Shown in pieces: positions 1 to 64,000 of a stretch of DNA of 64,000 nt. Position numbers and translations under genes: made by a program. The notes beneath the pieces were generated by a model, which was given only the letters and a program-made list of their open reading frames with translations, was not told where the DNA came from and did no database searches. Every line of letters starts with the position of its first letter. Positions within the stretch are counted from its first letter, which is position 1. The DNA is taken from the NCBI GenBank assembly GCA_027459665.1, contig DAIDHN010000001.1:72356-136355 (forward strand). The letters are read 5' to 3'. This stretch comes from Chthonomonadaceae bacterium. Lineage in GTDB: Bacteria; Armatimonadota; Chthonomonadetes; Chthonomonadales; Chthonomonadaceae.

Positions 1-2
1 CA

Positions 3-521
3 GATGCACTGGAACTGAATCTTACCCCGCTTGCTCTGCTTGCCGAAAACAGCGGTTCGCCACCCGACAGCACCGAACTGCGCGCGCATATACTACAGGC
101 TGTACGCGCTGCACGCAAAGCCTGCGGCCTGCCTTTGCTTGCAAAACTTCCTTCCGGGTGCATAGATGCAGGAGAGGCAGCGAAGGCGGCAGAAGAGGCA
201 GGCGCTGATATGATAGCAACCGGGCAGGCGTTTCCGGCGCTGGCAGTGCGCAGCGGCGCGATGCGCTTTGCAGGCATTGCAGGGTTGTGCGGGCCAGCCA
301 TCAAGCCCCTTGCCCTGTACCAGACCTGGCGTGCAGCACAAAGTGTTCAGATTCCTGTAGTGGCCGGCGGGGGCATTATGAGCGCAGATGATGCCCGTGA
401 GTTTTTTGTGGCCGGCGCCCGCGCCGCTGCCGTAGCTGCTGCAGTACTCATACACCCCGATGCCGCCAGTACGATGGCGCGCGCACTTCGCCAGCAAACG
501 CAGCAGACCTCTATGCCATAG
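3..521 (+). CDS. 3' part of a dihydroorotate-dehydrogenase-family TIM-barrel protein (DHOD/DHPD-like); 5' end lies outside the window
   Basis: Open frame from window edge; C-terminal motifs IPVVAGGGIMSADDAREFFVAGA and GLCGPAIKPLAL typical of the DHOD family FMN-binding barrel; canonical NLSCPN active-site box not seen, so exact subfamily uncertain. Confidence 0.5.
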   Translation, partial: DALELNLTPLALLAENSGSPPDSTELRAHILQAVRAARKACGLPLLAKLPSGCIDAGEAAKAAEEAGADMIATGQAFPALAVRSGAMRFAGIAGLCGPAIKPLALYQTWRAAQSVQIPVVAGGGIMSADDAREFFVAGARAAAVAAAVLIHPDAASTMARALRQQTQQTSMP

Positions 522-1230
522 GTTTCTCCACTGAAACCTGGGCATACATCTCTGTTCGCACCTGCAGAGCCGCCGTCTGGCAGGAAAGATATTAAGGAAT
601 ATCTGCCACCCGATATTTTTCAGGACACTGCAGCACTTATCCATTAGAAAAGTGTACTGTCTCCTCTTTTTGCAGCGACAACCACTTAAGATGCGGCTTA
701 TCAAGCTCTACCAGGGAATGGTATAAATTGAATCTATCAACGTACAATGCAACACGCAACACTCAAGCTTACTGACAATTATTCATAAAAAGCCCACGGG
801 CCTGAGCCTGTGGGGCCGTACAGAGTACCGTAAGGGAGTAATACTATGCTATGGCATAAAATTTCTACAAAACAAACTTTTTTACAACATTTTTGCAAGA
901 GATCAGCGGTGATGTATGCTTTTTCGTAAGAATTCATAGTTGATGCAACATACTGCAAAGTGAAAGCCTGCCCTCTGTCTGCAGGTGAGACTGAGAGGGG
1001 CTATCTGCCACTGCATAGCAGCCCCTGTGCCTGAATGTGATCAAGACCGAACTCTTACACCGCGTGCTACTCCCCTGTTATGCTAAAAAGGAGAGCTATT
1101 TCATAAGCGAAATGCACTTTATTGCACACATTACTGCATTTTTATCTCTACTCTGCGAGAATATATTCCGATTTATAACTGTTGCACCAATGTAATGCAT
1201 AACCACGGCACAAAAGGAATGCCTGCTACC

Positions 1231-4200
1231 ATGAAGCAAAAATTACGTTATAACGCACTCTATTTGGGCAATATGTTAATCTTTGCAGTTGTGCCCATGG
1301 TAGCCTGTGCACAGTCTGCCGTGTCACAAATTCCTCATGTTATCAGAATTGTGCCTGCCCATGGCAAAACGCTTTTTCCCGGAACTACCCTGAAAGGCAG
1401 TACGCTTCAGGGCAGCCTAACCGGAGAAGCCGCCAGGATAACCGTTCCCGCTGCAGATTTCACCTCCATTCCCAGGCGCCCTCCCATTCCTTTTGTGCCT
1501 TTTGCAATGATCGATCCTTCTACAGGAAGAGCGGTTTTGCCTGGCAGTAATATTCGACTTGCCAATGGCAAAATTGTAAATGCGGGTAGTTACTATGCGG
1601 CGCTTAACCAGTATGAAAAAATTCTGAATGCTTCAGGCTATACGCTTAGAAAGCAAGGCAGCTATCGCACTGCATACAGGGTAAACTACCCCCTGCTTGC
1701 ACAGCAGGCACGAATGCTTGATCAACAGGCGCTGCGGCATCCATGGATCATTCCGATCCAGCCGGCGCTGCTTGCCAGACAGATAACCATGGCGCGCACC
1801 CTTCTGCTGCACCCTCCGGTTCCCCATATTGTTCCCCCAGCAAGGCACATGCATCCGGCTGGCATTGTAAAGGGGGTAACGGTACTTCCCGCTGTTGTGC
1901 TAGGCAGCATAAACTCAGCTTCGCCTGATCAAACGCCCGGTATGGCAGTCATGCAGCAGGTGAGCCCTGTAGTGTATGCGGCTCTGCATGCCAGCGCAGT
2001 AACCCAGGGGCCGAGCAAAGGTGGAAAAGTGCAAGTGCTGGATGCACCTCTGCCCGGCTTTTACTACCCCTACAATCTGGACATGGGCGATCCTGGCACT
2101 ATAGGCGCCTATCTGCATTCCTATCTCGATGCCAATGGGGATAAAAACAGCGTGACACTGGAAGCCTCTGCCGATGCCGGAGGGTATCTGCTGGGAAACA
2201 AAATTGATGTGGCCGGCCTGCAGTTTCACCTCGACTCTTCGCTGGGGAAGAAAGCAAAGGGAACCGCTTCATTTTCTTTGCTGGGAAATACGGTTAAAAC
2301 CTACGAGCTTGCACTAAACAATCCTCAAGTCAATCTCGACCTGATTCCGCCGGATGACCAAAATATCCAGCAGGATTTTTTTAACGCCACCATTATGGCT
2401 GGCCCTGTGCCGGTTACAATAGATGTATACGGCGGTATTGGGCTGGATGCGCCTCTGCAGGTACTCACAGACATTGCGCAGGTAAATACCGCTTTTACGC
2501 CCGCAGTTTCACTCAACGCAGGGGCATCTGTAGAAATAGGCGTTCCGGGAGTGCTGGATGCTGGAGTGAAATGCACCGTAAACGTGCTGACGCTCTCATG
2601 CCCGCTCAATGGAGCTGCTGCACTGCTGCCCGGCTCAGCAGGCAACGGTGGAACCAATGCGCAAGACCTGGGCATCTACGTGAACCTTACCGGTGACCTG
2701 GATTACACTCTTCTATCTGGAAAATTTGACGTGTTTGCTGATGTTACACCGCTTGCTCATTTTGAAACCACTATTTTTCATTGGCCAGGCTACAAGAATC
2801 ATATAAGTCTCTTCAGTGTAAATCACTGGTACGACTTGAACACCAGCGTTCCCCCTGTCCTCATCGATGCATCTGCGCCTGGCAGCATACCTTCGCTCAA
2901 TGCTCCTCCACAGCCTGCTGCGGTCGCGCTCAATGCCATCTACCTGAGCACAAACGCCTGGACTGGCAAATCGAATGTCGAAAACTTCATTACTGAGGGT
3001 GAAACTGTGCCAAGCAGCAGAGTGTATCTTACTGCATTAGTGTACGATCAGTTTGGAAACCAGATGAATGCATCTGTTCCACTCACATTCACCGTAAATA
3101 ATCAGACCATTTATCCCGGCAGCAGCGGCATCACAATAGAGCCTCCGCAGGGTGGCGGAGAAGAACAAGCGGCTGTTTCGGTAAATGGCACAAAAATTGT
3201 ACGCAGACTGCATTTTTCCTTCGCTGCCTCAGGAGCTGCTTTTGCCCCGTTTCAGCTTGTTCCAGACCATGGCGCCTGTTTTCGCACCAATACCGTCACT
3301 CTTACCGGCCCCGGCAACCCGCTCACCTCGCCAATCTACTTTGGCAGCAGCCAGGCGAGCATTCTTACCCCGGCCTCTGTTATTGCAAGTGAAGCTGTAA
3401 ACACAGCCCACAACATAGAGGTACAGGCGCCGGCATCTGCTCAGCCCGGTTTTGTACCCATTGGAAATATGGTTACAATAAACGGACCCGAAACCTCTAC
3501 TGCAATGCAGCCTTTTTCCAGCCTTCCCCAAAACTACTACTACTATGTTCCCAATGTTCCCTGCCTGCTGCTCTCACAGCCAGGCGGTTTGCCAAACGAC
3601 TATCCTCTAGCAGAGACATACCCCGGCTACGATACTTCTTTTGTAACCATTCCGGTGGCGCTCTGGGATGCAGCAGGTACGCCCGAAACAGGGGAAAGCA
3701 TTGTGTTTCAAACCGACAAGGGGCAGTTTTCAAACGGCAGCAAGCAGAGTGTGCTGCAGGTAGATTCTGAGGGAAGAGCATCTGAAACCCTTTCGCTGCA
3801 GAAAAACAGCGCCCAAACACTTGGGCAGGTACAGGGGCAGGCATACACCGACATCATTCCGGCCCATGTTACGATACGCAAACAGGGTGGCGCGCTGGTA
3901 CATCTCAATGTCTATTTTCAGTATGAACCATCTGCCGTATCGGCAAGCAGCGCTGGAGGAGCAGGAAATGGCGCTCCCTCTGGTTTGGGCACCCCGGCGG
4001 GAGGGCATGGGAATGGGCTTCCCGGTCATCCTGCGGGCGGCTACCAGCATGGAGTACGTGCAAGCGCCTACCTGCTCAGACTGCCTGCTGCACAAACTGA
4101 AAAGCGCCAGAAAGCCCCGTTTGTTCTGGAGGTGCCAGTAATGCTCACCCATAAAAACGGGCAGCCCGCTGCAGGCGCTTTGGTACAGGCATTGGCTGCA

Positions 4201-4356
4201 GGAGCCGCTGTTTCAGCCCCCCATGCTACTGATTCTCATGGAAAAACCATGCTGTTTGTGTTTCCACAAAAAGGAGCATCGGTTATTCGAATTACTCTGC
4301 GCAGCAGCAGCCTGCCGGGGGTGGTACGCATGATTAGCATTCAGCTGCAGAAATGA
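1231..4356 (+). CDS. Large secreted surface protein (about 1040 aa) with Big_1/invasin-like Ig repeats, Gly-rich linker and C-terminal transthyretin/CarboxypepD_reg-like domain
   Basis: Long ORF; start taken at ATG 1231 (AAAGGA 16 nt upstream) giving signal peptide MKQKLRYNALYLGNMLIFAVVPMVACAQSA; internal TDKGQFSNGSKQSVLQVDSEGRASETLSLQ resembles bacterial Ig-like domain 1; no catalytic motifs recognised. Confidence 0.6.
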   Translation: MKQKLRYNALYLGNMLIFAVVPMVACAQSAVSQIPHVIRIVPAHGKTLFPGTTLKGSTLQGSLTGEAARITVPAADFTSIPRRPPIPFVPFAMIDPSTGRAVLPGSNIRLANGKIVNAGSYYAALNQYEKILNASGYTLRKQGSYRTAYRVNYPLLAQQARMLDQQALRHPWIIPIQPALLARQITMARTLLLHPPVPHIVPPARHMHPAGIVKGVTVLPAVVLGSINSASPDQTPGMAVMQQVSPVVYAALHASAVTQGPSKGGKVQVLDAPLPGFYYPYNLDMGDPGTIGAYLHSYLDANGDKNSVTLEASADAGGYLLGNKIDVAGLQFHLDSSLGKKAKGTASFSLLGNTVKTYELALNNPQVNLDLIPPDDQNIQQDFFNATIMAGPVPVTIDVYGGIGLDAPLQVLTDIAQVNTAFTPAVSLNAGASVEIGVPGVLDAGVKCTVNVLTLSCPLNGAAALLPGSAGNGGTNAQDLGIYVNLTGDLDYTLLSGKFDVFADVTPLAHFETTIFHWPGYKNHISLFSVNHWYDLNTSVPPVLIDASAPGSIPSLNAPPQPAAVALNAIYLSTNAWTGKSNVENFITEGETVPSSRVYLTALVYDQFGNQMNASVPLTFTVNNQTIYPGSSGITIEPPQGGGEEQAAVSVNGTKIVRRLHFSFAASGAAFAPFQLVPDHGACFRTNTVTLTGPGNPLTSPIYFGSSQASILTPASVIASEAVNTAHNIEVQAPASAQPGFVPIGNMVTINGPETSTAMQPFSSLPQNYYYYVPNVPCLLLSQPGGLPNDYPLAETYPGYDTSFVTIPVALWDAAGTPETGESIVFQTDKGQFSNGSKQSVLQVDSEGRASETLSLQKNSAQTLGQVQGQAYTDIIPAHVTIRKQGGALVHLNVYFQYEPSAVSASSAGGAGNGAPSGLGTPAGGHGNGLPGHPAGGYQHGVRASAYLLRLPAAQTEKRQKAPFVLEVPVMLTHKNGQPAAGALVQALAAGAAVSAPHATDSHGKTMLFVFPQKGASVIRITLRSSSLPGVVRMISIQLQK

Positions 4357-6131
4357 AAATACAGCAAGGCATGGCTCTACTGTTTTTTTCTCTTTTCACG
4401 CAGCTTTCCTGGTCTCAGACTGCCCGGAATGGAGAAAAATTTCGGCAAGAGAATAAGGCGGTTGAGCAATGCTATTCTATGCAGTTCAGGCAGCGGGCAA
4501 AAACCAGCCTGGGGAATATAGATAGAAAGCTGGCTGGCAAAGACACCACAGTGCTGTTTTCTGTGAAGGGTGAATTCTGCACACTCCCTCTGGGACACAA
4601 CACGAAATGGGAACTGACAGGTGCCCGTTTTCTTATGCCAAAGGTACTGTTTTCGGTATCTGGGGTAGAAAACAAGCCTCTTGAAGAAGCGATTGCCCAT
4701 GATCTGCAAAAGCCCTTTTTACTGTACAGGACATCAAACAGGCAAATACATTCTTTTTATACCGCAGCTATTTCTCCGCTGAGCTGCCAGATGCTGCGCA
4801 CTATTCTGGGCCAAATGGAGTTTCTGCTGCCTGTTTCCCCGGCAGAAAAAGGGGAAGAGTGGAAAACAGAAGAAGAAAACGCAGAAGGAAAATACCAGGC
4901 GTGTTATGTTGTACAGAGCGGCTCTGCCAGACGGATTGCTGCAGAAAAGCGCATACTCTCCTACAGCTCTTTACGAAAGCATGTGCCACTTGCAGGAGTG
5001 AAAGTGCTTCTCCCCCGCCTGCTTCCATCGGGAACTGCTGAAGCTGTTTTTCAGAAGAGAGGCAGGGCGCTTCTTTCTTTGCAGAGCCTGCAATGCGTAA
5101 AAAGCACAATTGAGGGCGTACCGGGCGCTGTGGAATGGGATTCGCTGCAGATGAGACGCATCAGAACAGCGCCGGGTGCCTCTGCGCAGGGGTCTGTGCT
5201 GCCTGCACGTTTTCTACTTCTGCAAAAATCTTCTGCTCACCTGCTGTTTCGCGCTCCAGACTATACCCGGCAGCAGAAGGCGCTTGCCAAAACTGAGCTG
5301 GGAAGAGAAACTTTTTCCAGCCTGATGGAGAGAATGGCAGAAAAAGAAGCTGAAGGAGCCAGCGGCGCTCCTTCTCTGGTTATCCCTTTTCGGGCGCTGC
5401 TTCTGCTGCACCCTGCAGACATTGCACCATTACAACAGATTCTTGCCCAGGCAGACCCACACAGCCTTACTGCCCGCACCATAGCCAATGTGCTGCAGGC
5501 AACAGGCACGCGGCGGGCACAGGCCGCACTGTGCGATGTTCTTGTTGAGCGCCGGCAAGATACCCCTCTGTCTGCCATGCTGCTGCAATGGGCCGGCATG
5601 CTGGCTGCTCCCGATAAAGCCTCGCTGAATACTGTAAGGTGGTTTGCCCGAAATGCTCTGCATAGGGAAGTGCGGCAGCAGGCGCTTCTGGCCTACGGCG
5701 CTATGCTCAACGCCTATGCCTATCGGCGTCCTCATACGGCGGCTCTGCTTGTTTCGGCCTTATCGAATGAGTTTCCAAACGAATCGCCCACGGTTTTTCT
5801 GGAGGCTCTGGGGAATGCAGGAACTGCCGGAATTGTGCCTATTGCTGCCCCCTTTCTGCACAGCCCTCATGTGAATCTGCGGGTAGAGGCACTCTGCAGC
5901 CTTCGAAAAGTACTGTCTCAAAGGGTAAGAAGCATGCTGGCAGACAGGCTGCTTCACGACCCCAGTGCAGAGGTGCGCGCACAATGCGTACAGGTAATTG
6001 TTCTGCAAAAGGCAGTGCCGCTTCTGCAAACCAGCCTGCGAAAGGCGCTGAAAACTGAAAAGTCGCCCATGGTACGGCAGGAGATTCGTGCGGCGCTCAA
6101 GCAGACTTCCTTGTCTTCTCGAAACAGGTGA
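4353..6131 (+). CDS. Secreted HEAT/PBS-lyase-type repeat protein, translationally coupled to the upstream giant protein
   Basis: ATGA start/stop overlap at 4353-4356; N-terminal signal peptide MKIQQGMALLFFSLFTQLSWSQTA; C-terminal tandem helical repeats with ...EVRxxAxxAL... periodicity (HEAT-like). Confidence 0.55.
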   Translation: MKIQQGMALLFFSLFTQLSWSQTARNGEKFRQENKAVEQCYSMQFRQRAKTSLGNIDRKLAGKDTTVLFSVKGEFCTLPLGHNTKWELTGARFLMPKVLFSVSGVENKPLEEAIAHDLQKPFLLYRTSNRQIHSFYTAAISPLSCQMLRTILGQMEFLLPVSPAEKGEEWKTEEENAEGKYQACYVVQSGSARRIAAEKRILSYSSLRKHVPLAGVKVLLPRLLPSGTAEAVFQKRGRALLSLQSLQCVKSTIEGVPGAVEWDSLQMRRIRTAPGASAQGSVLPARFLLLQKSSAHLLFRAPDYTRQQKALAKTELGRETFSSLMERMAEKEAEGASGAPSLVIPFRALLLLHPADIAPLQQILAQADPHSLTARTIANVLQATGTRRAQAALCDVLVERRQDTPLSAMLLQWAGMLAAPDKASLNTVRWFARNALHREVRQQALLAYGAMLNAYAYRRPHTAALLVSALSNEFPNESPTVFLEALGNAGTAGIVPIAAPFLHSPHVNLRVEALCSLRKVLSQRVRSMLADRLLHDPSAEVRAQCVQVIVLQKAVPLLQTSLRKALKTEKSPMVRQEIRAALKQTSLSSRNR

Positions 6132-6207
6132 TTTTTTATACAGAGCGGCAAGGCACATTCAGCGGCCGAATGCCGGTGCATCATACCGCAACGCCCTTCC
6201 TGCTTTC

Positions 6208-7002
6208 TCAGCGAAGCCGGGCAGGGGCTGCTTCAATAGCCAAAGGGTGTTCCATTGCAAGCAGAATTCCGTGAAGTACATACCAGGGATGTGGCGGATG
6301 GCCAGGAACATAAATGGCAGTTGGCAGAATGGCATTCACCCCCTTTGCCTCTGCGTAGCTCCCCCTGTGCAGTCCGCCGGAAATGGCCGAAGCGCCTGCT
6401 GCAATTACCAGTCGCGGATCGGCCATCGCTTCGTAGCAGCGGCGCAGCGGTTCATGCATTGCACGTGCAACAGGGCCGGTGACTATCAGGGCATCGGCAA
6501 AGCGGGGAGACGCAACAAAATGGATGCCGAATCGGCTGGCATCAAAAACCGGGTTGTTTGAGGCTGCTATCTCCAGATCAGAGGCGCTGTCGCCTGTAGA
6601 AACCTCGCGCAGGTGAATCGAACGCCGAAACGGAGAGGTATGAGGTAACTGTGCAGGGCGTTGTGTAACTGCCTTGTTCGTCAAAATGAGTTCCTCCCGG
6701 CGCCGTACGGCAACTCTTGTACTCCTGTCTTCCACAATGGTTCCGGCAGGGCAGACGGCAGGGCAGCCATTGCATGCAATGCACCTCCCCAGGTCAATAG
6801 ATACCTGCCCGCCGGCGGGGCCGGGAGAAACCTGTATGGCTTCGGCAGGGCAGGCTTGCACGCAGGCGCTGCAGCCCTGATTAGCCGCGCAGGCTGTGTC
6901 TGTCAAGCCTGGCAGACCGCGGCTGTAGGCTGGCAGTGCGGGGAACATGGCGCGCTGTGTCGCATTCCCAGCAGATAGAAGCTGTATGAGTGTTTGTAAC
7001 AT
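6208..7002 (-). CDS. Ferredoxin (2x[4Fe-4S] motif) fused to a NuoB/[NiFe]-hydrogenase small-subunit-like domain that lacks all four cluster-binding cysteines (EhrS-like)
   Basis: N-terminal CxxCxxCxxxCP (CIACNGCPAVCP) and a variant Cx5CxxCxxxCP; C-terminal NuoB homology (SPRFADALIVTGPV, AAGASAISGG, YVPGHPPHP) where canonical CCxxE, GACA and GCPP read SA, SA and GHPP. Confidence 0.8.
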   Translation of the reverse strand: MLQTLIQLLSAGNATQRAMFPALPAYSRGLPGLTDTACAANQGCSACVQACPAEAIQVSPGPAGGQVSIDLGRCIACNGCPAVCPAGTIVEDRSTRVAVRRREELILTNKAVTQRPAQLPHTSPFRRSIHLREVSTGDSASDLEIAASNNPVFDASRFGIHFVASPRFADALIVTGPVARAMHEPLRRCYEAMADPRLVIAAGASAISGGLHRGSYAEAKGVNAILPTAIYVPGHPPHPWYVLHGILLAMEHPLAIEAAPARLR

Positions 7003-7020
7003 CCTTGCATCCTCTCTTCC

Positions 7021-8559
7021 TCAGAGGTCATTGCCGCTGTAGGAGAGACTGAAACTCTTGTTGCAAAGCGGAAAATCTGCCACCAGCTGGCCGCGCGCTG
7101 CAATGGCCAGCCCTGTCCAGTTATTAAAACTGGGGTCTTTTACGGCATAACGTGAAATGCTGCCATTCTCATCTGTAAAAACAAGGTGAATCAGTTCTCC
7201 CCGCCAGGCTTCAATTATTCCTGCACCAATGCTCCGGGGGGGCAGCTTGTCTGGAACAGGAACCCGAACGGTCTCCTCATTTGATACCCGCTTCAGAAAT
7301 GCATCGGCCAGCTGCAGGCTGGCTCGCGTCTCTTGCACCCGAATGCGTACACGCGCCAATACATCGCCTTCCTCCTCCACCGCAGCTTCCCAGGGCAGCC
7401 AAGCATACGGTTCCTGAAGGAATGCGTTGCGCACATCATAATCAACACCGCTGGCGCGCCCAGCTGGCCCAACCATACCGAAGTCGCGGGCAAGCGAGGG
7501 ACGCACCTTTCCCACCCCTTCCATGCGCTCCAATGCACCAGGGTTTTCCATCAGAATTGGCACAATACGCTCGAATTCCTTTGCAATACTTCTTACCGAG
7601 GCAGCCATCTGGTCTCTTGCCTGCAGAGAAATTGCATGCGCAACGCCGCCGGGCAAAATGTATGCTGTTTGCAAACGTGCGCCTGTCAACTGCTCTCCCA
7701 GCCCCAGCGCCCGTCCACGCAGGCATCCAAAAAGTGCAGCTCCCGCTGTAAAACCTATGTCGCTGCATATGCCTCCCAGGTCTCCAATATGCGATGCAGT
7801 GCGCTCTATCTCCAGCGAGAGAGCACGCAGGTTCTGAGCCGCTGCAGGGGGTGTAATTGCAAGTAACTGCTCCACAGCCATCGCATGCGCCCAGGCATTT
7901 GCTGCACTTGAATCACTGCTGATCGCTTCTGCCAGAAACCTTGCATGCTGCCAGGGGACTTCCGTCAGCTGCTGCTCTATCCCCCGGTGCTGGTATCCCA
8001 GCCGTATTTCAAGGTTCTGAATGACTTCTCCCAGGCAGCTGAAGCGAAAGTGCCCCGGTTCAATGATTCCCGCATGAATCGGCCCAACAGCAATCTCGTA
8101 CACTCCCTCTCCCTGCACAGTCAGGAATTTGCTGCTGCGGCGTGCAGGCGCATTCTCAGGTACAACCGGGTGGGCATCTCGCAGTGGATAAAATCCTTCT
8201 GGCCAGGCTTCATGCAGAATCACGCTTTTGAAACGCGGATGCCCCTCTGGCAGAATGCCGAAGAAATCAGAAACCGCCCGCTCAAACCAGTGCGCCTGCG
8301 GCACATGAGGGGTGAGCGAAGGGAATGCGGACTTTGCAGAATGCAGGGGAGTTTCCCACACATGCATGCCTGCATTCGCAGGATGCAAAACCAGCGTAAC
8401 AAGCGCCAAATCGTCTCCTGGCGGTATCCTCCTGGCTGTCAGCAAACCCAGCCGGCTTCCCTGCCTGAGCAGCATTGTCAGGCGTTCTTGCAGGCTGTCG
8501 AGCGGAACCAGCACTGGCTCAATGCCGGCGGGCTGCGGCAAAATCTCACCAGAATTCAT
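7021..8559 (-). CDS. NuoC-NuoD fusion / group-4 [NiFe]-hydrogenase large-subunit homologue without NiFe-binding CxxC motifs (EhrL-like)
   Basis: GPIHAGIIEPGHFRFSCLGEVIQNLEIRLGYQHRGIEQ matches the NuoD/HycE N-terminal signature; position of the RxCGxCxxxH motif reads AISSDSSAAN; C-terminal DPCxSC motif absent (DFPLCNKSF); ATGA overlap with upstream gene. Confidence 0.8.
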   Translation of the reverse strand: MNSGEILPQPAGIEPVLVPLDSLQERLTMLLRQGSRLGLLTARRIPPGDDLALVTLVLHPANAGMHVWETPLHSAKSAFPSLTPHVPQAHWFERAVSDFFGILPEGHPRFKSVILHEAWPEGFYPLRDAHPVVPENAPARRSSKFLTVQGEGVYEIAVGPIHAGIIEPGHFRFSCLGEVIQNLEIRLGYQHRGIEQQLTEVPWQHARFLAEAISSDSSAANAWAHAMAVEQLLAITPPAAAQNLRALSLEIERTASHIGDLGGICSDIGFTAGAALFGCLRGRALGLGEQLTGARLQTAYILPGGVAHAISLQARDQMAASVRSIAKEFERIVPILMENPGALERMEGVGKVRPSLARDFGMVGPAGRASGVDYDVRNAFLQEPYAWLPWEAAVEEEGDVLARVRIRVQETRASLQLADAFLKRVSNEETVRVPVPDKLPPRSIGAGIIEAWRGELIHLVFTDENGSISRYAVKDPSFNNWTGLAIAARGQLVADFPLCNKSFSLSYSGNDL

Positions 8560-10016
8560 CGCGCCACCCCCTCTGCTAGCGTGAAGGCCGCAGAAGTAAG
8601 CACCACTCCAAGCAGTAGCGAAGCAGTAAGCAGAATGCCCGGAATAACCATTGTTGAGAATACTGGAACAGCCTCAGACACCGCAGTTTTCTTTTTTGCC
8701 GGTGACTCTCCAAACACCATGCCTGCGATTCGCATGGATAGCGCAATAAATGCTATTGCCAATGCAGCGCATAATACAATTACTGTTATGATATGGCGCG
8801 TGTCTGCCGCTGTTGAAAGAATTTGCCACTCGGCAAGAAAGCTTCCAAAAGGAGGGGAACCGGCAACTGCAGCGGCCGCGACGAATAACAACACTGCTTG
8901 TAGCGGCTGCGCGTTCAATACCCCCCGAATATCCTGTATGGTCTTGGTGCCGTACTGCTGCAGCAGATTACCTGCCAAAAGAAAAAGCGCCGCTTTGACC
9001 AGGCTGTGATTGACTGCCTGAAGTGCAAACCCTGCGCTGGTACCAAGCGCTGCGGCCACCGCTATCAGGCCAACGTTTTCCATGCTGGAGTAGGCAAGCA
9101 TTCGTTTGAGATCGCGCTGCTTGAGCAAAAAAAGACTGGCTGCCAGAACCGTTGCCGCACCCATTGGCAAAAGCGTGATCTGAACAAACCTGCTTTCTCC
9201 TGCAGCAGCCATCAGGCTGCAGGTACGCCAGAGCGCTACAAGCGCACAGTTTAGCAGCGCACCCGATAGCATGGCGCTGGCAGGCGCCGGCGCTTCGCTG
9301 TGGGCATCTGGCAGCCAGCTGTGAAGCGGAAAGAGGCCAGCCTTTGTTCCATAACCAAGCAGGGTAAAAACAAACCCCAGGCGCAGCATGCTGTGTGAAT
9401 AGAGGCGTGCATGTTTTACCAGATATGCAAGTGAAAGGCTTCCTGTTGTTCCTGCGCCAACACGCTGTGATGCTGCGTAGAAAATTGCTGTGCCCAGAAA
9501 GGCGAACGCTATACCCACACTGCATATGATGAGGTATTTCCAGGTTGCTTCAAGAGATGTGCGAGAACGATGATGATAAACCAGCGGAGCCGACAGCAGA
9601 GTGGTTGCTTCCACCGAAATCCAGAGATAGCCCAGATTGTCTGCTGCCACAACAGCCACCATCGAAAGATAGAAAAGGGCGGCAAACAGGTAAAACATAC
9701 GCAGATCACGGTTTGAGGGCGCATGCTCAGATGCGGTTTCCCGCAGAAAAAACCCCACGGCATGGGTGAGAGCTGCTGCAACAATCAGGGTGGTAAGCAT
9801 TGCAAAGAGCGCCGCAGTGTTGTCAAGACGAAAGCCGTGTACAACAGGCGCCGTCTGGTGCGTGCCCAGGCGGGGCACACACACTGCCAAAACGACTGCC
9901 ATCTGCACCCACATCAAAACAGCGCTCAGGCGCAGCAGAGTAGAAGTTCTGCGAGACAGCAGCGCAGAAACCAGAATAAGCATGGGGCAGAGCAGCAAAG
10001 AGAGCAAAGCATTCAT
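8556..10016 (-). CDS. NuoN/NuoM/HyfF-like proton-translocating antiporter-type membrane subunit
   Basis: Polytopic membrane protein with signature WLPDAHSEAPAPASAMLSGALLNCALVALWR of the Mrp/NuoL-M-N family. Confidence 0.8.
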   Translation of the reverse strand: MNALLSLLLCPMLILVSALLSRRTSTLLRLSAVLMWVQMAVVLAVCVPRLGTHQTAPVVHGFRLDNTAALFAMLTTLIVAAALTHAVGFFLRETASEHAPSNRDLRMFYLFAALFYLSMVAVVAADNLGYLWISVEATTLLSAPLVYHHRSRTSLEATWKYLIICSVGIAFAFLGTAIFYAASQRVGAGTTGSLSLAYLVKHARLYSHSMLRLGFVFTLLGYGTKAGLFPLHSWLPDAHSEAPAPASAMLSGALLNCALVALWRTCSLMAAAGESRFVQITLLPMGAATVLAASLFLLKQRDLKRMLAYSSMENVGLIAVAAALGTSAGFALQAVNHSLVKAALFLLAGNLLQQYGTKTIQDIRGVLNAQPLQAVLLFVAAAAVAGSPPFGSFLAEWQILSTAADTRHIITVIVLCAALAIAFIALSMRIAGMVFGESPAKKKTAVSEAVPVFSTMVIPGILLTASLLLGVVLTSAAFTLAEGVAR

Positions 10017-10206
10017 TGAGTGTTTTGAGGCATGCCTCCTTCCTGTACAAATCAGGGTAGAAGGGCTGCATTCCTTTCTTTATTCGAAAAATACCCCGTT
10101 TCACCAGCCGCATTGCCTGGCACATACATGCCGAACATCCGTTTCGGCTGTGCATTTCCCCTCTTCTCAGCCAGCGAACCGGCGCCATGTTCTGTGCAGG
10201 GCATAT

Positions 10207-10836
10207 TCATCCTCTCAGCTGCTTCAATTCTGTTACATCGATGTGCTCAAAGCTGTCTCTAATGCGAAAGGTAAGCAGCCCGGCAAGCATGGTGCCGGCC
10301 AGAATATCCATCAGTACTCCCAGTTCTACAACAGGCGGCATTGAGTGAGGCTGTGCTATTGTGTAGAAGAATATGCCATTCTCCAGCACCAGAAACCCGA
10401 TTATCTGACTCACTGCGAGCCGGCGTGATACCATGAGCACCATTCCAATGAAGAGCATTCCTATGGTGGGAAGTGCGCTGGGCGCAATCTGCCGGCTGAA
10501 TGGATGCAGCAGCATGAGCGCCCCCAGAGCGCCTGCAGTTGCAAACAGAAGCAGGGGCGGTGCAAGCAGCAATCCTTCATCCCTGCGGCAGCCGAGACGT
10601 CGTACTACCCTGTTGAGGTAGACAGGAACGGCAACGCCCTTTAACAGCGCAACTGCTGTTCCTGCTGCAACCAGAGCAGGCTCTCCGTGCTGCTTTCCAA
10701 CCCAAATGGCCAGCAGGCCCAGTGTTACAGTTTGCAGGGCATAGAGCATCAGCTTGGAAGGCAGCTGGGTGAGTCCTGTCATCCACAATCCCAGCAGAAC
10801 GGTGCATGCAGCAACTGGACCAAACTCAAATGACAT
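10207..10836 (-). CDS. HyfE/hydrogenase-4 component E-like small membrane subunit
   Basis: 209-aa protein with about 6 TM helices, size and hydropathy like HyfE; embedded between NuoH-like and NuoN-like genes as in hyf operons. Confidence 0.6.
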   Translation of the reverse strand: MSFEFGPVAACTVLLGLWMTGLTQLPSKLMLYALQTVTLGLLAIWVGKQHGEPALVAAGTAVALLKGVAVPVYLNRVVRRLGCRRDEGLLLAPPLLLFATAGALGALMLLHPFSRQIAPSALPTIGMLFIGMVLMVSRRLAVSQIIGFLVLENGIFFYTIAQPHSMPPVVELGVLMDILAGTMLAGLLTFRIRDSFEHIDVTELKQLRG

Positions 10837-10842
10837 AATGAC

Positions 10843-11760
10843 CTATCCTTTCAACACCACTATCAGGTTTGCGATTATGCCCGCCGTGAGTGCAAACGAC
10901 AACAAACTGGGAATTTTTCGCCAGCGCAGTTTGACCAGTATCGATTCCATCAATGCCAGCGCCACACCTGCTGCCAGAATCAATCCCAGGCTCAGCAAGT
11001 AAGCCGTCACAGGTGAAAACGGGGGCAGCGCCATAAGCAGTACCCTGGCTATCAGCCCAAACAAAACAGTCATCTCAATGGCGGCGGCAAACTCTCTCAA
11101 TGCAAGATTTCTCCCAGAGTTTTCCAGAATGAGAGCCTCGTGTATCATTGTCAGTTCCAGGTGGGTAGTGGGATCGTCTACCGGCATCCTCGCCAGCTCT
11201 GCCGTAACCGCCAGCCAGAGCGCCGCAACTACCAAAAGAAGCACAAACAAATTCGCGCTGCCTGGCCCTGTCGCGAGAAACAGAGATACGCTGCTGCTGT
11301 GCGCATGAGCGGCAAGTGCAGCAAGTGCAATCACAACAGCCGGCTCGGCTGCAATTGAAACAGCGGCCTTGCGGCTTGCACCCAGCGCACCGAAAGATGA
11401 CCCTGCATCCAGCGCAGCCAGCTGGGTTACAAACTTTTCTACCGCCATTAAATAAATAATCAGAAAGAGATCGCCGGGCAGTGGAGCAGAAACACCGAGC
11501 CAGGGAATCATCAAGGCAGTACAAAGCATCACCGCTATGCTGATGATGGGGGCAAGACGAAACACACCGGTGGTTGTCTCACTGATGATTTCCCCCTTGC
11601 TAAATAGTTTCGCTATGTCCCAGAAGGGCTGCAGAAGCGGCGGTCCCTGCCGATTCAGAAACCGCGACTTGCTGAATTGTATCACCCCGGCAAGAAGCAG
11701 CGGCAGCGTGAGTGCATGAATAAGATAGAAGGCAAGCAATAAAATCGATGCGAACCTCAC
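10843..11760 (-). CDS. NuoH/HycD/HyfC-like membrane subunit
   Basis: FLNRQGPPLLQPFWDIAKLFSKGE (NuoH Q-x-R-x-GP...D..KL..KE motif) and C-terminal DDPTTHLELTMIHEALILENSG...LAL motif typical of HycD. Confidence 0.8.
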   Translation of the reverse strand: MRFASILLLAFYLIHALTLPLLLAGVIQFSKSRFLNRQGPPLLQPFWDIAKLFSKGEIISETTTGVFRLAPIISIAVMLCTALMIPWLGVSAPLPGDLFLIIYLMAVEKFVTQLAALDAGSSFGALGASRKAAVSIAAEPAVVIALAALAAHAHSSSVSLFLATGPGSANLFVLLLVVAALWLAVTAELARMPVDDPTTHLELTMIHEALILENSGRNLALREFAAAIEMTVLFGLIARVLLMALPPFSPVTAYLLSLGLILAAGVALALMESILVKLRWRKIPSLLSFALTAGIIANLIVVLKG

Positions 11761-13745
11761 CGGGTAAATCCTCCAATGGCAAGCAGCAGCAGCAGCGTAC
11801 CAAACATGGTGAGCAGATAGAGGTGAATGCTCCCCGCCTGCATTTGCACGATCCAGTCTCCGGCACGGTCTACCCAGCGCACAAGCGGGTGATAAATACG
11901 TGTTTCAAGCACCGCCCCCGTCTTTGTTTCCACAGTGATCTCTTCTGGAAAAAGACGCCTGTTTACTCCATCAATATGAAGGTGAATAGCATAGCGGTAA
12001 AATGCACTGAACATTCGCGCAATCGGCTGTGCAAAACTGCCTGAGGCAACCTGCATTCGGGGCGTCAGGTCTCCAAAGCCGCATTCCCATGTAATAAACT
12101 TTCTCACCGGCTGGCGGCGGGCAGCGCTCTCCATCCACATTGCAATTCCCCCTGTGGTAAAAACCAGAAGAAGCGCCAGCATTGGCATCGGCAGTGTCCA
12201 GACAGATGCGAGAGGGACTGCATTCGGTGCAAGCGGAGTGACGAGCCGCTGCAGAATACTCAGTGCCAGCGGCACGGCAAGCCCCAGGCCGGCACAACCT
12301 GCTGCGAGCAGACCCTGCGCCAGCAGCATTCCCCTGCTCGCTTCTTTGGCCTCTTCTGCGGCTCTGGTACGCGGACGTCCCTGAAAAGCTACTCCGAGTG
12401 CGCGGGTATAGCACGCCAGAGAGAGTACGCCAACCAGGGCAGTTTGGCCGATCATAAGTACACCGCAGCAGCGCAGCAGGGGGGTTGTCCCTTGGGCAGC
12501 AATATGCAGTGACCCCTGGTAGAGCAGCCACTCTGCGGCAAAACCATTGAGAGGCGGCAGGCCGCATATGGCAGCAGCGCCCAGAATAAAAAGGCCGAAG
12601 GTATAGGGCATGCGCTTCCCCAGCCCTCCCAGTTTCGTTAGATCACGCGTGTGGGTACGCAGGTCTACCGAGCCTGCCCCGAGGAACAGCAGCGATTTGA
12701 AAAGCGCATGGTTGAGAATTTGAAAGAGTGCGGCGGCAGCACCCAGCTGAACAGCCCCCGCAACCCCCAGAAATCTTGCCGATATTGCCCCGCCTATGCC
12801 GATGAGAATAAGGCCGACGTTCTCAACTGTCGAGTAGGCAAGAATCCGCTTGATGTCTTCCTGAATCAGCGCAAAGAGAATTCCCCAGACAGCAGAGACC
12901 GAACCGAGGATAAGCAAAATGTAGCCGAACGCCGGATGTGCAAATGCCCTGGAAAACAGAAACAGACGCACGATTGCATAGAGAGCCGTCTTGACCATAA
13001 CACCGCTCATCAGGGCAGACACAGGAGATGGCGCAGCAGGGTGGGCAGCGGGCAGCCAGAGGTGAAAGGGCCACATTCCGGCTTTCACGCCCAAACCGGT
13101 CAGAAGAAGAAGCCCCGGCCCAAGAGCGCGAACCCCTGCAAGATGCCAGTTTTGAAATACCCAGCTGCCCGTGAGTGCATGCGCCCAGAGGAATCCACCT
13201 GCCAAAAAGGCAGTACCAACACGAGTAGCGCCCAAATAGACAAGCGCTGCCTGCCGGGTAGAGGCATTGCGATGGTCTGTTGCTACCAGCAGAAACGAAC
13301 TCAGCGACATAACCTCCCAGGCAATCAGAAAAGTGAGCGCGTTTGCAGCGAGGACTACCAGCGCCATGCTGAGCAGCAGCAGCGGAAGCGCTGTCCAGAA
13401 GACACGCATGTCGGTGCGCGTTTTCATATGCTCCATATAGTCATGAAGGTAGAACGCTGCCGGCCCGCTGGAAAGAGCAATGACAGCCAGAAACCAGGCA
13501 GCCAGCATGTCAAGGTGAAAGGCGATGGGAGCAGTGCCCAAAAAGAAGGGGAGAGGAAGCGTTAGAGATTCTGGCCGAGCATATAAAACAGTAACAGCAG
13601 CGCCCAGCAGGGTAAGCGCCCCCAAACCGATGAGAGCGCTCCATGCACGCCGATGAGTATGCTGCCCATCAAACAAGGCGGCCAGCGGCAGTACAAGCCA
13701 AAACAGAGCAGCGGCACCGAGAAACAGGTGAGAAAGTGGAGGCAT
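11757..13745 (-). CDS. NuoL/HyfB/HycC-like large antiporter-type membrane subunit
   Basis: 662-aa polytopic protein with LWLPAAHPAAPSPVSALMSGVMVKTALYAIVRL signature of the NuoL family; 4-nt overlap with downstream gene. Confidence 0.8.
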   Translation of the reverse strand: MPPLSHLFLGAAALFWLVLPLAALFDGQHTHRRAWSALIGLGALTLLGAAVTVLYARPESLTLPLPFFLGTAPIAFHLDMLAAWFLAVIALSSGPAAFYLHDYMEHMKTRTDMRVFWTALPLLLLSMALVVLAANALTFLIAWEVMSLSSFLLVATDHRNASTRQAALVYLGATRVGTAFLAGGFLWAHALTGSWVFQNWHLAGVRALGPGLLLLTGLGVKAGMWPFHLWLPAAHPAAPSPVSALMSGVMVKTALYAIVRLFLFSRAFAHPAFGYILLILGSVSAVWGILFALIQEDIKRILAYSTVENVGLILIGIGGAISARFLGVAGAVQLGAAAALFQILNHALFKSLLFLGAGSVDLRTHTRDLTKLGGLGKRMPYTFGLFILGAAAICGLPPLNGFAAEWLLYQGSLHIAAQGTTPLLRCCGVLMIGQTALVGVLSLACYTRALGVAFQGRPRTRAAEEAKEASRGMLLAQGLLAAGCAGLGLAVPLALSILQRLVTPLAPNAVPLASVWTLPMPMLALLLVFTTGGIAMWMESAARRQPVRKFITWECGFGDLTPRMQVASGSFAQPIARMFSAFYRYAIHLHIDGVNRRLFPEEITVETKTGAVLETRIYHPLVRWVDRAGDWIVQMQAGSIHLYLLTMFGTLLLLLAIGGFTR

Positions 13746-13747
13746 TC

Positions 13748-14215
13748 CTACTGCTCCTCTTCTGGGGAGACATCAGAGGGGGATGCCTGCAGGCGAATCT
13801 CTGTCAGCATTTCTGTTACCTCACTGAGATGTTCCTCAAAGTAGAGTCGCATTATGTCAAGCACTTCAGTGAGCCGATGACTGCGCAGCGAATAGAAAAC
13901 CTGATTTCCTTCCTTACGATTAACAACAATCTGCCTGGCGCGCAACACGGCCAAATGCTGCGATGCATTTGCCTGCTCTACCCCCAGCCTTTCCAGAATA
14001 GCGCCTGCCGACACCTCATCTTCACGAAGTATTTCTACAATAGCGATTCGCGTGGGATGCGCCAATGCCTGAAAAATGTCCGCCTTAAATCGCTGCAATG
14101 CATTCTGCATAACCGCCTGCCTCTCTTGCCCATAGGGCATGCTTTGCTGTAGCTGCTGACAACTGAATAGCGCTCCCAATTGCCCTTGGGCAGCCCTTAT
14201 GCCGATGCATGGCAT
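13748..14215 (-). CDS. ArsR/SmtB-family HTH transcriptional regulator, first gene of the Ehr-like operon (alternative start at 14140)
   Basis: FQALAHPTRIAIVEILREDEVSAGAILERLGVEQANASQHLAVLRARQIVV = ArsR winged-helix signature; no metal-sensing Cys motifs; stop lies 2 nt before the NuoL-like start. Confidence 0.75.
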   Translation of the reverse strand: MPCIGIRAAQGQLGALFSCQQLQQSMPYGQERQAVMQNALQRFKADIFQALAHPTRIAIVEILREDEVSAGAILERLGVEQANASQHLAVLRARQIVVNRKEGNQVFYSLRSHRLTEVLDIMRLYFEEHLSEVTEMLTEIRLQASPSDVSPEEEQ

Positions 14216-14221
14216 GTATTA

Positions 14222-14258
14222 TGTATTAGTATACCATAATTTTCAAATATTCTAAAAA
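14222..14258 (-). promoter_or_regulatory. Putative sigma70-type promoter of the arsR-ehr operon (-35 TTTAGA, 17-nt spacer, -10 TATACT) overlapping an AATATTC-N8-GAATATa inverted repeat
   Basis: Read on minus strand: TTTAGAatatttgaaaattatggTATACT about 9 nt before the ATG at 14215; inverted repeat at 14246-14267. Confidence 0.4.
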
Positions 14259-14407
14259 TCGAATATACTTATAATCTGTAGAAACTGCGTTGTCTACAGG
14301 TTCAATAAAAAGCGCGCCCGCAGCAGCAAACTCTCCCCATGTTTTGCGTCGCTGCAGGTACAATATTCTTCATAACCTATTCGTCAAAATTGACTAGAGG
14401 AACTGCC

Positions 14408-15940
14408 ATGCCCTATCGTTCTGTGTTTGCAGATGTTGCAAAAAACCCATGTGCATTCGTATTGTTTGGAGCTACAGGCGACCTTACCCGAAGAAAAATT
14501 GTTCCTGCCCTGTTTGATCTTTCCCTTCAAAAACTGCTGCCCGAAGGGTTTGTCATTGTGCCGTTTGCAAGAAGAGACAAGGATGATGCAACCTACCGCA
14601 GCGACCTGCAGGCGGCCTTGCGCGAGTTTGCACCTCATCTGCCAGCCGATGGACCGGAATGGGAAGAATTTGCCCGGCACATCACGTATGTGCGCTCTGA
14701 ACTGAATGACCTGCAGGGATATGACCACCTGAAGAAAAGGCTGGCCGAACTGGACAAGGAATACCATTTTCAGGGCAACTGCATCTTCTACCTGGCTACC
14801 CCGCCCGAAAACTTTGACGAAATCATTACCTGCCTGGGGCAGTCTGGCCTAAACAAGCCAGACAGGGCAGGCGCATGGCGGCGCATTATTGTGGAAAAGC
14901 CGTTCGGATACGATCTGGAATCTGCCAGGCGTCTCAATACCGACCTGGGCAAGGTATTTGATGAAAGCCAGATTTTTCGCATAGACCACTACCTCGGCAA
15001 GGAAACAGTTCAAAACATACTGGTGCTGCGATTTGCCAACTCTATTTTCGAACCGCTGTTCAATAAAAACTATATTGACCGCATAGAGATCACCGTTGCC
15101 GAAACGCTTGGAGTGGAAGGACGGGGCAACTATTTTGAGCGCTCTGGCATTACCCGCGACATTGTGCAGAACCACGCCCTGCAAGTGCTGACGCTGGTCG
15201 CCATGGAACCCCCCATGACCCTTTCGGCAGATGCAATTCGGGATGAAAAAGTGAAGGTACTGCAATCTATTCGCCGCTTCACCCCCCAGGAGGTGGCACG
15301 CCACACTGTGCGCGGTCAGTACGGCGCCGGCAGCATTGCCAGCGGTGAAAATGAAGAGGCAGTGCCCGGCTATCGCGAAGAGGCAGGTGTAGACCCTCGT
15401 TCGGAAACCGAAACCTTTGCCGCATTCCGTTTTTCAATAGACAACTGGCGCTGGGCAGGCGTGCCTTTTTATGTGCAGGCAGGCAAGCGCATGCCCAAAC
15501 GCCTCACAGAGGTACACGTTTATTTTAAGCCCGCCCCTGAAGTGCTGTTTGCACGCCTCTCCTACGGTCAGCTGCAACCCAACAAACTCAGCCTGCGCAT
15601 TCAGCCGGATGAGGGGGCATCGCTGCAAATAAGCAGCAAAACCCCCGGCCCCGAAATGCATATACAGCCCGTTGAAATGAACTTCAAATACGGTTCTGCC
15701 TTCGATGTTCCCATTCGGGATGCATACGAGCGACTGATTGTAGATGCCATTCGCGGAGATGCCTCGCTGTTTGCCCGCAACGATGAGGTTGAAGCCGCGT
15801 GGTCGCTCATCACCCCCATTCTGGAAGCATGGCGAGACTACTCCTGCCCTATTTTCCCAAACTATGCAGCAGGTTCCTGGGGGCCGGAAGATGCACGAGA
15901 CCTTACCTGCAGGGGCTACGTAGGCTATTCGGCTCCCTGA
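14408..15940 (+). CDS. zwf: Glucose-6-phosphate 1-dehydrogenase
   Basis: FVLFGATGDLTRRK NADP-binding motif and the diagnostic RIDHYLGKE active-site nonapeptide; start at ATG 14408 preceded by AGAGGAA. Confidence 0.9.
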   Translation: MPYRSVFADVAKNPCAFVLFGATGDLTRRKIVPALFDLSLQKLLPEGFVIVPFARRDKDDATYRSDLQAALREFAPHLPADGPEWEEFARHITYVRSELNDLQGYDHLKKRLAELDKEYHFQGNCIFYLATPPENFDEIITCLGQSGLNKPDRAGAWRRIIVEKPFGYDLESARRLNTDLGKVFDESQIFRIDHYLGKETVQNILVLRFANSIFEPLFNKNYIDRIEITVAETLGVEGRGNYFERSGITRDIVQNHALQVLTLVAMEPPMTLSADAIRDEKVKVLQSIRRFTPQEVARHTVRGQYGAGSIASGENEEAVPGYREEAGVDPRSETETFAAFRFSIDNWRWAGVPFYVQAGKRMPKRLTEVHVYFKPAPEVLFARLSYGQLQPNKLSLRIQPDEGASLQISSKTPGPEMHIQPVEMNFKYGSAFDVPIRDAYERLIVDAIRGDASLFARNDEVEAAWSLITPILEAWRDYSCPIFPNYAAGSWGPEDARDLTCRGYVGYSAP

Positions 15941-17652
15941 GCGCTGCGTTTGCGCGGTTCACCGCCGCCTTCCTGCTGCGCCTGGTTTGCAAGCGCAGTT
16001 AGAAAAGCGCTTTCCAAAGGCATGCAGGCGCTCGCTACAGATGTCCACACCTGTGTTTTCTTCAGAGCGATGGCCGAACGCCCCTTGCCGCCCGCCGCCA
16101 GGGAAACCGCCTCCCTGTCGTTGTAACTCAGTATTGGCGCCATCATAAGGCTGCTTCCCTCCACGCCCTGGTTCATGCTGCGGGCGAGGGGGTTTGGCCC
16201 CGAAACCGGTCGTGCCTGCAGGCTGGCCGCACCAAAATCCATGCGGGTTTTTATGCCGGTGAGCCGCGCCACATTTTCGGCCTTCACTCCGTCTTCCGCC
16301 ACGGCCCCGCATCCCCAAAGCCAGAGCACTGTCTGTTTTCCCTGCTTCAAACGTGCATCCAGCTGCCTTCTTTCTGCGGTAGAGAGGTAGTAGAGGGTCG
16401 CAGCAATGGTAAGCGGGCGTTTTGGGTAGTTTTTGTGAAACAGGTCTGCCGGAATGCCCGTTTCAAAGGCAGTTCCGGTGCGAACCAGGGCAGCGAACTG
16501 GGCAGGCAGACACTGATTCAGCAGCAGAGAGGCTTGCTCGGTTTCAGCCAGAACATGCGGAGCGGCGGGGTCGAGCAGCACACAGACACGGGCTGCCGGC
16601 GGTGAAGAGGGAGCATTTTGAAGCATACTTCGTGCCGAACGCCATACTGCCGCAGGGGTTTCTGCAGGCAGAATCAGGCCGCACTGCGCCTCCAGCGCAG
16701 TACGTGCGGCTTCGGGGCTGCCGGCTTTTTCCCGGTGCCACATTGTTTTGCCCCGCAGGCGAATGCTCAGCGTACAAAGCCGCACCATTCCGGGCGTGCC
16801 TTCTTCTGCCCCTGCAAAAAAAGAGAGCGCCTCTGTTTCAAGTATCTCCTCTGCCAGCCCCGCATGCATGGCCGTACCGGCAAACAGGGGGGCATACACT
16901 GCACCAACTGTTCCCCTGCCTTCCAGCCCTTCGCAGGCGGCGCGTGCGCAATGCGCCAGCGCCCTGTTCATGCTGCTGCAAACTGCCTCCTGCCAGCAAA
17001 GCGCCAGAGCGCTGCGGGCGGGGTTGCGAAACACGCCGTGCGTACCCAAGCTGCGCTCTGCTTTGGCTGGGCAGTGCACAGTATGAAAATCCTGGTTCGG
17101 GCTGCTCAGCGCCTGGCGCAGCAGCAGAATATTGCGCCGGTATTTTTCGCGCATCAGCAGCTGCAGGGCAGTTGCCATGCAAGGGCCGACATCTGCCATT
17201 CGCTCATCATCGCGGGCGCCCCATGCCCTCTGCCGCCCGGCGGTGAGCAGAACCGCCTCGCAGCCCTGTTTTTTTACACCCCGCACCAAACGCCTCACCG
17301 CGGTCGCAGCCTCCTGCTGCTGCCATTCGCTGTTCCAGGAAGCTGCCTCTAACGGGCCTTCTTCTGTGCATGCGCGCTGATCCGGGTGAGCCTGCAGCCA
17401 GGCAGACGGAGCATCGCAGTTTATTTCCAGCATAAAACGGCACCCGGGTGCTGCTTCACGTACTCTCTTCATGCGCTCTTCCAGCACCGAAATGCTTCCT
17501 TCCTCCAGCGAAATTCCGCGCATGCAATATAGCTCAATCCCCTCTTTCGCGCACGCCTCTACTGCCTCCTGCGGGGTATGCGGCCATACATCCGCCATAA
17601 GAGGCAGCCGGCGTGATGGGGAAACAATAGGTTTTGCCTGTTCTAAAGCCAT
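15925..17652 (-). CDS. Hypothetical protein (575 aa), possibly glycoside-hydrolase-like TIM barrel plus glutamine-amidotransferase-like domain
   Basis: Long ORF with good coding character convergent with zwf (16-nt overlap); no diagnostic motif recognised. Confidence 0.4.
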   Translation of the reverse strand: MALEQAKPIVSPSRRLPLMADVWPHTPQEAVEACAKEGIELYCMRGISLEEGSISVLEERMKRVREAAPGCRFMLEINCDAPSAWLQAHPDQRACTEEGPLEAASWNSEWQQQEAATAVRRLVRGVKKQGCEAVLLTAGRQRAWGARDDERMADVGPCMATALQLLMREKYRRNILLLRQALSSPNQDFHTVHCPAKAERSLGTHGVFRNPARSALALCWQEAVCSSMNRALAHCARAACEGLEGRGTVGAVYAPLFAGTAMHAGLAEEILETEALSFFAGAEEGTPGMVRLCTLSIRLRGKTMWHREKAGSPEAARTALEAQCGLILPAETPAAVWRSARSMLQNAPSSPPAARVCVLLDPAAPHVLAETEQASLLLNQCLPAQFAALVRTGTAFETGIPADLFHKNYPKRPLTIAATLYYLSTAERRQLDARLKQGKQTVLWLWGCGAVAEDGVKAENVARLTGIKTRMDFGAASLQARPVSGPNPLARSMNQGVEGSSLMMAPILSYNDREAVSLAAGGKGRSAIALKKTQVWTSVASACMPLESAFLTALANQAQQEGGGEPRKRSAQGAE

Positions 17653-17829
17653 GGTTCTCCTGTCTCAGATTGTTTGCGCATTATACCGCACCCGGCACAC
17701 ACTTTTTGGGCAGGCGCCCGCACCGCACCTGCAGAAAAACCGGCGCACTGCGCTCTTCTGCCCCTTGACGACTGTGGTATACTATATGCAGAAAAAAAAG
17801 TGGCTGTGTGTCACGGAAAGGTGTGAACA

Positions 17830-18033
17830 GTGAAAGAAGGAATACATCCTGAATATAAAACCGCACGCGTGGTATGCCAGTGCGGTAACACCTTTGAGAC
17901 ACGTTCTACCCGCGAGTCCATTCGCATAGAAATATGTTCTGCCTGCCATCCATTTTATACCGGCAAGCAGAAACTGGTGGATACAGAGGGGCGTGTGCAA
18001 AAGTTCAACCAGAAATACGGCGTAAAGAAATAG
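17830..18033 (+). CDS. rpmE: 50S ribosomal protein L31 (type A, zinc-ribbon form)
   Basis: MKEGIHPEY...CQCGN...[12 protein letters not shown]...[13 protein letters not shown] matches L31 over full length; GTG start with GGAAAGG upstream. Confidence 0.9.
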
Positions 18034-18084
18034 GTTTGCCAGCCTTTGCCAACGCAGCGTTCACAACACCGTCCTCACGACGTT

Positions 18085-18104
18085 GCAGCGCTGCGTTTTT
18101 TTCT
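18085..18104 (+). terminator. Probable intrinsic terminator after rpmE
   Basis: GC palindrome GCAGCGCTGC (alternatively ACGCAGCG...CGCTGCGT 8-bp stem) followed by TTTTTTT. Confidence 0.45.
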
Positions 18105-18110
18105 GCCTGA

Positions 18111-19093
18111 TGAGGATCAGAACAGTGGATAATCAGCCGCAAGGCACACCCAAAGAAAACATTTTGCAATTTGGCGGACAGGCTGTTCTGGAAGGCGTAA
18201 TGATGCGCAGCGCGCACTATTACGCCGTTGCCTGCCGCAAGCCAAACGGCGAGATGCTGGTGCATTGCGAACCGGTAGATACCCGACTGATGCGCCGTCT
18301 GCGTTTTTTACGCTGGCCGTTTGCCAGAGGCACCCTGGCGCTCATCGATTCGATGACAATGGGGGCACGCGCCCTGCAGTACGCCAGCCAGGTGCAGCTG
18401 CAGACAATAAACGGAAACTCTGCCGGAGAAAAACAGCGCATCAACGACATCGCAGTGGGAGGCACGCTGCTGTTTGCCCTTTTGTTTGCCATTGCGGTAT
18501 TCAAGCTGCTGCCCACCCTGATCACTGCATTTCTGCACCGCATGCACTGGCTGGGACCGCATGTTGGCCCCCACGCCCTCAACGCGCTAGATGGCATTAT
18601 ACGCCTGGTTTTCTTTTTTGCGTATATCCTCATTATTTCCCGCATGAAGGCCATCTACCGGGTGTTTCAGTACCACGGCGCCGAACACAAGGCCATCAAT
18701 ACCCTGGAAGCCGGGCTGCCGCTCACCCTTGAAAACGCCCAGAATGCCTCACGAATTCACCCCCGCTGCGGAACCAGCTTTATTTTTGTTGTACTAATTC
18801 TCGATCTCGTTTCTGTGGCCCTGCTGCCGCGCCCCGAATCTATTCTGATTCGTTTTTTGCTGCAGCTCGCCGTAGTGCCGGTAGTGGCCGGCATTGCCTA
18901 CGAGTGCATAAAACTGGCAGGGCGCTACAGAAACAATCTGCTGGTGCGCGCCGTATTTGGGCCGGGCATGGCAACACAGTACCTTACCACGCGCGAACCG
19001 CTGCCCGATATGGTTGAAACCGCCCTGGCGGCGCTGCAGCGCGTACGCGAGGCAGAGGCAAGTGGAGAAGAGTTTCCTCCCCCAGCCATTTAA
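18111..19093 (+). CDS. DUF1385 (YqhQ-like) metal-dependent enzyme family protein
   Basis: LQFGGQAVLEGVMMR and YHGAEHKAIN hallmark motifs of DUF1385; start uncertain (ATG 18111 is the first after the terminator, ORF opens at 18083). Confidence 0.7.
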
Positions 19094-19145
19094 CGCATGC
19101 GCCGTGAACAATGCCAGTTCCCGTTCACCAGTCACTCACGCGGCA

Positions 19146-20303
19146 TCAGCCATGCACCCGTATGTAGCAGTTGCCCGGCATTCGGCGGGCAAGGCCGCGC
19201 AGTTCCATCAGCGTAAGTTCTACGCCTGCCTTGCCAGGTTCCAGGCCGCAGTCACGCGCCAGGTCATCCATGTGCCTGGGGGTAAGGGAAAGATGTTCTG
19301 CAATGCACTTTTGTGCAGGTGAAATGTCTGCAGGCAGCGGGCGCGGCGGCTTTCCTTCCCCCTCCAGCCCAAGAGCCAGCTGGCTTTGTGCCAGTGCAGG
19401 GGCCTTGAGACCAAGCTGCTGCAAAATATCGACTGTTTCCAGAGCGGGGGCAACACCCTGGCGCAGCAAATCGTTGCAACCCACACTGGCTTCCCGGTCT
19501 ATATTACCTGGTACAGCCAGCAGTCCGCGTCCCTGTTCCAGTGCAAAACCGGCAGTAATCAGCGCTCCGCTGGCCCGTCCTGCCTCCACCACCACCGTTA
19601 CACGCGATATACCGCTGATGATGCGGTTTCGGGCCGGAAAACGCCATGCATCCGGTCCTGTTCCGGGGGGATACTCGCTTGCAACAGCTCCCTGCTGTAC
19701 AGCCTGCTCAAACAGGGCACGGTTTTCACGCGGATAGCATACATCCGGCCCGCAGCCTGGTATCAGCAGTGTTCTTCCCCCCGCCTGCAGCGCTCCCCGG
19801 TGTGCAGCGGTATCTATGCCATGCGCCCCGCCGCTCACCACTGTTACCCCGCAGGCAGCCAGCTCGCCGGCAAACTTTTCTGCCACAGCCCGCCCATAAG
19901 GAGTTGCATGGCGTGATCCTATGAGCGCCGCGCCCTCCTTGTCGCGTTTTTGCAGCCTGCCCGAAACAAACAGAACTGCAGGCGGGTCTGGCAGTTCCAT
20001 CAAATGTTCGGGGTAATTTTCCTGGCAGACAGTGAGAACGCTGTTTTCAGGGCGCTCCAACCATTCCATCTGCTTTGCCTGCGGTATCATGGCTGGGTCG
20101 CGCAGCTTTTCCAGGTGCCTGGGCTGCAGACCGGCGATTTCCTCCAGCAGGGTGTCTCCGCCTGAAAACAGATCATTCATGCCGTGCTGTGCGGCAAAAC
20201 GAAGCAGCGCGCCAGCCAGACGCGGGCTGAACTGCATGTTGGCAATACGAAGAACGTCCCGATCAGAATAGTTCATATAAGGTGCGCTGTCTTTTTTATG
20301 CAC
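19146..20303 (-). CDS. dprA: DNA processing protein DprA (Smf)
   Basis: Rossmann-like core ALIGSRHATPYGRAVAEKFAGELAACGVTVVSGGAHGIDTAAHRGAL...RFPARNRIISGIS typical of DprA. Confidence 0.85.
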   Translation of the reverse strand: MHKKDSAPYMNYSDRDVLRIANMQFSPRLAGALLRFAAQHGMNDLFSGGDTLLEEIAGLQPRHLEKLRDPAMIPQAKQMEWLERPENSVLTVCQENYPEHLMELPDPPAVLFVSGRLQKRDKEGAALIGSRHATPYGRAVAEKFAGELAACGVTVVSGGAHGIDTAAHRGALQAGGRTLLIPGCGPDVCYPRENRALFEQAVQQGAVASEYPPGTGPDAWRFPARNRIISGISRVTVVVEAGRASGALITAGFALEQGRGLLAVPGNIDREASVGCNDLLRQGVAPALETVDILQQLGLKAPALAQSQLALGLEGEGKPPRPLPADISPAQKCIAEHLSLTPRHMDDLARDCGLEPGKAGVELTLMELRGLARRMPGNCYIRVHG

Positions 20304-20356
20304 ACTGCCCTGCTTTTTATGGCAGGGCAGTGAAGAGTGTGAGGGAAGCAGGCAAT

Positions 20357-22021
20357 CTAACCGCCGCCGCCGCCCTTGCCGCGGCCTCCCACCCCGGGCC
20401 GGCCAAATCCGCCGCCGCCGGGCATGCCGCCAAAACCATTTCTGTTTTGCTTTTTGAGCGAGCCTTCATTCGGATAGGCTTCGCCTACGGTAAATATCCA
20501 GGTACGGGTAGCCAGGTTCCCCATCCAGTCGCGAGCGGTGATAGTAACCGTATGATGACCATCAAGCAGAGTATTGGAAACGCCGCTGCTGGTTTCCTCA
20601 ATGGTGTATTTCAGCACCCCTGTGTCTTTTCTAAACACAAAGCCGGGGCGCTTGATTGTATCGAGTGCGCTTGAACTCATGGGAATGTTTTTGCCATCCA
20701 GCTCCATAGAGATGGTAGCCGGGTTCAGGCCAGACCCCTGGTCTGTAATGTTGGCCTGAATAATAAACGGGGGTGTTCCGTTGCAGTATTCGCCCACCAT
20801 AGGCAGCACAGGAGTAATAGAAGGAGCAATTGTGTCTACTGCAGTGTGGTTGAATGCAGTAAGCGAGCCGTCGTCTGTGGCAACCAGAAGGGTGCTTCCG
20901 TCGGCGACCGGACGGGTAAGAATGCGGTTTACCGTAGGCACATGGCTGGGGTCTACAGAGGTAGGCGCAACCGAAAAGTCCCACACCAGTTCGCCGGTTT
21001 TTCGATCTATTGCATACACCCCTGCAGCTGTAGTGCCCAGCACAAGCAGATTGCCTGAAATAACAGGGCCTGCCCCCGATATATAGTCGAGCAGTACCGG
21101 CTTTTTCCACATCAATTCACGGTTGGCGTTGATGGCGAATACGGCTGGATACGAGTTGGTAAAGTAGATGTTGCCCTTGTTGTCTACGGCAGGAGTATTT
21201 GTAATGGGGTATCTGGTTTTGAGCGTCCAGTAGAGCTGCCCTGTTTCACGGAAGCAGAGCAGGGTTTGCCCGTCTGCCAGATAGATCAGCCCTTTTTTGA
21301 TTACCGGAGTAATAGAGTCTGCACCTGCAACAACCGATTCTTCCCACCGCTGGGTAGCGCTGGCTATGGTAACAGCATGCAGCATGTTGTTGGAAGTTGC
21401 GAAATAGAGGTCTCCACCGTCTTCCGTCATGTTGCCCATCAGGCCCACCTGAGTATCCAGTCCCTTGCCGAATGCATTGGGCAGCGGCTGACCGGTCTGA
21501 ACATCCAGTCCGTATAGTTTTCCGTTGGCGGCGCCAAAGTAAACGCTGCCCTGCCACACAATTGGAGTGGTGGTGACACCGCCGTTGATCAGCTTGAATG
21601 CAGGGTATTTCAGTTTGCCCGTGCTGGCATCAAAGGCATACAGTCCATCGCCTGTAGGCACAAAAAGCGTGCCGTCGCTGTAAGCCGGCGTTGCCAGAGC
21701 AGGCTGCGACATAACGGCTCCATCGGGATACACCCATTTGCGTGCGCCCGTAGCAGAGTCGAGTGCATACACTTTCTTCCCGGTCGCAAAAAACACCATA
21801 TCGCCGCCCATCACAGGCCCTGCTGCACTTCCGGAGCTGGCTGGCCCCGTGTACTTCCACAATACCGCCATGGGAGCCTGCAGAGCGGCGGCATCATCCT
21901 GTGCCTGGGCAGGCACTGCACTGCGCAAAGCAAGCGATGCTGCCAAAACCATGCAGCCCGACGCGCATACCGACAGAGCGCGGCGCATCTTTACTGGCAC
22001 ACAAATACCGTTTTTTGGCAT
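20357..22021 (-). CDS. Secreted PQQ-like beta-propeller repeat protein (BamB-like fold) with Gly-rich C-terminal tail
   Basis: Repeated ...G.LYALD/VYAID...TG...W... blades; signal peptide after start at 22021 (MPKNGICVPVKMRRALSVCASGCMVLAASLALRSAVPAQA); C-terminus GFGGMPGGGGFGRPGVGGRGKGGGGG. Confidence 0.65.
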   Translation of the reverse strand: MPKNGICVPVKMRRALSVCASGCMVLAASLALRSAVPAQAQDDAAALQAPMAVLWKYTGPASSGSAAGPVMGGDMVFFATGKKVYALDSATGARKWVYPDGAVMSQPALATPAYSDGTLFVPTGDGLYAFDASTGKLKYPAFKLINGGVTTTPIVWQGSVYFGAANGKLYGLDVQTGQPLPNAFGKGLDTQVGLMGNMTEDGGDLYFATSNNMLHAVTIASATQRWEESVVAGADSITPVIKKGLIYLADGQTLLCFRETGQLYWTLKTRYPITNTPAVDNKGNIYFTNSYPAVFAINANRELMWKKPVLLDYISGAGPVISGNLLVLGTTAAGVYAIDRKTGELVWDFSVAPTSVDPSHVPTVNRILTRPVADGSTLLVATDDGSLTAFNHTAVDTIAPSITPVLPMVGEYCNGTPPFIIQANITDQGSGLNPATISMELDGKNIPMSSSALDTIKRPGFVFRKDTGVLKYTIEETSSGVSNTLLDGHHTVTITARDWMGNLATRTWIFTVGEAYPNEGSLKKQNRNGFGGMPGGGGFGRPGVGGRGKGGGGG

Positions 22022-22222
22022 AATTCTGAAAACCCCTTCACCTGTGGAGGAATATTTGCAGTCTGGAGCTAAAACAGGAGTGACAGGCGTTGTTCTGGAT
22101 GGGTTTAGCAAAGCAGACGCTTTTTTGAACCCTATTGATACATTATAGACATACCGGCAAAAAAAGTCAAGCGATATTGCTACATTGCCGGTAAAGAGGG
22201 CGAATACCCTCAGGAGGCGTAT

Positions 22223-23041
22223 ATGCTTACCAGCAATCAGCTATCTGAATTCAGGGAAATTGGGTTTTTGCATGTGGGGCGCGTTATGAGCGATGATGAA
22301 GCAGACACGCTGTGCCGCCGCATGCATGCAGTGGCAGACGGCCAGCAGGAAGGCGCAGAAGCTGTGCGCAACCTGAACGGAGATCAGGAAAACATAGTTG
22401 TTCAGATTGTAAACATCTGGCAGGCCGATCCTCTCTTTCGCCAGCACCTTTACCACCCGGAAATTACTGCCATGGCAGCCGAATTGATGCAGGCCGGCAC
22501 AGTGCGTGTATGGCACGACCAGGTGCAGTACAAGCCGCCGCGCACAGGCGGCCCTACCTACTGGCACCAGGATCACCCCTACTGGCCGGTTATTCAGCCG
22601 GCAGACCTTGTGAGCTGCTGGGTGGCGCTGGATGATGCTGATGAAGAAAACGGCTGCATGTGGATGGTGCCCCACAGCCACCACTTCGGCCCATACTGCG
22701 GAGGAACCATAGGCACCAACACCACTACCTGGATGCCAGCCCCCGATCAGGAGAGCCTCTCTTCAGGTTTGGAGGTAAATGCCGTACCCTGCCCGGTACG
22801 CAAGGGCCATGCGCTGTTTCACCACTGCCTTACCTGGCATGGCGCCCGCCCAAACCGCACGGAGCGCGGCAGGCCGGCCATTGCAGTGCACTATATGCCT
22901 GGCTGGACCCGTTATGAAAAAGAGCCTGGCAAAGCGCATCTGGTAGAACATCACATCACAGTAAAGCCGGGGGAAATTCTGCAGGGTGAAGGGTTTCCCA
23001 CAGTGTGGGAAAACGGAAAGCCCTGCCCCTCCCCGCGCTAG
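22223..23041 (+). CDS. Phytanoyl-CoA dioxygenase (PhyH) family Fe(II)/2-oxoglutarate oxygenase
   Basis: VWHDQVQYKPPRTGGPTYWHQDHPYWP (HxD iron-binding dyad) and distal His region. Confidence 0.7.
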   Translation: MLTSNQLSEFREIGFLHVGRVMSDDEADTLCRRMHAVADGQQEGAEAVRNLNGDQENIVVQIVNIWQADPLFRQHLYHPEITAMAAELMQAGTVRVWHDQVQYKPPRTGGPTYWHQDHPYWPVIQPADLVSCWVALDDADEENGCMWMVPHSHHFGPYCGGTIGTNTTTWMPAPDQESLSSGLEVNAVPCPVRKGHALFHHCLTWHGARPNRTERGRPAIAVHYMPGWTRYEKEPGKAHLVEHHITVKPGEILQGEGFPTVWENGKPCPSPR

Positions 23042-23112
23042 GTTTCCCTGTCTCACAGCAAAGACCGCTCCCCGAAATGGGGAGCGGTCTTTGACTTTGC
23101 ACGCTTGCGCAC

Positions 23113-25212
23113 TTAGGCGGCTTTTTTGCTGCTTTCTTTCACAATCTGCAGCGAATGAGTTTCCCTGCTTGCTGCTTTTGCCACACGGAAACGGGAGACC
23201 AGCTGCTGCAAATGCTCGGCCGTACTTCCCAGTTCGGCGGCAGCGGCGTTTACCTCCCGTACATTGTTGTTCTGCTGCTCTATCGACTCGGAAATGCGCT
23301 GGGCAGACGCCGCCACTTCTTCTGCAGAAGCGCTCAGTTCCTCCGCTCCCGCAGCACTTTCCTGGCTGACTGAAGCTACCGAAGAAATAGCGGCAGAGAC
23401 CACATCGGCGCTGGAAGCAATCGATTCTGCCATTCGGGTACTCTGGTCTGTCTGCTGCCGAACAGTGTCTACAGTTGCTCCCACTTCCTGCACAGAGGCT
23501 GCCATCTGTTCGGTAATTGCACTTACGTTCTCTACCTCTGCAGCAACACGCTCGGCCGCCTGCAATATCTGCAGCAGTGAAGAACCTGCCTCTTCACTGC
23601 GCGCCGAACCTGCCGCCACTTCCTGGCTGCTTGCATTCATCGCCCGAACAGAATCATCTACTCCCTGCTGCACCTTGTAAATCAGACTGCTCACCTCGTT
23701 GGTAGCGGTAGTGGCGCGTTCTGCCAGTTTACGCACTTCATCTGCCACCACCGCAAAGCCGCGGCCATGCTCGCCAGCCCGCGCAGCTTCTATGGCTGCA
23801 TTCAGCGCCAGCAAATTGGTCTGCTCGGCTATCTGGTCTATGGTCTCTACGATCGCACCAATCGCCTGCCCCATTTTGCCCAGTTCTTCCACTTTCTGCG
23901 CAGATACCTCAACCTGCTCTTTAATCTTGCTCATGCTTGCAATGGTCTGCTCTACAGAGCGGGTGCCGCTCATGGCAACCTCGCTTGCCCTGCGTGCGCC
24001 ATCTGCCATCTGCTGAGATGAACGCGCCACTTCTTCCACAGCGCTGCCTGCCTGCCGCATGGCATCGCTGGCCTGAACGGTGGTTTCCATCTGCAGTCTG
24101 CTGCTTTCCTTCATCTGCCTGAGTACCGAAAGCAGCTGCTCCATCTCATGCGCTGCTTCTGTTGCAGCCCGCGCCTGCTGCTCGCTGCCTTTGGCCATTT
24201 CCTGGCTGGTAGAGGCCGACTGGTCTGCTGCACCGGCCACTTCCTGCATAGAACTTGCTATCTCCTGAGAAACCCCTTCACTTTGCTGCGCAGCGCCTAA
24301 AAGCTGGGCGCTGGTAGAAGCTACCACATTTGAACTTGCTGCTACCTCGGCCACCAGCCCCGAAAGGAACACGCGCGCCTGTTCGTAGCTCAGAATAGTG
24401 CTTTGCACCTTCTCCAGCATAGAGTTGAAGGTTTCTATCATCCTGCCAATCTCATCCCTGCGGTTTATGTCAATAGGGGGGGTCGTTGGAATCACACTCA
24501 CTGTAAGGTCGCCTTGCTGCAATGCCGCCATTGCTTCATTCAAATTGGTGAGGCACTGGTTTCTTAGGCGCTCCAGGCGTTCTGCCAGTATGCCCATAGG
24601 CAGTACAATCAGGCGGCTGATATACCAGCCAACCGCTGCGGTAAGCAGCACATCAAGCAAGAGAAAGAGATTGATCAGTTCTCGTGATTTCCTGACAGCA
24701 ACAGCATCCTGGCTGGCAGTTTTTGCATCACTGTCTTTCTTCCAGTCAACAAAGCCTGCAATGTCCTTCCCTACCTTTGCCAGCGCTGTCTGGTTTGCTG
24801 CTGCTGTTGTCAAAACATTGCCGCTTGCATCAAGATACTTCTGCCAGTCTGCAGCAATGGTTTTTACAAGCGCTTTTCCCTGAGCTATGTGCAGCATGGG
24901 CTGCAGTTTGGAGAGATTTGCCTGAAATGTCTGCTGACCGCTGCTCTGTTCTGCCTGATAACGACTGCGTTCTGCATTGGAAGCGGCGGTAACCAGCTTG
25001 TTTTCAATCATTTCCTGCTTCAGTACTTCTGAATGAAGGCTGGCTGCCTGGCCAAAAATCAATTCATCTTTCTGACTGATAAGCAGCGCCTGCACTGTTT
25101 TGTTCCACTGCGCTAAGCCCACTCCTCCCATTACCATAGCGATAGCAATGCTCATGCCATAGCCTGCTGCCATCTTTCCTACTGTTTTCAGATTTGCAAA
25201 CCACTTCATCAT
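23113..25212 (-). CDS. Methyl-accepting chemotaxis protein (periplasmic sensor, HAMP, MA domain)
   Basis: N-terminal TM + periplasmic domain + TM, highly conserved signalling hairpin [34 protein letters not shown]. Confidence 0.85.
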
Positions 25213-25293
25213 TCTGCTCCTTCAAGGTCTTGTACGTTCGCGCGCTTTTCTTTTTTAACGCTTCACTGCGCTCTTGAAACTTTGTGTTGTGAT

Positions 25294-25319
25294 ACAATAT
25301 TCTGTATTGAGAATATTGT
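25294..25319. promoter_or_regulatory. Perfect 9-bp inverted repeat ACAATATTC-N8-GAATATTGT (operator-like) in the MCP/plsC divergent intergenic region
   Basis: Direct reading of the sequence; same AATATTC-N8-GAATATT architecture as at 14246-14267. Confidence 0.5.
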
Positions 25320-25494
25320 TGATAAAACTGGTAAAAACATGAGGGACAATAATCATATCATTGTTTGCTGCAGTTGGTTTTTGCCACAATTATTTACTTT
25401 TTATAGAAAAATGCCGGCTGAAGGCGCGATACCATTCAACGCAAAAGCAAGTAAAATAATACGTAACCTTTTCTGATATAGAGGCTTTACTGCG

Positions 25495-26166
25495 ATGCTC
25501 TATTACCTGCTGTTTCATACCTTCAAATTTCTGTTGCGAATCATCTACTTCCTTACTGGCGGGATAGTTGTTGAAGGGCAGGAAAATCTGCCCCATACAG
25601 GCGGTGTGCTGATTACCCCCAATCACATCAGCGATGCTGACCCCTACACTGTAAGCTATGCACTACCGCGTTACTGCTATACTATGGCGAAATCTGAATT
25701 GTTTGAGGTGCCTGTGCTGGGAACCCTGATTCGCCTGCTGCATGGTTTTCCTGTAAAGCGCTACACAGCAGACCGCACTGCGCTGCGAACAGCAGAAAAC
25801 TACCTGAAACAGGGCAGTGCCGTTGTGATTTTTCCTGAGGGGCAGGTGAGCGAGTTTGGAAACCTGCTGCCCATGCTGCCAGGGGCGCTGCTGGTTGCAC
25901 GGCGCGCCAATGTGCCCATAGTGCCTGTAGCCATTGTGCATACCAATCTGCTGGTGCCCTACAAAGCTGTGCTGCCCCGGCGCATCGGCAAGCCCATCCG
26001 AGTTATTATAGGCAGACCGGTACAGTTTTCTGAACTGAGCGGCGGCCTGAGCGGTTCTGCAGCAGTAGAGGCTGCCGCACAAAGTCTGCACGGCATTTTG
26101 CTGCAGATGACTGGGCAGCATGCTCAGAACAGCGTTATATCGTCTGCCGCCTCAGAACCTGAATAA
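25495..26166 (+). CDS. plsC: 1-acyl-sn-glycerol-3-phosphate acyltransferase
   Basis: HX4D motif (PNHISDADP) and FPEGQVS motif of the lysophospholipid acyltransferase family. Confidence 0.8.
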   Translation: MLYYLLFHTFKFLLRIIYFLTGGIVVEGQENLPHTGGVLITPNHISDADPYTVSYALPRYCYTMAKSELFEVPVLGTLIRLLHGFPVKRYTADRTALRTAENYLKQGSAVVIFPEGQVSEFGNLLPMLPGALLVARRANVPIVPVAIVHTNLLVPYKAVLPRRIGKPIRVIIGRPVQFSELSGGLSGSAAVEAAAQSLHGILLQMTGQHAQNSVISSAASEPE

Positions 26167-27488
26167 GATACTATTTCCAGTTCGGGAGGCTTACCTACAG
26201 CCAGGGGTTTTTGTGTAGCAAACACCGTGTGGTTATCGGTGCCTGTACGCATCTGCTGTACCGCCTCTGCTTCTTTCTCTGTAAGGCTCAGCTCATCTCT
26301 TAAGCCAATGAGCGGATCATATACATGGTTGAGCCGCTGACGCAGCAGGTCGTGAAATTGAAAGGCAATCACAATGCTCTGAATGTCGGAGATTACCCGG
26401 TTGTTCTGATCGCACATTTTATCAAGCAAAATGCGGGTATCTGCATCTGAAGCCCGAATGGTGTCGAGCAGGCTGTTGAGTTCTCCCTGTGCCTCGCAGC
26501 TTTCCTCCAGGCTCCTTACAGCTGTCTCGCCCAGTGAGCCAATCAGCCTGCGGTTTTCACAAGTAAGCGCATCAGTCAGACCGCGCATGGCCTCTGCCGT
26601 AGTTTTCGATCTTTCTGCCAGCTTGCGCACCTCCAGCGCTACTACCTGAAAACCACGCCCTTCCGCGCCGGCGCGCGCTGCTTCTATAGAAGCATTGAGT
26701 GCAAGCAGTGTGGTTTGCGCCGCTATGCTGTTGATGTTGTCCAGCAGGCCCTCCAGCCGATCAATTTCAGCAGAAAATGCCTCCATCTGTTTTGCAGCAC
26801 GAGATACATCACGGCCTGTGGCAAGCATGCGGTTTACAAAATGTTCTATCAGCCTTGCAGCGCGTTCTGAAACGCGCATAATGCTGGTCTCGTTTTCAGC
26901 GCCTAAAAACTCGGTCAGTTTGCCAACCGTCGCTCTGGCTTCTTCTGATATCTGGTAAAAAGACTGTATCGCCCCCCCCACAGCCTCCTCCGCTTCGTGC
27001 ATCGAGACCATTACCTGACCGCTCAGGTTGTCTGCCAAAGCTGCCACCCTTCGGCTCAAGGCCAGCCGTTCCTGCCTCTGCATTCCTGCTTCCTGCTTCT
27101 TCTCATTGCGCTGTTCACGCACCATACGCATTTGATGCAGCTCTTCTGCCAGCAGGCCGCACTCTTGCATGGCAAGCTGCTGATCTTCAGCAAGCGCTGC
27201 CAGCGCCTCTTCCTGCTGCTGCAGTTCGTGCTGCAGCGATTCTGTTTTATGCGTCAGTTCTGTACAAAGGGCATGCAGCTCTCCATTTTCTATTTTTTGC
27301 TTCTGCATCTCTTCTTCTGCTGCTGCGCTCAGCAGCTGCTGCTGTTTGCTGTCGGCATTACATTTCCACATCCAAAGCGCAGAAACGCATAATGCCGCCA
27401 GCAGTGCGGCAGCAGAATGGGCAGACACTGCTGCAGCGATTCCGCAAAGCAGGGCGCCTATCCATGCAGCCAGGGTACGATGTCGCAT
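26124..27488 (-). CDS. Methyl-accepting chemotaxis protein-like transducer (two TM helices, long coiled coil, MA domain)
   Basis: [34 protein letters not shown] signalling hairpin; start placed at ATG 27488 (GGGAGAACAAT upstream) rather than ORF opening at 27644. Confidence 0.75.
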   Translation of the reverse strand: MRHRTLAAWIGALLCGIAAAVSAHSAAALLAALCVSALWMWKCNADSKQQQLLSAAAEEEMQKQKIENGELHALCTELTHKTESLQHELQQQEEALAALAEDQQLAMQECGLLAEELHQMRMVREQRNEKKQEAGMQRQERLALSRRVAALADNLSGQVMVSMHEAEEAVGGAIQSFYQISEEARATVGKLTEFLGAENETSIMRVSERAARLIEHFVNRMLATGRDVSRAAKQMEAFSAEIDRLEGLLDNINSIAAQTTLLALNASIEAARAGAEGRGFQVVALEVRKLAERSKTTAEAMRGLTDALTCENRRLIGSLGETAVRSLEESCEAQGELNSLLDTIRASDADTRILLDKMCDQNNRVISDIQSIVIAFQFHDLLRQRLNHVYDPLIGLRDELSLTEKEAEAVQQMRTGTDNHTVFATQKPLAVGKPPELEIVSYSGSEAADDITLF

Positions 27489-27675
27489 ATTGTTCTCCCG
27501 CAAAAATTGCCAGTTGTTGCAGCAATTATCGGTCTGTTCTTTTTCTGCTTGAGGATAACCTATAGAAAAAGAGGCAGCATGCCACAATTCCAGTGCCCCC
27601 GAAGGGAATTCACAAGTCATGAAGCCCATTTTTCCGACACACACTGCTTGCTAAAGCAGAATTGAGGGAAGTTTT

Positions 27676-28281
27676 ATGACTGCAAATGAACTTCACCAGT
27701 CTACTCTGGCTTATATTCGTTTTCGGCAAAGCGGCGAAAGCATTTGCGGCAGGCTGAAAGAGATTGTGCATCAGTCTGCACTTTTCCATACCTATCGTGT
27801 TTTGCAGCAATCAAATGAAAACAGGGTGGGAAAATCAGTAGAAATCATTACGGTGCAAAATGGCAAAACCGGGCTTTATTCTGGCATTGTGCAGAAAGAA
27901 TCAGACCATCAGATGCTGATTGCATGGGATTTGCCTGGAAAAGTTTTTGCCAGGACAATGACAATGAGCTTTGCATGCCGATTTAGCGCCCGCTGGAAAA
28001 CAAACAAAGGCAGCTGGCAGAACGCATCTGTGAGTGAAATGAGTGTAAGCAGCCTGACAATACAAGGCAGCCAGCCATTTCCTGAAGCCGAAATGCTCGA
28101 ACTCGAACTCGAACTCAGCACAGATGCAGGCGGCGCCGGGCGTGTAAAAGCATTGGCGCGCATAGTGTCTGCCGGCAAACAGGGCGGAAGCGGGTATGCC
28201 GCAGAATTGATGTGGGCAAAATTTTACGAGGATTCAGAAAGCATTATTCAGCAGTGGGTGGATGAACAGCTGGATAAGTAG
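27676..28281 (+). CDS. Hypothetical protein (201 aa), possibly PilZ-like
   Basis: ORF divergent from the MCP gene; weak RxxxR...D/NxSxxG-like pattern only; function not supported. Confidence 0.35.
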   Translation: MTANELHQSTLAYIRFRQSGESICGRLKEIVHQSALFHTYRVLQQSNENRVGKSVEIITVQNGKTGLYSGIVQKESDHQMLIAWDLPGKVFARTMTMSFACRFSARWKTNKGSWQNASVSEMSVSSLTIQGSQPFPEAEMLELELELSTDAGGAGRVKALARIVSAGKQGGSGYAAELMWAKFYEDSESIIQQWVDEQLDK

Positions 28282-28415
28282 CGCCGCTGTAGTACAGCCC
28301 AGCTTGAACAAGAAGCTTGCCGCCCGAAACAGAAAGAGGCGAGATTGAAGTGGTTTCGCAGCAAAAAGCGGCCTCGGCAGCGAGGCCGCTTTTATTTTCG
28401 GTATCTGTGCAGCAG

Positions 28416-28850
28416 CTAGTCGCCGTTTGCCTGCAGCATGCCTGCCGCCTGCATAGTCAGACTGTCTGCCATAGGCATGCCCTGCCACAGACTATTGCCC
28501 CAAATCAGATTGCCGTCTGGCAGATCGGTAATAAGCGCATTGCCCCAGATAAGGTTGTTGCCCCAAATCAGGTTGCCATCCGGCAGTGCACTGGTGAGGC
28601 CGTTGCCCCAGATAAGATTGCCGTCTGGCGTGCTGCCGTTCAGCAGACCGTTGCCCCAAATCAGGTTGCCGTCTGGCAGCTGGCTCGCATTGCCCCAGAT
28701 AAGGTTGTTGCCCCAAATCAGGTTATTTCCCCAAATCAGGTTGTTGCCCCAGATAATGTTGCCGTCCGGCTGGGTAAGCATATTGCCCCAGATAAGGTTG
28801 TTGCCCCACACTACATTTTGAAACGAGAGGGAGCCGTTTGCATTAAGAGT
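28416..28850 (-). repeat. Coding tandem repeat array (about 21-bp units, degenerate at DNA level) encoding the NLIWGNN heptads
   Basis: Visible periodicity aacctgatttggggcaa(t/c) with synonymous variation; opposite-strand frames read PQIRLLPQIRL. Confidence 0.8.
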
Positions 28851-30308
28851 CACCGAGGGGCTGGAAGCAGTTGTGCCAGCAGGCACCACATAGGGGCAGT
28901 TCATTGCTGCAGGAATGTTGAGGTACCCCAGCCCGTAGGTAAACGGGTCGCCGTTTCCCCAGGGGTCTGCCGAAAGCATCAGGCGCGCCTTTACGGTATC
29001 TGGCGAGAGTGAAGGGTACTTGGAGAGCATAAGCGCGGCTGCGCCTGCCACTACCGGTGTTGCCATTGAGGTGCCTGAGAGTCGGAAATACATTCCTGCC
29101 GGCCCTCCGCCTCTGTAATCGGCAGGGTTCACCCGGTTGGCAGGATAGTTTTTGTACAGGGTGCTTCCAAATGCAGTAAGGCTGTCTATCTGGTTGCCAG
29201 GGGCCACCAGGTCTGGCTTCACCACATAATCTATGGCGCTTGGCCCGCGGCTGCTGTAGGTGCAGATAGTAGAGTGCGAGCGCACCGAGCTGCCGTTGCC
29301 GTTCATGGCTCCCACGGTGATTACATCCGGGTCGTTTGCCGGCGAATTAATGGTGCCGTACACTGTTGGGCTGTTAGGGTCGGAGGGGATGCTGCGTCCT
29401 TCATTGCCGGCCGCAACCACCACAACAATTCCATCTTTCCAGGCTTTTTCGCACTCCTGGCAAAGCGGGTCGGTGGTATAGCTTTGCGTAACGTTGGTGC
29501 CCAGGCTCAAATTGAGTACGCGAATATGGTACTGCTGCTCATGGTAGATGCACCACTGTATTCCCTCTATTACGCCGCTCACTGTGCCCGAGCCGTTTTT
29601 ATCCAGCACTTTTACCCCCACCAGCGTAACAGCCGGTGCGGTTTTATTGAGCGGGGCGCTGTATCGAAACAGCTTGGACATAAGCCCTGTACCTGCAACT
29701 ATGCCCGCTACATGTGTGCCATGCCCGTAGTCATCGTAGGGAGCGGGGCGTCCGTTTACAAAATCTTTCCAGCCAACAATGCGCCAGGGAAGCAGGTCAG
29801 GCTGCGGGGCAATACCAGAATCTACAATAGCAACCGTTACGCCCTGGCCGGTAGTGCCATACTGCTGCTGCTGGGTGGCGCCTACTATCTCTGAAGTATA
29901 GTCTGCACATGCCTGTACTGTACGATCGAGAGAAATATGCAGTATGTGCGGGTTACGCAGAAGCGCTGCGATTTGCAGGGGGGTTAGCCGGGCTGTAAAC
30001 AGCGACTTGCCCGCAAGGGGCTTGATTGCAAATGAGACCTGGCCCGCCGCCTGAAACAGAGGTGAATGCACTCCATGTTCCATAGGTAAACGCCGGTCTG
30101 TTTGAATTATCACGGGCAGCGCAGACTGATGCACGCTCCCAGCCATTTTTTGTGCAAGGGCGGCATCTGTTTTGCTGTACACCGGGGCTGCAAATGCTGG
30201 AAATGAAGACGTACATGCCATCAGCGCGCCAAGCAGCGCTGTGCTAAAGGATACACAGTGTGCGTGCTTCGGGGAAAGCAGCGCAAAATTAAATTGTTTG
30301 GGAGACAC
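28416..30308 (-). CDS. Secreted subtilisin-like serine protease (peptidase S8) with C-terminal tandem NLIWGNN heptad array
   Basis: Catalytic triad motifs AIVDSGI (Asp), HGTHVAGIVAG (His), GTSMATPVVAGAAAL (Ser); signal peptide; about 13 C-terminal repeats of (LPDG)NLIWGN. Confidence 0.85.
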   Translation of the reverse strand: MSPKQFNFALLSPKHAHCVSFSTALLGALMACTSSFPAFAAPVYSKTDAALAQKMAGSVHQSALPVIIQTDRRLPMEHGVHSPLFQAAGQVSFAIKPLAGKSLFTARLTPLQIAALLRNPHILHISLDRTVQACADYTSEIVGATQQQQYGTTGQGVTVAIVDSGIAPQPDLLPWRIVGWKDFVNGRPAPYDDYGHGTHVAGIVAGTGLMSKLFRYSAPLNKTAPAVTLVGVKVLDKNGSGTVSGVIEGIQWCIYHEQQYHIRVLNLSLGTNVTQSYTTDPLCQECEKAWKDGIVVVVAAGNEGRSIPSDPNSPTVYGTINSPANDPDVITVGAMNGNGSSVRSHSTICTYSSRGPSAIDYVVKPDLVAPGNQIDSLTAFGSTLYKNYPANRVNPADYRGGGPAGMYFRLSGTSMATPVVAGAAALMLSKYPSLSPDTVKARLMLSADPWGNGDPFTYGLGYLNIPAAMNCPYVVPAGTTASSPSVTLNANGSLSFQNVVWGNNLIWGNMLTQPDGNIIWGNNLIWGNNLIWGNNLIWGNASQLPDGNLIWGNGLLNGSTPDGNLIWGNGLTSALPDGNLIWGNNLIWGNALITDLPDGNLIWGNSLWQGMPMADSLTMQAAGMLQANGD

Positions 30309-30719
30309 TACTACCTCCTTCGCTATTTTGCGAGGTACTACGGAAGAGTGACAAAACCCCGTATAAAGAACCGGGTTTATATTTATTGATACAGAGCGTT
30401 TAATGGGGGAGAGCTGAAAGTATGAACGCCCTGTATTATTATTGGTATGACCACCCTGCTTTTACAGCAGTATTTTGAGTGCTGATTCATACCCTGCTGG
30501 CAATATTACCAGTTAAACTGCAAAATTCCTTCTTTCTGAAAGATAGCAACATAACTTTCGCACAAATCACTGTTGTAAATGTATATACAGCATTTCACTA
30601 AACACTTGTGTTTTATCGCAATAAGCTAAACAGAGAGTACAAGCAGGAGTTTGGGCATGTATGGGCAATATAAGCTTATAAATTTGTGAACCCAATGCTT
30701 TATCGCATACGTTAGAAAA

Positions 30720-31292
30720 ATGGAGGAGAGTATGAACGCATACACGGTGATAGCTCTGTTCGGCTTTGCCGGCCTGCTGTTTATGGCGCTGCCGGGGGTG
30801 CTGCGTCACGGCCATGGCACTGCTATGCACCGCTCTGCCCACCACATTTCCACCAGCACATCAGCCCGCGTACTGGGTCAGCTGGTCTACCTTGCAGAAC
30901 CGCGGGTGCTCTTCAGCATACTCGCCCTCTTCGGGTCGTTTGCACGCGCAATGCAGATGGCAGGGCTGAATAGTGCAGCAGCGGCAGGCATAGGGCTGGC
31001 CGGCGCTTTGCTGGCAGAAAGAATGGTTGTAAACCGTATCTGGAATCTGCTGATGGGGTTTGCCGGAAAACCTGCTACTCCGCTGGTGCAGCTTACCTTC
31101 ACAGAAGCAACAGCGGTTACCCCGTTTCACAACGGCAAGGGGGTGGTGCAGGTGATTAGAGATGGCAGAGCGGTTCAGATGGCAGCACACCTCACCCCAG
31201 AACAGAGCGCTCTGCCTGTGCAGGTGGGAGACCGCCTGCAGGTTGCTGAAGTAGATGCCGCTCATGAAAGACTTACTGTACTGCTGCACTAG
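30720..31292 (+). CDS. NfeD-like membrane protein (short form, C-terminal OB-fold)
   Basis: N-terminal TM segments plus C-terminal beta-rich domain (GKGVVQVIRDGRAVQMAAH...GDRLQVAEVD) and conserved pairing with the downstream flotillin gene. Confidence 0.65.
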   Translation: MEESMNAYTVIALFGFAGLLFMALPGVLRHGHGTAMHRSAHHISTSTSARVLGQLVYLAEPRVLFSILALFGSFARAMQMAGLNSAAAAGIGLAGALLAERMVVNRIWNLLMGFAGKPATPLVQLTFTEATAVTPFHNGKGVVQVIRDGRAVQMAAHLTPEQSALPVQVGDRLQVAEVDAAHERLTVLLH

Positions 31293-31334
31293 AATACAGC
31301 ACAAAAACTTACTGCCTAAAGAGGAGATTGAAAA

Positions 31335-32666
31335 ATGCTGACGGCTGTTTTAATTGGACTGGGGGCGCTGCTGGGCGCTATCATTCTTGTTTCTATTGTG
31401 GTTACCACCTTTCTGCGCAGCGTAGACGCAGGAGAGATTCTGCTGGTGAACTGGTGGAAGGCAGGCGGTCTGCGTATTTTTCGCGGACCCACCAAGGCGT
31501 TTGTTGTGCCGCTCTTTACACAGTCCAGGTCTATTCCGGCACAGGCAATCAATGTGGATATTGAAATTACCGACCAGACAGCCGACATCGATCAGGATGC
31601 CCGCCCTGCTCCTGTAAAGGTAACGGTGCGTGCCTCCGCCATTGTGAGCGTAGGAGAAGATGATTCTATGGTGAATACTGCCGCCAACAAATTCTTCTCA
31701 AAACCGAGCATGGAACAGCTTTCCACCCTCACCGATGTGCTTTCCTCGGCTGGCAGGCGCGCCATCAACCTGCTCAAGCACGACCAGTTATTCAACTCCC
31801 GCACCTCATCGGCTCCCAGCCAGGCGCTCGTACAGTCTTCTGGCACGGGCGTTGCTCTGGTACAGCGGGGAGATGATGACGAATTGGCAGTAATTATCAA
31901 GGAAGCCTGTTCGCGTGAACTGATGGACCTTGGCCTCACCTTCAACAGCCTCAACATCAAGGCGGTATTGAGCGAGGTTGCCGAGGCCCGCAGACGAGAA
32001 AGCGCAGCACGCGCGCGCGCAAGCGCAGATGTGGTGCAGGCTCAGGAAGAACGCCGTGCGCGTGTGGCGCAGCTGGAAGCCCAGCAGCAGGTGAATGACC
32101 AGGAGCGCGCCCTCAACATGCAGATTGCCTCAAACGGAGCGGCAGTGGCCCGCGCCGAGGCGGAAAAACAGGTGGCAGTGCGCCAGCAGCGCGAGGCAGA
32201 ACTTACTGCCTCGCAGATCACCCAGGCGCGCGCAGATGCCGAGCAAAACGTGATTCAGCAGGAGGCAGAAGGAAAGGCACAGGCTGCCCGCATACGCGCC
32301 GTGGCAGAAGCGGAAGCAGAAGCGATTCGCATGAAAGCTCAGGCGCTTCTGGAAGCGGGCGGGGCGTATCTCGATCTGCGCAAACTGGAACTAGCCCCTC
32401 AGCTTACACACGAGGTCGCAGGCGCACTTGCCAACGGCCAGTTTGTAAACTTTGGCACATCGGGTGAGGGAGGGCACAGTGCAATTTCTTCGGGGTCAGA
32501 CGATGTTCTGCGCGTAGTGCAAACCCTTATGGCTGCCCAGGTAGTTACTGGCGGCGCCATAGGCGCGAAAAAAGAAAACGGCGCCTCAGAGCAGGCAAAG
32601 CCTATGCAGCAGCCGGTGCTGCCAGCCGGCATTGCACCGCCCAAAACACCGCCAAATACCCGCTGA
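31335..32666 (+). CDS. Flotillin-like SPFH/band-7 domain protein (FloT/YqiK type)
   Basis: N-terminal TM anchor, SPFH region, then long Ala/Glu/Gln-rich coiled coil (AEAEAEAIRMKAQALLEAGGAYLDL) characteristic of flotillins. Confidence 0.8.
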   Translation: MLTAVLIGLGALLGAIILVSIVVTTFLRSVDAGEILLVNWWKAGGLRIFRGPTKAFVVPLFTQSRSIPAQAINVDIEITDQTADIDQDARPAPVKVTVRASAIVSVGEDDSMVNTAANKFFSKPSMEQLSTLTDVLSSAGRRAINLLKHDQLFNSRTSSAPSQALVQSSGTGVALVQRGDDDELAVIIKEACSRELMDLGLTFNSLNIKAVLSEVAEARRRESAARARASADVVQAQEERRARVAQLEAQQQVNDQERALNMQIASNGAAVARAEAEKQVAVRQQREAELTASQITQARADAEQNVIQQEAEGKAQAARIRAVAEAEAEAIRMKAQALLEAGGAYLDLRKLELAPQLTHEVAGALANGQFVNFGTSGEGGHSAISSGSDDVLRVVQTLMAAQVVTGGAIGAKKENGASEQAKPMQQPVLPAGIAPPKTPPNTR

Positions 32667-32745
32667 TGTTTGCAGGAACTGTTTTGCCTGCCTGATGCGT
32701 TATAGGGCTGTTAGGTGATCTACTACCTTGTCTGGAGAAAATTGC

Positions 32746-34167
32746 ATGACTGCCGAAAGCATTGGGCTGGTATGGTTTCGAGGAGGACTGCGACTGCAGG
32801 ACAACAGCTGCTTTCATACCGCGCTAAAAGAAAACAGGCAGGTTTTCTGCTGCTTTATACTGGATGACCATTATATGCGCGGCCCGGACATTGGCGCAGC
32901 AAGAGCCTGCTTTCTGCTTGAAACCCTTGCCCTGCTTGATCAAAGTCTGCAAAAACTAGGCGCACAGCTTATTGTGCGCCGTACGGCCGACGCTGTTCAT
33001 GAAATAGCGGCGCTGGCGCATGAGGTTGGGGCAGCACGCGTTTACGCAAACCAAGACTACCTGCCCTACCCTCTGCGCCGCGATGCACAGGTGCAGGAAC
33101 TGCTGCGCAGCGATGGCAGGCAGCTGTGCCTGCACGAAGACCTGCTGCTGGTACCGCCCCGGCTGGTGCTCACTGCGCAGGAGACCCCCTACACGGTATT
33201 CACGCCGTTCAAGCGCAAATGGGAAACTCTGCTGCAAACCCCCTCCAGATACCAGAGCGAGCCTCTGCTGCACAAACTGAAAACAGATAAGCGTTTCCCC
33301 TCTTCCTCTGTACCTGAGCTATCCGAATATGGCATGAGCCTGAAGCAGAATATTGAGCCGGGCGGAGAAGAGAGGGCGCTGCAGCAGCTTGAACGCTTTG
33401 TGAGCAGCGGCCTGCCCGAATACCATCTAAATCGCGACCAGTGCGCCTTGCTGCACTCTACCTCTCGCCTTTCTATGCATCTGAAATGGGGCACGCTTTC
33501 CATTAGAGACTGCTACCGTGCGGCACGGAGGCAGGGAGGGCCGGGCGCGGATAAATGGATTGATGAACTAGCCTGGCGCGAGTTTTTTTACTCAGTAACC
33601 TACCACTTTCCCCATACGCTGCAAGGACCCATGCTGCCCGAATACAAAGACTTTCCGTGGAGCGATAATCAGGAACACCTGCAAGCCTGGAAAACGGGAA
33701 ATACAGGCATTCCATTTGTAGATGCCGGCATGCGCCAGCTCAACCAGACAGGCTGGATGCACAACCGCCTGCGCCAGGTGACTGCCTCCTATTTGTGCAA
33801 AGACCTGCTGATTCACTGGCAGGAAGGTGAACGCTACTTTATGCAGATGCTGGTAGACGGCGACTGGCCCTCAAACAACGGCGGCTGGCAGTGGGTTTCA
33901 GGCAGCGGAGTAGACCCCCGCCGCGCTACGCGAATATTCAACCCCATTCTGCAGCAGGAACGCTATGACCCAGATTTCGCCTACGTGCGGCAGTGGGTGG
34001 AAGAATTCGGCACTGCCCGCTACCCCCTGCACCCCCTGGTCACTCACGAAGAAGGCCGCCGATGCTACCTGGATGCGTTTCAGCGCTCAGCGGCAGGCAG
34101 GCAGGCGCTGCGCGAACAACACCGGGAAACTGCTGCACAAAGCAGGCAGAATCGGCTGTTCGAGTAG
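32746..34167 (+). CDS. phr: Deoxyribodipyrimidine photolyase / cryptochrome family FAD protein
   Basis: FTPFKRKWE, LAWREFFY and TGIPFVDAGMRQLNQTGWMHNRLRQVTASYL...GGWQWVSG FAD-binding motifs; GGAGAAAA RBS before ATG 32746. Confidence 0.85.
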   Translation: MTAESIGLVWFRGGLRLQDNSCFHTALKENRQVFCCFILDDHYMRGPDIGAARACFLLETLALLDQSLQKLGAQLIVRRTADAVHEIAALAHEVGAARVYANQDYLPYPLRRDAQVQELLRSDGRQLCLHEDLLLVPPRLVLTAQETPYTVFTPFKRKWETLLQTPSRYQSEPLLHKLKTDKRFPSSSVPELSEYGMSLKQNIEPGGEERALQQLERFVSSGLPEYHLNRDQCALLHSTSRLSMHLKWGTLSIRDCYRAARRQGGPGADKWIDELAWREFFYSVTYHFPHTLQGPMLPEYKDFPWSDNQEHLQAWKTGNTGIPFVDAGMRQLNQTGWMHNRLRQVTASYLCKDLLIHWQEGERYFMQMLVDGDWPSNNGGWQWVSGSGVDPRRATRIFNPILQQERYDPDFAYVRQWVEEFGTARYPLHPLVTHEEGRRCYLDAFQRSAAGRQALREQHRETAAQSRQNRLFE

Positions 34168-34184
34168 CGCCTTTTTGTATCAGG

Positions 34185-36662
34185 CTATTTTGCACTGCTG
34201 TAGGCAAACTCTCCCTGCCCTATCGACCAGTTGTTGCCGAAAAAGCCTGCCATCAGCACGCCTGTTTCCCCTTCTGTAAGCACGCTGGTATTCAGCACGG
34301 TACAGTCTGGCCATGCCAGCCCCGAAACAAAAATAGGCAGGCGGCTAGTGAGGCGCATTCCTGCCAAACCGGTGCCGCCAACTACCCCCACACAGGCGGT
34401 AGCGCTGCCAGCCCTGGGGCGCAGAAACAGGCAGGCGAGATTTGTGCCGGCAAACAGATGAGCGCCAGCCTTCACCTGATTTTCGGTTACCTGCACAGGC
34501 GAGCCAGAAAGCAGCGCCGGCCAGGCGCTGTTGGTGTCTGCATTTCCATAAAGAATAACAGAGCGGTTGGGGTTTTTGCCAGCCTGAAAACTGGTATCGG
34601 GCATTACCTTTACAGACCCGTTTCCCCTGTACCAAAACGTTTCAGCATCGTAGCGGGCCTTGTGCCTCGCCCATGCGTTTTCTGCCGGTGTGCCGTGCGT
34701 GCCGTATACCAGACAGAAATCGTGGTTGAAGGCCAGTTTGAAGGGGCCGCTGCGCTGAGGGGTTTTGAAACGGGAAGAAAGCGGCGGGGTAGCCAGCCAG
34801 GTATTGCCTGTGTGCTGCAGCCACAGCCTGCCCGAAGCGGGCCAGTGGGCAACAACCGTTTTATCGTCATCCAGCTTGATTCGCACATCGGCCCCCGGCT
34901 GCAGCAGCCTGGTTAGGTTGATGCTCAAACAGGCCAGATTGTGCGTTGTTCCATGAAACAGCCGCTGGCCGGGGTCGAATACAATGTCTGCACTGCCTGG
35001 CAGCATGGCATGGTGCAGCTCTTCCAGGGTCATCCAGTAATCTCGCGCAGTCACCCCAGGGTTCACCGTGGTGAACTGCAAATGCCGCATCGAAGCCTCC
35101 GGCGCCAGTACATGATGTGCAAAAAACTGATACATGGGCCGCCAGTCTACGCAGTCTGCACCAGGTTCTTTTGAAACATCCCACCAGTGCCCGGCTCCCG
35201 GCTGAAAGTGATACTGAAAATCATGGTGAAATTTCGCCAGATACTTTACCATGAACTCGGCTTCATTGGGAGGAACGGTATGATCTGCCAGGCCCTGCAG
35301 CACATATACCCCTTCCTGCGCGTAGTTGTGCCCCATCAAAAGCGTGTTGCTGGCATTGTTTGCCCGTTCAAACATTGCCTGCACCGGGGTGGGGGCTGCG
35401 GGCGGCTTCATGCCCAGATAGTATTGAAAACTTATCCACGCAGCGCTCGGCCCAATAGCGGCAAACCTGTCTGGGTAAAGCACGCCAACCTGCCAGGTTC
35501 CATGCCCGCCCATCGAGTGGCCTGCCAGATAGGTACGCTTTACGTCTACAGGCAGGGTATGCTGCGCAATGTGCAGCACCTCCAGAGCGTCCAGCCTGCC
35601 CCAGTCTTCCCAGTCGAAGCCAAAAGGTCTGCGATTGGTGGGAGCCACAAAAGTCAGCCATGATTTCGACTCGTAGGCATCGGCCTGCCCAATCGCTTCC
35701 ACGCCTGCGCCATGCAGAGTGAGGCAAAGCGCCGGCAGCCTTTTTTGACCGGGCAGCGGGTGCGCAGGATTGATGGCATAGTACTGCACACTGCCGTCTA
35801 TGCCGCTCACAAAGGTCTTTTTACAAGTTTCATACGGGCCGCGCACCCGCAGGGAAAGCGATACAGTGCCAAGCAGGCGTCCATGCTGCAGCAGCCGCAA
35901 AGTTACCGGCAGGGAGGCATCGGCCTTTTGCGAGGGGTAGTTCACGCGAAACATCAGCTTGCGCGCCGAATAAGGCAGCATTTGCGGCAGCGGGGTGTAC
36001 ACAGACCTCGCGCCTCGGGCGGAAGCCTCTATCTCCATGCCGCTCTGCACTAAGTTGGTATCGTTGAGAACAGGCAGTGCGCCAAACACCTGCCCCCTGC
36101 CTTGTGCAGGCACGTCTGGCAGGGTGGTGTCTGCCAGGCTCAGGGTGACTGGTGAGGCAGAGGGAGTGAGTTTCACTTGCAGGCTGCGCGAGTCGCAGAG
36201 AAAAAGCAGGTCGTTTCTTCCTGCCCTGAGGTGAATGGGCAATGGCAGCGTGCCGTTTGCGTATACATCGCCGGGCTGCAGCGTGCCGTTCACATATGCC
36301 AGCAGGTCTGCACGCGCATCCATAATAACGTTTTCAGGCTGCGCCAGCATAACCACCACGTCTGCATAGCCCCCTCGCAGTACTGCAGCAGTTTGGTTGT
36401 CTCCCACCGCAGCAGCCTTCCATGCCGCCGTTTTGCCATCTGGCAGCTGCACAGTGTCTCCTGCTGCAGGGGGCTTCCATTTACCCTGCACAATGCTTGC
36501 CTCTACAGGGTCGGAAGCAATGGGCACCCTGCCAGAGCGCCCCACCGCGGGAAGAACAAGCACCTGCTGCAGAGGCAGAGGCACAGCAGCGGAGTCAGCG
36601 CCTGCTGCCAGGGCAGGCACTGCACAGAGGGTAAGGAGGGCACAGGAGAGAGCTGTTTTCAC
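34185..36662 (-). CDS. Secreted multidomain alpha/beta-hydrolase (esterase/peptidase S9-like) protein
   Basis: Signal peptide MKTALSCALLTLCAVPALAA; nucleophile elbow YLAGHSMGGHGTW (GxSxG) with downstream Asp/His candidates; large N- and C-terminal accessory domains. Confidence 0.6.
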   Translation of the reverse strand: MKTALSCALLTLCAVPALAAGADSAAVPLPLQQVLVLPAVGRSGRVPIASDPVEASIVQGKWKPPAAGDTVQLPDGKTAAWKAAAVGDNQTAAVLRGGYADVVVMLAQPENVIMDARADLLAYVNGTLQPGDVYANGTLPLPIHLRAGRNDLLFLCDSRSLQVKLTPSASPVTLSLADTTLPDVPAQGRGQVFGALPVLNDTNLVQSGMEIEASARGARSVYTPLPQMLPYSARKLMFRVNYPSQKADASLPVTLRLLQHGRLLGTVSLSLRVRGPYETCKKTFVSGIDGSVQYYAINPAHPLPGQKRLPALCLTLHGAGVEAIGQADAYESKSWLTFVAPTNRRPFGFDWEDWGRLDALEVLHIAQHTLPVDVKRTYLAGHSMGGHGTWQVGVLYPDRFAAIGPSAAWISFQYYLGMKPPAAPTPVQAMFERANNASNTLLMGHNYAQEGVYVLQGLADHTVPPNEAEFMVKYLAKFHHDFQYHFQPGAGHWWDVSKEPGADCVDWRPMYQFFAHHVLAPEASMRHLQFTTVNPGVTARDYWMTLEELHHAMLPGSADIVFDPGQRLFHGTTHNLACLSINLTRLLQPGADVRIKLDDDKTVVAHWPASGRLWLQHTGNTWLATPPLSSRFKTPQRSGPFKLAFNHDFCLVYGTHGTPAENAWARHKARYDAETFWYRGNGSVKVMPDTSFQAGKNPNRSVILYGNADTNSAWPALLSGSPVQVTENQVKAGAHLFAGTNLACLFLRPRAGSATACVGVVGGTGLAGMRLTSRLPIFVSGLAWPDCTVLNTSVLTEGETGVLMAGFFGNNWSIGQGEFAYSSAK

Positions 36663-36783
36663 AAAAAATCCTCCAGATTATTGTTGTGTAAATTGTACCC
36701 TGTGAATCGGTCGCTGCCGCTCTCAGCTTCTGCGTTTACAGGCAGGTGTGAGTATAAGGCCCTCACCTCTGCCTTGCCGCTTC

Positions 36784-38055
36784 TCAGTGGGGCAGCGCAT
36801 CAAGGTCTACCTCAGGTGCAGCCCCGGAAGGCTTGCGCTGCAGCTCCTGCATATAGGTGCATGTTTCCGGCACAAACCCTCCGTTTACAAGGTAAAAGCG
36901 GTCACCGACAACGCCGCATCCCCTGTCCAGCCGGTCTTTGCGACCGTTGTCGGTGAAGGTGAAATGGGCGGTAGTCAGTTCCTGCCAAGATGAACCCTGG
37001 TCCATAATCCACTGCGGGCCAAATTCGGCAAGGCGGGTTTCGTATCCGTTTACCCCGGCAAAGTCTTCGTTGAATGAGTAAAGCCCGTTCAGCCAGCCGC
37101 CATCGTGAGGGGCGCGAAAGCTGGCAATGAGACCCCATGCTTTTTTTTCTGGAAAGTAGAAATATCCGCTGTAAACGGTGGCCGTTCCTTCTGGTTTGGC
37201 AGTTACCAGAAACCGGTATGTTTCGTTTTTGTGCCAGTGGTATACCAGGTGGCTGTGCAGACCGGTGCCTTCATTGCCAAACCCGCCTACATATACCCCT
37301 TTGCCATGTGCAACCAGAGTAACCTGGTTGTTTACATCTACCTTGTCTCTCTGCATATGCTCCTGACCGCTGTCCCACACAGAGAAAATAATTCTTCGCT
37401 CGGTGGGGCTGTTTACCTGAATGCCAAAGTACCCCCGCGAGAAACCACAAGCCATGTAGTATGACCAGAGCGGAGTGCGCCGTACAGTAACTTCATTGTA
37501 AAAAGCAGCTATTCTGCTGTGCGGCGGATAGCTGTACCAAAGGTGTACTGATGGACAAGCGCCGTTGGGGCTTTTGTGAAAATGGGCCTCGCGCACCGCC
37601 GACCCAGACAGCAGCAGAGCCGCAGGGCTGCCGTAGGTAGCCCCGGAACGGGCAAGCCCCGACAATTCAAACCGAACTGTGCCCGGTCTGTGTATGCGAA
37701 AAGCGCCAAAGTTTGCTGTCGCCATTTTTCGACTGCCTTCGACAGACACTGCTTTCTTGCGGCCGGCGCATTGCATTTGCAGGCGAACCTTCTGGCCGGG
37801 GGGCAGCTGCAGAGACACACCGATGCGAAGCAGACCCGGCTGGCGCAGAACCCCGTACCACACAACGCTTTCCCTGCGGCTGCTCCAGCCTGTCACCACG
37901 CTCTGGCTGATCTGTATCCCGTTGGGGTCTGGCTGCCCATAGGCTGTATAGGCTGGCACAGAAAGAAATGCAGATGCCCGCACCGGTCTGGCAGCAATAC
38001 AGATGGAAAGCAGTGGAAAAAGAATTAGAAAGGGAAGTTTTACTGGGTCTGGCAT
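36784..38055 (-). CDS. Hypothetical secreted protein (possibly DUF3472/DUF5077-like glycan-associated)
   Basis: Start taken at internal ATG giving signal peptide MPDPVKLPFLILFPLLSICIAA; no catalytic motif recognised. Confidence 0.45.
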   Translation of the reverse strand: MPDPVKLPFLILFPLLSICIAARPVRASAFLSVPAYTAYGQPDPNGIQISQSVVTGWSSRRESVVWYGVLRQPGLLRIGVSLQLPPGQKVRLQMQCAGRKKAVSVEGSRKMATANFGAFRIHRPGTVRFELSGLARSGATYGSPAALLLSGSAVREAHFHKSPNGACPSVHLWYSYPPHSRIAAFYNEVTVRRTPLWSYYMACGFSRGYFGIQVNSPTERRIIFSVWDSGQEHMQRDKVDVNNQVTLVAHGKGVYVGGFGNEGTGLHSHLVYHWHKNETYRFLVTAKPEGTATVYSGYFYFPEKKAWGLIASFRAPHDGGWLNGLYSFNEDFAGVNGYETRLAEFGPQWIMDQGSSWQELTTAHFTFTDNGRKDRLDRGCGVVGDRFYLVNGGFVPETCTYMQELQRKPSGAAPEVDLDALPH

Positions 38056-38378
38056 CAAAAAGCTCCTTTGCAAAAAGTACAGTTTGTCAACTGCATCAGG
38101 GGCGCGGGTGTGACGGAATGGTAAGCCGGGGCACTCCCGCAGGCAAACTGGCAGAGGGATGAGTGACAATACCGCCCTGCTGAGGCGGAATTCTGCTTTG
38201 CATCTCTCTGGATATGCTAGGTGGAATGGCTGCCGAGGGCTTTTTTGCACAGCCGCTTAGAAAAAGCAGACTTGTTGGCAGCATGAGGCACAAACATCTG
38301 CAGACACTTTTTTGCATGTTTGCATTCTCCATAAATCTGAAAACGGGGCAGGCGTCAGCTGCCCCGTCCCGCACTGCA

Positions 38379-39200
38379 TTAGTTGTCCTGAATGGCCCAC
38401 ATTTCGGGTTTAGAGCTTCCCCAGTGAATCCATTTGGCATGGTCATCGCCAAAAATAGCGTTGAAGCCTCCGTTGTGCCTGTCACGCACATAGAAGCCAT
38501 GGTACAGGCCGATTTTCTGGTTGTTGTGCAGTCTCACCCAGCCGTAGTCGGTGTCATCATCTGTTCCCATGTCTGTCCAGTCGCCTTCTGCTATCCATAT
38601 AGAGCCGGAGGGGTTTTGTACGGCAGCATCTGGTACAGAATCGCCGTCCCAGTATGCAGATGGATCATCTGTGAGAATGTAGCCAGACTTGTCTGCTGCA
38701 TTGAAAGAGGGTTCTACCAGTGCAGCGGCCGGCCAGTTAGCAGCACCTGGCTGTATGGCATTCCATATCCAGCTGGTCTGGTTGCATCCCTTGCAGCCCG
38801 AGTCTGTGTTTGCCGGGTTGGGGGGCACATTTTGCCCGCCCGGCCAGCTTTCGTAATACAAATCGGTAACATCCCCCGTTGGGCAAACAAAAATCTGTCT
38901 GTTTTTAATGTAGGGCTGCAGGTTTTCTTCCCAGTCTACCAGGGCATACCCCGGCCCAAAACCAGGCGAATACACGTTGTTTCCCTGTATGCCGTAGCTG
39001 AACACCACCCAGGTATCATCGTAATCCTGCATGTACATATGTGCGCCCAGCCCAATTTGCTGTGCCTGAGCGAGACAGGCAATGGCCTGTGCTTTTTGAC
39101 GTGCCTGTGCAAACACAGGGAATAGAATGGCGGCAAGTATGGCAATAATAGCAATTACTACCAAAAGCTCAATAAGCGTAAACCCTTTCCGGCAAAGCAT
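38379..39200 (-). CDS. DUF1559 protein with N-terminal prepilin-type cleavage/methylation domain (H-X9-DG family)
   Basis: [32 protein letters not shown] pseudopilin N-terminus; QDYDD...; C-terminal [17 protein letters not shown] (H-X9-DG). Confidence 0.85.
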
Positions 39201-39272
39201 CGTACTCTCTCCTGTTGACTAGTTGTGGCTTGCGACCAATTGTTCCATATGAATGATGCCTGCAAAACGGAA

Positions 39273-40391
39273 CTATCTTGCAGGCGCTGCACAGGTATCG
39301 CGCACCATGAGTTTGGGGGCCGTAAGTCTTTCCTCATGTGCCTCTGCATGCCCGTCGAGCATTGCAACGAGCATTTCTACGCTCTGTACTCCCAGCAGGT
39401 ACCTGGGGTGCAGCACAGTAGTAAGTCTGGGTTGTATAGCAACAGATTCTGCAATGTCATCGTATCCGCAGATAGAAAGCTCCCTGGGCACCGAAATGCC
39501 TTTTTGGCGGCAGCGGTTGAGCAGATGAATGGCTCGGTAATCTGAAGCGGCAAACAGGGCGGTTGGCGGCGTGTCGAGCTGCATTAGTTCATCCAGCGCA
39601 CGCCAGTCTTCTTCCTGCTGCACCCCCCCGGTCTGCTTCATCCACCTGGGGTCTGGTTCAATGCCGGCGCTTTTGCATGCTCTCAGGTACCCCTTGTACC
39701 TGGGTGCAGACCACTCGGTGTCGCTGCGTCCAACAAAAGCAATTCGCTTGTGCCCCAGTTGTATCAGATAGTTCACCCCCAAAAAAGCCCCCTGTTCCAT
39801 ATCAACCCTCACCGAAGGATAGCCTCCGCAAGGAGGGTTCACCAGCACGCAGGGTGCGTTTTGCCTGCCGGCCATTTCAAGCCCCTGCAAATATTCCTGG
39901 CAAGACATGCTTATCACCAGATAGCCCGTTCCTCCATCGGCCGGCAGTATGTTTTGAAAGCCTTTCAAAGTAATCTGTTCCAGCTTGCAATGGGTATCTG
40001 CCACCCCCTGCATAATGCCAAGCATTATCTCCAGCACTTCATGATAGGTTTCCAAAGCGCTGTAATGCCTGTCCATATCTGCAATAAGCAGAGTGCGCAC
40101 AGTATGCTGCGCAACATGCCTGGCAACGAAAGTGCCCTGCCCTTTGCCGCGTTTTTTCACCACCAGGCCATCGCGTGCCAGCTCATCAAGCGCACGCCGC
40201 ACAGGGGCATCGCTCACCCCATAAATGCCGCACAGTTCAGACAGCACAGGTATCTGCTGCCGGTAGCGAAACTCGCCAGAGAGTATTTTTTCGCGAATAT
40301 CATCATAAATCTGCTGGTACAGCGGTTCTGTTTTTGCAGGGGCAGGCAACGTAGCATGTCCTTTGTTGTTTAAGTGTATACACTTTATCAT
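39273..40391 (-). CDS. GntR-family HTH regulator fused to a LacI-type periplasmic-binding (sugar-binding) domain
   Basis: N-terminal LYQQIYDDIREKILSGEFRYRQQIPVLSELCGIYGVSDAPVRRALDELARDGLVVKKRGKGQGTFV winged helix, followed by PBP type-I fold. Confidence 0.75.
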   Translation of the reverse strand: MIKCIHLNNKGHATLPAPAKTEPLYQQIYDDIREKILSGEFRYRQQIPVLSELCGIYGVSDAPVRRALDELARDGLVVKKRGKGQGTFVARHVAQHTVRTLLIADMDRHYSALETYHEVLEIMLGIMQGVADTHCKLEQITLKGFQNILPADGGTGYLVISMSCQEYLQGLEMAGRQNAPCVLVNPPCGGYPSVRVDMEQGAFLGVNYLIQLGHKRIAFVGRSDTEWSAPRYKGYLRACKSAGIEPDPRWMKQTGGVQQEEDWRALDELMQLDTPPTALFAASDYRAIHLLNRCRQKGISVPRELSICGYDDIAESVAIQPRLTTVLHPRYLLGVQSVEMLVAMLDGHAEAHEERLTAPKLMVRDTCAAPAR

Positions 40392-40420
40392 GAATCTATT
40401 CTCCTGTCAAGTATATTTTG

Positions 40421-40458
40421 CTTATATCTGTAAAACTTAAGTCAAAATATTCTAAAAA
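40421..40458. promoter_or_regulatory. Promoter-region motifs CTTATATCTGTAAAAC and AAATATTCTAAAAA shared with the arsR promoter (14245-14288)
   Basis: Exact 14-mer identity and near identity of the second motif in two regulator promoters. Confidence 0.4.
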
Positions 40459-40685
40459 AGCAGGGCTGGTTGAAAATGAACTGGCGTATTGCTGCGCAGC
40501 GTCGTATATGATGCAGTCTGAACGCGTCCTAGCCCGCCTGCTGCACAGGCCTGCAGCAGGCAGATGGAGATTACAGGTGTTTAGCCCTGGCAGACTGCGG
40601 GGGCTGTTTTTTATTTATGCAGGGAAAACAGCAGTGCATGTGGAATAGAAGTGCTACCATTTACTGGGAAGGATGTGGTGCTGTT

Positions 40686-40910
40686 ATGCCGCGAGTGTGC
40701 GTTACACTGAGCGAAGAAGAGCATGAATGGCTGCACCGCCATGCCTACTGGCAGGGCAGCAGCATGGCGGGTTCGCTGCGCAGATTGCTGCTGCGGCGAA
40801 TTGCTGAGGAAGGCTATCTGCGCCCGCCCGACAATGAACCTCAGGATTTTGGGTACGAAAAAGAACTCCTGCAGCACATTGTTGCACTGCAGGAGAACCT
40901 GGCGGAATAG
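40686..40910 (+). CDS. Small ribbon-helix-helix (CopG/Arc-like) domain protein
   Basis: MPRVCVTLSEEEHEWLHRHAYWQ... beta-strand/helix pattern of RHH proteins; GGAAGGA 12 nt upstream of ATG 40686; divergent from the GntR regulator. Confidence 0.35.
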   Translation: MPRVCVTLSEEEHEWLHRHAYWQGSSMAGSLRRLLLRRIAEEGYLRPPDNEPQDFGYEKELLQHIVALQENLAE

Positions 40911-40916
40911 ATGCAG

Positions 40917-41774
40917 TTACTCGTGCAGAAAACCGTTTTCCAGCCGCCCTTCCAGCGAAATGCTTCTATGCTCTCCCTGCTCTACCCATACCCCGCAGGG
41001 GCCTCCGCCTTCGCTCATTCCAATCTCTGCAGTTTCTCCGTTCATATGCAGCAGAGGATGATAGTAAGGAGCAACGCTGCGGGCGTCTCCTACAACGTAA
41101 TGCCCAATGAGAGCGCGCCGAAAGCGATTTTGGGAACAGTTGGGCAAACTGCCGTGCACCAGATTACCGTTGAAGAAAAGAACATCCCCCGGTTCCATAA
41201 TCACGGGTTCCACTTTGGCATCCGGCGGCAGAGGCACGGTAACATCGGTAAAGCTCTGCGTAGTATCTGCATGCACAGGGCAGAGAACGGGCCACTTCTG
41301 GCTGCCAGGCACTACCTGCAGGCAGCCGTTTTCTTCGTCACACCTGTCAAGGGCCATCCATGCCGCCATACACGTGCCGGGCTGTACCTTCAGGTAAAAC
41401 TGATCCTGATGCAGCGCCTGGCCTCTGCCGCCTGCCGGCTTGAAGTAGAGCATCGTCTGCACTGCATACGGCTCACTGCCAAGCAGTGCGGTAAGACACC
41501 GGTTGATTCGTTCGTCCAGAAGCCAGTTTCTGGAGGTCTCGTCCCAGCGATGCATGTGAATCATGCGAGGATAGCGCTTCAGCGGATCGGAACTGGTAAG
41601 GTCTACTCCGGCAAAATCACCGGGAAGCTCCCCTTTTTCACGCATCTGCATGAAGTGCTGAATATAGTGTTCCACTTCTTCGCGGCTAAAGAGACCGCGC
41701 ACAACGGTATACCCGTCCTGCACAAATTGGGCGACAGCTTCTTCCAGCATGTCAGCCAGATTCAATGTAGTCAT
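40917..41774 (-). CDS. Phytanoyl-CoA dioxygenase (PhyH) family oxygenase, second paralogue
   Basis: PhyH-like motifs (ALHQDQFYL HxD, C-terminal His) ; start at internal ATG (MTTLNLADML). Confidence 0.65.
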   Translation of the reverse strand: MTTLNLADMLEEAVAQFVQDGYTVVRGLFSREEVEHYIQHFMQMREKGELPGDFAGVDLTSSDPLKRYPRMIHMHRWDETSRNWLLDERINRCLTALLGSEPYAVQTMLYFKPAGGRGQALHQDQFYLKVQPGTCMAAWMALDRCDEENGCLQVVPGSQKWPVLCPVHADTTQSFTDVTVPLPPDAKVEPVIMEPGDVLFFNGNLVHGSLPNCSQNRFRRALIGHYVVGDARSVAPYYHPLLHMNGETAEIGMSEGGGPCGVWVEQGEHRSISLEGRLENGFLHE

Positions 41775-41887
41775 GGTTTGCACCCCACTCTGTGTGAACA
41801 CCTGTTGCAAAAGTATTTGAGCAAAAGGCCGTACTACATAATACACCGGAATACTCCCTGCGTCAACCTATTTCAGAGGATTTCAAC

Positions 41888-43966
41888 ATGCTCATTATGA
41901 CCAAACGTTTAATATCGCTCGCGGCGCTGCTGCCGGCACTGCTGCAACAGTCGGCGGGCGCACAAAACAACAACTTTCGACCGCCCGCCGTACCGCTTAT
42001 TGTGCGCAACCCATACCTCAGCACCTGGCTCAATGCCACCCGCCTCAATAAGCACTGGCCCGTGTTTTGGAATGGGGAAACACGAGGTTTCATGGGCATG
42101 GCGCGCATAGACGGCAAAACATACCGATTTATGGGAGATGCCGCCGGCCCATACACGATTATGCACCAATCCAGCCTCAAAATAACAGCTACACGCTCAT
42201 TGTTCACCTTTGAGGCAGGAGGGATAGCCCTGCACCTGGACTTTGTTTCTCCTGTTTCTCCACACAGTCTGCAGCAGCAGTCTGAACCGCTTGGGCTGGT
42301 ATTTGCTTCTGCCCAAAGCACCGACGGCTCTCTGCACAAGGTAAGCCTCTATTTCGATATGACCGGAGAATGGGCAGCCCCAGACAACCGCTCGCTCATT
42401 ACCTGGAAACGCCATGAACTGGGCATAGGATCGGGCACGCTTACCGCCTACTCTGTACAGCCCCTGCAGCCCACTGTGCTGGGCGAGTACCATGATGAGG
42501 CTACCTGGGGGAAAGCGCTGTTCGCGGCTGAAAACGGCCCCGATGTTACCACAGCCTGCGGACCGGATACAGTAGAACGTGCTGCCTTTGCCGCCGCCGG
42601 CAAACTGAACGGCGGCGTAGATGCCAATATGCCGCGTGCAGTATCAAGCGCATGGCCGGTGTTTGCCTTCAGCTTTCAGCTGGGGCGGGTAGACGCCCAT
42701 TCCACCCCGCCTGTCACACTGGCCGCAGGTCTGGTGCAAAACCCGGCGGTAAGCTATTTGGGGCACCGCCTCCCTCCGCTCTGGAAGTCTTACTGGCCAA
42801 CCTGGGAGAAAATGCTTGGCTCTTTCTATGCAGCCTCTTCTTCTACCCTGAAGCGCTGTAAAAAGCTGGATGCTGCCATCACAGCAGATGCATCTCGCGC
42901 TGCCGGCCCTCACTACGCCGACATATGCGCACTTGCATTCAGGCAGGCGTTTGGCGCCACTGAACTGGTGGGAACTGCCAAAAAACCCTGGATGTTTATG
43001 AAAGAAATCAGCAGCGATGGAAACGTTTCTACAGTAGATGTGGTTTACCCAGCCTATCCGGTTTTTGCCTACAGCAATCCGCATCTGCTGCGCCTGCTGC
43101 TTTCTCCCCTGCTTGCCTATGCTGAAACAGGCGGATGGCCAAAACCTTTTGCAGAGCATGACATAGGCGCTTCGTTTCCCAATGCCAACGGTCACAATGA
43201 CGGCAGGGAAGAAGACATGCCCGTAGAAGAATCTGCCAACATGCTGATTATGTTCGACAGTGTGGTGCGTACACTGCCGGCAGCAGAGGCGCATTTGTAC
43301 GCACTAAAGCATTACCGCATCCTCAAACAGTGGGCAGACTACGAAGCAGCCAATGCACAAGACCCGGCCTACCAGAACCAGACAGACGACTTTACAGGCT
43401 TTATCAAAAGCAGCGCCAACCTCGCGCTCAAAGGCATTGTGGGAGTGGGAGCGATGAGCCAGATCGCTGAGGCAGCCGGAAACGGCCCGGATGCTGCCCG
43501 CTACCTCGCCCAGGCACACAAAATGATTGCAAAATGGGTGCAGCTGGCTATGTCTACACAAAAAGACCACCTTACGCTCGCCTATGGCCACAACAACACC
43601 TGGAGCCTGAAATACAACGCCTTCCCAGACAAGGCCCTGCACCTCGATCTGATACCAGAGAGCGTACTCAACATGGAGGCGCGCTATTACCTTACCAAAG
43701 CCAATGCCTTCGGTATACCGCTGGATGGCAGGCACACCTACACCAAAACAGACTGGGAACTCTGGACTGCTGCTTCTACCGATGACGCCGCCCTGCGCAG
43801 CACAATAGTAAACGACATCTGGAAGTTCGCTAACGAGAGTCCAAGCCGTGCAGCATTCACCGACTGGTACGACACCATCAGCGGCAAGCAGATAGGCTTT
43901 ACTGCACGCCCAGTTATTGGCGGCCTGTTTGCCATACTGGTGCGAGACGGCGTTACCCTCAAATAA
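41888..43966 (+). CDS. Secreted glutaminase-A-like (DUF4964/DUF5127/DUF4965/DUF1793) six-hairpin glycosidase-type protein
   Basis: Signal peptide; N-terminal FRPPAVPLIVRNPYLSTWLNATRLNKHWPVFWNGETRGFMGMARIDGKTYRFMGD matches the family N-terminus; AGAGGA RBS. Confidence 0.65.
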   Translation: MLIMTKRLISLAALLPALLQQSAGAQNNNFRPPAVPLIVRNPYLSTWLNATRLNKHWPVFWNGETRGFMGMARIDGKTYRFMGDAAGPYTIMHQSSLKITATRSLFTFEAGGIALHLDFVSPVSPHSLQQQSEPLGLVFASAQSTDGSLHKVSLYFDMTGEWAAPDNRSLITWKRHELGIGSGTLTAYSVQPLQPTVLGEYHDEATWGKALFAAENGPDVTTACGPDTVERAAFAAAGKLNGGVDANMPRAVSSAWPVFAFSFQLGRVDAHSTPPVTLAAGLVQNPAVSYLGHRLPPLWKSYWPTWEKMLGSFYAASSSTLKRCKKLDAAITADASRAAGPHYADICALAFRQAFGATELVGTAKKPWMFMKEISSDGNVSTVDVVYPAYPVFAYSNPHLLRLLLSPLLAYAETGGWPKPFAEHDIGASFPNANGHNDGREEDMPVEESANMLIMFDSVVRTLPAAEAHLYALKHYRILKQWADYEAANAQDPAYQNQTDDFTGFIKSSANLALKGIVGVGAMSQIAEAAGNGPDAARYLAQAHKMIAKWVQLAMSTQKDHLTLAYGHNNTWSLKYNAFPDKALHLDLIPESVLNMEARYYLTKANAFGIPLDGRHTYTKTDWELWTAASTDDAALRSTIVNDIWKFANESPSRAAFTDWYDTISGKQIGFTARPVIGGLFAILVRDGVTLK

Positions 43967-43981
43967 CTTCTGCAAACCTGC

Positions 43982-44006
43982 ACAGGGCATGCACTGCATG
44001 CCCTGT
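43982..44006. terminator. Perfect 11-bp GC-rich hairpin ACAGGGCATGC-act-GCATGCCCTGT between the glutaminase-like gene and the LamG giant (terminator/attenuator, no U-tract)
   Basis: Direct reading of the sequence. Confidence 0.4.
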
Positions 44007-44025
44007 GTACTGGAGCCGATTTGCC

Positions 44026-47000
44026 ATGTTTACAAAGCACACATTTCTGCCGGCGCTTCTCTTTCTGTCTGTTGCGGCATCAGCTTCACAGCCTCCTCCC
44101 CCGCTTGTCTCGCTTTCTGCAGCCGCATATTCCACAGGCAATACAATCTGGAAGAACTCAGGCTCTCTTGGCAACTTTCACGCCATTGGGCATCCTCTCA
44201 AGGTGAAAATGCAAGGGGTGGAGGCGGTAGAGCTGAACGGCAGGCAGAATGCATTCACAGGGCCGCTGCCCGGGCCGCTGCTAAGCGGAAATGCGCAGCG
44301 CACCATTTCGCTCTGGGTATACAGCCCGCGCATTTCCTCGCCAGAAGAAGCCATGGTGTGCATGGGAAAACGGGGCGGCCCTTCTGGAACACTGCTGGCA
44401 TTCGGCTGGGGAAGCGACCCTGCCTACGGCGCAGTTGCGCACTGGGTGGATGATATGGGCTGGAACGGCCCTCCCATGCCCGGCAGATGGCATTACCTTG
44501 CCTATACCTTCGATGGCAAAACAGCGAAAGTCTACGATGACGGGGTGCTGAAAAACAGCCTGCAGCTTACCCTGCATACACCGAAGAGCTACCCCGTATT
44601 GATAGGCGCCGAAACATCTGCGGCAGGCAGACCACAGTTTACCAATGAATTTACCCAAGGGCCGCTGGCCGGCCAGATGGATATATCTACCATTGTCATA
44701 CGCCCTTATGCGCTTTCTGCAGCAGGCGTACGCGCCCGGTTTCTGGCAAACCGAAAGCGCTATCACGCCCGCCTGCGCGATGCAATGGGCTATCTGGCAT
44801 ATGGCACTCAGAGCCTGCAGGCCGGCCCGTTCACCCTTACCCTGTTAAACAGACTGGGGGTAGCCGCTGGCCTGACGGCACGTCAGACAGGCTTCAACTT
44901 CCTCCCTCTCGACCGGCTGCTCTCCCGTTCGGCCCCAGGTTACTTTCAGCTGGGAGACTGCACTTTGCGCGTACGCGAAAGGGGAATGCCCTGGCACAGG
45001 TTCTCCAGTGCAGACCGGGCGGCAATGCCCTATGCACTGCACAACAAAAATACCCTGCTCTCACAAAATATCACTCCGCAGATGGGCGCTTCCTGCCCGG
45101 TACAGGTAACAAGATCGTGGAAAATACTGCATGGAAAACTGGCGCTCTCATTCCGCATATACAACCCGACGCGCAAAACCCTGCAGCTGGGGGAATTCGG
45201 CATTCCCATGGTGTTCAACAACATTCTGACAGGGCGCACTCTCACACAGGCTCATGTTTCTTGTGTCTTCGCCGACCCTGCCATCTGCCAGGATGCCGGT
45301 TATGTTCAGGTTACCCGCCTCAACGGGCACGGGCCGGCGCTGCTGGTGACCCCATACCGACGCACCCCGCTGGAAGCGTACGGACAGCTAAAAACAGACC
45401 CTACCCCGCGGGATGTTACCTTTGAGGGCTTTTATCAGTGGATGACCTGCACAAAGGCCATGATGCATTCCGACTGGAAGCAGGTACATCCTTTCAATGT
45501 TCCCACCATGCGTGTTCTGCTTCCGGGGGGCGCTGTACGCTACACGCTGATGTTCAGCCTGTCTCCTTCAGTTCAGGCAATACAGACTACGCTGGCCGCC
45601 CTGCACCGCCCGGTGTTTGCAGGCATACCCGGCTATGTGTTCGGCACAGATGAAACCGCTCATCTGTTTGTACACGAAAACAGCCCTATTGCCTCCATTG
45701 CCTGCATACCTGCAGGCAGCATGCGCATTGCAAAAGCCCGCCGCACTCTTGCTGCAGGCTGGATGGGCTATACTCTGCACGGTCTGCACCCCGGGCGGTG
45801 CCGAATAGAAGTGCATACAAAATCGGGCGCACTGCAAACAGTGTGCTGCCGCATCACTTCACCACAGTCTGTGCAGGTACGCCGCTACGGCCGCTTTATG
45901 GCAGAACATCAATGGTATGCAGACCCGCAAGACCCGTTTCACCGCACAGATTCTTTTATGCCTTACAACCTCTACACCCACAGCATGGTGCTGCAGCATT
46001 CGCACACCTGGTTTTCTGGGTTGAGCGATGAGATAGGCGCAGGAGCTTCGGTAGGAATGGCAGCGCTGAATTTGGAAAAGCCCGATGTACGCGAAATTCA
46101 TCTACTAGATACCTACGTACAGCACACATTGTGGGGGCACGTGCAAAACAAAAATTACAGCGTGAGAGCCAGCCTGTTTTACTACGACCCCAAAGCGCTG
46201 CCGAACTTTCACTACACAGTGCATGAAGGATGGGACAAGGCCCGCTCTGAAACTACCTGGCGCAGTTTCAACTATCCGCATGTAGTTTCTGTTTACTGGT
46301 CGCTGTACCGCATTGCCCGCACACACCCCGATATAAAGCTGCAACAGCCGTGGCAGTGGTATCTGAATCAGGCATGGCGCACTACCATGGCTGTTGAAAA
46401 ATATGCGCCGGGTTATGCCGCTACCGAAGGGCTGATGGTGGGCAGCTGCTTTGTGCATCTGCTGCACGATTTGCACCGGGAAGGATGGAACCGCAGGGCA
46501 GATGCCATGCAGCAGTACATGCAGACCAGAGAAAAGTACTGGGCCTCAAAACGCTATCCGTTTGGCAGTGAAATGCCCTGGGATTCTACCGGCCAGGAAG
46601 AGATTTACAGCTGGTTTCGATTTTTTCACAATGCTCACATGGCACGGGTTACTGTGCGCGCTGTACTGGGCTATATGCCCTGCGTACCCAACTGGGCATA
46701 CAATGGCGCCGCGCGCCGCTACTGGGATGCCCCTGTAAATGGCACGCAGTGGCAGGATATTGTGCGCATGACCAACCACTATGGTTCGGGAATAAACGCC
46801 ATACCCATTATGGATGATTACCGAAGACACCCCTCCAGGCTGCTGCTGCTGCAAACCGGCTACGCTGGCTACAGCCAGCTGATGGCCAACATCAACCGGC
46901 AGGGTTTTGCCTCGTATGGCTTTGATGCCGATGCATCCATTCTGAAATTCGATCCCAACACGGCAGATTACGGCATAGCATTTTATGGGTACAGCAGAGA

Positions 47001-47364
47001 AGCAGCAGCCTATGCTGTGAAGAGCAGACGCTTTGGCTGGCTTGGCTTTGGGTGCAATACAGAGGCAAAAGGCAGCAGAATAAGCATTGTTCCTACCGAT
47101 GGGTTTCACAAGCGTCTGTTTGCCGCGCCTTTTGGTTTATGGGCGCGCCTTGAGGCTGGCACAATACAGAAGGCGGTGCTGCACATGCTTCACAAGCGCG
47201 TTGTTCTCACTCTGGCGCCTTCCGGCATTGCGGCGCTTTTGCGCATACAGCAAACTACTGCCCAGGGCGCAGCATGGCGCCCCGCACAAAAACTACTCAG
47301 GTTGCACGGGTGCTGGGTTATACCGCCCTCCAGCAAATCCAGGCGTGTTGTGCTGATTCCGTAA
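44026..47364 (+). CDS. Giant secreted protein (about 1110 aa) with N-terminal LamG/ConA-like lectin domain; probable glycan-active enzyme
   Basis: Signal peptide MFTKHTFLPALLFLSVAASASQ; LamG-like segment TISLWVY...AFGWG...WHYLAYTFDGKTAKVYDDG; remainder unassigned. Confidence 0.55.
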   Translation: MFTKHTFLPALLFLSVAASASQPPPPLVSLSAAAYSTGNTIWKNSGSLGNFHAIGHPLKVKMQGVEAVELNGRQNAFTGPLPGPLLSGNAQRTISLWVYSPRISSPEEAMVCMGKRGGPSGTLLAFGWGSDPAYGAVAHWVDDMGWNGPPMPGRWHYLAYTFDGKTAKVYDDGVLKNSLQLTLHTPKSYPVLIGAETSAAGRPQFTNEFTQGPLAGQMDISTIVIRPYALSAAGVRARFLANRKRYHARLRDAMGYLAYGTQSLQAGPFTLTLLNRLGVAAGLTARQTGFNFLPLDRLLSRSAPGYFQLGDCTLRVRERGMPWHRFSSADRAAMPYALHNKNTLLSQNITPQMGASCPVQVTRSWKILHGKLALSFRIYNPTRKTLQLGEFGIPMVFNNILTGRTLTQAHVSCVFADPAICQDAGYVQVTRLNGHGPALLVTPYRRTPLEAYGQLKTDPTPRDVTFEGFYQWMTCTKAMMHSDWKQVHPFNVPTMRVLLPGGAVRYTLMFSLSPSVQAIQTTLAALHRPVFAGIPGYVFGTDETAHLFVHENSPIASIACIPAGSMRIAKARRTLAAGWMGYTLHGLHPGRCRIEVHTKSGALQTVCCRITSPQSVQVRRYGRFMAEHQWYADPQDPFHRTDSFMPYNLYTHSMVLQHSHTWFSGLSDEIGAGASVGMAALNLEKPDVREIHLLDTYVQHTLWGHVQNKNYSVRASLFYYDPKALPNFHYTVHEGWDKARSETTWRSFNYPHVVSVYWSLYRIARTHPDIKLQQPWQWYLNQAWRTTMAVEKYAPGYAATEGLMVGSCFVHLLHDLHREGWNRRADAMQQYMQTREKYWASKRYPFGSEMPWDSTGQEEIYSWFRFFHNAHMARVTVRAVLGYMPCVPNWAYNGAARRYWDAPVNGTQWQDIVRMTNHYGSGINAIPIMDDYRRHPSRLLLLQTGYAGYSQLMANINRQGFASYGFDADASILKFDPNTADYGIAFYGYSREAAAYAVKSRRFGWLGFGCNTEAKGSRISIVPTDGFHKRLFAAPFGLWARLEAGTIQKAVLHMLHKRVVLTLAPSGIAALLRIQQTTAQGAAWRPAQKLLRLHGCWVIPPSSKSRRVVLIP

Positions 47365-47404
47365 AGTAAATCAGCACAACAAATTGCTCCCTGCAGCGCA
47401 AGGG

Positions 47405-48889
47405 CTACTTTGCATCTGCAGGGCCTGTGAGAAACACCACCCCGCGGGAAGGAAGCAGTATGCGAATGCCCTGCTGCACATTTGCCTTGTGCAGCAGGGC
47501 ATAAGGAACCGCAAACCCCTGCCTGTCAACCGGATGCACTGTGCGAAAGTAACGGTATTCTGTACAACGCACAGGTGCTGCAAGCCCTGGTATCTGCAGA
47601 GTAATTACCCGTGCAGAATCGCTGTTGTTGACCAGCATCACGCTAAACTGTTTCTTGCTGCCTGCACCTGTCAGTGCGGCAGCCGCACGAAACTGGGGCA
47701 GATTAGGCTCAGAAGTCTGCACAATGCTGCTGCCGCGAGGAAACAGGCGGCACATAAGCGACCAGGTGTAAAACCATGGGCGGGGTTTGAAATCCTGTGG
47801 GTCTCCCATCACAGCACCCTGCGAGTTCCAAAATCCCCATACCTTCAAGGTGAGCGGGCCTGGCACAGCCGGATGCCCATGCACCGTATGCATGGCATCA
47901 TCCATATCCCAGGCGGAAGCCCCCTCCCATCCTGCCCGAAAAGTTTGGGCTGCATAATCTGCCATCATTACCCCGTAACCAAAGGTTTTTACGCGAGGCT
48001 GCTGATCGCCGTTTATTCTGCCCGTAAGCAGCCCGGATTCGCCCAAAAATACATGTTTTTGAGCTACATTTGGCCCCATGCCCAAAAGCATCTGTTTCTT
48101 TTTTCGCAGCAGTTTTTCAATGCTGTCATTGTATACTTCCGGGTCAAGCGCATACCAGTGCAAATCCCATGCGCCTATCTGTTGAGGCAAGTCGGCAGCT
48201 GCCTTGTTCAGCCAGTGAAACGGCTCCAGCCACTGTGTGTTTCCCGTAGTATCCGGCCCAATAATGCGCACCTCCCTGTCGAGTTTTCTCTTGTGCAGCT
48301 CTGCAGCAAGATTCTTCACCACCTGCACCCAGGTGGCATAATCCTTGTTGCCCGACCAGTTTCCGTTCGGCTCATTGATCACGTTGTAGTAGCGAATGCA
48401 GGTATAGCCTCTCTGGCTGCGCAGGTACTGCAGCAAATCTGCTGTAATGCGCGCCCATACCTTACTGGTTTCTGTGCGTATCAAACCCCTGGGCGGCGCC
48501 CACTCGCCCAGCAGAACGCGTATATGCTGCTTCTGTGCAAAACTCAAAATTGCGCACAACTGATTCAGTACAGTGCGATCGGCAGAAAAACCTTTTTGCC
48601 AAACATATTCCGGGCTGCCGTCTGCACGAAAGCCTTTGCAGTAATCGGTTGCCATCCACATCACACGCAGCCAGGCCGGTTTGCAAAACCGCATTCTTTG
48701 CAGAATGATGCGCCAGTTTTGCGCAGAGGGCTGATATTCATAAGGGTCCCACTGCACCCCCAGCCCAACTATGTGAGTAGATACCGTGCGATGCAGATGC
48801 ACAGACACAATGTTTGGCGCCCCCAATGAAGGGCTTTGAAGAAAGAGCAGAAAGAGAAAAACGGAGAACTGTTTGCGAAGCATTGCCAA
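47405..48889 (-). CDS. Secreted glycoside hydrolase, clan GH-A (GH5/GH39-like TIM barrel)
   Basis: Signal peptide; acid/base VINEPNG and nucleophile FLGESG motifs at the spacing expected for clan GH-A. Confidence 0.6.
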   Translation of the reverse strand: MAMLRKQFSVFLFLLFLQSPSLGAPNIVSVHLHRTVSTHIVGLGVQWDPYEYQPSAQNWRIILQRMRFCKPAWLRVMWMATDYCKGFRADGSPEYVWQKGFSADRTVLNQLCAILSFAQKQHIRVLLGEWAPPRGLIRTETSKVWARITADLLQYLRSQRGYTCIRYYNVINEPNGNWSGNKDYATWVQVVKNLAAELHKRKLDREVRIIGPDTTGNTQWLEPFHWLNKAAADLPQQIGAWDLHWYALDPEVYNDSIEKLLRKKKQMLLGMGPNVAQKHVFLGESGLLTGRINGDQQPRVKTFGYGVMMADYAAQTFRAGWEGASAWDMDDAMHTVHGHPAVPGPLTLKVWGFWNSQGAVMGDPQDFKPRPWFYTWSLMCRLFPRGSSIVQTSEPNLPQFRAAAALTGAGSKKQFSVMLVNNSDSARVITLQIPGLAAPVRCTEYRYFRTVHPVDRQGFAVPYALLHKANVQQGIRILLPSRGVVFLTGPADAK

Positions 48890-49089
48890 ATTCCTCAGCA
48901 GTGTAAAGTTCTTTTTAGTATACAGTCTGATTCAACGCTTTGCTTTTGCATACCGCACAAACTGGCAAAAAGGGCCTTACCTGTTTGAAATCAAACCGCA
49001 GCAGAAAAAGAGAAACCTGCGGTTGCAGGTAAAATATGCCGTTCTTTCCTGTGAAAACCGCTGTTGGCACAAAGTGGAAAAAAAGGGAG

Positions 49090-49560
49090 GTTCAGAAAGT
49101 TATTAACAATGTTTCAACAGAGATTGTTGAAAACTTATCGGTGTTTTGTACAAGTTTACATATTAAAACTTATACAGTTTTTGCCTTTTTTTAGGGTGCC
49201 TGTACAAGTTATTAACAAAGGACTCAAAACTTTGCAAAAGTTATTAACAATAGGACTCAAAACTCACGTTCAACAGTTTGTCAACACTTCCATTGTTAAT
49301 AACCTGGGTAGTTTTCAACAGAGTTTTCAACAGAGATTCGGCCTGATTGTTAATAACTTTTTCTCCTGCCTGCACTATGCCAGTAGACTCTTGTGCGTTT
49401 TCAATAACTATCAAAAACAACCAGAATCTAAAATACAATTGATTCAACAACAGCCTGAAGTCGCATGCAATGCAAAGTTTCAACAGAGTTTTGAGTCTTT
49501 TCAACAGGATAATAAGAATCAGAGAATCTCTTTATATATAGAATCCACTGATTCCAGAAT
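49090..49560. repeat. AT-rich iteron region: GTTATTAACAA (3 direct + 2 inverted copies + variant), TTTCAACAGAG (5 copies incl. a tandem pair), GGACTCAAAAC (2), TGTACAAGTT (2), GAATC-cact-GATTC palindrome
   Basis: Direct reading; copies at 49098, 49208, 49240 (direct), 49294, 49347 (inverted); 49111, 49312, 49324, 49477, 49498. Confidence 0.75.
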
Positions 49561-49581
49561 CACATTCGGAAAAGAATTCCT

Positions 49582-50793
49582 ATGCGCCTGACACGTCTGC
49601 AGCTTTCAAACTTTCGATGCTACGGTTCGCTGGATATTCAACCCTCTGCACGTCTCAATGTGCTGTATGGTGAAAATGCCCAGGGAAAGACCAGTGTGCT
49701 GGAAGCCATTCGCCTTCTGGCCACCACAAGGTCGCTTCGTGCTGGAAGAGAAGCGGAAATGATTCGACAAAATGAAGAGATGGCACATGTGCAGGCCGAG
49801 CTTTACCGTGATTGTGCAGGGGAAGCCGACCTGATGATTACGGTGCTGCCCAGCGATAGAAAAAACGTACGCATCAATGGAACCAAACGCCCTCGCGTAC
49901 TGGATTTGCTGGGGCAGCTCAATGTGGTATTTTTTGGTTCTCCCGATCTTGATATTGTTGCAGGAGAACCTGCAGACCGCAGGCACTTTCTTAACGTGGA
50001 AATTTCTCAGGTTAGCCCGCGCTATGTGGGGGCGTTTGCGCAGTACAAAAAAGTACTGGAGCAGCGCAACAGGCTGCTGCGCGATTTGCGCGAGAGACCG
50101 CGCAATCCTGTTGAGGCAGGTCTGAACGAATGGACTGAACAGCTGGCTGAATATGGGGCGCAGATTTTTGAAAAGCGTCAGTTTTACATTTCCATGCTCG
50201 CCCCGCTGGCCGAAGAAGCTCACAGGGCGCTTACAGCAGGCCGTGAAGGGCTGGAGATAAGATACCTGCCGGGCATCAGCCTGCCGGGGCAGGTGCGCGA
50301 GTCTTCTCCTGCTCCCTGGCCGGCAAGAATCAACGGCCCTGCATACGACCCTCCAGAATGCATGGAATCGCCCCTCAGCGCCACGGAGAGCATTGCTGAG
50401 GCATTTCGCAGGCAATTGGCCGCAGCTATGCAGGAAGAGCTGCGCAGAGGGGGCACAGTGCTTGGGCCGCAGCGAGATGACGCAGCTTTTCTGGTAAATG
50501 GCAGAGATGCGCGAATTTATGCCTCACAGGGGCAGCAGCGCACTGTGGCTCTGGCCCTCAAGCTGGCAGAATACAGACTGCTTGAAAAAATGGTGCAGGA
50601 ACCGCCCGTACTGCTGCTGGATGATGTGATGAGCGATCTGGATGATGCGCGGCGATCCTGTCTGCTGCAGTGGGTAGAAGAATGCGGGCAGACATTTATT
50701 ACTGGTACCAGTTTAAGGGCGTTCCCTCCTGCCATGCTGGCAGAGGGTGCGCTGTTTCTTGCAGATAAGGGAATGCTGCAGAGGACGAACTAG
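49582..50793 (+). CDS. recF: DNA replication and repair protein RecF
   Basis: N-terminal MRLTRLQLSNFRCY...LYGENAQGKTSVLEAI Walker A and SMC-like signature further on. Confidence 0.9.
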   Translation: MRLTRLQLSNFRCYGSLDIQPSARLNVLYGENAQGKTSVLEAIRLLATTRSLRAGREAEMIRQNEEMAHVQAELYRDCAGEADLMITVLPSDRKNVRINGTKRPRVLDLLGQLNVVFFGSPDLDIVAGEPADRRHFLNVEISQVSPRYVGAFAQYKKVLEQRNRLLRDLRERPRNPVEAGLNEWTEQLAEYGAQIFEKRQFYISMLAPLAEEAHRALTAGREGLEIRYLPGISLPGQVRESSPAPWPARINGPAYDPPECMESPLSATESIAEAFRRQLAAAMQEELRRGGTVLGPQRDDAAFLVNGRDARIYASQGQQRTVALALKLAEYRLLEKMVQEPPVLLLDDVMSDLDDARRSCLLQWVEECGQTFITGTSLRAFPPAMLAEGALFLADKGMLQRTN

Positions 50794-50796
50794 CAA

Positions 50797-51420
50797 ATGA
50801 ACAGCAGAAAAAACCGCTTTTCACAAACTTTCCGTTCACAGTCTCAAACAGACACTGTGGTGCAGGTGCTTTCCAGACTGATTCCAGATATGCAGAGCGC
50901 GGCAATGATTCGCGAAAGCATGGCGATAGCGCGCTGGGAAGAAGCGGCCGGGCCGGTGATTGCCGGGGTAAGCCGTGCGGAAAGCATTCGAGACGGCGTG
51001 CTGATGGTAAAAACCCGCAGTTCGGTATGGTCTCAGGAGCTGATGTTTCAGAGGGAGAATCTGGTAGAAAAACTGAACAGGCTTCTGGGAGGACCCATTG
51101 TAAAAGACATTCGATTTCGGCCATGGGGCAAAGAAGAAAATCCGCCGCCGATGCCGCCGAAAATATACCCTACCTCTGCAGAACTGGAGGCGGTGCGCCT
51201 CACCCAGGCGGAAAGAGAAAAGCTGCGCAGGGAGCTGGACTTGGCAGCACAGGTGCAGAATGAAAAACTTCGCATATCTCTGCAGCGTACACTATTGCAG
51301 GAAATCAGACTGCACCACTGGAAGAAGCAGAATGGGTGGCTGCCCTGCAAACAATGCAGTGCCCTGTACTGGGGGAGTGGAACCTTGTGCCCGCTGTGTG
51401 CTGCAGAAGAATGGGGCTAA
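50797..51420 (+). CDS. DUF721 (DciA-like) protein with C-terminal CxxC...CxxC zinc ribbon
   Basis: Position immediately after recF, DUF721-type N-domain (AMIRESMAIARWEEAAGPVIAGVSRAESIRDGVLMVKTRSSVWSQEL) and terminal CKQC...CPLC. Confidence 0.65.
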   Translation: MNSRKNRFSQTFRSQSQTDTVVQVLSRLIPDMQSAAMIRESMAIARWEEAAGPVIAGVSRAESIRDGVLMVKTRSSVWSQELMFQRENLVEKLNRLLGGPIVKDIRFRPWGKEENPPPMPPKIYPTSAELEAVRLTQAEREKLRRELDLAAQVQNEKLRISLQRTLLQEIRLHHWKKQNGWLPCKQCSALYWGSGTLCPLCAAEEWG

Positions 51421-51429
51421 AATACGTAA

Positions 51430-51502
<73 letters not shown>

Positions 51503-51590
51503 GCAAGCTGCAGATGCATTTTACCCTGCAGCAGCAGGCGGCGTCAAGAAGAATGCTGCATGCTCTGCCCGAAAACAGAAAGAGTGTCAT

Positions 51591-52145
51591 ATGAATTGCG
51601 GCGAACGTAAAACGGCGTACATCGGCATGGGAAGCAGCTTGGGAAACCGGCTGCAGTTTTTACAGAATGCACTGTGCAGCATGCACCGTTCAGACCAGTC
51701 TATACAGGTAACCGGGGTTTCGCCGGTATACGAAACGCCTCATATGGGGCTGACGCCCGAGGATTCAGAGCGTTACCCGCCGCATTTCAACGCGGTAGCG
51801 CGAATAAGCTCACTGCTTGCACCCAGGCAGCTGCTTGCAGAACTGCAGCTTGCAGAGGAGAAGGCAGGGAGACAGAGGGAGCAAAAATGGGGACCGCGTA
51901 CTCTTGATCTCGATTTGCTGTTGTATGAGGGAGTGCAAATGCACGCGCCCGAACTCACCCTGCCACACCCAGGGCTGCTGCAGCGGGCTTTTGTGCTGCT
52001 GCCGCTGGCTGCTCTGGAGCCGAAACTGATTTTGCCGGATGGAGCCAGACTGGAAGAATGGCTGCACAAGCCTATAATAAAAAAGCAGCAGGCAGTGCAA
52101 ACAAGGCAGCAGCTGCATATCCCGCAGTACGCTGAGGAGATGTAA
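51591..52145 (+). CDS. folK: 2-amino-4-hydroxy-6-hydroxymethyldihydropteridine pyrophosphokinase (HPPK)
   Basis: AYIGMGSSLGNR..., PVYETPHMG and WGPRTLDLDLLLY motifs of HPPK. Confidence 0.85.
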   Translation: MNCGERKTAYIGMGSSLGNRLQFLQNALCSMHRSDQSIQVTGVSPVYETPHMGLTPEDSERYPPHFNAVARISSLLAPRQLLAELQLAEEKAGRQREQKWGPRTLDLDLLLYEGVQMHAPELTLPHPGLLQRAFVLLPLAALEPKLILPDGARLEEWLHKPIIKKQQAVQTRQQLHIPQYAEEM

Positions 52146-52147
52146 CC

Positions 52148-53620
52148 ATGCAATATTTGTACGAGGCAAGCGACCCGGCAGGCCGGGCTGTGCTGGGAAA
52201 ACTGGACTGTGCTTCTGAAGAAGCAGCTCGCGACCTGCTGCTTCAAATGGGTTTTCGTCCTCTCAGTCTGGCGCCGGTCACGCAGGCTCAGCCGCCGACT
52301 GCCGCCCCGGTTTCAGAACCAACTCAGTATGCTGTTATGCCTGCAGGGGCAGACCTGCAGCAAATCAGCCCCGCTGAGCAGCAGGAAGAAGAAGAGGAAG
52401 TGCTGATCGGCAGGCCCACACGCGCTGCAGCAGTAGGCTATGCCTCTGCATTGCCAGCGCAGGCTGCCGTGCAAAACAAGGTTGGAACCATTAACCTGAC
52501 TGGCAATGCAGCAAAATCGCTCAAGCGCACTACTCTCAAGCCCGCACCGGCGCCCACAACTTCAGCACAGTATACTCTTGTGCCGCCCAATGCATCCAAA
52601 CTGGCAGGCGTCTCAACCCGCGACCTGATGTTTTTCTTTCGCCAGCTCGCTTCTCTTATCCAGAGCGGAATAACGCTGTACAATGCTCTCAACAATCTGG
52701 CTGCCCGCACACCAAACAAACACCTGCGCCAGGCTGCCTCTGAAATGGCACAGGCGGCTCACGACGGCAGGTCTGTTTCTTCAGTGATGCTCAACTACCC
52801 CCGCATTTTTCCAGAACATATCTCTGCCACGGTGCTTTCGGGCGAAACGGGCGGTTTTGTTGATATTGCCCTGGGAGAGGTTGCCACCTCTTTCGAAGAA
52901 AATATAGCCCTCTACAAATTCACCTGGATTCCAAAGTTTATGGCAGTGCAGGCGTGGTATAGTCTGGTGTTTGCCATACCGCTGTTTCCCGACCTGTTTT
53001 CACAGTTCAACATACAGCAGGGGCTGATTCATTATGCCTGGCAGTGCCTTACCGTGTGCCTGCCGATTGCGGTAGGAGGGCATTTGCTTGCTATCTGGAT
53101 AGGCAGAAGACTGCGTCTGCCCGAATACAAGCAAAAAGTAGATGCTCTTGCACTGAAGGTGCCGCCGTTTGGCACACTGCAGAAAGAAGCCGCCCTCAAT
53201 ACCTTTCTGCGTGTAATACGGCGCCTGTACAATGCGGGAATACAGCCCACCCAGGCATGGGAATGCGCCATGCATACCCCTGCCAATCTGGTGGTAAGAA
53301 ACAAGCTGCGCAGCGCTTACCAGCAAATTCAGACCGGCATGCCTCTTCCCGATGCCATGCAGTCTACCGGCCTGTTTGACAGTGAAGTAGAGCAGCTGAT
53401 TTTTACCGGGCATGAATCTGGCCAGTTGGTGGAAATGCTTGACCAGGCGACAAATTACTACCAGGATTTGACGCTGAGGTCTCTTGGAAAAGCACGTTTT
53501 ATGATGTTTCGATATGGTGTGCTAGCCATGCTTTTACTGGGAGGCGCGGCGCTTATTATAATGACCAAAACCTACTACCAGGGTATGTTTGACTATGTAA
53601 ACAAGTATTTTGCACCGTAA
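52148..53620 (+). CDS. Type II secretion/type IV pilus platform protein (GspF/PilC family) with inserted Ala/Pro/Gln-rich linker
   Basis: PilC-like N-domain, about 100-aa low-complexity linker, then two T2SSF domains (TRDLMFFFRQLASLIQSGITLYNAL... and ...LYNAGIQPTQAWECAM...LFDSEVEQLIFTGHESG) separated by TM helices. Confidence 0.75.
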   Translation: MQYLYEASDPAGRAVLGKLDCASEEAARDLLLQMGFRPLSLAPVTQAQPPTAAPVSEPTQYAVMPAGADLQQISPAEQQEEEEEVLIGRPTRAAAVGYASALPAQAAVQNKVGTINLTGNAAKSLKRTTLKPAPAPTTSAQYTLVPPNASKLAGVSTRDLMFFFRQLASLIQSGITLYNALNNLAARTPNKHLRQAASEMAQAAHDGRSVSSVMLNYPRIFPEHISATVLSGETGGFVDIALGEVATSFEENIALYKFTWIPKFMAVQAWYSLVFAIPLFPDLFSQFNIQQGLIHYAWQCLTVCLPIAVGGHLLAIWIGRRLRLPEYKQKVDALALKVPPFGTLQKEAALNTFLRVIRRLYNAGIQPTQAWECAMHTPANLVVRNKLRSAYQQIQTGMPLPDAMQSTGLFDSEVEQLIFTGHESGQLVEMLDQATNYYQDLTLRSLGKARFMMFRYGVLAMLLLGGAALIIMTKTYYQGMFDYVNKYFAP

Positions 53621-53652
53621 GCTTCTGTGCAAACCAGAGAGAAGGAAGAAGC

Positions 53653-55167
53653 ATGCCGCTATTTAAATATGCCGCTAAAAACAATGCTGGCAGTAATGTA
53701 GAGGGAGTTTTGGAAGCGTCTGACATGATGACCGCTGCAGAAATGCTGCGCAGGGAAGGAGTCATCCCTACGGCGCTGCAGGTAGCAGAGGAAGAGACAA
53801 ACCAGGCCCTCGCTGCCGCGGTCGTTCCGGCAGAGGCTGCCCCCACCCTGCAGCTGCCTGTTCCGGCAGCAAAAGCACGCGGCATGCTGCTGGCAGAGCC
53901 AGAGCCTGAAGACATTGAAACCACCTCAAAACTAGAGCCGTGGCAGCGCGGCGGCCCGATCGCCCAGCCCGCTGCCGCGGCCGCTCTGCCTGCAGTGCAG
54001 TTTTCTCCTCCGCCCTCAGCGCCTGCTGCTTACGCGGCAGGCCGCGAAGCAGCGCCGTTTGGAGAGGGCTACAAACCTGCTCCTACGCTGGGTGGAAGGT
54101 TCAAGGAAGCGCTTGTTTACCCTATTCTCTCAGGCGTTGTGCTGAAAGAACTAGTGACTTACTACCGCCAGTTTGCAACGCTTATTCGGGCAGGTCTGCC
54201 CCTGTATCAATGTTTGGCCAGCCTGGAAGGTGAAACGCGCAACCAGAGGCTGAAGCAGGTGACGCGCGCTTCCATCTCACAGGTGCAGGCAGGTGGAAAA
54301 CTTTCTGAAGTAATGGCCGCTTATCCCTGGGTGTTCCCATCCATGCACACCCAGATTGTACGTGCCTCGGAGCAGGCAGGAACGCTGGACCAGGGATTGA
54401 AGCAGATCGCCGACTATGTAGAGCATGACCTGGCTATACGCAGGCTGCTGATAGCAGAAACCTTTTATCCGGTATTGGTGCTGATTGCCGCCCTTATGCT
54501 GCTGGGAGGGCATTTTTTCATAGATGGAATGCCTGCCATTAGCAAACTGGTGCTGGGAGGAATGGGAAAAAGCTCATACGGGGTTTCAGATTACCTCAAA
54601 GACACCATAGGCTTTGGTTTGCTGCTGCTAATTCCCTGTGCTGCTCTTTTTGTACTGTTCAGGCTTTTTCTTTTCAATATAAAGGGAGTGCGCGAAGCGT
54701 ACGATACTATTAAGACCAGCATACCTGTGTTGGGCGGTATTGTGAAAGGATTCGCCCTGGCGCGTTTTCTGCTGATTTTTGCAACTCTATACCGAAGCGG
54801 ATTTACCATGTCGAGTGCGTTGCAGATAGCGGGTGAAGCTTCTGGCAACGTGCTTTTGCGCAATGCAGCAAACAAGGCAGTTGGCCATGCAGAAAGAGGC
54901 GGTCTGGTTTCAGATGCGCTGGCAGGCAGCGGGTTCTTTCCGCATATGGCTGTCAACATGATTCGCACAGGAGAAACATCGGGCAACATGGATGAAATGC
55001 TGGCCAAAGCCTCCGAACACTATGAAGAAGACTGCAAGGTAAAATCAAGACAGGCCGCCCTGATTTTTGCAGTATGTGTACTCTTGCTGGTGGGCATTAT
55101 GGTGGCTATGGCGGTGATAAAATTCTATTCGGGGTATGCAAGCGGCATTTCTGCCGCAGGGGGCTGA
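53653..55167 (+). CDS. Second GspF/PilC-family platform protein (tandem paralogue) with Ala/Pro-rich linker
   Basis: MPLFKYAAKNNAGSNVEGVLEASDMMTAAEMLRREGVIPTAL N-domain; T2SSF domains (LVTYYRQFATLIRAGLPLYQCLASL...; ...LYRSGFTMSSALQIAGEASGN...MIRTGETSGNMDEML). Confidence 0.75.
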   Translation: MPLFKYAAKNNAGSNVEGVLEASDMMTAAEMLRREGVIPTALQVAEEETNQALAAAVVPAEAAPTLQLPVPAAKARGMLLAEPEPEDIETTSKLEPWQRGGPIAQPAAAAALPAVQFSPPPSAPAAYAAGREAAPFGEGYKPAPTLGGRFKEALVYPILSGVVLKELVTYYRQFATLIRAGLPLYQCLASLEGETRNQRLKQVTRASISQVQAGGKLSEVMAAYPWVFPSMHTQIVRASEQAGTLDQGLKQIADYVEHDLAIRRLLIAETFYPVLVLIAALMLLGGHFFIDGMPAISKLVLGGMGKSSYGVSDYLKDTIGFGLLLLIPCAALFVLFRLFLFNIKGVREAYDTIKTSIPVLGGIVKGFALARFLLIFATLYRSGFTMSSALQIAGEASGNVLLRNAANKAVGHAERGGLVSDALAGSGFFPHMAVNMIRTGETSGNMDEMLAKASEHYEEDCKVKSRQAALIFAVCVLLLVGIMVAMAVIKFYSGYASGISAAGG

Positions 55168-55195
55168 AAATTCTGCCCTGCTATTTACTAAAACC

Positions 55196-56413
55196 ATGAC
55201 TTTTTCACAGGTACCAGACTACTATGCTCTGCTTGGGGTGCAGCGCAATGCAGATGCTGACACAATAAAGCGGCGCTACAGGGAACTTGCACGGCGTTAC
55301 CACCCGGATATAAATCCGGGGCAGGATGCCCAGCAGAAGATAAAAGCGGTGAACGAAGCCTACCACGTACTGGGCGATGCCGAAAGGCGCGCTCTTTACG
55401 ATGCAGAGTACTACCTTAGGCAGCAGCGCCGCGAAAACGCCGAAAAAACATCTGCGGCCCGCACTGCAGCCCAGCCTGCTGCTGCGCCAAAAGCCGCAAA
55501 AACCGATTCTGTGCAGACAAACCAGGGAGTGGAGTTCAATGGTTTTGGCCGGGTATATAACTCTTCTGCAGCAAAAACAAGCCCTGCTGCACACAAACCA
55601 GGCGTGCAGACCGGCCCCGAGGTTTCGCTGCTGATTGATGCCAGAAACGCTTTCATGAGCCACAGGTACACCGATGCCGAAAAGCTTTGCAGGCAAGTAC
55701 TTGGAATCAACCCGCGCATGGCGGAAGCCCATGAAATAATGGGTGATATTTTTATGCGCAAAGGCGCAGAAGAGCGTGCCGTAACTGCCTATTCGTATGC
55801 ACTGCAGTTCAACCCCGCCAACCTGGGCGTGCAGACGAAGCTGCAGAGGCTTGGCAAGGGCATGGCTGCAGGCGGGCCAAAAGTACATGTGAACCGCAAG
55901 ACACCGCGAAAAAAAGACGCGCTGGCTCAGGAAAGAATGCTCATGGGCATTGGCATTCTTTCTTCTCTCATGTTTCTCAGTTTGCTGGCTTTTTACTACT
56001 TTCTTAAAGGCCCCCTTCTGCTCACCCTGTTTTACCTTGTTTGCATAGGCTGTTTGGGTGGGCTGCTGCTGGGGCTGCTGGGAGGAATCAAGCCGCTGCG
56101 GGGCGAAATCTCTCTCTGGAAAGCAGACAGAGTTGCCCTGCCATATATTCTGATAGGTTCTGCCCTGCTCAGTTTCTACCTTTCTTTTCTGCTTTTCACC
56201 CTTGCAGCGTATGTGCAGAAAAAAGCATCGCTCCCTATTTTGAGCGCCTATGGAGGTACGGCAGTTCTGGTGATGCTCTGCTGGTTTCTCTACCCCGCTG
56301 CCGGCTTGTGGATGCCTGCCCTGGCAGGCAATCTGCTCTTTCCCGCCCTGATGGCCGGCTGGAATGCAGCAGACTGGCTGCGGCAGGGCGACTATATTGC
56401 CAGAACCGGGTAA
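55196..56413 (+). CDS. Membrane-anchored J-domain (DnaJ-like) protein with TPR repeat and C-terminal TM helices
   Basis: DYYALLGVQRNADADTIKRRYRELARRYHPDINPG...KAVNEAYHVLGDAERRALYD (HPD motif); TPR-like segment; 5 predicted TM helices at the C-terminus; start at ATG 55196 overlapping the upstream gene. Confidence 0.75.
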   Translation: MTFSQVPDYYALLGVQRNADADTIKRRYRELARRYHPDINPGQDAQQKIKAVNEAYHVLGDAERRALYDAEYYLRQQRRENAEKTSAARTAAQPAAAPKAAKTDSVQTNQGVEFNGFGRVYNSSAAKTSPAAHKPGVQTGPEVSLLIDARNAFMSHRYTDAEKLCRQVLGINPRMAEAHEIMGDIFMRKGAEERAVTAYSYALQFNPANLGVQTKLQRLGKGMAAGGPKVHVNRKTPRKKDALAQERMLMGIGILSSLMFLSLLAFYYFLKGPLLLTLFYLVCIGCLGGLLLGLLGGIKPLRGEISLWKADRVALPYILIGSALLSFYLSFLLFTLAAYVQKKASLPILSAYGGTAVLVMLCWFLYPAAGLWMPALAGNLLFPALMAGWNAADWLRQGDYIARTG

Positions 56414-56437
56414 TTCGGCTGGCGCCGGAGGTGTTTT

Positions 56438-57436
56438 GTGAGCCTCTACGAAGGCAAAACGTATGGGGCGCTGCCCCTGTTTCATCCACAGCATTCAAGA
56501 ATTCTGCGCGAACCGCCGGGAGAAGGCAATGGCTGGTGGGCAGGCGCGCCAGGCGCGTGCTTTGATTCGCATTCCAACACGTTTTACCTGGTGTACAGAC
56601 TGCGCCAGCCAAGAGAACTGGGAAGAGGTTTGGAATGCCGCATTGCAGCAGGAGAAAACGGGGTGATTTTTCACGACATCTGGGCGCTCTCCAAAAGCAA
56701 CCTCGATGCCCTCTCGGTAGAAAGATGTGCGCTTACCCGCTCGGAAGAGGGCAAGTGGCAGCTGTTTCTCTCTTACGTAGGCGCTGTAGACGGCAAATGG
56801 CGAATTGGTATTCTGGAAGCCGATGAACCAGATGAATTTGACTCCAACTGCATTCATCCCTTTCTTGAACCAGATGCCCTCGGGGTAGAAGGGGTGAAAG
56901 ACCCCTGCATCTATCAGATTGGCCCGTTTCGCTATCTGTTGGTAAGCGTGGCGCAGCTGCGTGAAAACGTAAGCCCAGAAACATTGCAGCAGGCGCATGC
57001 GCAGGGCGATATTTACCGCACCGGATGCATTCGCTCGCGTACGTGGGCGGCCTTTTTACTGCCGGGGCAAAGCTTTGTGTGGCTGGGAGATGTTTCTCCT
57101 GCTGCAGCAGGCGGGCAGGAAGCAGGCTGGGACGCCTACTGCAGGCGCATTACCTCGCTTATCCCCCTGGATGCCGGTGGGTTTGCAGCATTCTACGATG
57201 GCAGCGCTACCGTGGAAGGAAATTACGAGGAACGAACCGGATTGGCATTCACCACTGATTTGCGGCAGTACACATCGCTCACACCCGATTCCCCTGCCCT
57301 GCAGTCGGAACATGGCAGCGGCGCACTGCGTTATGTAGATGTGCTGCCAGTGGGACATGAGTTATTTTACTACTACGAAATGGCGCGCCCCGACGGCAGC
57401 CACGACATGCGCGTAAGCGTGGTGGAGAGAACATGA
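56438..57436 (+). CDS. Hypothetical protein, likely 5-bladed beta-propeller glycosidase-like fold (GH43/GH130/DUF377-like)
   Basis: GTG-initiated ORF with ATGA overlap to the downstream dehydratase gene; motifs [23 protein letters not shown] reminiscent of beta-fructosidase-type propellers. Confidence 0.4.
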
Positions 57437-58611
57437 AAATTACTGCTATAGAAACACTGGTATGCAATGCCAGAATGCGCAACTGGATTTTTGTAAAAGT
57501 ACTCACCGACCAGCCGGGGCTGTGGGGATGGGGAGAGGCCACGCTGGAGTGGCACACCCATTCCATACTCGGCGCTGTAGAAGACCTGAAGCCGCTGCTG
57601 ATTGGGCAAGACCCCACGCGCATAGAGTACCTGTGGCAAATGATGTACAGGCAGCACTTCTGGCACAGCAACGGCATAGTGCGCGCCACCGCACTTTCTG
57701 GTATAGACATAGCCCTCTGGGATATTTTAGGCAAATTGCACGGGGTACCCTGTCATAAGCTGTGGGGCGGCCCCGTGCGCGACTATATACGGCTCTACTG
57801 CCATTTGGGCGGCGGCAAAATGGAAGACTTTTACGAAACCTCGCCTGCCGATGCCACCCGGTTTGCAGACCTGGCGGTGCAGGCCGTGGAAAGCGGCTTC
57901 ACCGCCTTCAAAAGCATGGCTGTGCCCGAAACCATGCCCCTGGAAGGACTCAAGCCTGTGCGCTATGCAGAAAAGTGCGTGGCAGCCATGCGAGAGGCAG
58001 TAGGCGACAGCATAGACATTATGGTAGACTGCCATGCCCGCCCCTCGCCCCGTATGGGGGCGCTTTTTGCAAAAGCACTGGAGCCATATGGGCTGTACTG
58101 GTTTGAAGAACCCTGCTGGCCCGAAGCAGTAGAAGACATTGCCGCCATTCAGCGCATGGTAGCCACGCCCATTGCAACCGGAGAACGGCTGGTAACGCAG
58201 CATGCTGTGCGCGAGTACCTTGAAAAACGCGCCTGCAGCGTGCTGCAGTGCGACATTACCCACTGCGGAGGGCTGTCTGAAATTCGGCGCATTGCGGCCA
58301 TGGCAGAGGCATACCGGGTAGCTCTTGCCCCGCACAACCCGCAAGGGCCGGTAAGCACAGCAGCCTCGCTGGAGTTTGGTTTTTCGGCCCCCTCTTACAT
58401 CATCTGCGAATCGGTGCACAGTGATGTAGAATGGCGGCAGGACATAATGAGCGATTCCTTTGCAGTCGAACGCAGCGGCCGTACTGTGCGCCCATCAGAC
58501 AAGCCTGGCCTGGGCGTAGAGATAAACGAGGAAGAGGTGAGGAAGCATCCCTGGCAGCAGGAAATTTTGCAGCGCACCTTTTACCCCGACGGCAGCGTGG
58601 GAGACTGGTAG
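57433..58611 (+). CDS. Enolase-superfamily D-mannonate/D-galactonate dehydratase family protein
   Basis: [41 protein letters not shown]...[23 protein letters not shown] signature of the ManD/DgoD subgroup; metal-binding D/E/D region present (DCHARP, FEEP). Confidence 0.8.
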
Positions 58612-58654
58612 CCTGCGGGTTTTGCTGAATCTGCTGTGCAGCTGGCAGGCGAAT

Positions 58655-60178
58655 TTACAACGAGGCATGCTTCGTAGGCGGAGCATTCTTTTTGAATATA
58701 TAGTAAATGTAGCTGGTTGGCGTAAGTTCAAACGTATGCGCCAGATGATAGTACGCCGACCAGCGAACCCCCTGGGCATTTGCTGCCGCCTTTACATGGT
58801 CCAGTTCTCCAGGGCGCAAAATGCACCAGGTGGGCTGGTAAGCCATGGCAATATCATAGGGCGGATACACCGATTTGCTGTTGTAGTAACGCAGTACCTG
58901 CGGGGATACAAGCCCGATCACATCAAGCACTTTCATACCCGAATAATAGCCCACATAGCCTATTGGCTCAAGCATGACCACATCGCCTTTTTGGGCATGA
59001 CTGCGCAGCCATAGGCCCATTGGTTTGCGAACGGCATCTTCCACTTTCTGATCGAGATACAGTACTCTGCAAGAATAGCCGAAGCAGGCCAGAGTCAGCA
59101 GAACAGCAAAAGCTGGAGCTGCTTTTGCAAGGCTGGCAGCGCTGTTTTTTATGCCATTGTGTACAAAACTAATGCCAAAAGAACCAAGCAGATACAAAAC
59201 AGGCAGAGGCGGCACAAGGTACCACGTAAAAAGCAGTATGCGCGAAATAACAAAGCTGCCCCAGTACACCATAAGCCAGGCAAGAGGCCAGAGAACATCG
59301 TATGATTTTTTGCACAGCAGGCTGTACACGCCAAGTATGCCGGCAATGGTAAATGGCGCCCCGTAGGGAAAACCGAAAAAAACCTGAACAAGCCTGGGAA
59401 TTTGCGGAAAGCGCCGAAGAATGGGGTTGGCCAGATGATCTGCACGCCAACCGTATACCGTAGATTTGGCGAAGGCGGTGCCGGGCAGAGGGGTGCCGTA
59501 CCAATGCCATGCTGCCAGCAGAAACGGCGCAAGAATCGCCAGCGTGATCAGCGCCTGTCTCACAGGCATCTTGCCGGTATTGCGCCACAACTGCAGCAAA
59601 ACGAGAAAAACTATCAGCAGCGCGTCCCATCGAATCAGCACAACCACCGCCGCCGCTATTGGCCAGAGCGCAGTTTCGCCCTCCAGTGCAAGAACCCATA
59701 AAAGCGTTCCACCCAGGGTCACGAGGCCGGTTTCCATGCCCGAAACCGCCCAGTTCATCTGCAATGGGCAGATGCAGGCCAGAAAAGCAGCAGTCAAGCC
59801 TGTTTTTCTGTCGCCGCCAAGCGCAAGCGCCCAGCGATAGAGCAATGGGCACAACAACGAGTCGGCCGCAATGTTGAGCAGTTTTCCCAGTATGGGGGCA
59901 GGCAGTTTTAGCCAGGCAAATGCGGCCAGAATGAGCGTATAGAGCGGTGTTGTGGTGCCAAGCACCCACTGATGCGGGTTGAATACCAGCCCTCTGCCGT
60001 GAGCAAGATTGTCTGCATAGCGCAGAGTAATCAGAAAATCCTCGCTGGTGAAACGGGTTGAAAGCATTAATGCTATTCGCAGTACAGCGGCCAAAACAGT
60101 AAGCCGCCAGACAAGCGGCGGAAGTGAGCGGGGACCGTAGAGCAGTTTTTTCAGGGTCTGCAGCATTTTATCATTCAT
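58655..60178 (-). CDS. Polytopic membrane glycosyltransferase (GT39/GT83 ArnT/PMT-like fold)
   Basis: 507 aa, about 12 TM helices, N-terminal SEDFLITLRYADNLAHGRGLVFNP loop motif resembling the DE/DxxY loop of ArnT-family enzymes. Confidence 0.45.
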   Translation of the reverse strand: MNDKMLQTLKKLLYGPRSLPPLVWRLTVLAAVLRIALMLSTRFTSEDFLITLRYADNLAHGRGLVFNPHQWVLGTTTPLYTLILAAFAWLKLPAPILGKLLNIAADSLLCPLLYRWALALGGDRKTGLTAAFLACICPLQMNWAVSGMETGLVTLGGTLLWVLALEGETALWPIAAAVVVLIRWDALLIVFLVLLQLWRNTGKMPVRQALITLAILAPFLLAAWHWYGTPLPGTAFAKSTVYGWRADHLANPILRRFPQIPRLVQVFFGFPYGAPFTIAGILGVYSLLCKKSYDVLWPLAWLMVYWGSFVISRILLFTWYLVPPLPVLYLLGSFGISFVHNGIKNSAASLAKAAPAFAVLLTLACFGYSCRVLYLDQKVEDAVRKPMGLWLRSHAQKGDVVMLEPIGYVGYYSGMKVLDVIGLVSPQVLRYYNSKSVYPPYDIAMAYQPTWCILRPGELDHVKAAANAQGVRWSAYYHLAHTFELTPTSYIYYIFKKNAPPTKHASL

Positions 60179-61200
60179 GAATCTGCTGCAGCATTTGCGC
60201 TGTGCATCAAAAATGCATACTGCATTTCAGCTTCTATTTTTTTCACTATCTGTTCGGCGGTTTCCACCGTTTCAATCTCGCCTGCCCCGGTTCCTGCGTA
60301 GCAGCAGAGGGCTTCCATGTTTCCGGTCATTCCGCTGCGCGGAGCGGTATCTTCGTATCGCAGCAGAGGCTCTCCGTGTGCAGAATAGGCAACCACATCG
60401 TTTTCCCCTGGTCTGCGGCCGGGCAGGGGGCAGCCAGCTGCCTCCCACTGCCGCAGGGTGCTGTTGCGCAATACGCGATGCAGGGCATCCGGCCATCCAT
60501 CCCTGTAGCAGAGGGTCAGCGCGGTATCCCCTGCTTTTGCTCTGCAGATCGCCTGTTTGTACTGCTCATGCGCCCTGCTTTCCAGGCTGGCCACAAAGCG
60601 GGTTCCCATCATCACCGCCCTGGCTCCCAAGCGCAGTGCATGCGCTGCCTCAAAACCATTGGCCATGCCTCCTGCAGCAACTACAGGCACTTCTTCTGCC
60701 TCTTTCAGTACTGCAGGCAGCAGGGTTTGCAGTTCTGTAGATGACTGTACGTGGCCGCCCGCCTCCATGCTCTGGCAGATCAGAAAGTCTACCCCCAGTT
60801 TTCGCCCCAGCTTTGCTCCTTCCGGGCTGCCAACCTGCAGGCCGCAAAGCGCCCCGGCCCTGTGCACCTGTTCAACCAGAGGGCCGGGGTCTCCCCATGA
60901 AAAGGCAACACAGGGTGCTCCGGCCAGCAATGCCGCCTCAAGTGCAAGCGGCTGAAAAGCAAGCGCAAAATTGACCAGAAAGAAAGCAGCAGCGTCGGCG
61001 CTGCGCACCTGATGAATATGCTGTGCGGCGTTTTCCGGGCTGGTCCAGGTAAGCCCCATAGAGCCAACCCCGCCCGCCCTGCACACTGCCGCACACAATT
61101 CAGGGCCGGCAATGCTGCCGGTAGGCGCCTGCCAGAGTGGTATGCGTGAAACAGGAAAGGTCACTGTGAGCGCTTTCTGTGAAAGATGCCCGAAATCCAT
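60175..61200 (-). CDS. Nitronate monooxygenase (NMO/2-nitropropane dioxygenase, FabK-like) family FMN enzyme
   Basis: IPLWQAPTGSIAGPELCAAVCRAGGVGSMG N-terminal FMN-barrel motif and VPVVAAGGMANGFEAAHALRLGARAVMMGTRFVAS C-terminal motif. Confidence 0.75.
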   Translation of the reverse strand: MDFGHLSQKALTVTFPVSRIPLWQAPTGSIAGPELCAAVCRAGGVGSMGLTWTSPENAAQHIHQVRSADAAAFFLVNFALAFQPLALEAALLAGAPCVAFSWGDPGPLVEQVHRAGALCGLQVGSPEGAKLGRKLGVDFLICQSMEAGGHVQSSTELQTLLPAVLKEAEEVPVVAAGGMANGFEAAHALRLGARAVMMGTRFVASLESRAHEQYKQAICRAKAGDTALTLCYRDGWPDALHRVLRNSTLRQWEAAGCPLPGRRPGENDVVAYSAHGEPLLRYEDTAPRSGMTGNMEALCCYAGTGAGEIETVETAEQIVKKIEAEMQYAFLMHSANAAADS

Positions 61201-61790
61201 CCGTCCAAAGTATCTCTGCCCTGCTCATACCGTTCATGTGCAAGCAGGTGCAGCAGGCCATGTTTGCTTTCTGCAGGCGATTCAGGTTCTACCGCCTGGC
61301 TGCCGGGCAAAACAAACTCGGCATCAAAGCGTGCAGTTTCCTGCTCTATTTTGTAGGGCACAGTGCTCACCATTTGCGAGGGAGAGATGAGGCAGAGCTT
61401 GAGTACAAGGTGATTTACCTCCCGAATGCGCTTCAGCCATGCTGTTCGCTGCCGTGCGTGCCACCGCATGTGTTCCTCGCGTGCAGGGTGGCCGGCAGGA
61501 AGCGCCGAGAGCCGCTGAAGCCGCTTGCGGTTTTCGGCAACCAGTTTGCTGCGCATATGCGATATTTCCAGGCGTTCCTGTTCTATATCGCGGCTGGTTT
61601 GAATCCAGTCTGGCAGAACGCCTGCATTTTTCAGCACCTGGTTTGCAATGCGGGCGGCCAGCGGAACCTGCTGGTCATGTTCCAGCGGCAGAGGCTCGCC
61701 TTTGCCTGGCAGGTTGTCAAACTTGCCTTCTTCTATGGCTTCCTGAATTTTTCTTTCAGCAATCAGCGCAATTACTTCCGGCTCTACCAT
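61161..61790 (-). CDS. DUF1992 (DnaJC28-like) domain protein
   Basis: IAERKIQEAIEEGKFDNLPGKGEPLPL is the signature opening of DUF1992. Confidence 0.6.
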   Translation of the reverse strand: MVEPEVIALIAERKIQEAIEEGKFDNLPGKGEPLPLEHDQQVPLAARIANQVLKNAGVLPDWIQTSRDIEQERLEISHMRSKLVAENRKRLQRLSALPAGHPAREEHMRWHARQRTAWLKRIREVNHLVLKLCLISPSQMVSTVPYKIEQETARFDAEFVLPGSQAVEPESPAESKHGLLHLLAHERYEQGRDTLDGWISGIFHRKRSQ

Positions 61791-61802
61791 CTCTGCCCCC
61801 GT

Positions 61803-63302
61803 TTAGCCGCGCAGAATCAGCCGCGCTCCAAACTGTACCGCTCCTGGAGAGCTGCCGGTAAAAATACGCGGCGTAATACCGGTTTCTTTTCTATATGTGC
61901 TGCACACCTGCAGAATCGCCTCATCTGTTTCCGGGTTGTTTGCACGTGCAAGTATCGCTACCGTGCCGCCCGATCCCCCTCCTGTAATGCGCGCTCCAAA
62001 CAGCCCTTTTTCCTGCCCGTGCTGCTGCACCAACTGCACCAGCAGATCAGTTTCCGGTGAACCCAGGTTCAGTCGTTCGCTGTATGAGAGGTGCGACTGA
62101 TACATCAGATCTCCGGCCTCCTGTATCAGCATGCGGTCTGGAGCGTCATCCTCCTCATTTTCCTGGCAGCCCTGTTCCAGGCGCATGCTGGCCAAATGCA
62201 TGAGGGCAATGAATGCCTTGCAGTGTTCATTTTCCAGTATGGGGTGTTCTGCGCAGCTGCGGGGGTGGTACGTCTCCTCAGGGTTTATCTGTGTGACAGT
62301 ATCTGGCAGCAGACCGTACAGATCGCTGAATTCCCTGCCTGTAATGGTTTCTGGCAGCAGGTGTTTGTACGCGGCAAACTCTGCACTGCTCATGCGGCAG
62401 AGATAGTTGTGCAAAAGCTGTCCGCCGCTTTCCAGCTGAATAATTTTCAGGCCCATAAATGCGCCTACGCGTGCGCGTGTGTAGTGCCCGCCCCCTACCG
62501 AGTGCTTCACCTGCGAATCTATACCCAAAAAACGCCAGCTGGCCGGCGCAGGCTGGTTGCCCAGCAGGTCATGCGGCTGGCATCGCAGGGCAAGCAGTGC
62601 GTTTTCTTTTCCAAGAGCCGAGGTTACCTGATCCATTATGCCGCAGGGTGCGCCTACAATCTGGTTTTCCACCCGCTGGCACCATGCCGCCAGGGTAAGG
62701 TCGCTGGGCTGAATGCCTGCCGCCTCGCTGAGGGCGTGCATGGTAGACACTTCCAGCGCTGCCGAAGACGAGACACCTGCCCCAGCGGGCACATCGCTTC
62801 GTACCAGTATGTTGGCTCCTCTTTCACCAAGCCGTGAATCTGCTCTGCCCTGCGACATGTTGCCATAGGCGGCCAGCATTACATAAAAGCATCCAGCCAC
62901 ATAAGCTGCCCAGCGTGTTTCCGGGCTGGCAGTCAGGGCGATGTGCACTTCTTCTGGCGTACGTATGCTGCCATCCGGGGCTACCATGGCATCCAGAGAA
63001 ATTTCTGCCTCCAGTTTTTCTCCCCCTGCCTCCGGGCTTACGCTCAAAATGCGCAGTGTGCGGTCATCGCGCCACTGCCATGCAGCACAGGCAGCTTGCG
63101 CAACAGGCATTTCAAGCACAATGCTGCCAGAATAATCTGCGACGCCTCCCATTACATCCAGCCGGCCGGGCGCGCGCGCACCCACAATGGGGCCTTCCCC
63201 ATCGAAATAGCCTGCCATTTCGCTATTCACAAATCGCTCAAACTCCAGCCAGCGCTCTTCTGCTGCCGCTGGAGGAGTGAGTGCAAACTCCTGGAAATCC
63301 AT
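61803..63302 (-). CDS. GHMP-family sugar kinase, galactokinase-like
   Basis: Galactokinase signature ARAPGRLDVMGGVADYSGSIVLEMPV, ATP motif PAGAGVSSSAALEVS and motif III ARITGGGSGGTVAIL. Confidence 0.7.
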   Translation of the reverse strand: MDFQEFALTPPAAAEERWLEFERFVNSEMAGYFDGEGPIVGARAPGRLDVMGGVADYSGSIVLEMPVAQAACAAWQWRDDRTLRILSVSPEAGGEKLEAEISLDAMVAPDGSIRTPEEVHIALTASPETRWAAYVAGCFYVMLAAYGNMSQGRADSRLGERGANILVRSDVPAGAGVSSSAALEVSTMHALSEAAGIQPSDLTLAAWCQRVENQIVGAPCGIMDQVTSALGKENALLALRCQPHDLLGNQPAPASWRFLGIDSQVKHSVGGGHYTRARVGAFMGLKIIQLESGGQLLHNYLCRMSSAEFAAYKHLLPETITGREFSDLYGLLPDTVTQINPEETYHPRSCAEHPILENEHCKAFIALMHLASMRLEQGCQENEEDDAPDRMLIQEAGDLMYQSHLSYSERLNLGSPETDLLVQLVQQHGQEKGLFGARITGGGSGGTVAILARANNPETDEAILQVCSTYRKETGITPRIFTGSSPGAVQFGARLILRG

Positions 63303-63610
63303 GCATTAACCTCCATTTTGTATAATAACCCCGCAAAGCCCTCTCTGTCAATGAGCAGGGGAGCACTATCAAAAAAAGCTCATGGCAATACGGGCATTTT
63401 GCTGCAGCAAGCATGCTTCTGCCGCATACCGCGCAGATACATGAGCTATGGCCCAAATTGCTGCAATACAACTCAAAATAGGCAGAATGCATTTGAAAAA
63501 TGGCAGAGAGGTGGTAAAATTCGCCAACGAAACAGAACCTCTGCGTGTTTTTTCAGTCTAGAGTAGTATCCTCACCAGACAAATGGGTTTCTGTGCGAAG
63601 GGTTTCACTC

Positions 63611-64000
63611 TTGAAGAAAGTTTTACTTATTTGCCACACTGCCCGGCCAAGCGGCGGTGTGCTTGCCATGGCTGTACTTGCCCGAACATTGGATAGTTCT
63701 TTTTACCAGCCCGTATCAGTTTTTTTTGCGGAGGGGCCTGTGCAGCAGAAGCTGCTGGAAGAAGGCCGGGAAACAGTGGTTTTTCCACTCTCCGAAAAGG
63801 TAGTTCAGCTTCGAAAAGACTCTCTGGGCAGAGGCATTTTTTTTCGGCTGGGCAGTTTGATGCATGCTGCGGCGGGCGTATGGCGCCTCTCCAGGTTTAT
63901 CCGAAGCCAGCAGCCCGATCTGGTACACACACACTCGCTCAAGGCAGACATAATGGCAGGGTTGGCAGCCCGCATTGCAAGAGTGCCTGTGATTTGGCAT
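63611..64000 (+). CDS. Glycosyltransferase family 4 protein, N-terminal part (continues beyond window)
   Basis: TTG-initiated LKKVLLICHTARPSGGVL... and QPDLVHTHSLKADIMAGLAARIARVPVIWH are the classic GT4 N-terminal motifs. Confidence 0.65.
   Translation, partial: MKKVLLICHTARPSGGVLAMAVLARTLDSSFYQPVSVFFAEGPVQQKLLEEGRETVVFPLSEKVVQLRKDSLGRGIFFRLGSLMHAAAGVWRLSRFIRSQQPDLVHTHSLKADIMAGLAARIARVPVIWH

Follow-up and report, generated by a model that had tools for sequence, protein, structure and literature searches.

An intact Ehr-family operon that has lost the ligands of both the Ni-Fe site and the adjoining Fe-S cluster

Seven co-directional ORFs called at 6208-14215 on the minus strand make up one operon which, judged from its sequence, almost certainly encodes an Ehr complex (Ech/energy-converting-hydrogenase-related complex), of a described but functionally unsolved kind that is related to membrane hydrogenases and to respiratory complex I. 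The operon is intact, and selection is evident throughout. Both the Ni-Fe site and the adjoining Fe-S cluster have been lost, and the old active site therefore probably has no electron feed. What is unusual here, going by the aligned ligand positions, is the missing proximal cluster, which nearly all other fetched Ehr loci are predicted to have.

Operon layout and family assignment

The genes follow the order arsR, ehrA, ehrB, ehrC, ehrD, ehrL, ehrS, with successive junctions of a 2-nt gap, a 4-nt overlap, a 6-nt gap, a 190-nt gap, a 4-nt overlap and an 18-nt gap:

13748-14110 (longest ORF to 14215), minus strand: arsR, first gene, Rv0081-type ArsR/SmtB regulator (HTH_20, HTH_5, NF033788, 6JMI)
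11757-13745, minus strand: ehrA, NuoL/HyfB/HycC-like antiporter-type subunit, 662 aa (Proton_antipo_M, 6e-58)
10843-11760, minus strand: ehrB, NuoH/HycD-like subunit, 305 aa (NADHdh, 2.6e-32)
10207-10836, minus strand: ehrC, HyfE-like membrane subunit, 209 aa, C-terminal half NuoK-like (PRK11492, sub-threshold)
10017-10206, minus strand: ehrC-ehrD spacer, 190 nt, the operon's only loose junction
8556-10016, minus strand: ehrD, NuoN/HyfF-like antiporter-type subunit, 486 aa (Proton_antipo_M, 3.1e-49)
7021-8559, minus strand: ehrL, fused NuoC-like and NuoD/HycE-like large subunit, 512 aa (Complex1_49kDa, Complex1_30kDa)
6208-7002, minus strand: ehrS, whole gene, ferredoxin plus NuoB/HycG-like small subunit, 264 aa (Fer4_7, Oxidored_q6)
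6673-7002, minus strand: ehrS N-terminal HycF/NuoI-like 2x[4Fe-4S] ferredoxin domain, residues 1-110 (Fer4_7, 6.8e-8)
6253-6630, minus strand: ehrS C-terminal NuoB/HycG-like domain, residues 125-250 (Oxidored_q6, 8.7e-19)

The original prediction had described seven co-directional genes, from arsR to a ferredoxin-NuoB fusion, in hyf/hyc order. ORF calls and Pfam gave the same picture, with one loose junction, and the order corresponds to hyfB-C-(D)-E-F-G-H-I. As also predicted, no hyp, formate dehydrogenase or complex I peripheral-arm (nuoEFG) genes were found within the window, the whole 64-kb stretch of DNA that was analysed. The ehrC-ehrD spacer matched no Rfam family; the related locus L081 carries a 225-nt spacer at the equivalent position, not conserved in sequence with this one.

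Pfam supported every gene assignment (NuoL/H/N, Complex1_49kDa, Oxidored_q6) except the HyfE-like one. EhrC was backed by NCBIfam PRK11492 (HyfE, 1.8e-18) and a sub-threshold NuoK match; PRK11492 and Oxidored_q2 (1.6e-4) both scored below cutoff, and no relative of EhrC was found in the PDB. All NCBIfam equivalog models, those for NuoD and NuoB included, scored below cutoff, among them hydrogenase-4 subunit B for EhrA (534 bits against a cutoff of 667) and hydrogenase-4 subunit F for EhrD (342 bits). EhrA matched HycC best in the PDB (7.7e-59), EhrB matched HycD (2.7e-26) and MbhM (6.6e-20), and EhrD matched MbsH (4.4e-35) and MbhH (5.5e-30). EhrL matched Complex1_49kDa (5.1e-39) and Complex1_30kDa (8.4e-14), and its nearest relative was HycE (5.6e-66, 226 bits, versus 119 bits for Thermus NuoD). 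Its fold agreed: an AF2 model (pTM 0.80) had 7z0s_E as its best structural match (Foldseek E=3.8e-29, versus 1e-22 for E. coli NuoCD). Together with the family motifs HAGIIEPGHFR and CNKSFxLSYSGNDL, the gene order and the literature, these results upheld the predicted Ehr-type identity.

A motif search with HAGIIEPGHFR and CNKSFxLSYSGNDL returned about 590 related stretches in species-representative genomes, and the six-gene Ehr order was repeated in 83 fetched loci from many phyla. Among the genes adjoining these loci no dehydrogenase or hydrogenase-maturation gene recurred; regulators alone did. Relatives are publicly annotated as 'Ni,Fe-hydrogenase III large subunit' or 'NADH-quinone oxidoreductase subunit C'. 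In the literature, Ehr complexes are described as related to group-4 hydrogenases and devoid of the Ni-Fe cysteines (PMC6349859, PMC10284858, PMC7894505, PMC10432482), with a function given as unknown (PMC10284858, PMC10432482). The class was set up by comparative genomics, as Coppi 2005 and Marreiros 2013 are represented in PMC7894505, PMC4758237 and PMC6349859. The earlier statement that such complexes are known only from comparative genomics goes slightly too far: in Geobacter, Ehr subunits have been seen in proteomes and increase on formate (PMC7894505), and transcription of the Rv0081-Rv0087 operon is regulated in M. tuberculosis (PMC6901956, PMC6728331). The Geobacter Ehr is regarded as non-functional in one paper (PMC13194489).

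The operon shares its subunit set and order with Ehr of Geobacter sulfurreducens (GSU0739-0745; EhrA-1/A-2, B, C, D, L, S), as well as the class features of a group-4-related large subunit lacking the Ni-Fe cysteines and of an operon with no dedicated maturation gene or partner dehydrogenase; it has one NuoL-like gene, whereas Geobacter and some other loci have two. Like our operon, the homologous M. tuberculosis 'hyc-like' Rv0081-Rv0087 genes, classed as EHR in PMC6728331, begin with an ArsR-type gene. Their small subunit Rv0082 precedes the other subunits, as in loci L031, L069 and L023 (gene list in PMC6901956), and, unlike EhrS, has no fused ferredoxin domain. Five subunits have their closest solved relatives (HycC, HycD, HycE, HycG, HycF) in E. 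coli Hyf/Hyc (7Z0S), but the operon has no Ni-Fe site, proximal cluster, HycB/HyfA or FdhF and no hyp or hycI gene nearby, and it fuses HycF and HycG in one protein.

Ligand loss and conservation in EhrL and EhrS

The predicted absence of catalytic metal ligands was borne out in both proteins. Residue alignment to the CxxC...CxxC positions of E. coli HycE showed all four Ni-Fe cysteines of EhrL replaced (S214, S217, S506, G509), and because of this loss the operon cannot encode a [NiFe]-hydrogenase. Of the 120 closest large subunits, 109 carry STSG and 4 carry SSSG at the ligand columns, and none of the 120 has Cys there. Ser215 aligns with the quinone-binding Tyr of complex I. The surrounding pocket is strongly conserved: across 115 clade members, segments 159-172 and 495-512 do not vary, reading GPIHAGIIEPGHFR and DFPLCNKSFxLSYSGNDL, and have a median entropy of 0.0 bits, compared to 1.34 for the whole of EhrL. 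These most conserved segments fall within residues 111-189 and 482-512, where the single-chain model has pLDDT below 50. Compared with other Ehr proteins the pocket is remodelled, with His221 changed to Asn and Tyr/Phe225 to His.

In EhrS, alignment to HycG, MbhJ and NuoB placed other residues at each of the four ligand positions of the proximal [4Fe-4S] cluster (D138, S141, S205, H235). The NuoB-like domain is otherwise a clear match to HycG (2.4e-25) and MbhJ (2.9e-25), and in the AF2 model (pLDDT 94.4, pTM 0.91) superposition of this half on HycG gave 1.1 A over 127 columns. Of the 120 nearest EhrS homologues, 94 have no Cys at the four positions, 15 have one, one has two, ten have three and none has four. 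The former ligand positions are among the most variable of the domain (median 0.52 bits): position 235 ranks second of 125 and is occupied across the clade by D, H, S, N, C, A, F or Y. No new clade-specific Cys/His set able to hold a relocated cluster was found in EhrL or EhrS. The ferredoxin domain, which matches HycF (1.5e-10), has eight cysteines (38, 44, 47, 51, 74, 77, 80, 84) that are complete in 118 of the 120 homologues and show zero entropy in a domain with a median of 1.58 bits. Judged by these patterns, both [4Fe-4S] clusters in the fused HycF-like domain have been kept by the clade. That the missing ligands stem from a frame or sequencing error was excluded by the same state in 120 large and 120 small subunits from independent assemblies.

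As a refinement of the original prediction, the loss of the NuoB-type cluster is not a general Ehr trait. Cys occupies the third and fourth ligand positions in 64 of 71 small subunits (the query and 70 from the fetched loci), the sole exceptions outside the query clade being L020, L007, L023 and the truncated L040. Nearly all sampled loci outside the clade have the four-Cys proximal cluster, whereas the query clade, which is monophyletic and lacks Cys at the third and fourth positions, lost it and kept the fused 2x[4Fe-4S] domain. The sequence distribution thus marks loss of the proximal (N2-equivalent) cluster as a derived trait of a mainly Armatimonadota clade. In a second Ehr clade the ferredoxin domain is absent and just one of the four cluster cysteines is present. 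Across Ehr, Fe-S content is evolutionarily labile, with 8, 4-5 or 0 ferredoxin cysteines and 4, 3, 1 or 0 proximal ones.

Membrane arm and possible function

Charged positions in the membrane arm are essentially invariant. EhrA keeps all family-invariant residues (E144, K221, K252, H346, K350, E405) and EhrD keeps E136, K225, K341 and E396, so that the canonical TM5 Glu, TM7 Lys and TM12 Lys are present in both. The acidic chain of the NuoH-like EhrB is retained (E139, E188, D195, E202, E208, E272), and EhrC keeps K66 and E152. A reciprocal charge swap in EhrB, E131K with K229E, occurs in this genome only. The antiporter and NuoH residues are likewise conserved with complex I (NDH-1), which shares homologous NuoB, C, D, H, L and N modules; unlike complex I, the operon has no N2 cluster, no NuoE/F/G, no separate NuoA/J/K/I, and Ser215 in place of the quinone-ligating Tyr. 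Pyrococcus Mbh and Mbx/Mbs (6CFW, 6U8Y) have complex I-related membrane modules and match EhrD, EhrB and EhrS well, and MbsL resembles EhrL in being a large subunit of hydrogenase type that has been put to use in a reaction not involving H2; the Pyrococcus complexes' full three-cluster wire and Mrp-type Na+ module (MrpB/C/E/F/G-like) are both missing here. MrpA/D-type subunits of Mrp Na+/H+ antiporters (7QRU, 6Z16) are clear homologues of EhrA and EhrD (1.8e-44, 9.3e-26), but the operon has no MrpB/C/E/F/G equivalents and does have a large cytoplasmic cap that Mrp lacks. Mrp, DabAB and NDH-1 CupA/B are precedents for complex-I-type membrane modules working without electron transfer.

The canonical wire would run from the ferredoxin domain through the proximal cluster to the large-subunit pocket. 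With the proximal cluster gone it would be broken, leaving the pocket without electrons by the usual route; removal of this cluster from FHL or complex I geometry roughly doubles the tunnelling distance. By homology to that geometry, it is likely that EhrL receives no wired electron delivery at its pocket. The pocket and the membrane-arm charges are among the most conserved parts, and of the possible outputs ion translocation is therefore the most likely, at about an even chance. We favour, with confidence that is likewise evenly balanced, a functional Ehr variant with its pocket off the usual electron wire, most probably a module for ion translocation whose cap is non-redox or senses redox state. 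Most likely, H+ and/or Na+ would move through the antiporter-like subunits, the metal-free pocket and the NuoH-like subunit would form a non-redox coupling or gating site, and the ferredoxin-type clusters that remain would have a structural role or respond, as sensor or gate, to the redox state of cellular ferredoxin; the sensing role is a tentative and rather doubtful part of this proposal. As counterpoints, the complex is without the MrpB/C/E/F/G-type subunits of true Mrp antiporters, and eight strictly conserved ferredoxin cysteines are most simply read as a working electron-transfer module, so that a redox enzyme fits better than a pure antiporter. To judge by their ligand residues, the ten clade members with three of four ligands could still hold a cluster, so that the loss may be something the complex tolerates and may say little about mechanism.

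A rival reading is an ion pump still driven by redox chemistry, of the Mbx/Mbs or complex I kind. Reduced ferredoxin would feed the 2x[4Fe-4S] domain, and electrons would go on to some acceptor at or close to the large-subunit pocket by another path, by way of a non-Cys-ligated cluster, a bound organic cofactor or an acceptor docking directly at the ferredoxin domain. The invariance of the ferredoxin cysteines and of HAGIIEPGHFR, a proton-relay-type loop, would suit such a pump, as would the complete three-cluster wire in nearly all other fetched loci, the ligands kept by the ten members and the rise of Geobacter Ehr subunits on formate (PMC7894505). We nevertheless consider it unlikely: eight residue types at position 235 are incompatible with a conserved alternative ligand set, neither EhrL nor EhrS has a new conserved Cys/His cluster, no redox partner gene recurs near the loci, and by known FHL and complex I geometry the electrons would face the doubled distance. 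A pocket that is invariant whatever the Fe-S status, in a family with labile Fe-S content, could instead belong to an ion-gradient-powered non-redox enzyme that binds or converts CO2/bicarbonate or another small molecule, for which DabAB and the CO2-hydrating CupA/B modules of cyanobacterial NDH-1 are precedents. In three Desulfobulbaceae/cable-bacteria loci the gene directly upstream is weakly similar to LCIB-type beta-carbonic anhydrases (E=9e-4, below cutoff), with Cys/His/Cys spacing similar by eye. This gene occurs in only 3 of the 83 loci and is absent from the window, the pocket has no recognisable ligand-binding motif, and the proposal, made purely by analogy, seems improbable.

The loss of two cofactor sites, and the view of Geobacter Ehr as non-functional (PMC13194489), might also be taken to indicate a former group-4 hydrogenase or FHL operon decaying towards pseudogenisation with no present function. 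This is very improbable given seven intact ORFs with two 4-nt overlaps, more than 100 independent full-length relatives at 50-76% identity, the invariant pocket and transmembrane charges, and the compensatory E131K/K229E swap; decay is limited to the four ex-ligand positions, and no frameshifts or stop codons were seen. The public names of relatives would fit a genuine [NiFe]-hydrogenase/formate hydrogenlyase or a complex I fragment, its ligands only apparently missing through sequencing, frame or alignment error. The Ser, Gly and His residues aligned with HycE and HycG ligands, shared by 120+120 independent homologues, already refute this, and the sub-cutoff equivalog scores, Ser215 and the gene content of the 64 kb agree, leaving it a negligible probability.

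The ArsR regulator and upstream region

The predicted embedded ArsR is indeed the first gene, but comparison across loci indicates that it is not incidental: it is an Rv0081-type, Cys-free regulator of a kind that accompanies Ehr operons across a number of phyla. Translation probably begins at M36 (14110), for a product of 120 aa, and the start of the longer ORF is overlapped by a promoter-like site. The product matched HTH_20 (6.3e-11), HTH_5 (2.7e-7) and NCBIfam NF033788 (1.6e-24), and its best PDB match, over the full length, was M. tuberculosis Rv0081 (6JMI, E=1.6e-16; runner-up 2.2e-11). It is 38% identical to Rv0081, Cys-free and without a metal box, and 82% identical to the first gene of L081 (118 aa); ArsRs linked to Ehr in four phyla share 35-47% identity with Rv0081 and are all Cys-free. 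Upstream lie two candidate elements:

14218-14246, minus strand: candidate sigma-70-like promoter of the operon, TTGAAA-17-CATAAT (10/12 consensus matches only)
14273-14302, no strand assigned: candidate operator, inverted repeat AATCTGTAGA-N10-TCTACAGGTT (repeat search; Rv0081 analogy)

Rv0081 represses its own rv0081-rv0088 locus independently of metal, acting via an inverted repeat upstream of the operon (10.1101/465575). By analogy, expression of the present operon would probably be autorepressed and stress- or hypoxia-responsive. The inverted repeat lies between the divergent arsR and G6PD genes, immediately upstream of the candidate promoter.

Seven genes of an Ehr-type operon

Seven ORFs, all co-directional, occupy positions 6208-14215 on the minus strand of the window. 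Of their six junctions, the second and fifth overlap by 4 nt, and the first, third, fourth and sixth are gaps of 2, 6, 190 and 18 nt; the operon is flanked by G6PD and unrelated proteins. Profile searches with Pfam and NCBIfam assigned every subunit type as claimed in the original prediction.

Genes of the operon in order, with profile matches
First gene, minus strand: ArsR/SmtB regulator (Pfam/NCBIfam)
Second gene, minus strand: ehrA, NuoL/HyfB-like subunit (Pfam Proton_antipo_M, 6e-58)
10843-11760, minus strand: ehrB, NuoH/HycD-like subunit (Pfam NADHdh, 2.6e-32)
Fourth gene, minus strand: ehrC, HyfE-like subunit (NCBIfam PRK11492, 1.8e-18)
Fifth gene, minus strand: ehrD, NuoN/HyfF-like subunit (Pfam Proton_antipo_M, 3.1e-49)
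7021-8559, minus strand: ehrL, fused NuoC+NuoD/large subunit (Complex1_30kDa, 8.4e-14; Complex1_49kDa, 5.1e-39)
Seventh gene, minus strand: ehrS, ferredoxin+NuoB/small-subunit fusion (Fer4_7, 6.8e-8; Oxidored_q6, 8.7e-19)

All scores of the operon proteins against NCBIfam equivalog models fell under the curated cutoff, indicating that these proteins are relatives, not orthologues, of Hyf/Nuo subunits. The nearest solved structures were those of E. coli formate hydrogenlyase (FHL): HycC (7.7e-59), HycD (2.7e-26), HycE (5.6e-66), HycG (2.4e-25) and HycF (1.5e-10). No solved relative was found for the HyfE-like EhrC, which matched the NuoK/MrpC type weakly (Oxidored_q2, 1.6e-4, under cutoff). The ehrC-ehrD junction of this otherwise tight operon holds an untranslated 190-nt spacer (10017-10206), with a 225-nt counterpart in the same place in the Ehr locus L081. 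We rejected the spacer as a small gene or RNA, as its sequence is not conserved with L081 and it has no Rfam match.

The name Ehr dates back about twenty years, and such complexes occur, among others, in Geobacter, nitrifiers, cable bacteria, CPR bacteria and M. tuberculosis. They are relatives of group 4 hydrogenases without the Ni-Fe cysteines and have no assigned function (PMC6349859, PMC10284858, PMC7894505, PMC10432482, PMC7304191). The operon combines NuoL-, NuoH-, HyfE- and NuoN-like subunits with a large and a small subunit, and EhrL contains both HAG[IV]IEPGHFR and [CI]NKSFxLSYSGNDL, Ehr large-subunit motifs that form a signature derived in the present analysis and not from the literature. 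HycE outscored complex I homologues of EhrL in sequence (226 bits vs 119 bits for NuoD) and was also the best fold match (Foldseek E=3.8e-29 vs 1e-22 for NuoCD), so that a placement of EhrL inside complex I is not supported; nor does the window hold a second NuoB-like gene that could supply the missing cysteines. As predicted, no hyp, formate dehydrogenase or complex I peripheral-arm (nuoEFG) genes are present anywhere in the 64-kb window. A gene for a C-terminal endopeptidase is likewise absent from it. The earlier identification of the operon as Ehr is thus borne out by a HycE-like large subunit without CxxC, the family motifs and the gene order; it is a clear member of a family that was already known.

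A search of one-genome-per-species contigs with the motifs HAGIIEPG and CNKSF[SGN]LSY recovered at least 600 stretches, 590 of which were confirmed. The matches listed cover Armatimonadota, Acidobacteriota, Desulfobacterota (including cable bacteria), Nitrospirota, Planctomycetota, Verrucomicrobiota, Chloroflexota, Firmicutes, Melainabacteria, CPR and archaea, and Ehr is found in hundreds of species of many phyla. The gene order L-H-E-N-large-small was nearly universal among 83 Ehr loci fetched from other genomes (L001-L083), with the small subunit first in a minority. One Nitrospirota genome carries two tandem Ehr operons (L047:2-4260 and 4321-11987).

Metal sites, pocket and membrane arm

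The catalytic ligands had been predicted to be missing, and alignments with HycE and HycG show no Cys at the Ni-Fe or proximal-cluster positions. In EhrL, the CxxC motifs of HycE are replaced by S214-x-x-S217 and S506-x-x-G509. The complex differs in this respect from group 4 [NiFe]-hydrogenases (Hyf/Hyc/Ech/Mbh), as the cysteines of both L1 (RxCGxCxxxH) and L2 (DPCxxCxxR/H) are absent, and the Pfam NiFeSe_Hases score of 21.3 bits lies under the 25.8 cutoff. A frame or sequencing error is excluded by the same state across the 120 closest large subunits, which are 50-76% identical and come from independent assemblies: at the Ni-Fe ligand positions 109 of them have STSG, 4 have SSSG and none has Cys.

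The pocket segments of EhrL, GPIHAGIIEPGHFR and DFPLCNKSFxLSYSGNDL, have a median entropy of 0.0 bits, compared with 1.34 for the whole protein (115 members of the query clade, a mainly Armatimonadota group). A single-chain AF2 model gave low confidence for these segments, and pocket structure was not inferred from it. Beside the former active site, four substitutions (W109R, H182N, His221→Asn and Tyr/Phe225→His) were found in all seven sampled cluster-less clade members and are rare elsewhere; in the old RxCGxCxxxH motif, position 221, now Asn in the query clade, was the His. The quinone-ligating Tyr of complex I (Thermus Nqo4 Y87) aligns with EhrL Ser215 (2fug_4), and the alignment of its partner His is unreliable. 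The operon also differs from complex I (NDH-1) in that EhrS lacks the N2 [4Fe-4S] cluster of NuoB and that its seven genes include neither NuoA/J/K nor NuoE/F/G or an equivalent module for electron input.

Alignment of EhrS with HycG, MbhJ (of the Pyrococcus Mbh complex), NuoB and 70 other small subunits placed D138, S141, S205 and H235 at the proximal ligand positions. When 71 small subunits were aligned (the query and 70 from the loci), 64 had Cys at the third and fourth positions, the only exceptions outside the query clade being L020, L007, L023 and the truncated L040. A four-Cys proximal site, absent in the query, is typical of most Ehr loci (it is not known as a formal defining trait), and these alignments show that the Ehr family as a whole has not lost the NuoB-type cluster. 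The clade without proximal ligands is monophyletic and mainly Armatimonadota, its named relatives being Chthonomonadaceae and Capsulimonadaceae MAGs.

Among the 120 closest EhrS proteins, the four positions hold no Cys in 94, one in 15, two in one, three in ten and four in none. In the otherwise conserved NuoB domain (median entropy 0.52 bits) these former ligand sites vary more than most others, with position 235 ranking 2/125 in variability and occupied by D, H, S, N, C, A, F or Y. A search for a relocated Fe-S site found no clade-specific conserved Cys/His set, the only new Cys/His being EhrS C189; W240 is a further clade-specific residue of EhrS. The graded Cys counts, the hypervariable ex-ligand positions and the lack of a new Cys/His set together indicate that the proximal site decayed stepwise and is now unconstrained. 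In contrast, all eight Cys of the HycF-like domain are invariant in the same 120 proteins, amid a variable domain (median 1.58 bits), and the two predicted ferredoxin-type clusters are by this measure under strong constraint. Constraint was measured as per-site entropy; the relatives are at most 76% identical and synonymous sites are likely saturated for dN/dS.

The proximal cluster was lost independently at least two further times, in the planctomycete locus L020 and in a second, large Ehr clade (L007/L009/L017/L023 and P0241-P0360, from Thermoleophilia, CPR and Syntrophales). In this second clade the small subunit comes first, the ferredoxin domain is absent and the proximal positions are strictly conserved as T, C, D, D (small subunit L023:4062-4667), which may be a different metal site or an Fe-S-free cap. 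Across L001-L083 the ferredoxin domain has eight Cys, four to five (e.g. Desulfobulbaceae, Acidobacteriota) or none, and the Fe-S complement of the Ehr cap, as predicted from these residues, is evolutionarily labile family-wide. A search for M. tuberculosis Rv0082 itself with Thermoleophilia-type EhrS returned no Mycobacterium among the best 120 matches, and nothing was found in the literature on Rv0082 combined with iron-sulfur and hydrogenase.

The membrane arm retains the charged residues that are invariant in the family: E144, K221, K252, H346, K350 and E405 in EhrA; E136, K225, K341 and E396 in EhrD; E139, E188, D195, E202, E208 and E272 in EhrB; and K66 and E152 in EhrC. Both EhrA (E144, K221, K252, K350) and EhrD (E136, K225, K341) have the TM5 Glu, TM7 Lys and TM12 Lys that are conserved in MrpA/D-like subunits, a feature in common with Mrp antiporters, whereas genes for MrpB, C, E, F and G are absent from the operon. 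EhrB carries a reciprocal charge swap, E131K+K229E, seen in this genome only among the loci aligned; the two positions are E and K in 46-47 of 48 other aligned loci and likewise in E. coli HycD, suggesting that a conserved salt bridge was preserved by compensation. The predicted model of EhrS was very confident (pLDDT 94.4, pTM 0.91), with its NuoB half superposing on HycG at 1.1 A. Given the invariant pocket, the retained charged residues of the membrane arm, the compensated swap and the confident EhrS fold, a relic or pseudo-operon is very unlikely.

An Rv0081-type regulator and its candidate promoter region

A promoter-like site (14246-14218) overlaps the start of the longest arsR ORF, suggesting that the true ArsR is probably the 120-aa form beginning at 14110, in agreement with the 118-aa first gene of L081. 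A 10-nt inverted repeat (14273-14302) adjoins this site and is a candidate operator. The best PDB match of ArsR was M. tuberculosis Rv0081 (6JMI, E=1.6e-16, full length), followed by a match at 2.2e-11. The 120-aa form is Cys-free and has EVSAGAI where the ELCVCD metal box would stand; it is thus an ArsR/SmtB winged-helix protein nearest to Rv0081 and without alpha3/alpha5 metal sites. Ehr-linked ArsRs of Armatimonadota, Rokubacteria, Omnitrophota and M. tuberculosis are 35-47% identical to one another, all Cys-free, and have the common signature FKA[ED][IF]F[KQ]ALAHPxRI. Rv0081 represses its own locus, rv0081-rv0088, independently of metals and by way of an inverted repeat upstream of the operon, and it acts as a hypoxia hub (10.1101/465575, PMC6901956); the genes downstream of it are held to encode an EHR complex (PMC6728331). 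The association of this ArsR type with Ehr in several phyla, together with Rv0081 heading an EHR operon, indicates that regulator and complex form an ancient unit.

Regulators of other classes occur beside other Ehr loci. A ~235-aa HTH_17 (MerR/excisionase-type) protein, of a class other than the query clade's ArsR, is a recurrent upstream co-directional gene in 11 loci (e.g. L020:1858-2565; also L039, L040, L046, L055, L056, L062, L066, L074, L077 and L078), and pairs of a sensor kinase and a sigma-54-type response regulator lie near others. In a Capsulimonadaceae MAG (L082:897-4068), three genes divergent from arsR-ehr encode a 582-aa [FeFe]-hydrogenase-like protein (Fe_hyd_lg_C), a 2Fe-2S thioredoxin-like protein and a SpoIIE phosphatase, a set that resembles a sensory hydrogenase module.

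Possible modes of action

The electron route of FHL, Mbh and complex I leads from the HycF/NuoI clusters to the pocket by way of the proximal/N2 cluster. The present complex has neither a Ni-Fe site nor a proximal cluster, and combines two ferredoxin-type clusters with an invariant pocket and an intact antiporter-type arm. As no conserved feature replaces the lost proximal cluster, the EhrL pocket is probably not wired. Nor is there a recurrent partner dehydrogenase beside Ehr in the 83 loci: when their 785 neighbouring ORFs were clustered in search of a conserved redox partner, only regulators and antisense artefacts recurred. The association of formate dehydrogenase with Ehr proposed in PMC6349859 found no support in the 83-locus sample or the window.

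Judged from its conserved parts, the complex would most likely have ion translocation as its output, a reading that we favor and consider about as likely as not. The metal-free pocket, with the NuoH-like subunit, would be a site of non-redox coupling or gating, and the retained ferredoxin-type clusters would be structural or may sense redox state. A bolder reading, possible but rather unlikely, is that the Ehr scaffold, a machine derived from hydrogenase and complex I, works in this clade, and perhaps in all Ehr, without electron transfer into the former catalytic pocket. It would then translocate ions independently of redox or under redox gating only, or would be a non-redox enzyme powered by an ion gradient, with the invariant pocket as the site of coupling or of ligand binding and the ferredoxin-type clusters as redox sensors. 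By homology, this bolder reading would extend to the dormancy-linked Rv0081-Rv0087 complex of M. tuberculosis.

The strongest rival retains a redox pump, whose cofactor or acceptor would have escaped recognition. Its best support is that all eight ferredoxin-domain cysteines are invariant; the hypervariable ex-ligand positions count most strongly against it. A more speculative rival, modelled on DabAB and CupA, is a non-redox enzyme that draws its power from an ion gradient. Its sole hint is a sub-threshold match to the LCIB (beta-carbonic-anhydrase) type (E=9e-4) in a gene of ~390 aa, co-directional and directly upstream of ehrA in three Desulfobulbaceae/cable-bacteria loci (L011:3529-4701, L018:3335-4483, L016:3-896), with Cys/His/Cys spacing that resembles that of the LCIB-type family. 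The gene is absent from the window and the other 80 loci, and we therefore treat it as a lead only.

The query clade is in effect a natural knock-out of the last cluster of the electron wire, with every other functional element under strong selection, and this sets a testable constraint on Ehr: whatever their function, the conserved pocket and membrane arm would need no electrons via the proximal cluster. If this constraint holds, Ehr would be reinterpreted, including the hypoxia-regulated M. tuberculosis operon with the same regulator type, and the complex I superfamily would gain a redox-independent member. If it fails, the clade would instead point to an unusual cofactor site without cysteine ligands. 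The operon is unsurprising as a gene cluster and useful as a natural experiment that narrows what Ehr does. In the literature, the two founding papers aside, we found no description of how the proximal cluster disappeared stepwise throughout the clade while the ferredoxin-type clusters were kept, of the pocket remodelling (His221→Asn, Tyr/Phe225→His) or of the cross-phylum linkage to an Rv0081-type regulator.

Elsewhere the window encodes a PhyH-type dioxygenase (22223-23041), a DNA photolyase (32728-34167) and a nitronate monooxygenase (60175-61200), which suggest that the organism is exposed to both oxygen and light. It also contains one tRNA (51430-51502, minus strand), two chemoreceptors, two T2SS-F paralogues and several large glycoside-hydrolase-like DUF proteins.

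What the first reader, a model, noticed from the sequence alone, without database searches (positions are those of the whole stretch)
7021..8559. Large-subunit homologue with SxxS in place of the NiFe-binding CxxC and no C-terminal DPCxxC
The protein keeps the NuoC-like N-domain and the NuoD/HycE core (GPIHAGIIEPGHFRFS...LGYQHRGIEQ). The stretch aligned to RxCGxCxxxH reads AISSDSSAAN, and the C-terminus ends DFPLCNKSFSLSYSGNDL with a single Cys. A NiFe site is impossible. Together with the Cys-less small subunit, this excludes hydrogenase and canonical complex I chemistry.
Basis: seen in the sequence. Interest (0 to 1): 0.7.

Follow-up and report, generated by a model that had tools for sequence, protein, structure and literature searches.

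The report
Hydrogenase-like Ehr complex stripped of metal sites
This gene encodes the large subunit of an "Ehr" membrane complex, a known but functionally unsolved relative of hydrogenases and respiratory complex I; this lineage's version has lost both the nickel-iron site and the neighbouring iron-sulfur cluster, yet it is still strongly conserved.

Summary
The ORF lies on the minus strand, 7021-8559 (512 aa). It is a NuoC+NuoD/HycE fusion, and its best solved relative is E. coli HycE. All four NiFe cysteines are replaced: CGIC becomes SSDS and DPCYSC becomes SLSYSG. The quinone-ligating Tyr and His of NuoD are also absent.

The gene is not an orphan oddity. It is EhrL of a six-gene ehrABCDLS cassette (6208-13745). 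[quoted passage not shown]

What goes beyond the known description is the state of the small subunit. In this Armatimonadota-type clade it has lost the ligands of the proximal, N2-type [4Fe-4S] cluster. 93 of the 120 closest homologues have no Cys at those positions, whereas about 90% of the Ehr loci sampled across other phyla keep all four. The fused 2x[4Fe-4S] ferredoxin domain keeps all eight Cys. The pocket, the coupling loops and the antiporter charges all remain conserved.

So the electron wire to the pocket appears to be cut in a complex that is still under selection. I infer an ion-translocating machine with a non-redox polar pocket; what drives it is unknown.

A conserved ArsR-type repressor and a 20-bp palindromic operator control the operon.

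The parts
7021..8559 (-). ehrL: large subunit, a NuoC-like plus NuoD/HycE-like fusion (512 aa) without NiFe ligands
   Evidence: Pfam PF00329 + PF00346. HycE 7Z0S_E at E=5.6e-66. AF2 model pTM 0.82, Foldseek top hit HycE with TM 0.82. Reference alignment.
7909..7920 (-). S214-S215-D216-S217, replacing HycE C241-G-I-C244 (the L1 NiFe motif). D216 and T/S217 are conserved in nearly all Ehr large subunits sampled.
   Evidence: Conservation.
7024..7050 (-). C-terminal SLSYSGNDL, replacing HycE DPCYSCTDR (the L2 NiFe motif). The protein ends here, with no protease-cleaved extension.
   Evidence: DFPLCNKSF.LSYSGNDL is nearly invariant in the 120 closest homologues.
6208..7002 (-). ehrS: a fusion of a HycF/NuoI-like 2x[4Fe-4S] ferredoxin domain (about residues 1-110) and a HycG/NuoB-like small-subunit domain (about residues 124-250) that lacks the proximal-cluster ligands
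   Evidence: Pfam Fer4_7 + Oxidored_q6. HycG at E=2.4e-25 and HycF at E=1.5e-10.
6751..6891 (-). Eight Cys of the ferredoxin domain (C-x5-C-x2-C-x3-CP and C-x2-C-x2-C-x3-CP)
   Evidence: Each Cys is present in 119-120 of 120 homologues.
6298..6600 (-). NuoB-like core with the former [4Fe-4S] ligand positions: STGD-SAS (first Cys deleted, second is S141), GAS205A, PGH235PP
   Evidence: These positions are variable in the clade (S/T/A, S/A, D/H/S/N). 93 of 120 homologues have no Cys there.
8556..10016 (-). ehrD: NuoN/HyfF-like antiporter-type subunit (486 aa)
   Evidence: Pfam Proton_antipo_M E=3e-49. Best NCBIfam similarity is to hydrogenase-4 subunit F. TM5 Glu, TM7 Lys and TM12 Lys are conserved.
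10207..10836 (-). ehrC: HyfE-like membrane subunit (209 aa)
   Evidence: NCBIfam hydrogenase-4 membrane subunit (HyfE) E=1.8e-18, below cut-off. Weak Oxidored_q2 match. Same position in the cassette in the sampled loci.
10843..11760 (-). ehrB: NuoH/HycD-like subunit (305 aa), with the conserved TM5-6 loop PVDDPTTHLELTMIHE
   Evidence: Pfam NADHdh E=2.6e-32. Conservation.
11757..13745 (-). ehrA: NuoL/HyfB/HycC-like antiporter-type subunit with a C-terminal extension carrying the ND3-loop-like TWECG motif (662 aa)
   Evidence: HycC 7Z0S_C at E=7.7e-59 and MbhH at 9e-55. NCBIfam hydrogenase-4 subunit B at 534 bits. Charged TM residues are conserved.
13748..14110 (-). ArsR/SmtB-family HTH regulator. 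The ORF extends to 14215, but clade homologues start at the ATG at 14110 (MQNALQRFKADIF...). It contains no Cys.
   Evidence: Pfam HTH_20/HTH_5. NCBIfam NF033788 at 86.4 bits against a cut-off of 55. The same gene lies directly upstream of ehrA in L081, L082 and L087. Sequences compared.
14247..14266 (.). 20-bp palindrome ATATTCTAAAAATCGAATAT (8-4-8, consensus ATATTCGA-N4-TCGAATAT): the probable operator of the ArsR-type regulator, abutting the -35 box
   Evidence: It is the single match in the window, with 0.00 expected by chance. The same palindrome lies upstream of the regulator in L081, L082 and L087, and is absent from clade loci without the regulator.
14218..14246 (-). Sigma-70-like promoter TTGAAA-17-CATAAT (10 of 12 matches) upstream of the regulator and ehr operon
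   Evidence: This is a consensus match only.

Best explanation
SHOWN. The ORF is EhrL, the large subunit of a six-subunit Ehr (energy-converting-hydrogenase-related) membrane complex. The complex is encoded by ehrA-B-C-D-L-S (13745 down to 6208, minus strand), behind an ArsR-type repressor gene and its palindromic operator. It cannot be a [NiFe]-hydrogenase, because none of the four ligand Cys is present. It cannot be a canonical quinone reductase either, because the Tyr/His quinone ligands and the N2-type cluster are both absent.

In this Armatimonadota-type clade the proximal [4Fe-4S] of the small subunit has also been lost. That cluster links the ferredoxin-type clusters to the pocket in FHL, MBH and complex I. 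The two ferredoxin-domain clusters remain, as do the pocket, the four coupling loops and the antiporter-subunit Lys/Glu residues, all strictly conserved.

INFERRED. The complex is still a working ion (H+ or Na+) translocating machine of the complex I/Mrp type. Its former active-site pocket is now an invariant polar cluster (E167, H170, S214, D216, T/S217, N221, N500, K501, S506, Y507, D511). I propose that it acts as a protonatable or ligand-binding gate to the NuoH-like E-channel, not as a metal redox site.

Without the proximal cluster, electrons entering the ferredoxin domain cannot reach the pocket at useful rates. That domain is therefore most likely a structural or redox-sensing cap, or it serves a reaction outside the pocket. 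The driving reaction remains unidentified.
For: IDENTITY
- Domains and solved relatives.
- Reference alignment with HycE, HyfG and NuoCD.
- The same six-gene order occurs in essentially every locus with complete flanks among the 80 genome loci sampled, from many bacterial and archaeal phyla. At least 597 loci carry the CNKSF.LSY and IEPGHFRF signatures.
- The literature defines Ehr as a group-4-like complex lacking the NiFe CxxC motifs, with unknown function (PMC6349859; PMC10284858; PMC10432482; PMC7894505; PMC13194489).

LOSS OF THE PROXIMAL CLUSTER
- HMMER alignments to HycG, MbhJ and NuoB.
- The former ligand positions are variable in the clade.
- Of the 120 closest EhrS, 93 have zero Cys at the ligand positions, 16 have one, 1 has two and 10 have three.
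- About 90% of the scored Ehr small subunits in the 80 sampled loci keep all four Cys.

STILL UNDER SELECTION
- EhrL has long invariant stretches across homologues of 50-76% identity.
- All eight ferredoxin Cys are kept in 119-120 of 120 homologues.
- The membrane subunits keep TM5 Glu and the TM7, TM8 and TM12 Lys, plus the NuoH-type loop.
- The four coupling loops defined for FHL (PMC9474812) are all conserved.
- The regulator and its operator are conserved.

THE POCKET DOES NOT DEPEND ON THE CLUSTER
- Obscuribacterales loci L002 and L004 keep the 4-Cys cluster, yet share the same SDT..N / LSYSGNDL pocket motif with the cluster-less clade.

THE WIRE
- In FHL the relay runs F1, F2 (HycF), then G1 (HycG), then NiFe, with every step under 14 A (PMC9474812). 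Removing G1 leaves a gap of two steps. This last point is my inference.
Against: - No activity, structure or phenotype exists for any Ehr complex. The mechanistic part of the statement is inference from conservation alone.
- The strict retention of eight ferredoxin Cys is easier to explain if electrons are still used for catalysis. A purely structural role is plausible (off-pathway clusters exist in complex I; this is from my own knowledge) but untested here.
- Ten clade members keep three of the four Cys. The cluster may therefore persist in part of the clade, and the loss may be recent and gradual.
- The AF2 model is unreliable exactly in the pocket segments (residues 139-191 and 486-512, pLDDT below 50). 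The claim that the conserved residues cluster in space rests on homology to HycE, not on a model.
- No coordinates were available to measure distances.
- Which ion is translocated, and in which direction, is unknown.
Confidence: 0.55

Rival explanations
1. The complex is still a redox-driven pump, as mainstream Ehr is presumed to be. Reduced ferredoxin, or a docking dehydrogenase, feeds the two ferredoxin-domain clusters. Electrons then reach an unidentified acceptor bound in or near the pocket. They travel either by slow long-range transfer or amino-acid hopping, or the acceptor binds close to the distal cluster. This reaction drives ion translocation.
For: All eight Cys of the ferredoxin domain are invariant. 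Most Ehr complexes keep a complete three-cluster wire, which argues that the ancestral function is redox. Ten clade members keep three Cys at the proximal site. In Geobacter, Ehr subunit abundance rises on formate (PMC7894505).
Against: The proximal-cluster positions are variable, not replaced by alternative ligands. The pocket has no Cys/His metal site and no quinone ligands. No dehydrogenase or other redox partner is conserved next to the cassette in seven clade loci. Removing G1 from the FHL relay leaves a gap of two steps, each under 14 A (inference).
Confidence: 0.25
2. The complex is a redox-independent Mrp-like cation/proton antiporter or ion-homeostasis device. The peripheral arm survives only as an assembly and stability cap, and the pocket has no ligand of its own.
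For: The antiporter-type subunits have intact Lys/Glu networks. Their best NCBIfam relatives include Mrp subunits A and D. No redox partner is present. The proximal cluster is lost.
Against: A mere cap would not need an invariant beta1-beta2 loop, the D216/T217 motif or the C-terminal motif. It also would not need eight invariant FeS Cys. True Mrp antiporters work without any NuoH/NuoD/NuoB module (my own knowledge of the Mrp family).
Confidence: 0.12
3. The cassette is a decaying relic: a former hydrogenase operon losing its cofactors one by one and no longer doing anything useful. One Geobacter study asserted this about Ehr.
For: Cofactors have been lost stepwise: NiFe first, then the proximal cluster, with 3-Cys intermediates. 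PMC13194489 treats Geobacter Ehr as non-functional.
Against: All six ORFs are intact. Large invariant blocks persist across more than 100 sequence clusters at 50-76% identity. Gene order is conserved across phyla, and the regulator and operator are conserved. All Ehr subunits are detected as proteins in Geobacter (PMC7894505).
Confidence: 0.04
4. It is a cryptic hydrogenase or quinone reductase that uses non-canonical ligands (Ser, Asp, Thr or the single Cys499) for a metal site.
For: The fold is HycE-like. The proton-relay Glu of the EPGH loop is retained.
Against: All four NiFe Cys, the L1 Arg and the L1 His are replaced. There is no proximal cluster, no C-terminal maturation extension, and no hyp genes within 64 kb. 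The NuoD Tyr/His are absent.
Confidence: 0.02

Closest known systems
Ehr complexes (Ech-/energy-converting-hydrogenase-related; Geobacter sulfurreducens EhrA-S GSU0739-45; M. tuberculosis Rv0082-Rv0087; described by Coppi 2005 and Marreiros et al. 2013, as cited in PMC7894505, PMC4758237 and PMC6728331)
   Same: It has the same six subunit types (NuoL-like, NuoH-like, HyfE-like, NuoN-like, large, small). The large subunit lacks both NiFe CxxC motifs. It shares the family signatures GD[TS] and DFPL.NKSF.LSY.G.DL. An ArsR-type regulator is adjacent, as Rv0081 is in M. tuberculosis (PMC6728331; that Rv0081 belongs to the ArsR family is from my own knowledge).
   Different: In this clade the small subunit has lost the proximal [4Fe-4S] ligands, which about 90% of sampled Ehr loci retain. 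The pocket variant is SSDT..N / LSYSGNDL, where most sampled Ehr have GDT..H together with LSYCG or LSY[SA]G. The operator palindrome is clade-specific.
E. coli formate hydrogenlyase hydrogenases Hyc (Hyd-3, PDB 7Z0S) and Hyf (Hyd-4)
   Same: These are the best solved relatives for the large subunit (HycE), small subunit (HycG), ferredoxin domain (HycF) and NuoL-like subunit (HycC). The membrane subunits most resemble HyfB, HyfE and HyfF. The coupling loops are the same.
   Different: There is no NiFe site, no G1 cluster, no HycB/FdhF electron-input module, no HycI/HycH/Hyp genes nearby and no C-terminal extension. The HycF-like and HycG-like proteins are fused.
Group 4f-like [NiFe]-hydrogenases (loci L057 Desulfotomaculum MAG and L058 Gemmatimonadales MAG)
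   Same: These are the closest Cys-bearing relatives. They share the six-gene order and the DFPL[IV]NKSFEL... C-terminal context, and they branch at the base of the Ehr clade. The literature also places Ehr next to group 4f (PMC10284858).
   Different: They keep ERICGVCS.H and ELCY[SA]C, and a 4-Cys small subunit.
Respiratory complex I Q-module (NuoCD/NuoB/NuoI/NuoH)
   Same: The fold matches (Foldseek TM 0.71-0.77 to E. coli NuoCD). The module architecture and the antiporter-type subunits are shared.
   Different: The quinone Tyr and His are absent (S215 and I166), there is no N2 cluster, and there is no N-module.
Pyrococcus furiosus MBS/MBX (PDB 6U8Y), the NiFe-less group-4 derivative
   Same: It is also a hydrogenase descendant without NiFe. 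It was matched by sequence (MbsL E=4.5e-28; MbsJ E=1.2e-11).
   Different: From my own knowledge of the published MBS structure, MBS keeps its three [4Fe-4S] clusters and uses the proximal one for catalysis. Here that cluster is missing. Similarity to MBS is much lower than to HycE.

Membership tests
Ehr (energy-converting hydrogenase-related) complex | Large subunit homologous to the group 4 [NiFe]-hydrogenase large subunit / NuoD | tested here: met
   Pfam PF00346 E=5e-39. HycE at E=5.6e-66. Foldseek TM 0.82.
Ehr (energy-converting hydrogenase-related) complex | Both NiFe-binding CxxC motifs (L1, L2) absent | tested here: met
   SSDS replaces CGIC and SLSYSG replaces DPCYSC. The same holds in 120 of 120 closest homologues.
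Ehr (energy-converting hydrogenase-related) complex | Gene cluster with NuoL-like, NuoH-like, HyfE-like and NuoN-like membrane subunits plus a NuoB-like small subunit (ehrA-D, L, S) | tested here: met
   The order is the same in essentially every complete locus among the 80 sampled. Subunit names follow PMC7894505.
Ehr (energy-converting hydrogenase-related) complex | Groups phylogenetically with other Ehr large subunits, next to group 4f hydrogenases | tested here: met
   In a neighbour-joining tree of 83 sequences rooted on HycE, the window falls inside the Cys-less clade, and the NiFe-bearing L057 and L058 are basal. This is a distance tree without bootstrap support, so it is approximate.
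Ehr (energy-converting hydrogenase-related) complex | Small subunit with four Cys for the proximal [4Fe-4S]. This is typical of the family in my sample; I found no source that states it as a defining feature. | tested here: not met
   First Cys deleted, then S141, S205 and H235. About 90% of scored loci have four Cys.
Group 4 [NiFe]-hydrogenase (Hyc/Hyf/Ech/Mbh) | L1 motif RxCGxCxxxH and L2 motif DPCxxCxxH/R in the large subunit | tested here: not met
   the Arg, both Cys and the His of L1 are replaced, and both Cys of L2 are replaced.
Group 4 [NiFe]-hydrogenase (Hyc/Hyf/Ech/Mbh) | Proximal [4Fe-4S] in the small subunit | tested here: not met
Group 4 [NiFe]-hydrogenase (Hyc/Hyf/Ech/Mbh) | Hyp maturation genes and an endopeptidase in the genome | tested here: inconclusive
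   None was found among the 37 window ORFs scanned, 9 of the 46 predicted ORFs were not scanned. The rest of the genome is not available, and the contig look-up failed.
Complex I / NDH-1 Q-module | Quinone head-group ligands Tyr (E. coli NuoCD Y273) and beta1-beta2-loop His | tested here: not met
   They align with S215 and with invariant I166.
Complex I / NDH-1 Q-module | Cluster N2 bound by four Cys of NuoB, including the tandem CC | tested here: not met
   The NuoB CC aligns with A140-S141.
MBS/MBX-type NiFe-less respiratory complex | Retained proximal [4Fe-4S] as the catalytic or terminal cluster | tested here: not met
   The requirement itself comes from my own knowledge of the MBS structure and was not checked in a paper here.
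ArsR/SmtB transcription regulators (gene 13748-14110) | Winged-HTH of the family scoring above the curated threshold | tested here: met
   NCBIfam NF033788 at 86.4 bits against a cut-off of 55. Pfam HTH_20/HTH_5.
ArsR/SmtB transcription regulators (gene 13748-14110) | Thiolate (alpha3 CxC) metal- or metalloid-sensing site | tested here: not met
   The 120-aa protein has no Cys, and neither do its homologues in L081 and L082.

The most novel reading that the evidence does not exclude
The Armatimonadota-type Ehr would be the first complex-I-superfamily machine in which the entire coupling apparatus is kept under strong selection while no redox cofactor remains within electron-transfer range of the pocket. 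The coupling apparatus here means the pocket, the four loops, the E-channel and the antiporter subunits. On this reading the complex-I coupling mechanism is being driven by, or is driving, something other than electron transfer to the pocket. Candidates are binding or protonation of a small polar ligand or ion at the Ser/Asp/Thr/Asn/Lys/Tyr site, with the two remaining ferredoxin clusters acting as a redox sensor or switch. Comparing it with cluster-containing sister Ehr (Obscuribacterales) would then give a natural experiment on what Ehr complexes do.
Probability: 0.22. Interest if true: 0.8.

Novelty: new variant of a known kind. Interest (0 to 1): 0.45.

Why it matters
Ehr complexes occur in a very wide range of bacteria and archaea, including Mycobacterium tuberculosis, Geobacter, comammox Nitrospira, ammonia-oxidising archaea and cable bacteria. 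They are regularly cited as a "missing link" between hydrogenases and complex I. Despite that, nobody knows what they do, and no structure of one is in the PDB.

The headline trait of this finding, the absence of NiFe cysteines, is therefore not new. The useful point is the comparison. A large and well-conserved sub-clade has also dropped the iron-sulfur cluster that feeds the pocket, while its nearest relatives keep that cluster with an identical pocket. This constrains hypotheses about Ehr function: whatever the pocket does in this lineage does not need electrons delivered by the canonical wire.

It also points to concrete experiments:
- Fe content and EPR (8 versus 12 Fe per complex).
- Vesicle ion-transport assays with and without reduced ferredoxin.
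- Pocket mutants.
- Ligand screens for the regulator.

If the complex proves to be an ordinary redox pump using a rerouted wire, or a degenerate antiporter, the finding is of specialist interest only.

Tried and rejected
- **Alternative frames or strand carrying CxxC motifs.** Five overlapping ORFs have no Pfam match. Rejected.
- **A replacement metal site in EhrL.** I considered an Asp/His/Cys/His site suggested by the mainstream GDT..H / LSYCGHDL motif. Position 510 varies (H/F/Y/N) and position 508 varies (C/S/A) across Ehr, so there is no consistent ligand set. Not supported.
- **Replacement ligands for the small-subunit cluster.** The former ligand positions are variable in the clade. Clade-specific invariant residues include only one Cys, C189. 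There is no new cluster site.
- **Pocket changes correlated with loss of the proximal cluster.** None found. Obscuribacterales (4 Cys) share the clade's pocket motif.
- **A conserved redox partner next to the cassette.** None in seven clade loci or in the scanned part of the window. The [FeFe]-hydrogenase-like gene in L081 is a single case.
- **Contig and organism look-up for the window protein.** Not on record. The taxon is inferred only from named homologues (Chthonomonadaceae at 72% identity, and Capsulimonadaceae).
- **Marreiros et al. 2013.** The paper could not be read. A full-text search found no paper that mentions Ehr complexes together with NuoB or cluster N2. I therefore cannot exclude that the cluster-less small subunit has been noted before.
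- **Literature hits that led nowhere.** 'Ehr' matches in PMC13083937, PMC3578206, PMC13046784 and PMC8076601 were author or species names. The supplements of PMC6349859 held nothing on Ehr cysteines.
- **Rfam scan of the operon region,** including the 190-nt ehrC-ehrD gap: no match.
- **AF2 model.** The fold is confirmed, but the pocket segments have pLDDT below 50, so no structural inference about the pocket was drawn.
- **Second antiporter subunit against the PDB.** At a strict threshold nothing was returned. It was judged from family conservation instead.
Full report
**1. The observation**

The coordinates 7021-8559 delimit an ORF of 512 codons on the minus strand. The plus-strand translation is full of stops. 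Pfam finds a NuoC-type domain (PF00329, E=8e-14) followed by a NuoD/49-kDa domain (PF00346, E=5e-39). The NiFeSe_Hases model scores below its cut-off. The best solved relative is HycE of E. coli formate hydrogenlyase (7Z0S_E, E=5.6e-66). Next come T. thermophilus Nqo4, P. furiosus MbhL and MbsL. An AlphaFold model (pTM 0.82) superposes best on HycE (TM 0.82), then on NuoCD.

I fetched E. coli hyc, hyf and nuo from NC_000913 and aligned HycE, HyfG and NuoCD with the window protein and eight relatives.
- HycE R-V-C241-G-I-C244-G-F-A-H corresponds to A-I-S214-S215-D216-S217-S-A-A-N221.
- HycE D-P-C-Y-S-C-T-D-R, which is followed by a 32-residue extension, corresponds to S-L-S-Y-S-G-N-D-L-stop.

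All four NiFe cysteines are gone, along with the L1 Arg, the L1 His and the protease-cleaved tail. Coordinates of the two motifs were verified. Five overlapping ORFs in other frames have no family match.

**2.

In the same alignment the quinone-ligating Tyr of NuoCD (IEY273) aligns with S215. The His of the beta1-beta2 loop (PSAH) aligns with I166, which is invariant in the family. There is no canonical quinone pocket. The loop is of the hydrogenase type (GPIHAGIIEPGHFRF, against HycE GPLHVTSDEPGHFRL), and it keeps the Glu and His.

**3. The surroundings**

The gene is the fifth of six co-directional, mostly overlapping genes:

| Gene | Coordinates | Description |
|---|---|---|
| ehrA | 11757-13745 | NuoL/HyfB/HycC-like |
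| ehrB | 10843-11760 | NuoH/HycD-like |
| ehrC | 10207-10836 | HyfE-like |
| ehrD | 8556-10016 | NuoN/HyfF-like |
| ehrL | 7021-8559 | the finding |
| ehrS | 6208-7002 | small subunit |

An ArsR/SmtB-type regulator gene precedes them at 13748-14110 (NF033788, 86 bits against a cut-off of 55).

EhrS is a fusion. Residues 1-110 resemble HycF/NuoI and carry two 4Fe-4S motifs. Residues 124-250 resemble HycG/MbhJ/NuoB (E about 1e-25). In the NuoB-like part the four ligands of the proximal (N2-equivalent) cluster are missing. The first Cys of CxxC falls in a one-residue deletion, the second is S141, GAC is GAS205, and PGCPP is PGH235PP.

No NCBIfam model reaches its cut-off for EhrL or EhrS. The other 30 of the window's 46 predicted ORFs that I scanned encode unrelated functions, including G6PD, DprA, chemoreceptors, a photolyase and glycoside-hydrolase-like proteins. 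None is a hyp gene, a formate dehydrogenase or another partner, and nine predicted ORFs were not scanned.

**4. What family this is**

The literature already names it. Ehr complexes (Ech-hydrogenase-related, Coppi 2005; energy-converting hydrogenase-related, Marreiros et al. 2013) are group-4-like clusters whose large subunit lacks the NiFe CxxC motifs. They sit next to group 4f in trees, and their function is repeatedly stated to be unknown (PMC6349859; PMC10284858; PMC4758237; PMC10432482; PMC6728331; PMC7894505; PMC13194489; PMC7304191). The Geobacter subunit names (EhrA NuoL-like, EhrC HyfE-like, EhrL, EhrS) match this cassette.

The 80 loci kept come from many bacterial phyla and from archaea. 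Essentially every locus with complete flanks has the same order A-B-C-D-L-S, and in a few the S gene comes first.

Across these loci the large subunit shows family-wide signatures: E..[AS]GD[TS]...H/N, and DFPL.NKSF.LSY[CSA]G.DL. Asp216 is present in all but one Cys-less large subunit in the sample (the second cassette of L047 has Thr), at a position where hydrogenases have Ile or Val. Only two cassettes retrieved by the family signature, L057 and L058, carry ERICGVCS.H plus ELCY[SA]C. They have the same gene order and branch at the base of a neighbour-joining tree.

The finding's headline trait is therefore a known one, and the protein passes every membership test for Ehr that I could apply.

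**5. What is not standard**

In the 80 loci, about 90% of scored small subunits keep all four Cys of the proximal cluster (GGCNxCE, GACAISGG, PGCPP). The window and its relatives do not. Among the 120 closest EhrS sequences (52-74% identity, named sources Chthonomonadaceae and Capsulimonadaceae), the Cys counts at those positions are as follows:

| Cys at ligand positions | Number of sequences |
|---|---|
| 0 | 93 |
| 1 | 16 |
| 2 | 1 |
| 3 (TGCNATD + C + C) | 10 |

The positions are variable in the clade (S/T/A/C; S/A/C/D/P; D/H/S/N/C). The site has decayed and has not been re-tooled.

The nearest outgroup, Obscuribacterales (L002 and L004), keeps four Cys and falls inside the same clade in the tree. 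Independent losses occur in a Daviesbacteria/Thermoleophilia group (L009, L011, L021) and in one Planctomycetota locus (L019).

In contrast, each of the eight ferredoxin-domain Cys is present in 119-120 of 120 sequences. EhrL has long invariant blocks: EIPVGPIHAGIIEPGHFRFSCLGE, NLEIRLGYQHRG, EAWRGELIH, and DFPLCNKSF.LSYSGNDL.

The membrane subunits keep the following:
- the TM5 Glu and the TM7, TM8 and TM12 Lys of antiporter-type subunits;
- the NuoH-type loop PVDDPxTHLELTMxHE;
- the ND3-loop-like TWxCG motif of EhrA.

The four coupling loops defined in the FHL structure (PMC9474812) are thus all conserved.

The EhrL pocket motif is the same in Obscuribacterales, which have the cluster, and in the window's clade, which does not.

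**6. Interpretation**

In FHL the electron relay runs F1, F2 (HycF), then G1 (HycG), then NiFe, with every step under 14 A. Deleting G1 leaves a gap of two steps. There is no acceptor cofactor in the pocket in any case.

Shown: this complex is neither a hydrogenase nor a canonical quinone reductase, and it lacks the canonical electron wire to the pocket. It is nevertheless under strong purifying selection in all parts that mediate coupling in complex-I-type machines.

Inferred: it still translocates ions. Its pocket, now an invariant polar cluster of Glu, His, Ser, Asp, Thr, Asn, Lys and Tyr, works as a protonatable or ligand-binding gate and not as a redox site. The ferredoxin domain is structural or sensory, or it serves a reaction elsewhere.

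I give this about 0.55 overall. The identity part is above 0.9. The mechanistic part is roughly 0.3-0.4.

The main rival (0.25) is that electrons still drive the machine by a rerouted or slow path; the invariance of the eight Cys is its best argument. A pure Mrp-like antiporter with a vestigial cap (0.12) does not explain the invariant pocket. A decaying relic (0.04) is contradicted by the conservation. A cryptic hydrogenase or quinone reductase (0.02) is contradicted by every ligand test.

**7. Regulation (a side result)**

Four of seven clade loci (the window, L081, L082, L087) have the ArsR-type gene directly upstream of ehrA. The proteins are highly similar and contain no Cys.

All four loci carry an 8-4-8 palindrome, ATATTCGA-N4-TCGAATAT, upstream of the regulator:
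- window 14247-14266, with one mismatch, the only match in 64 kb, 0.00 expected by chance;
- L082, a perfect match;
- L081 and L087, one mismatch each.

The six clade loci I checked that lack this same-strand regulator gene do not have the palindrome. In the window it abuts the -35 box of a TTGAAA-17-CATAAT promoter-like site. This is very probably an autoregulated repressor-operator unit. The signal it senses is unknown. The parallel with Rv0081 (ArsR-type) upstream of the M. tuberculosis Ehr genes is suggestive (PMC6728331; the family assignment of Rv0081 is from my own knowledge).

**8. Novelty and limits**

The absence of NiFe ligands is already known for this family. The cluster-less small subunit combined with an intact ferredoxin domain is a distinct, well-populated variant. 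I found no description of it in the searchable literature. The founding paper could not be read, so prior mention cannot be excluded.

No Ehr structure is in the PDB: the best hit is HycE at 30% identity. The AF2 model is unreliable in the pocket segments, and no coordinates were available, so all spatial statements rest on homology. The tree is a distance tree without support values. The organism is inferred only from named homologues, because the contig look-up failed.

Noticed in passing
window 14247-14266 (also L081 4227-4246, L082 2951-2970, L087 2180-2199): A conserved 20-bp 8-4-8 palindrome, ATATTCGA-N4-TCGAATAT, lies upstream of the ArsR-type gene that heads the ehr operon. It is present in all four clade loci that have the regulator and absent from the six loci checked that lack it. 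It is probably the operator, and it abuts a promoter-like -35 box.
   Followed up: yes
window 13748-14215 (-): The regulator ORF as listed starts at 14215, but clade homologues begin at the ATG at 14110 (MQ.AL.RFKADIF). The 120-aa protein has no cysteine, so it is not a thiolate-type ArsR sensor. Its ligand is unknown.
   Followed up: partly
window 10843-11760 (-), EhrB residues K131 and E229: There is a reciprocal charge swap private to this genome. The family-wide GASRE Glu is Lys here, and the family-wide Lys around position 229 is Glu here. All other loci, including clade members L001, L003 and L081-L083, have Glu plus Lys/Arg. This suggests an intramembrane salt bridge in the NuoH-like subunit.
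   Followed up: partly
P0175, P0180, P0206, P0209, P0215, P0219, P0220, P0231-P0233 (EhrS homologues): Ten clade small subunits keep three of the four proximal-cluster Cys (TGCNATD + C205 + C235). These look like intermediates in a stepwise loss of the cluster, or possibly a 3-Cys cluster.
   Followed up: partly
L009, L011, L021; L019: Independent losses of the small-subunit cluster ligands occur elsewhere in Ehr. One is a Daviesbacteria/Thermoleophilia-type group (GSTNACE / GDDAIDGG / PGDPP, with no ferredoxin domain and the small-subunit gene first). The other is a single Planctomycetota locus (GAEAISGG / PGWPP).
   Followed up: partly
window 6208-7002 (-), EhrS residues 181-194: Residues that are invariant in the clade but differ from mainstream Ehr concentrate in one helix: A181, E184, P185, C189, M193, A194, against N, variable, A, T, V, P. 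C189 is present in 100% of the clade and is Thr elsewhere. Its role is unknown.
   Followed up: no
L081 897-4068: In a Capsulimonadaceae MAG, three genes lie divergently upstream of the ArsR-ehr unit: an [FeFe]-hydrogenase-like protein (Fe_hyd_lg_C, 582 aa), a small 2Fe-2S thioredoxin-like protein and a SpoIIE-type phosphatase. The arrangement resembles sensory hydrogenases. It was seen in only one locus.
   Followed up: no
L046 (Methanomassiliicoccus MAG) and L047 (Nitrospirota MAG): L047 carries two Ehr cassettes in tandem. L046 carries an Ehr cassette next to a true NiFe group-4 hydrogenase (ERVCGICS...DPCICC).
   Followed up: no
window 10017-10206: A 190-nt non-coding gap lies between ehrC and ehrD in an otherwise tightly packed operon. 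Similar gaps occur in L082 and L087. There is no Rfam match.
   Followed up: partly
window 4353-6131 (+) and 1195-4356 (+): Convergent with the ehr operon is a 592-aa protein with a Vitellogenin_N (lipoprotein N-terminal) match and HEAT repeats, which is unusual in bacteria. It is preceded by an overlapping 1053-aa protein with only a weak Big_1 match.
   Followed up: no
window 7021-8559 (-), EhrL residues 139-191 and 486-512: The most conserved segments of EhrL, the beta1-beta2 loop region and the C-terminal motif, are the least confident parts of the AlphaFold monomer model (pLDDT below 50). This would fit segments that fold only against the EhrS and EhrB partners.
   Followed up: no
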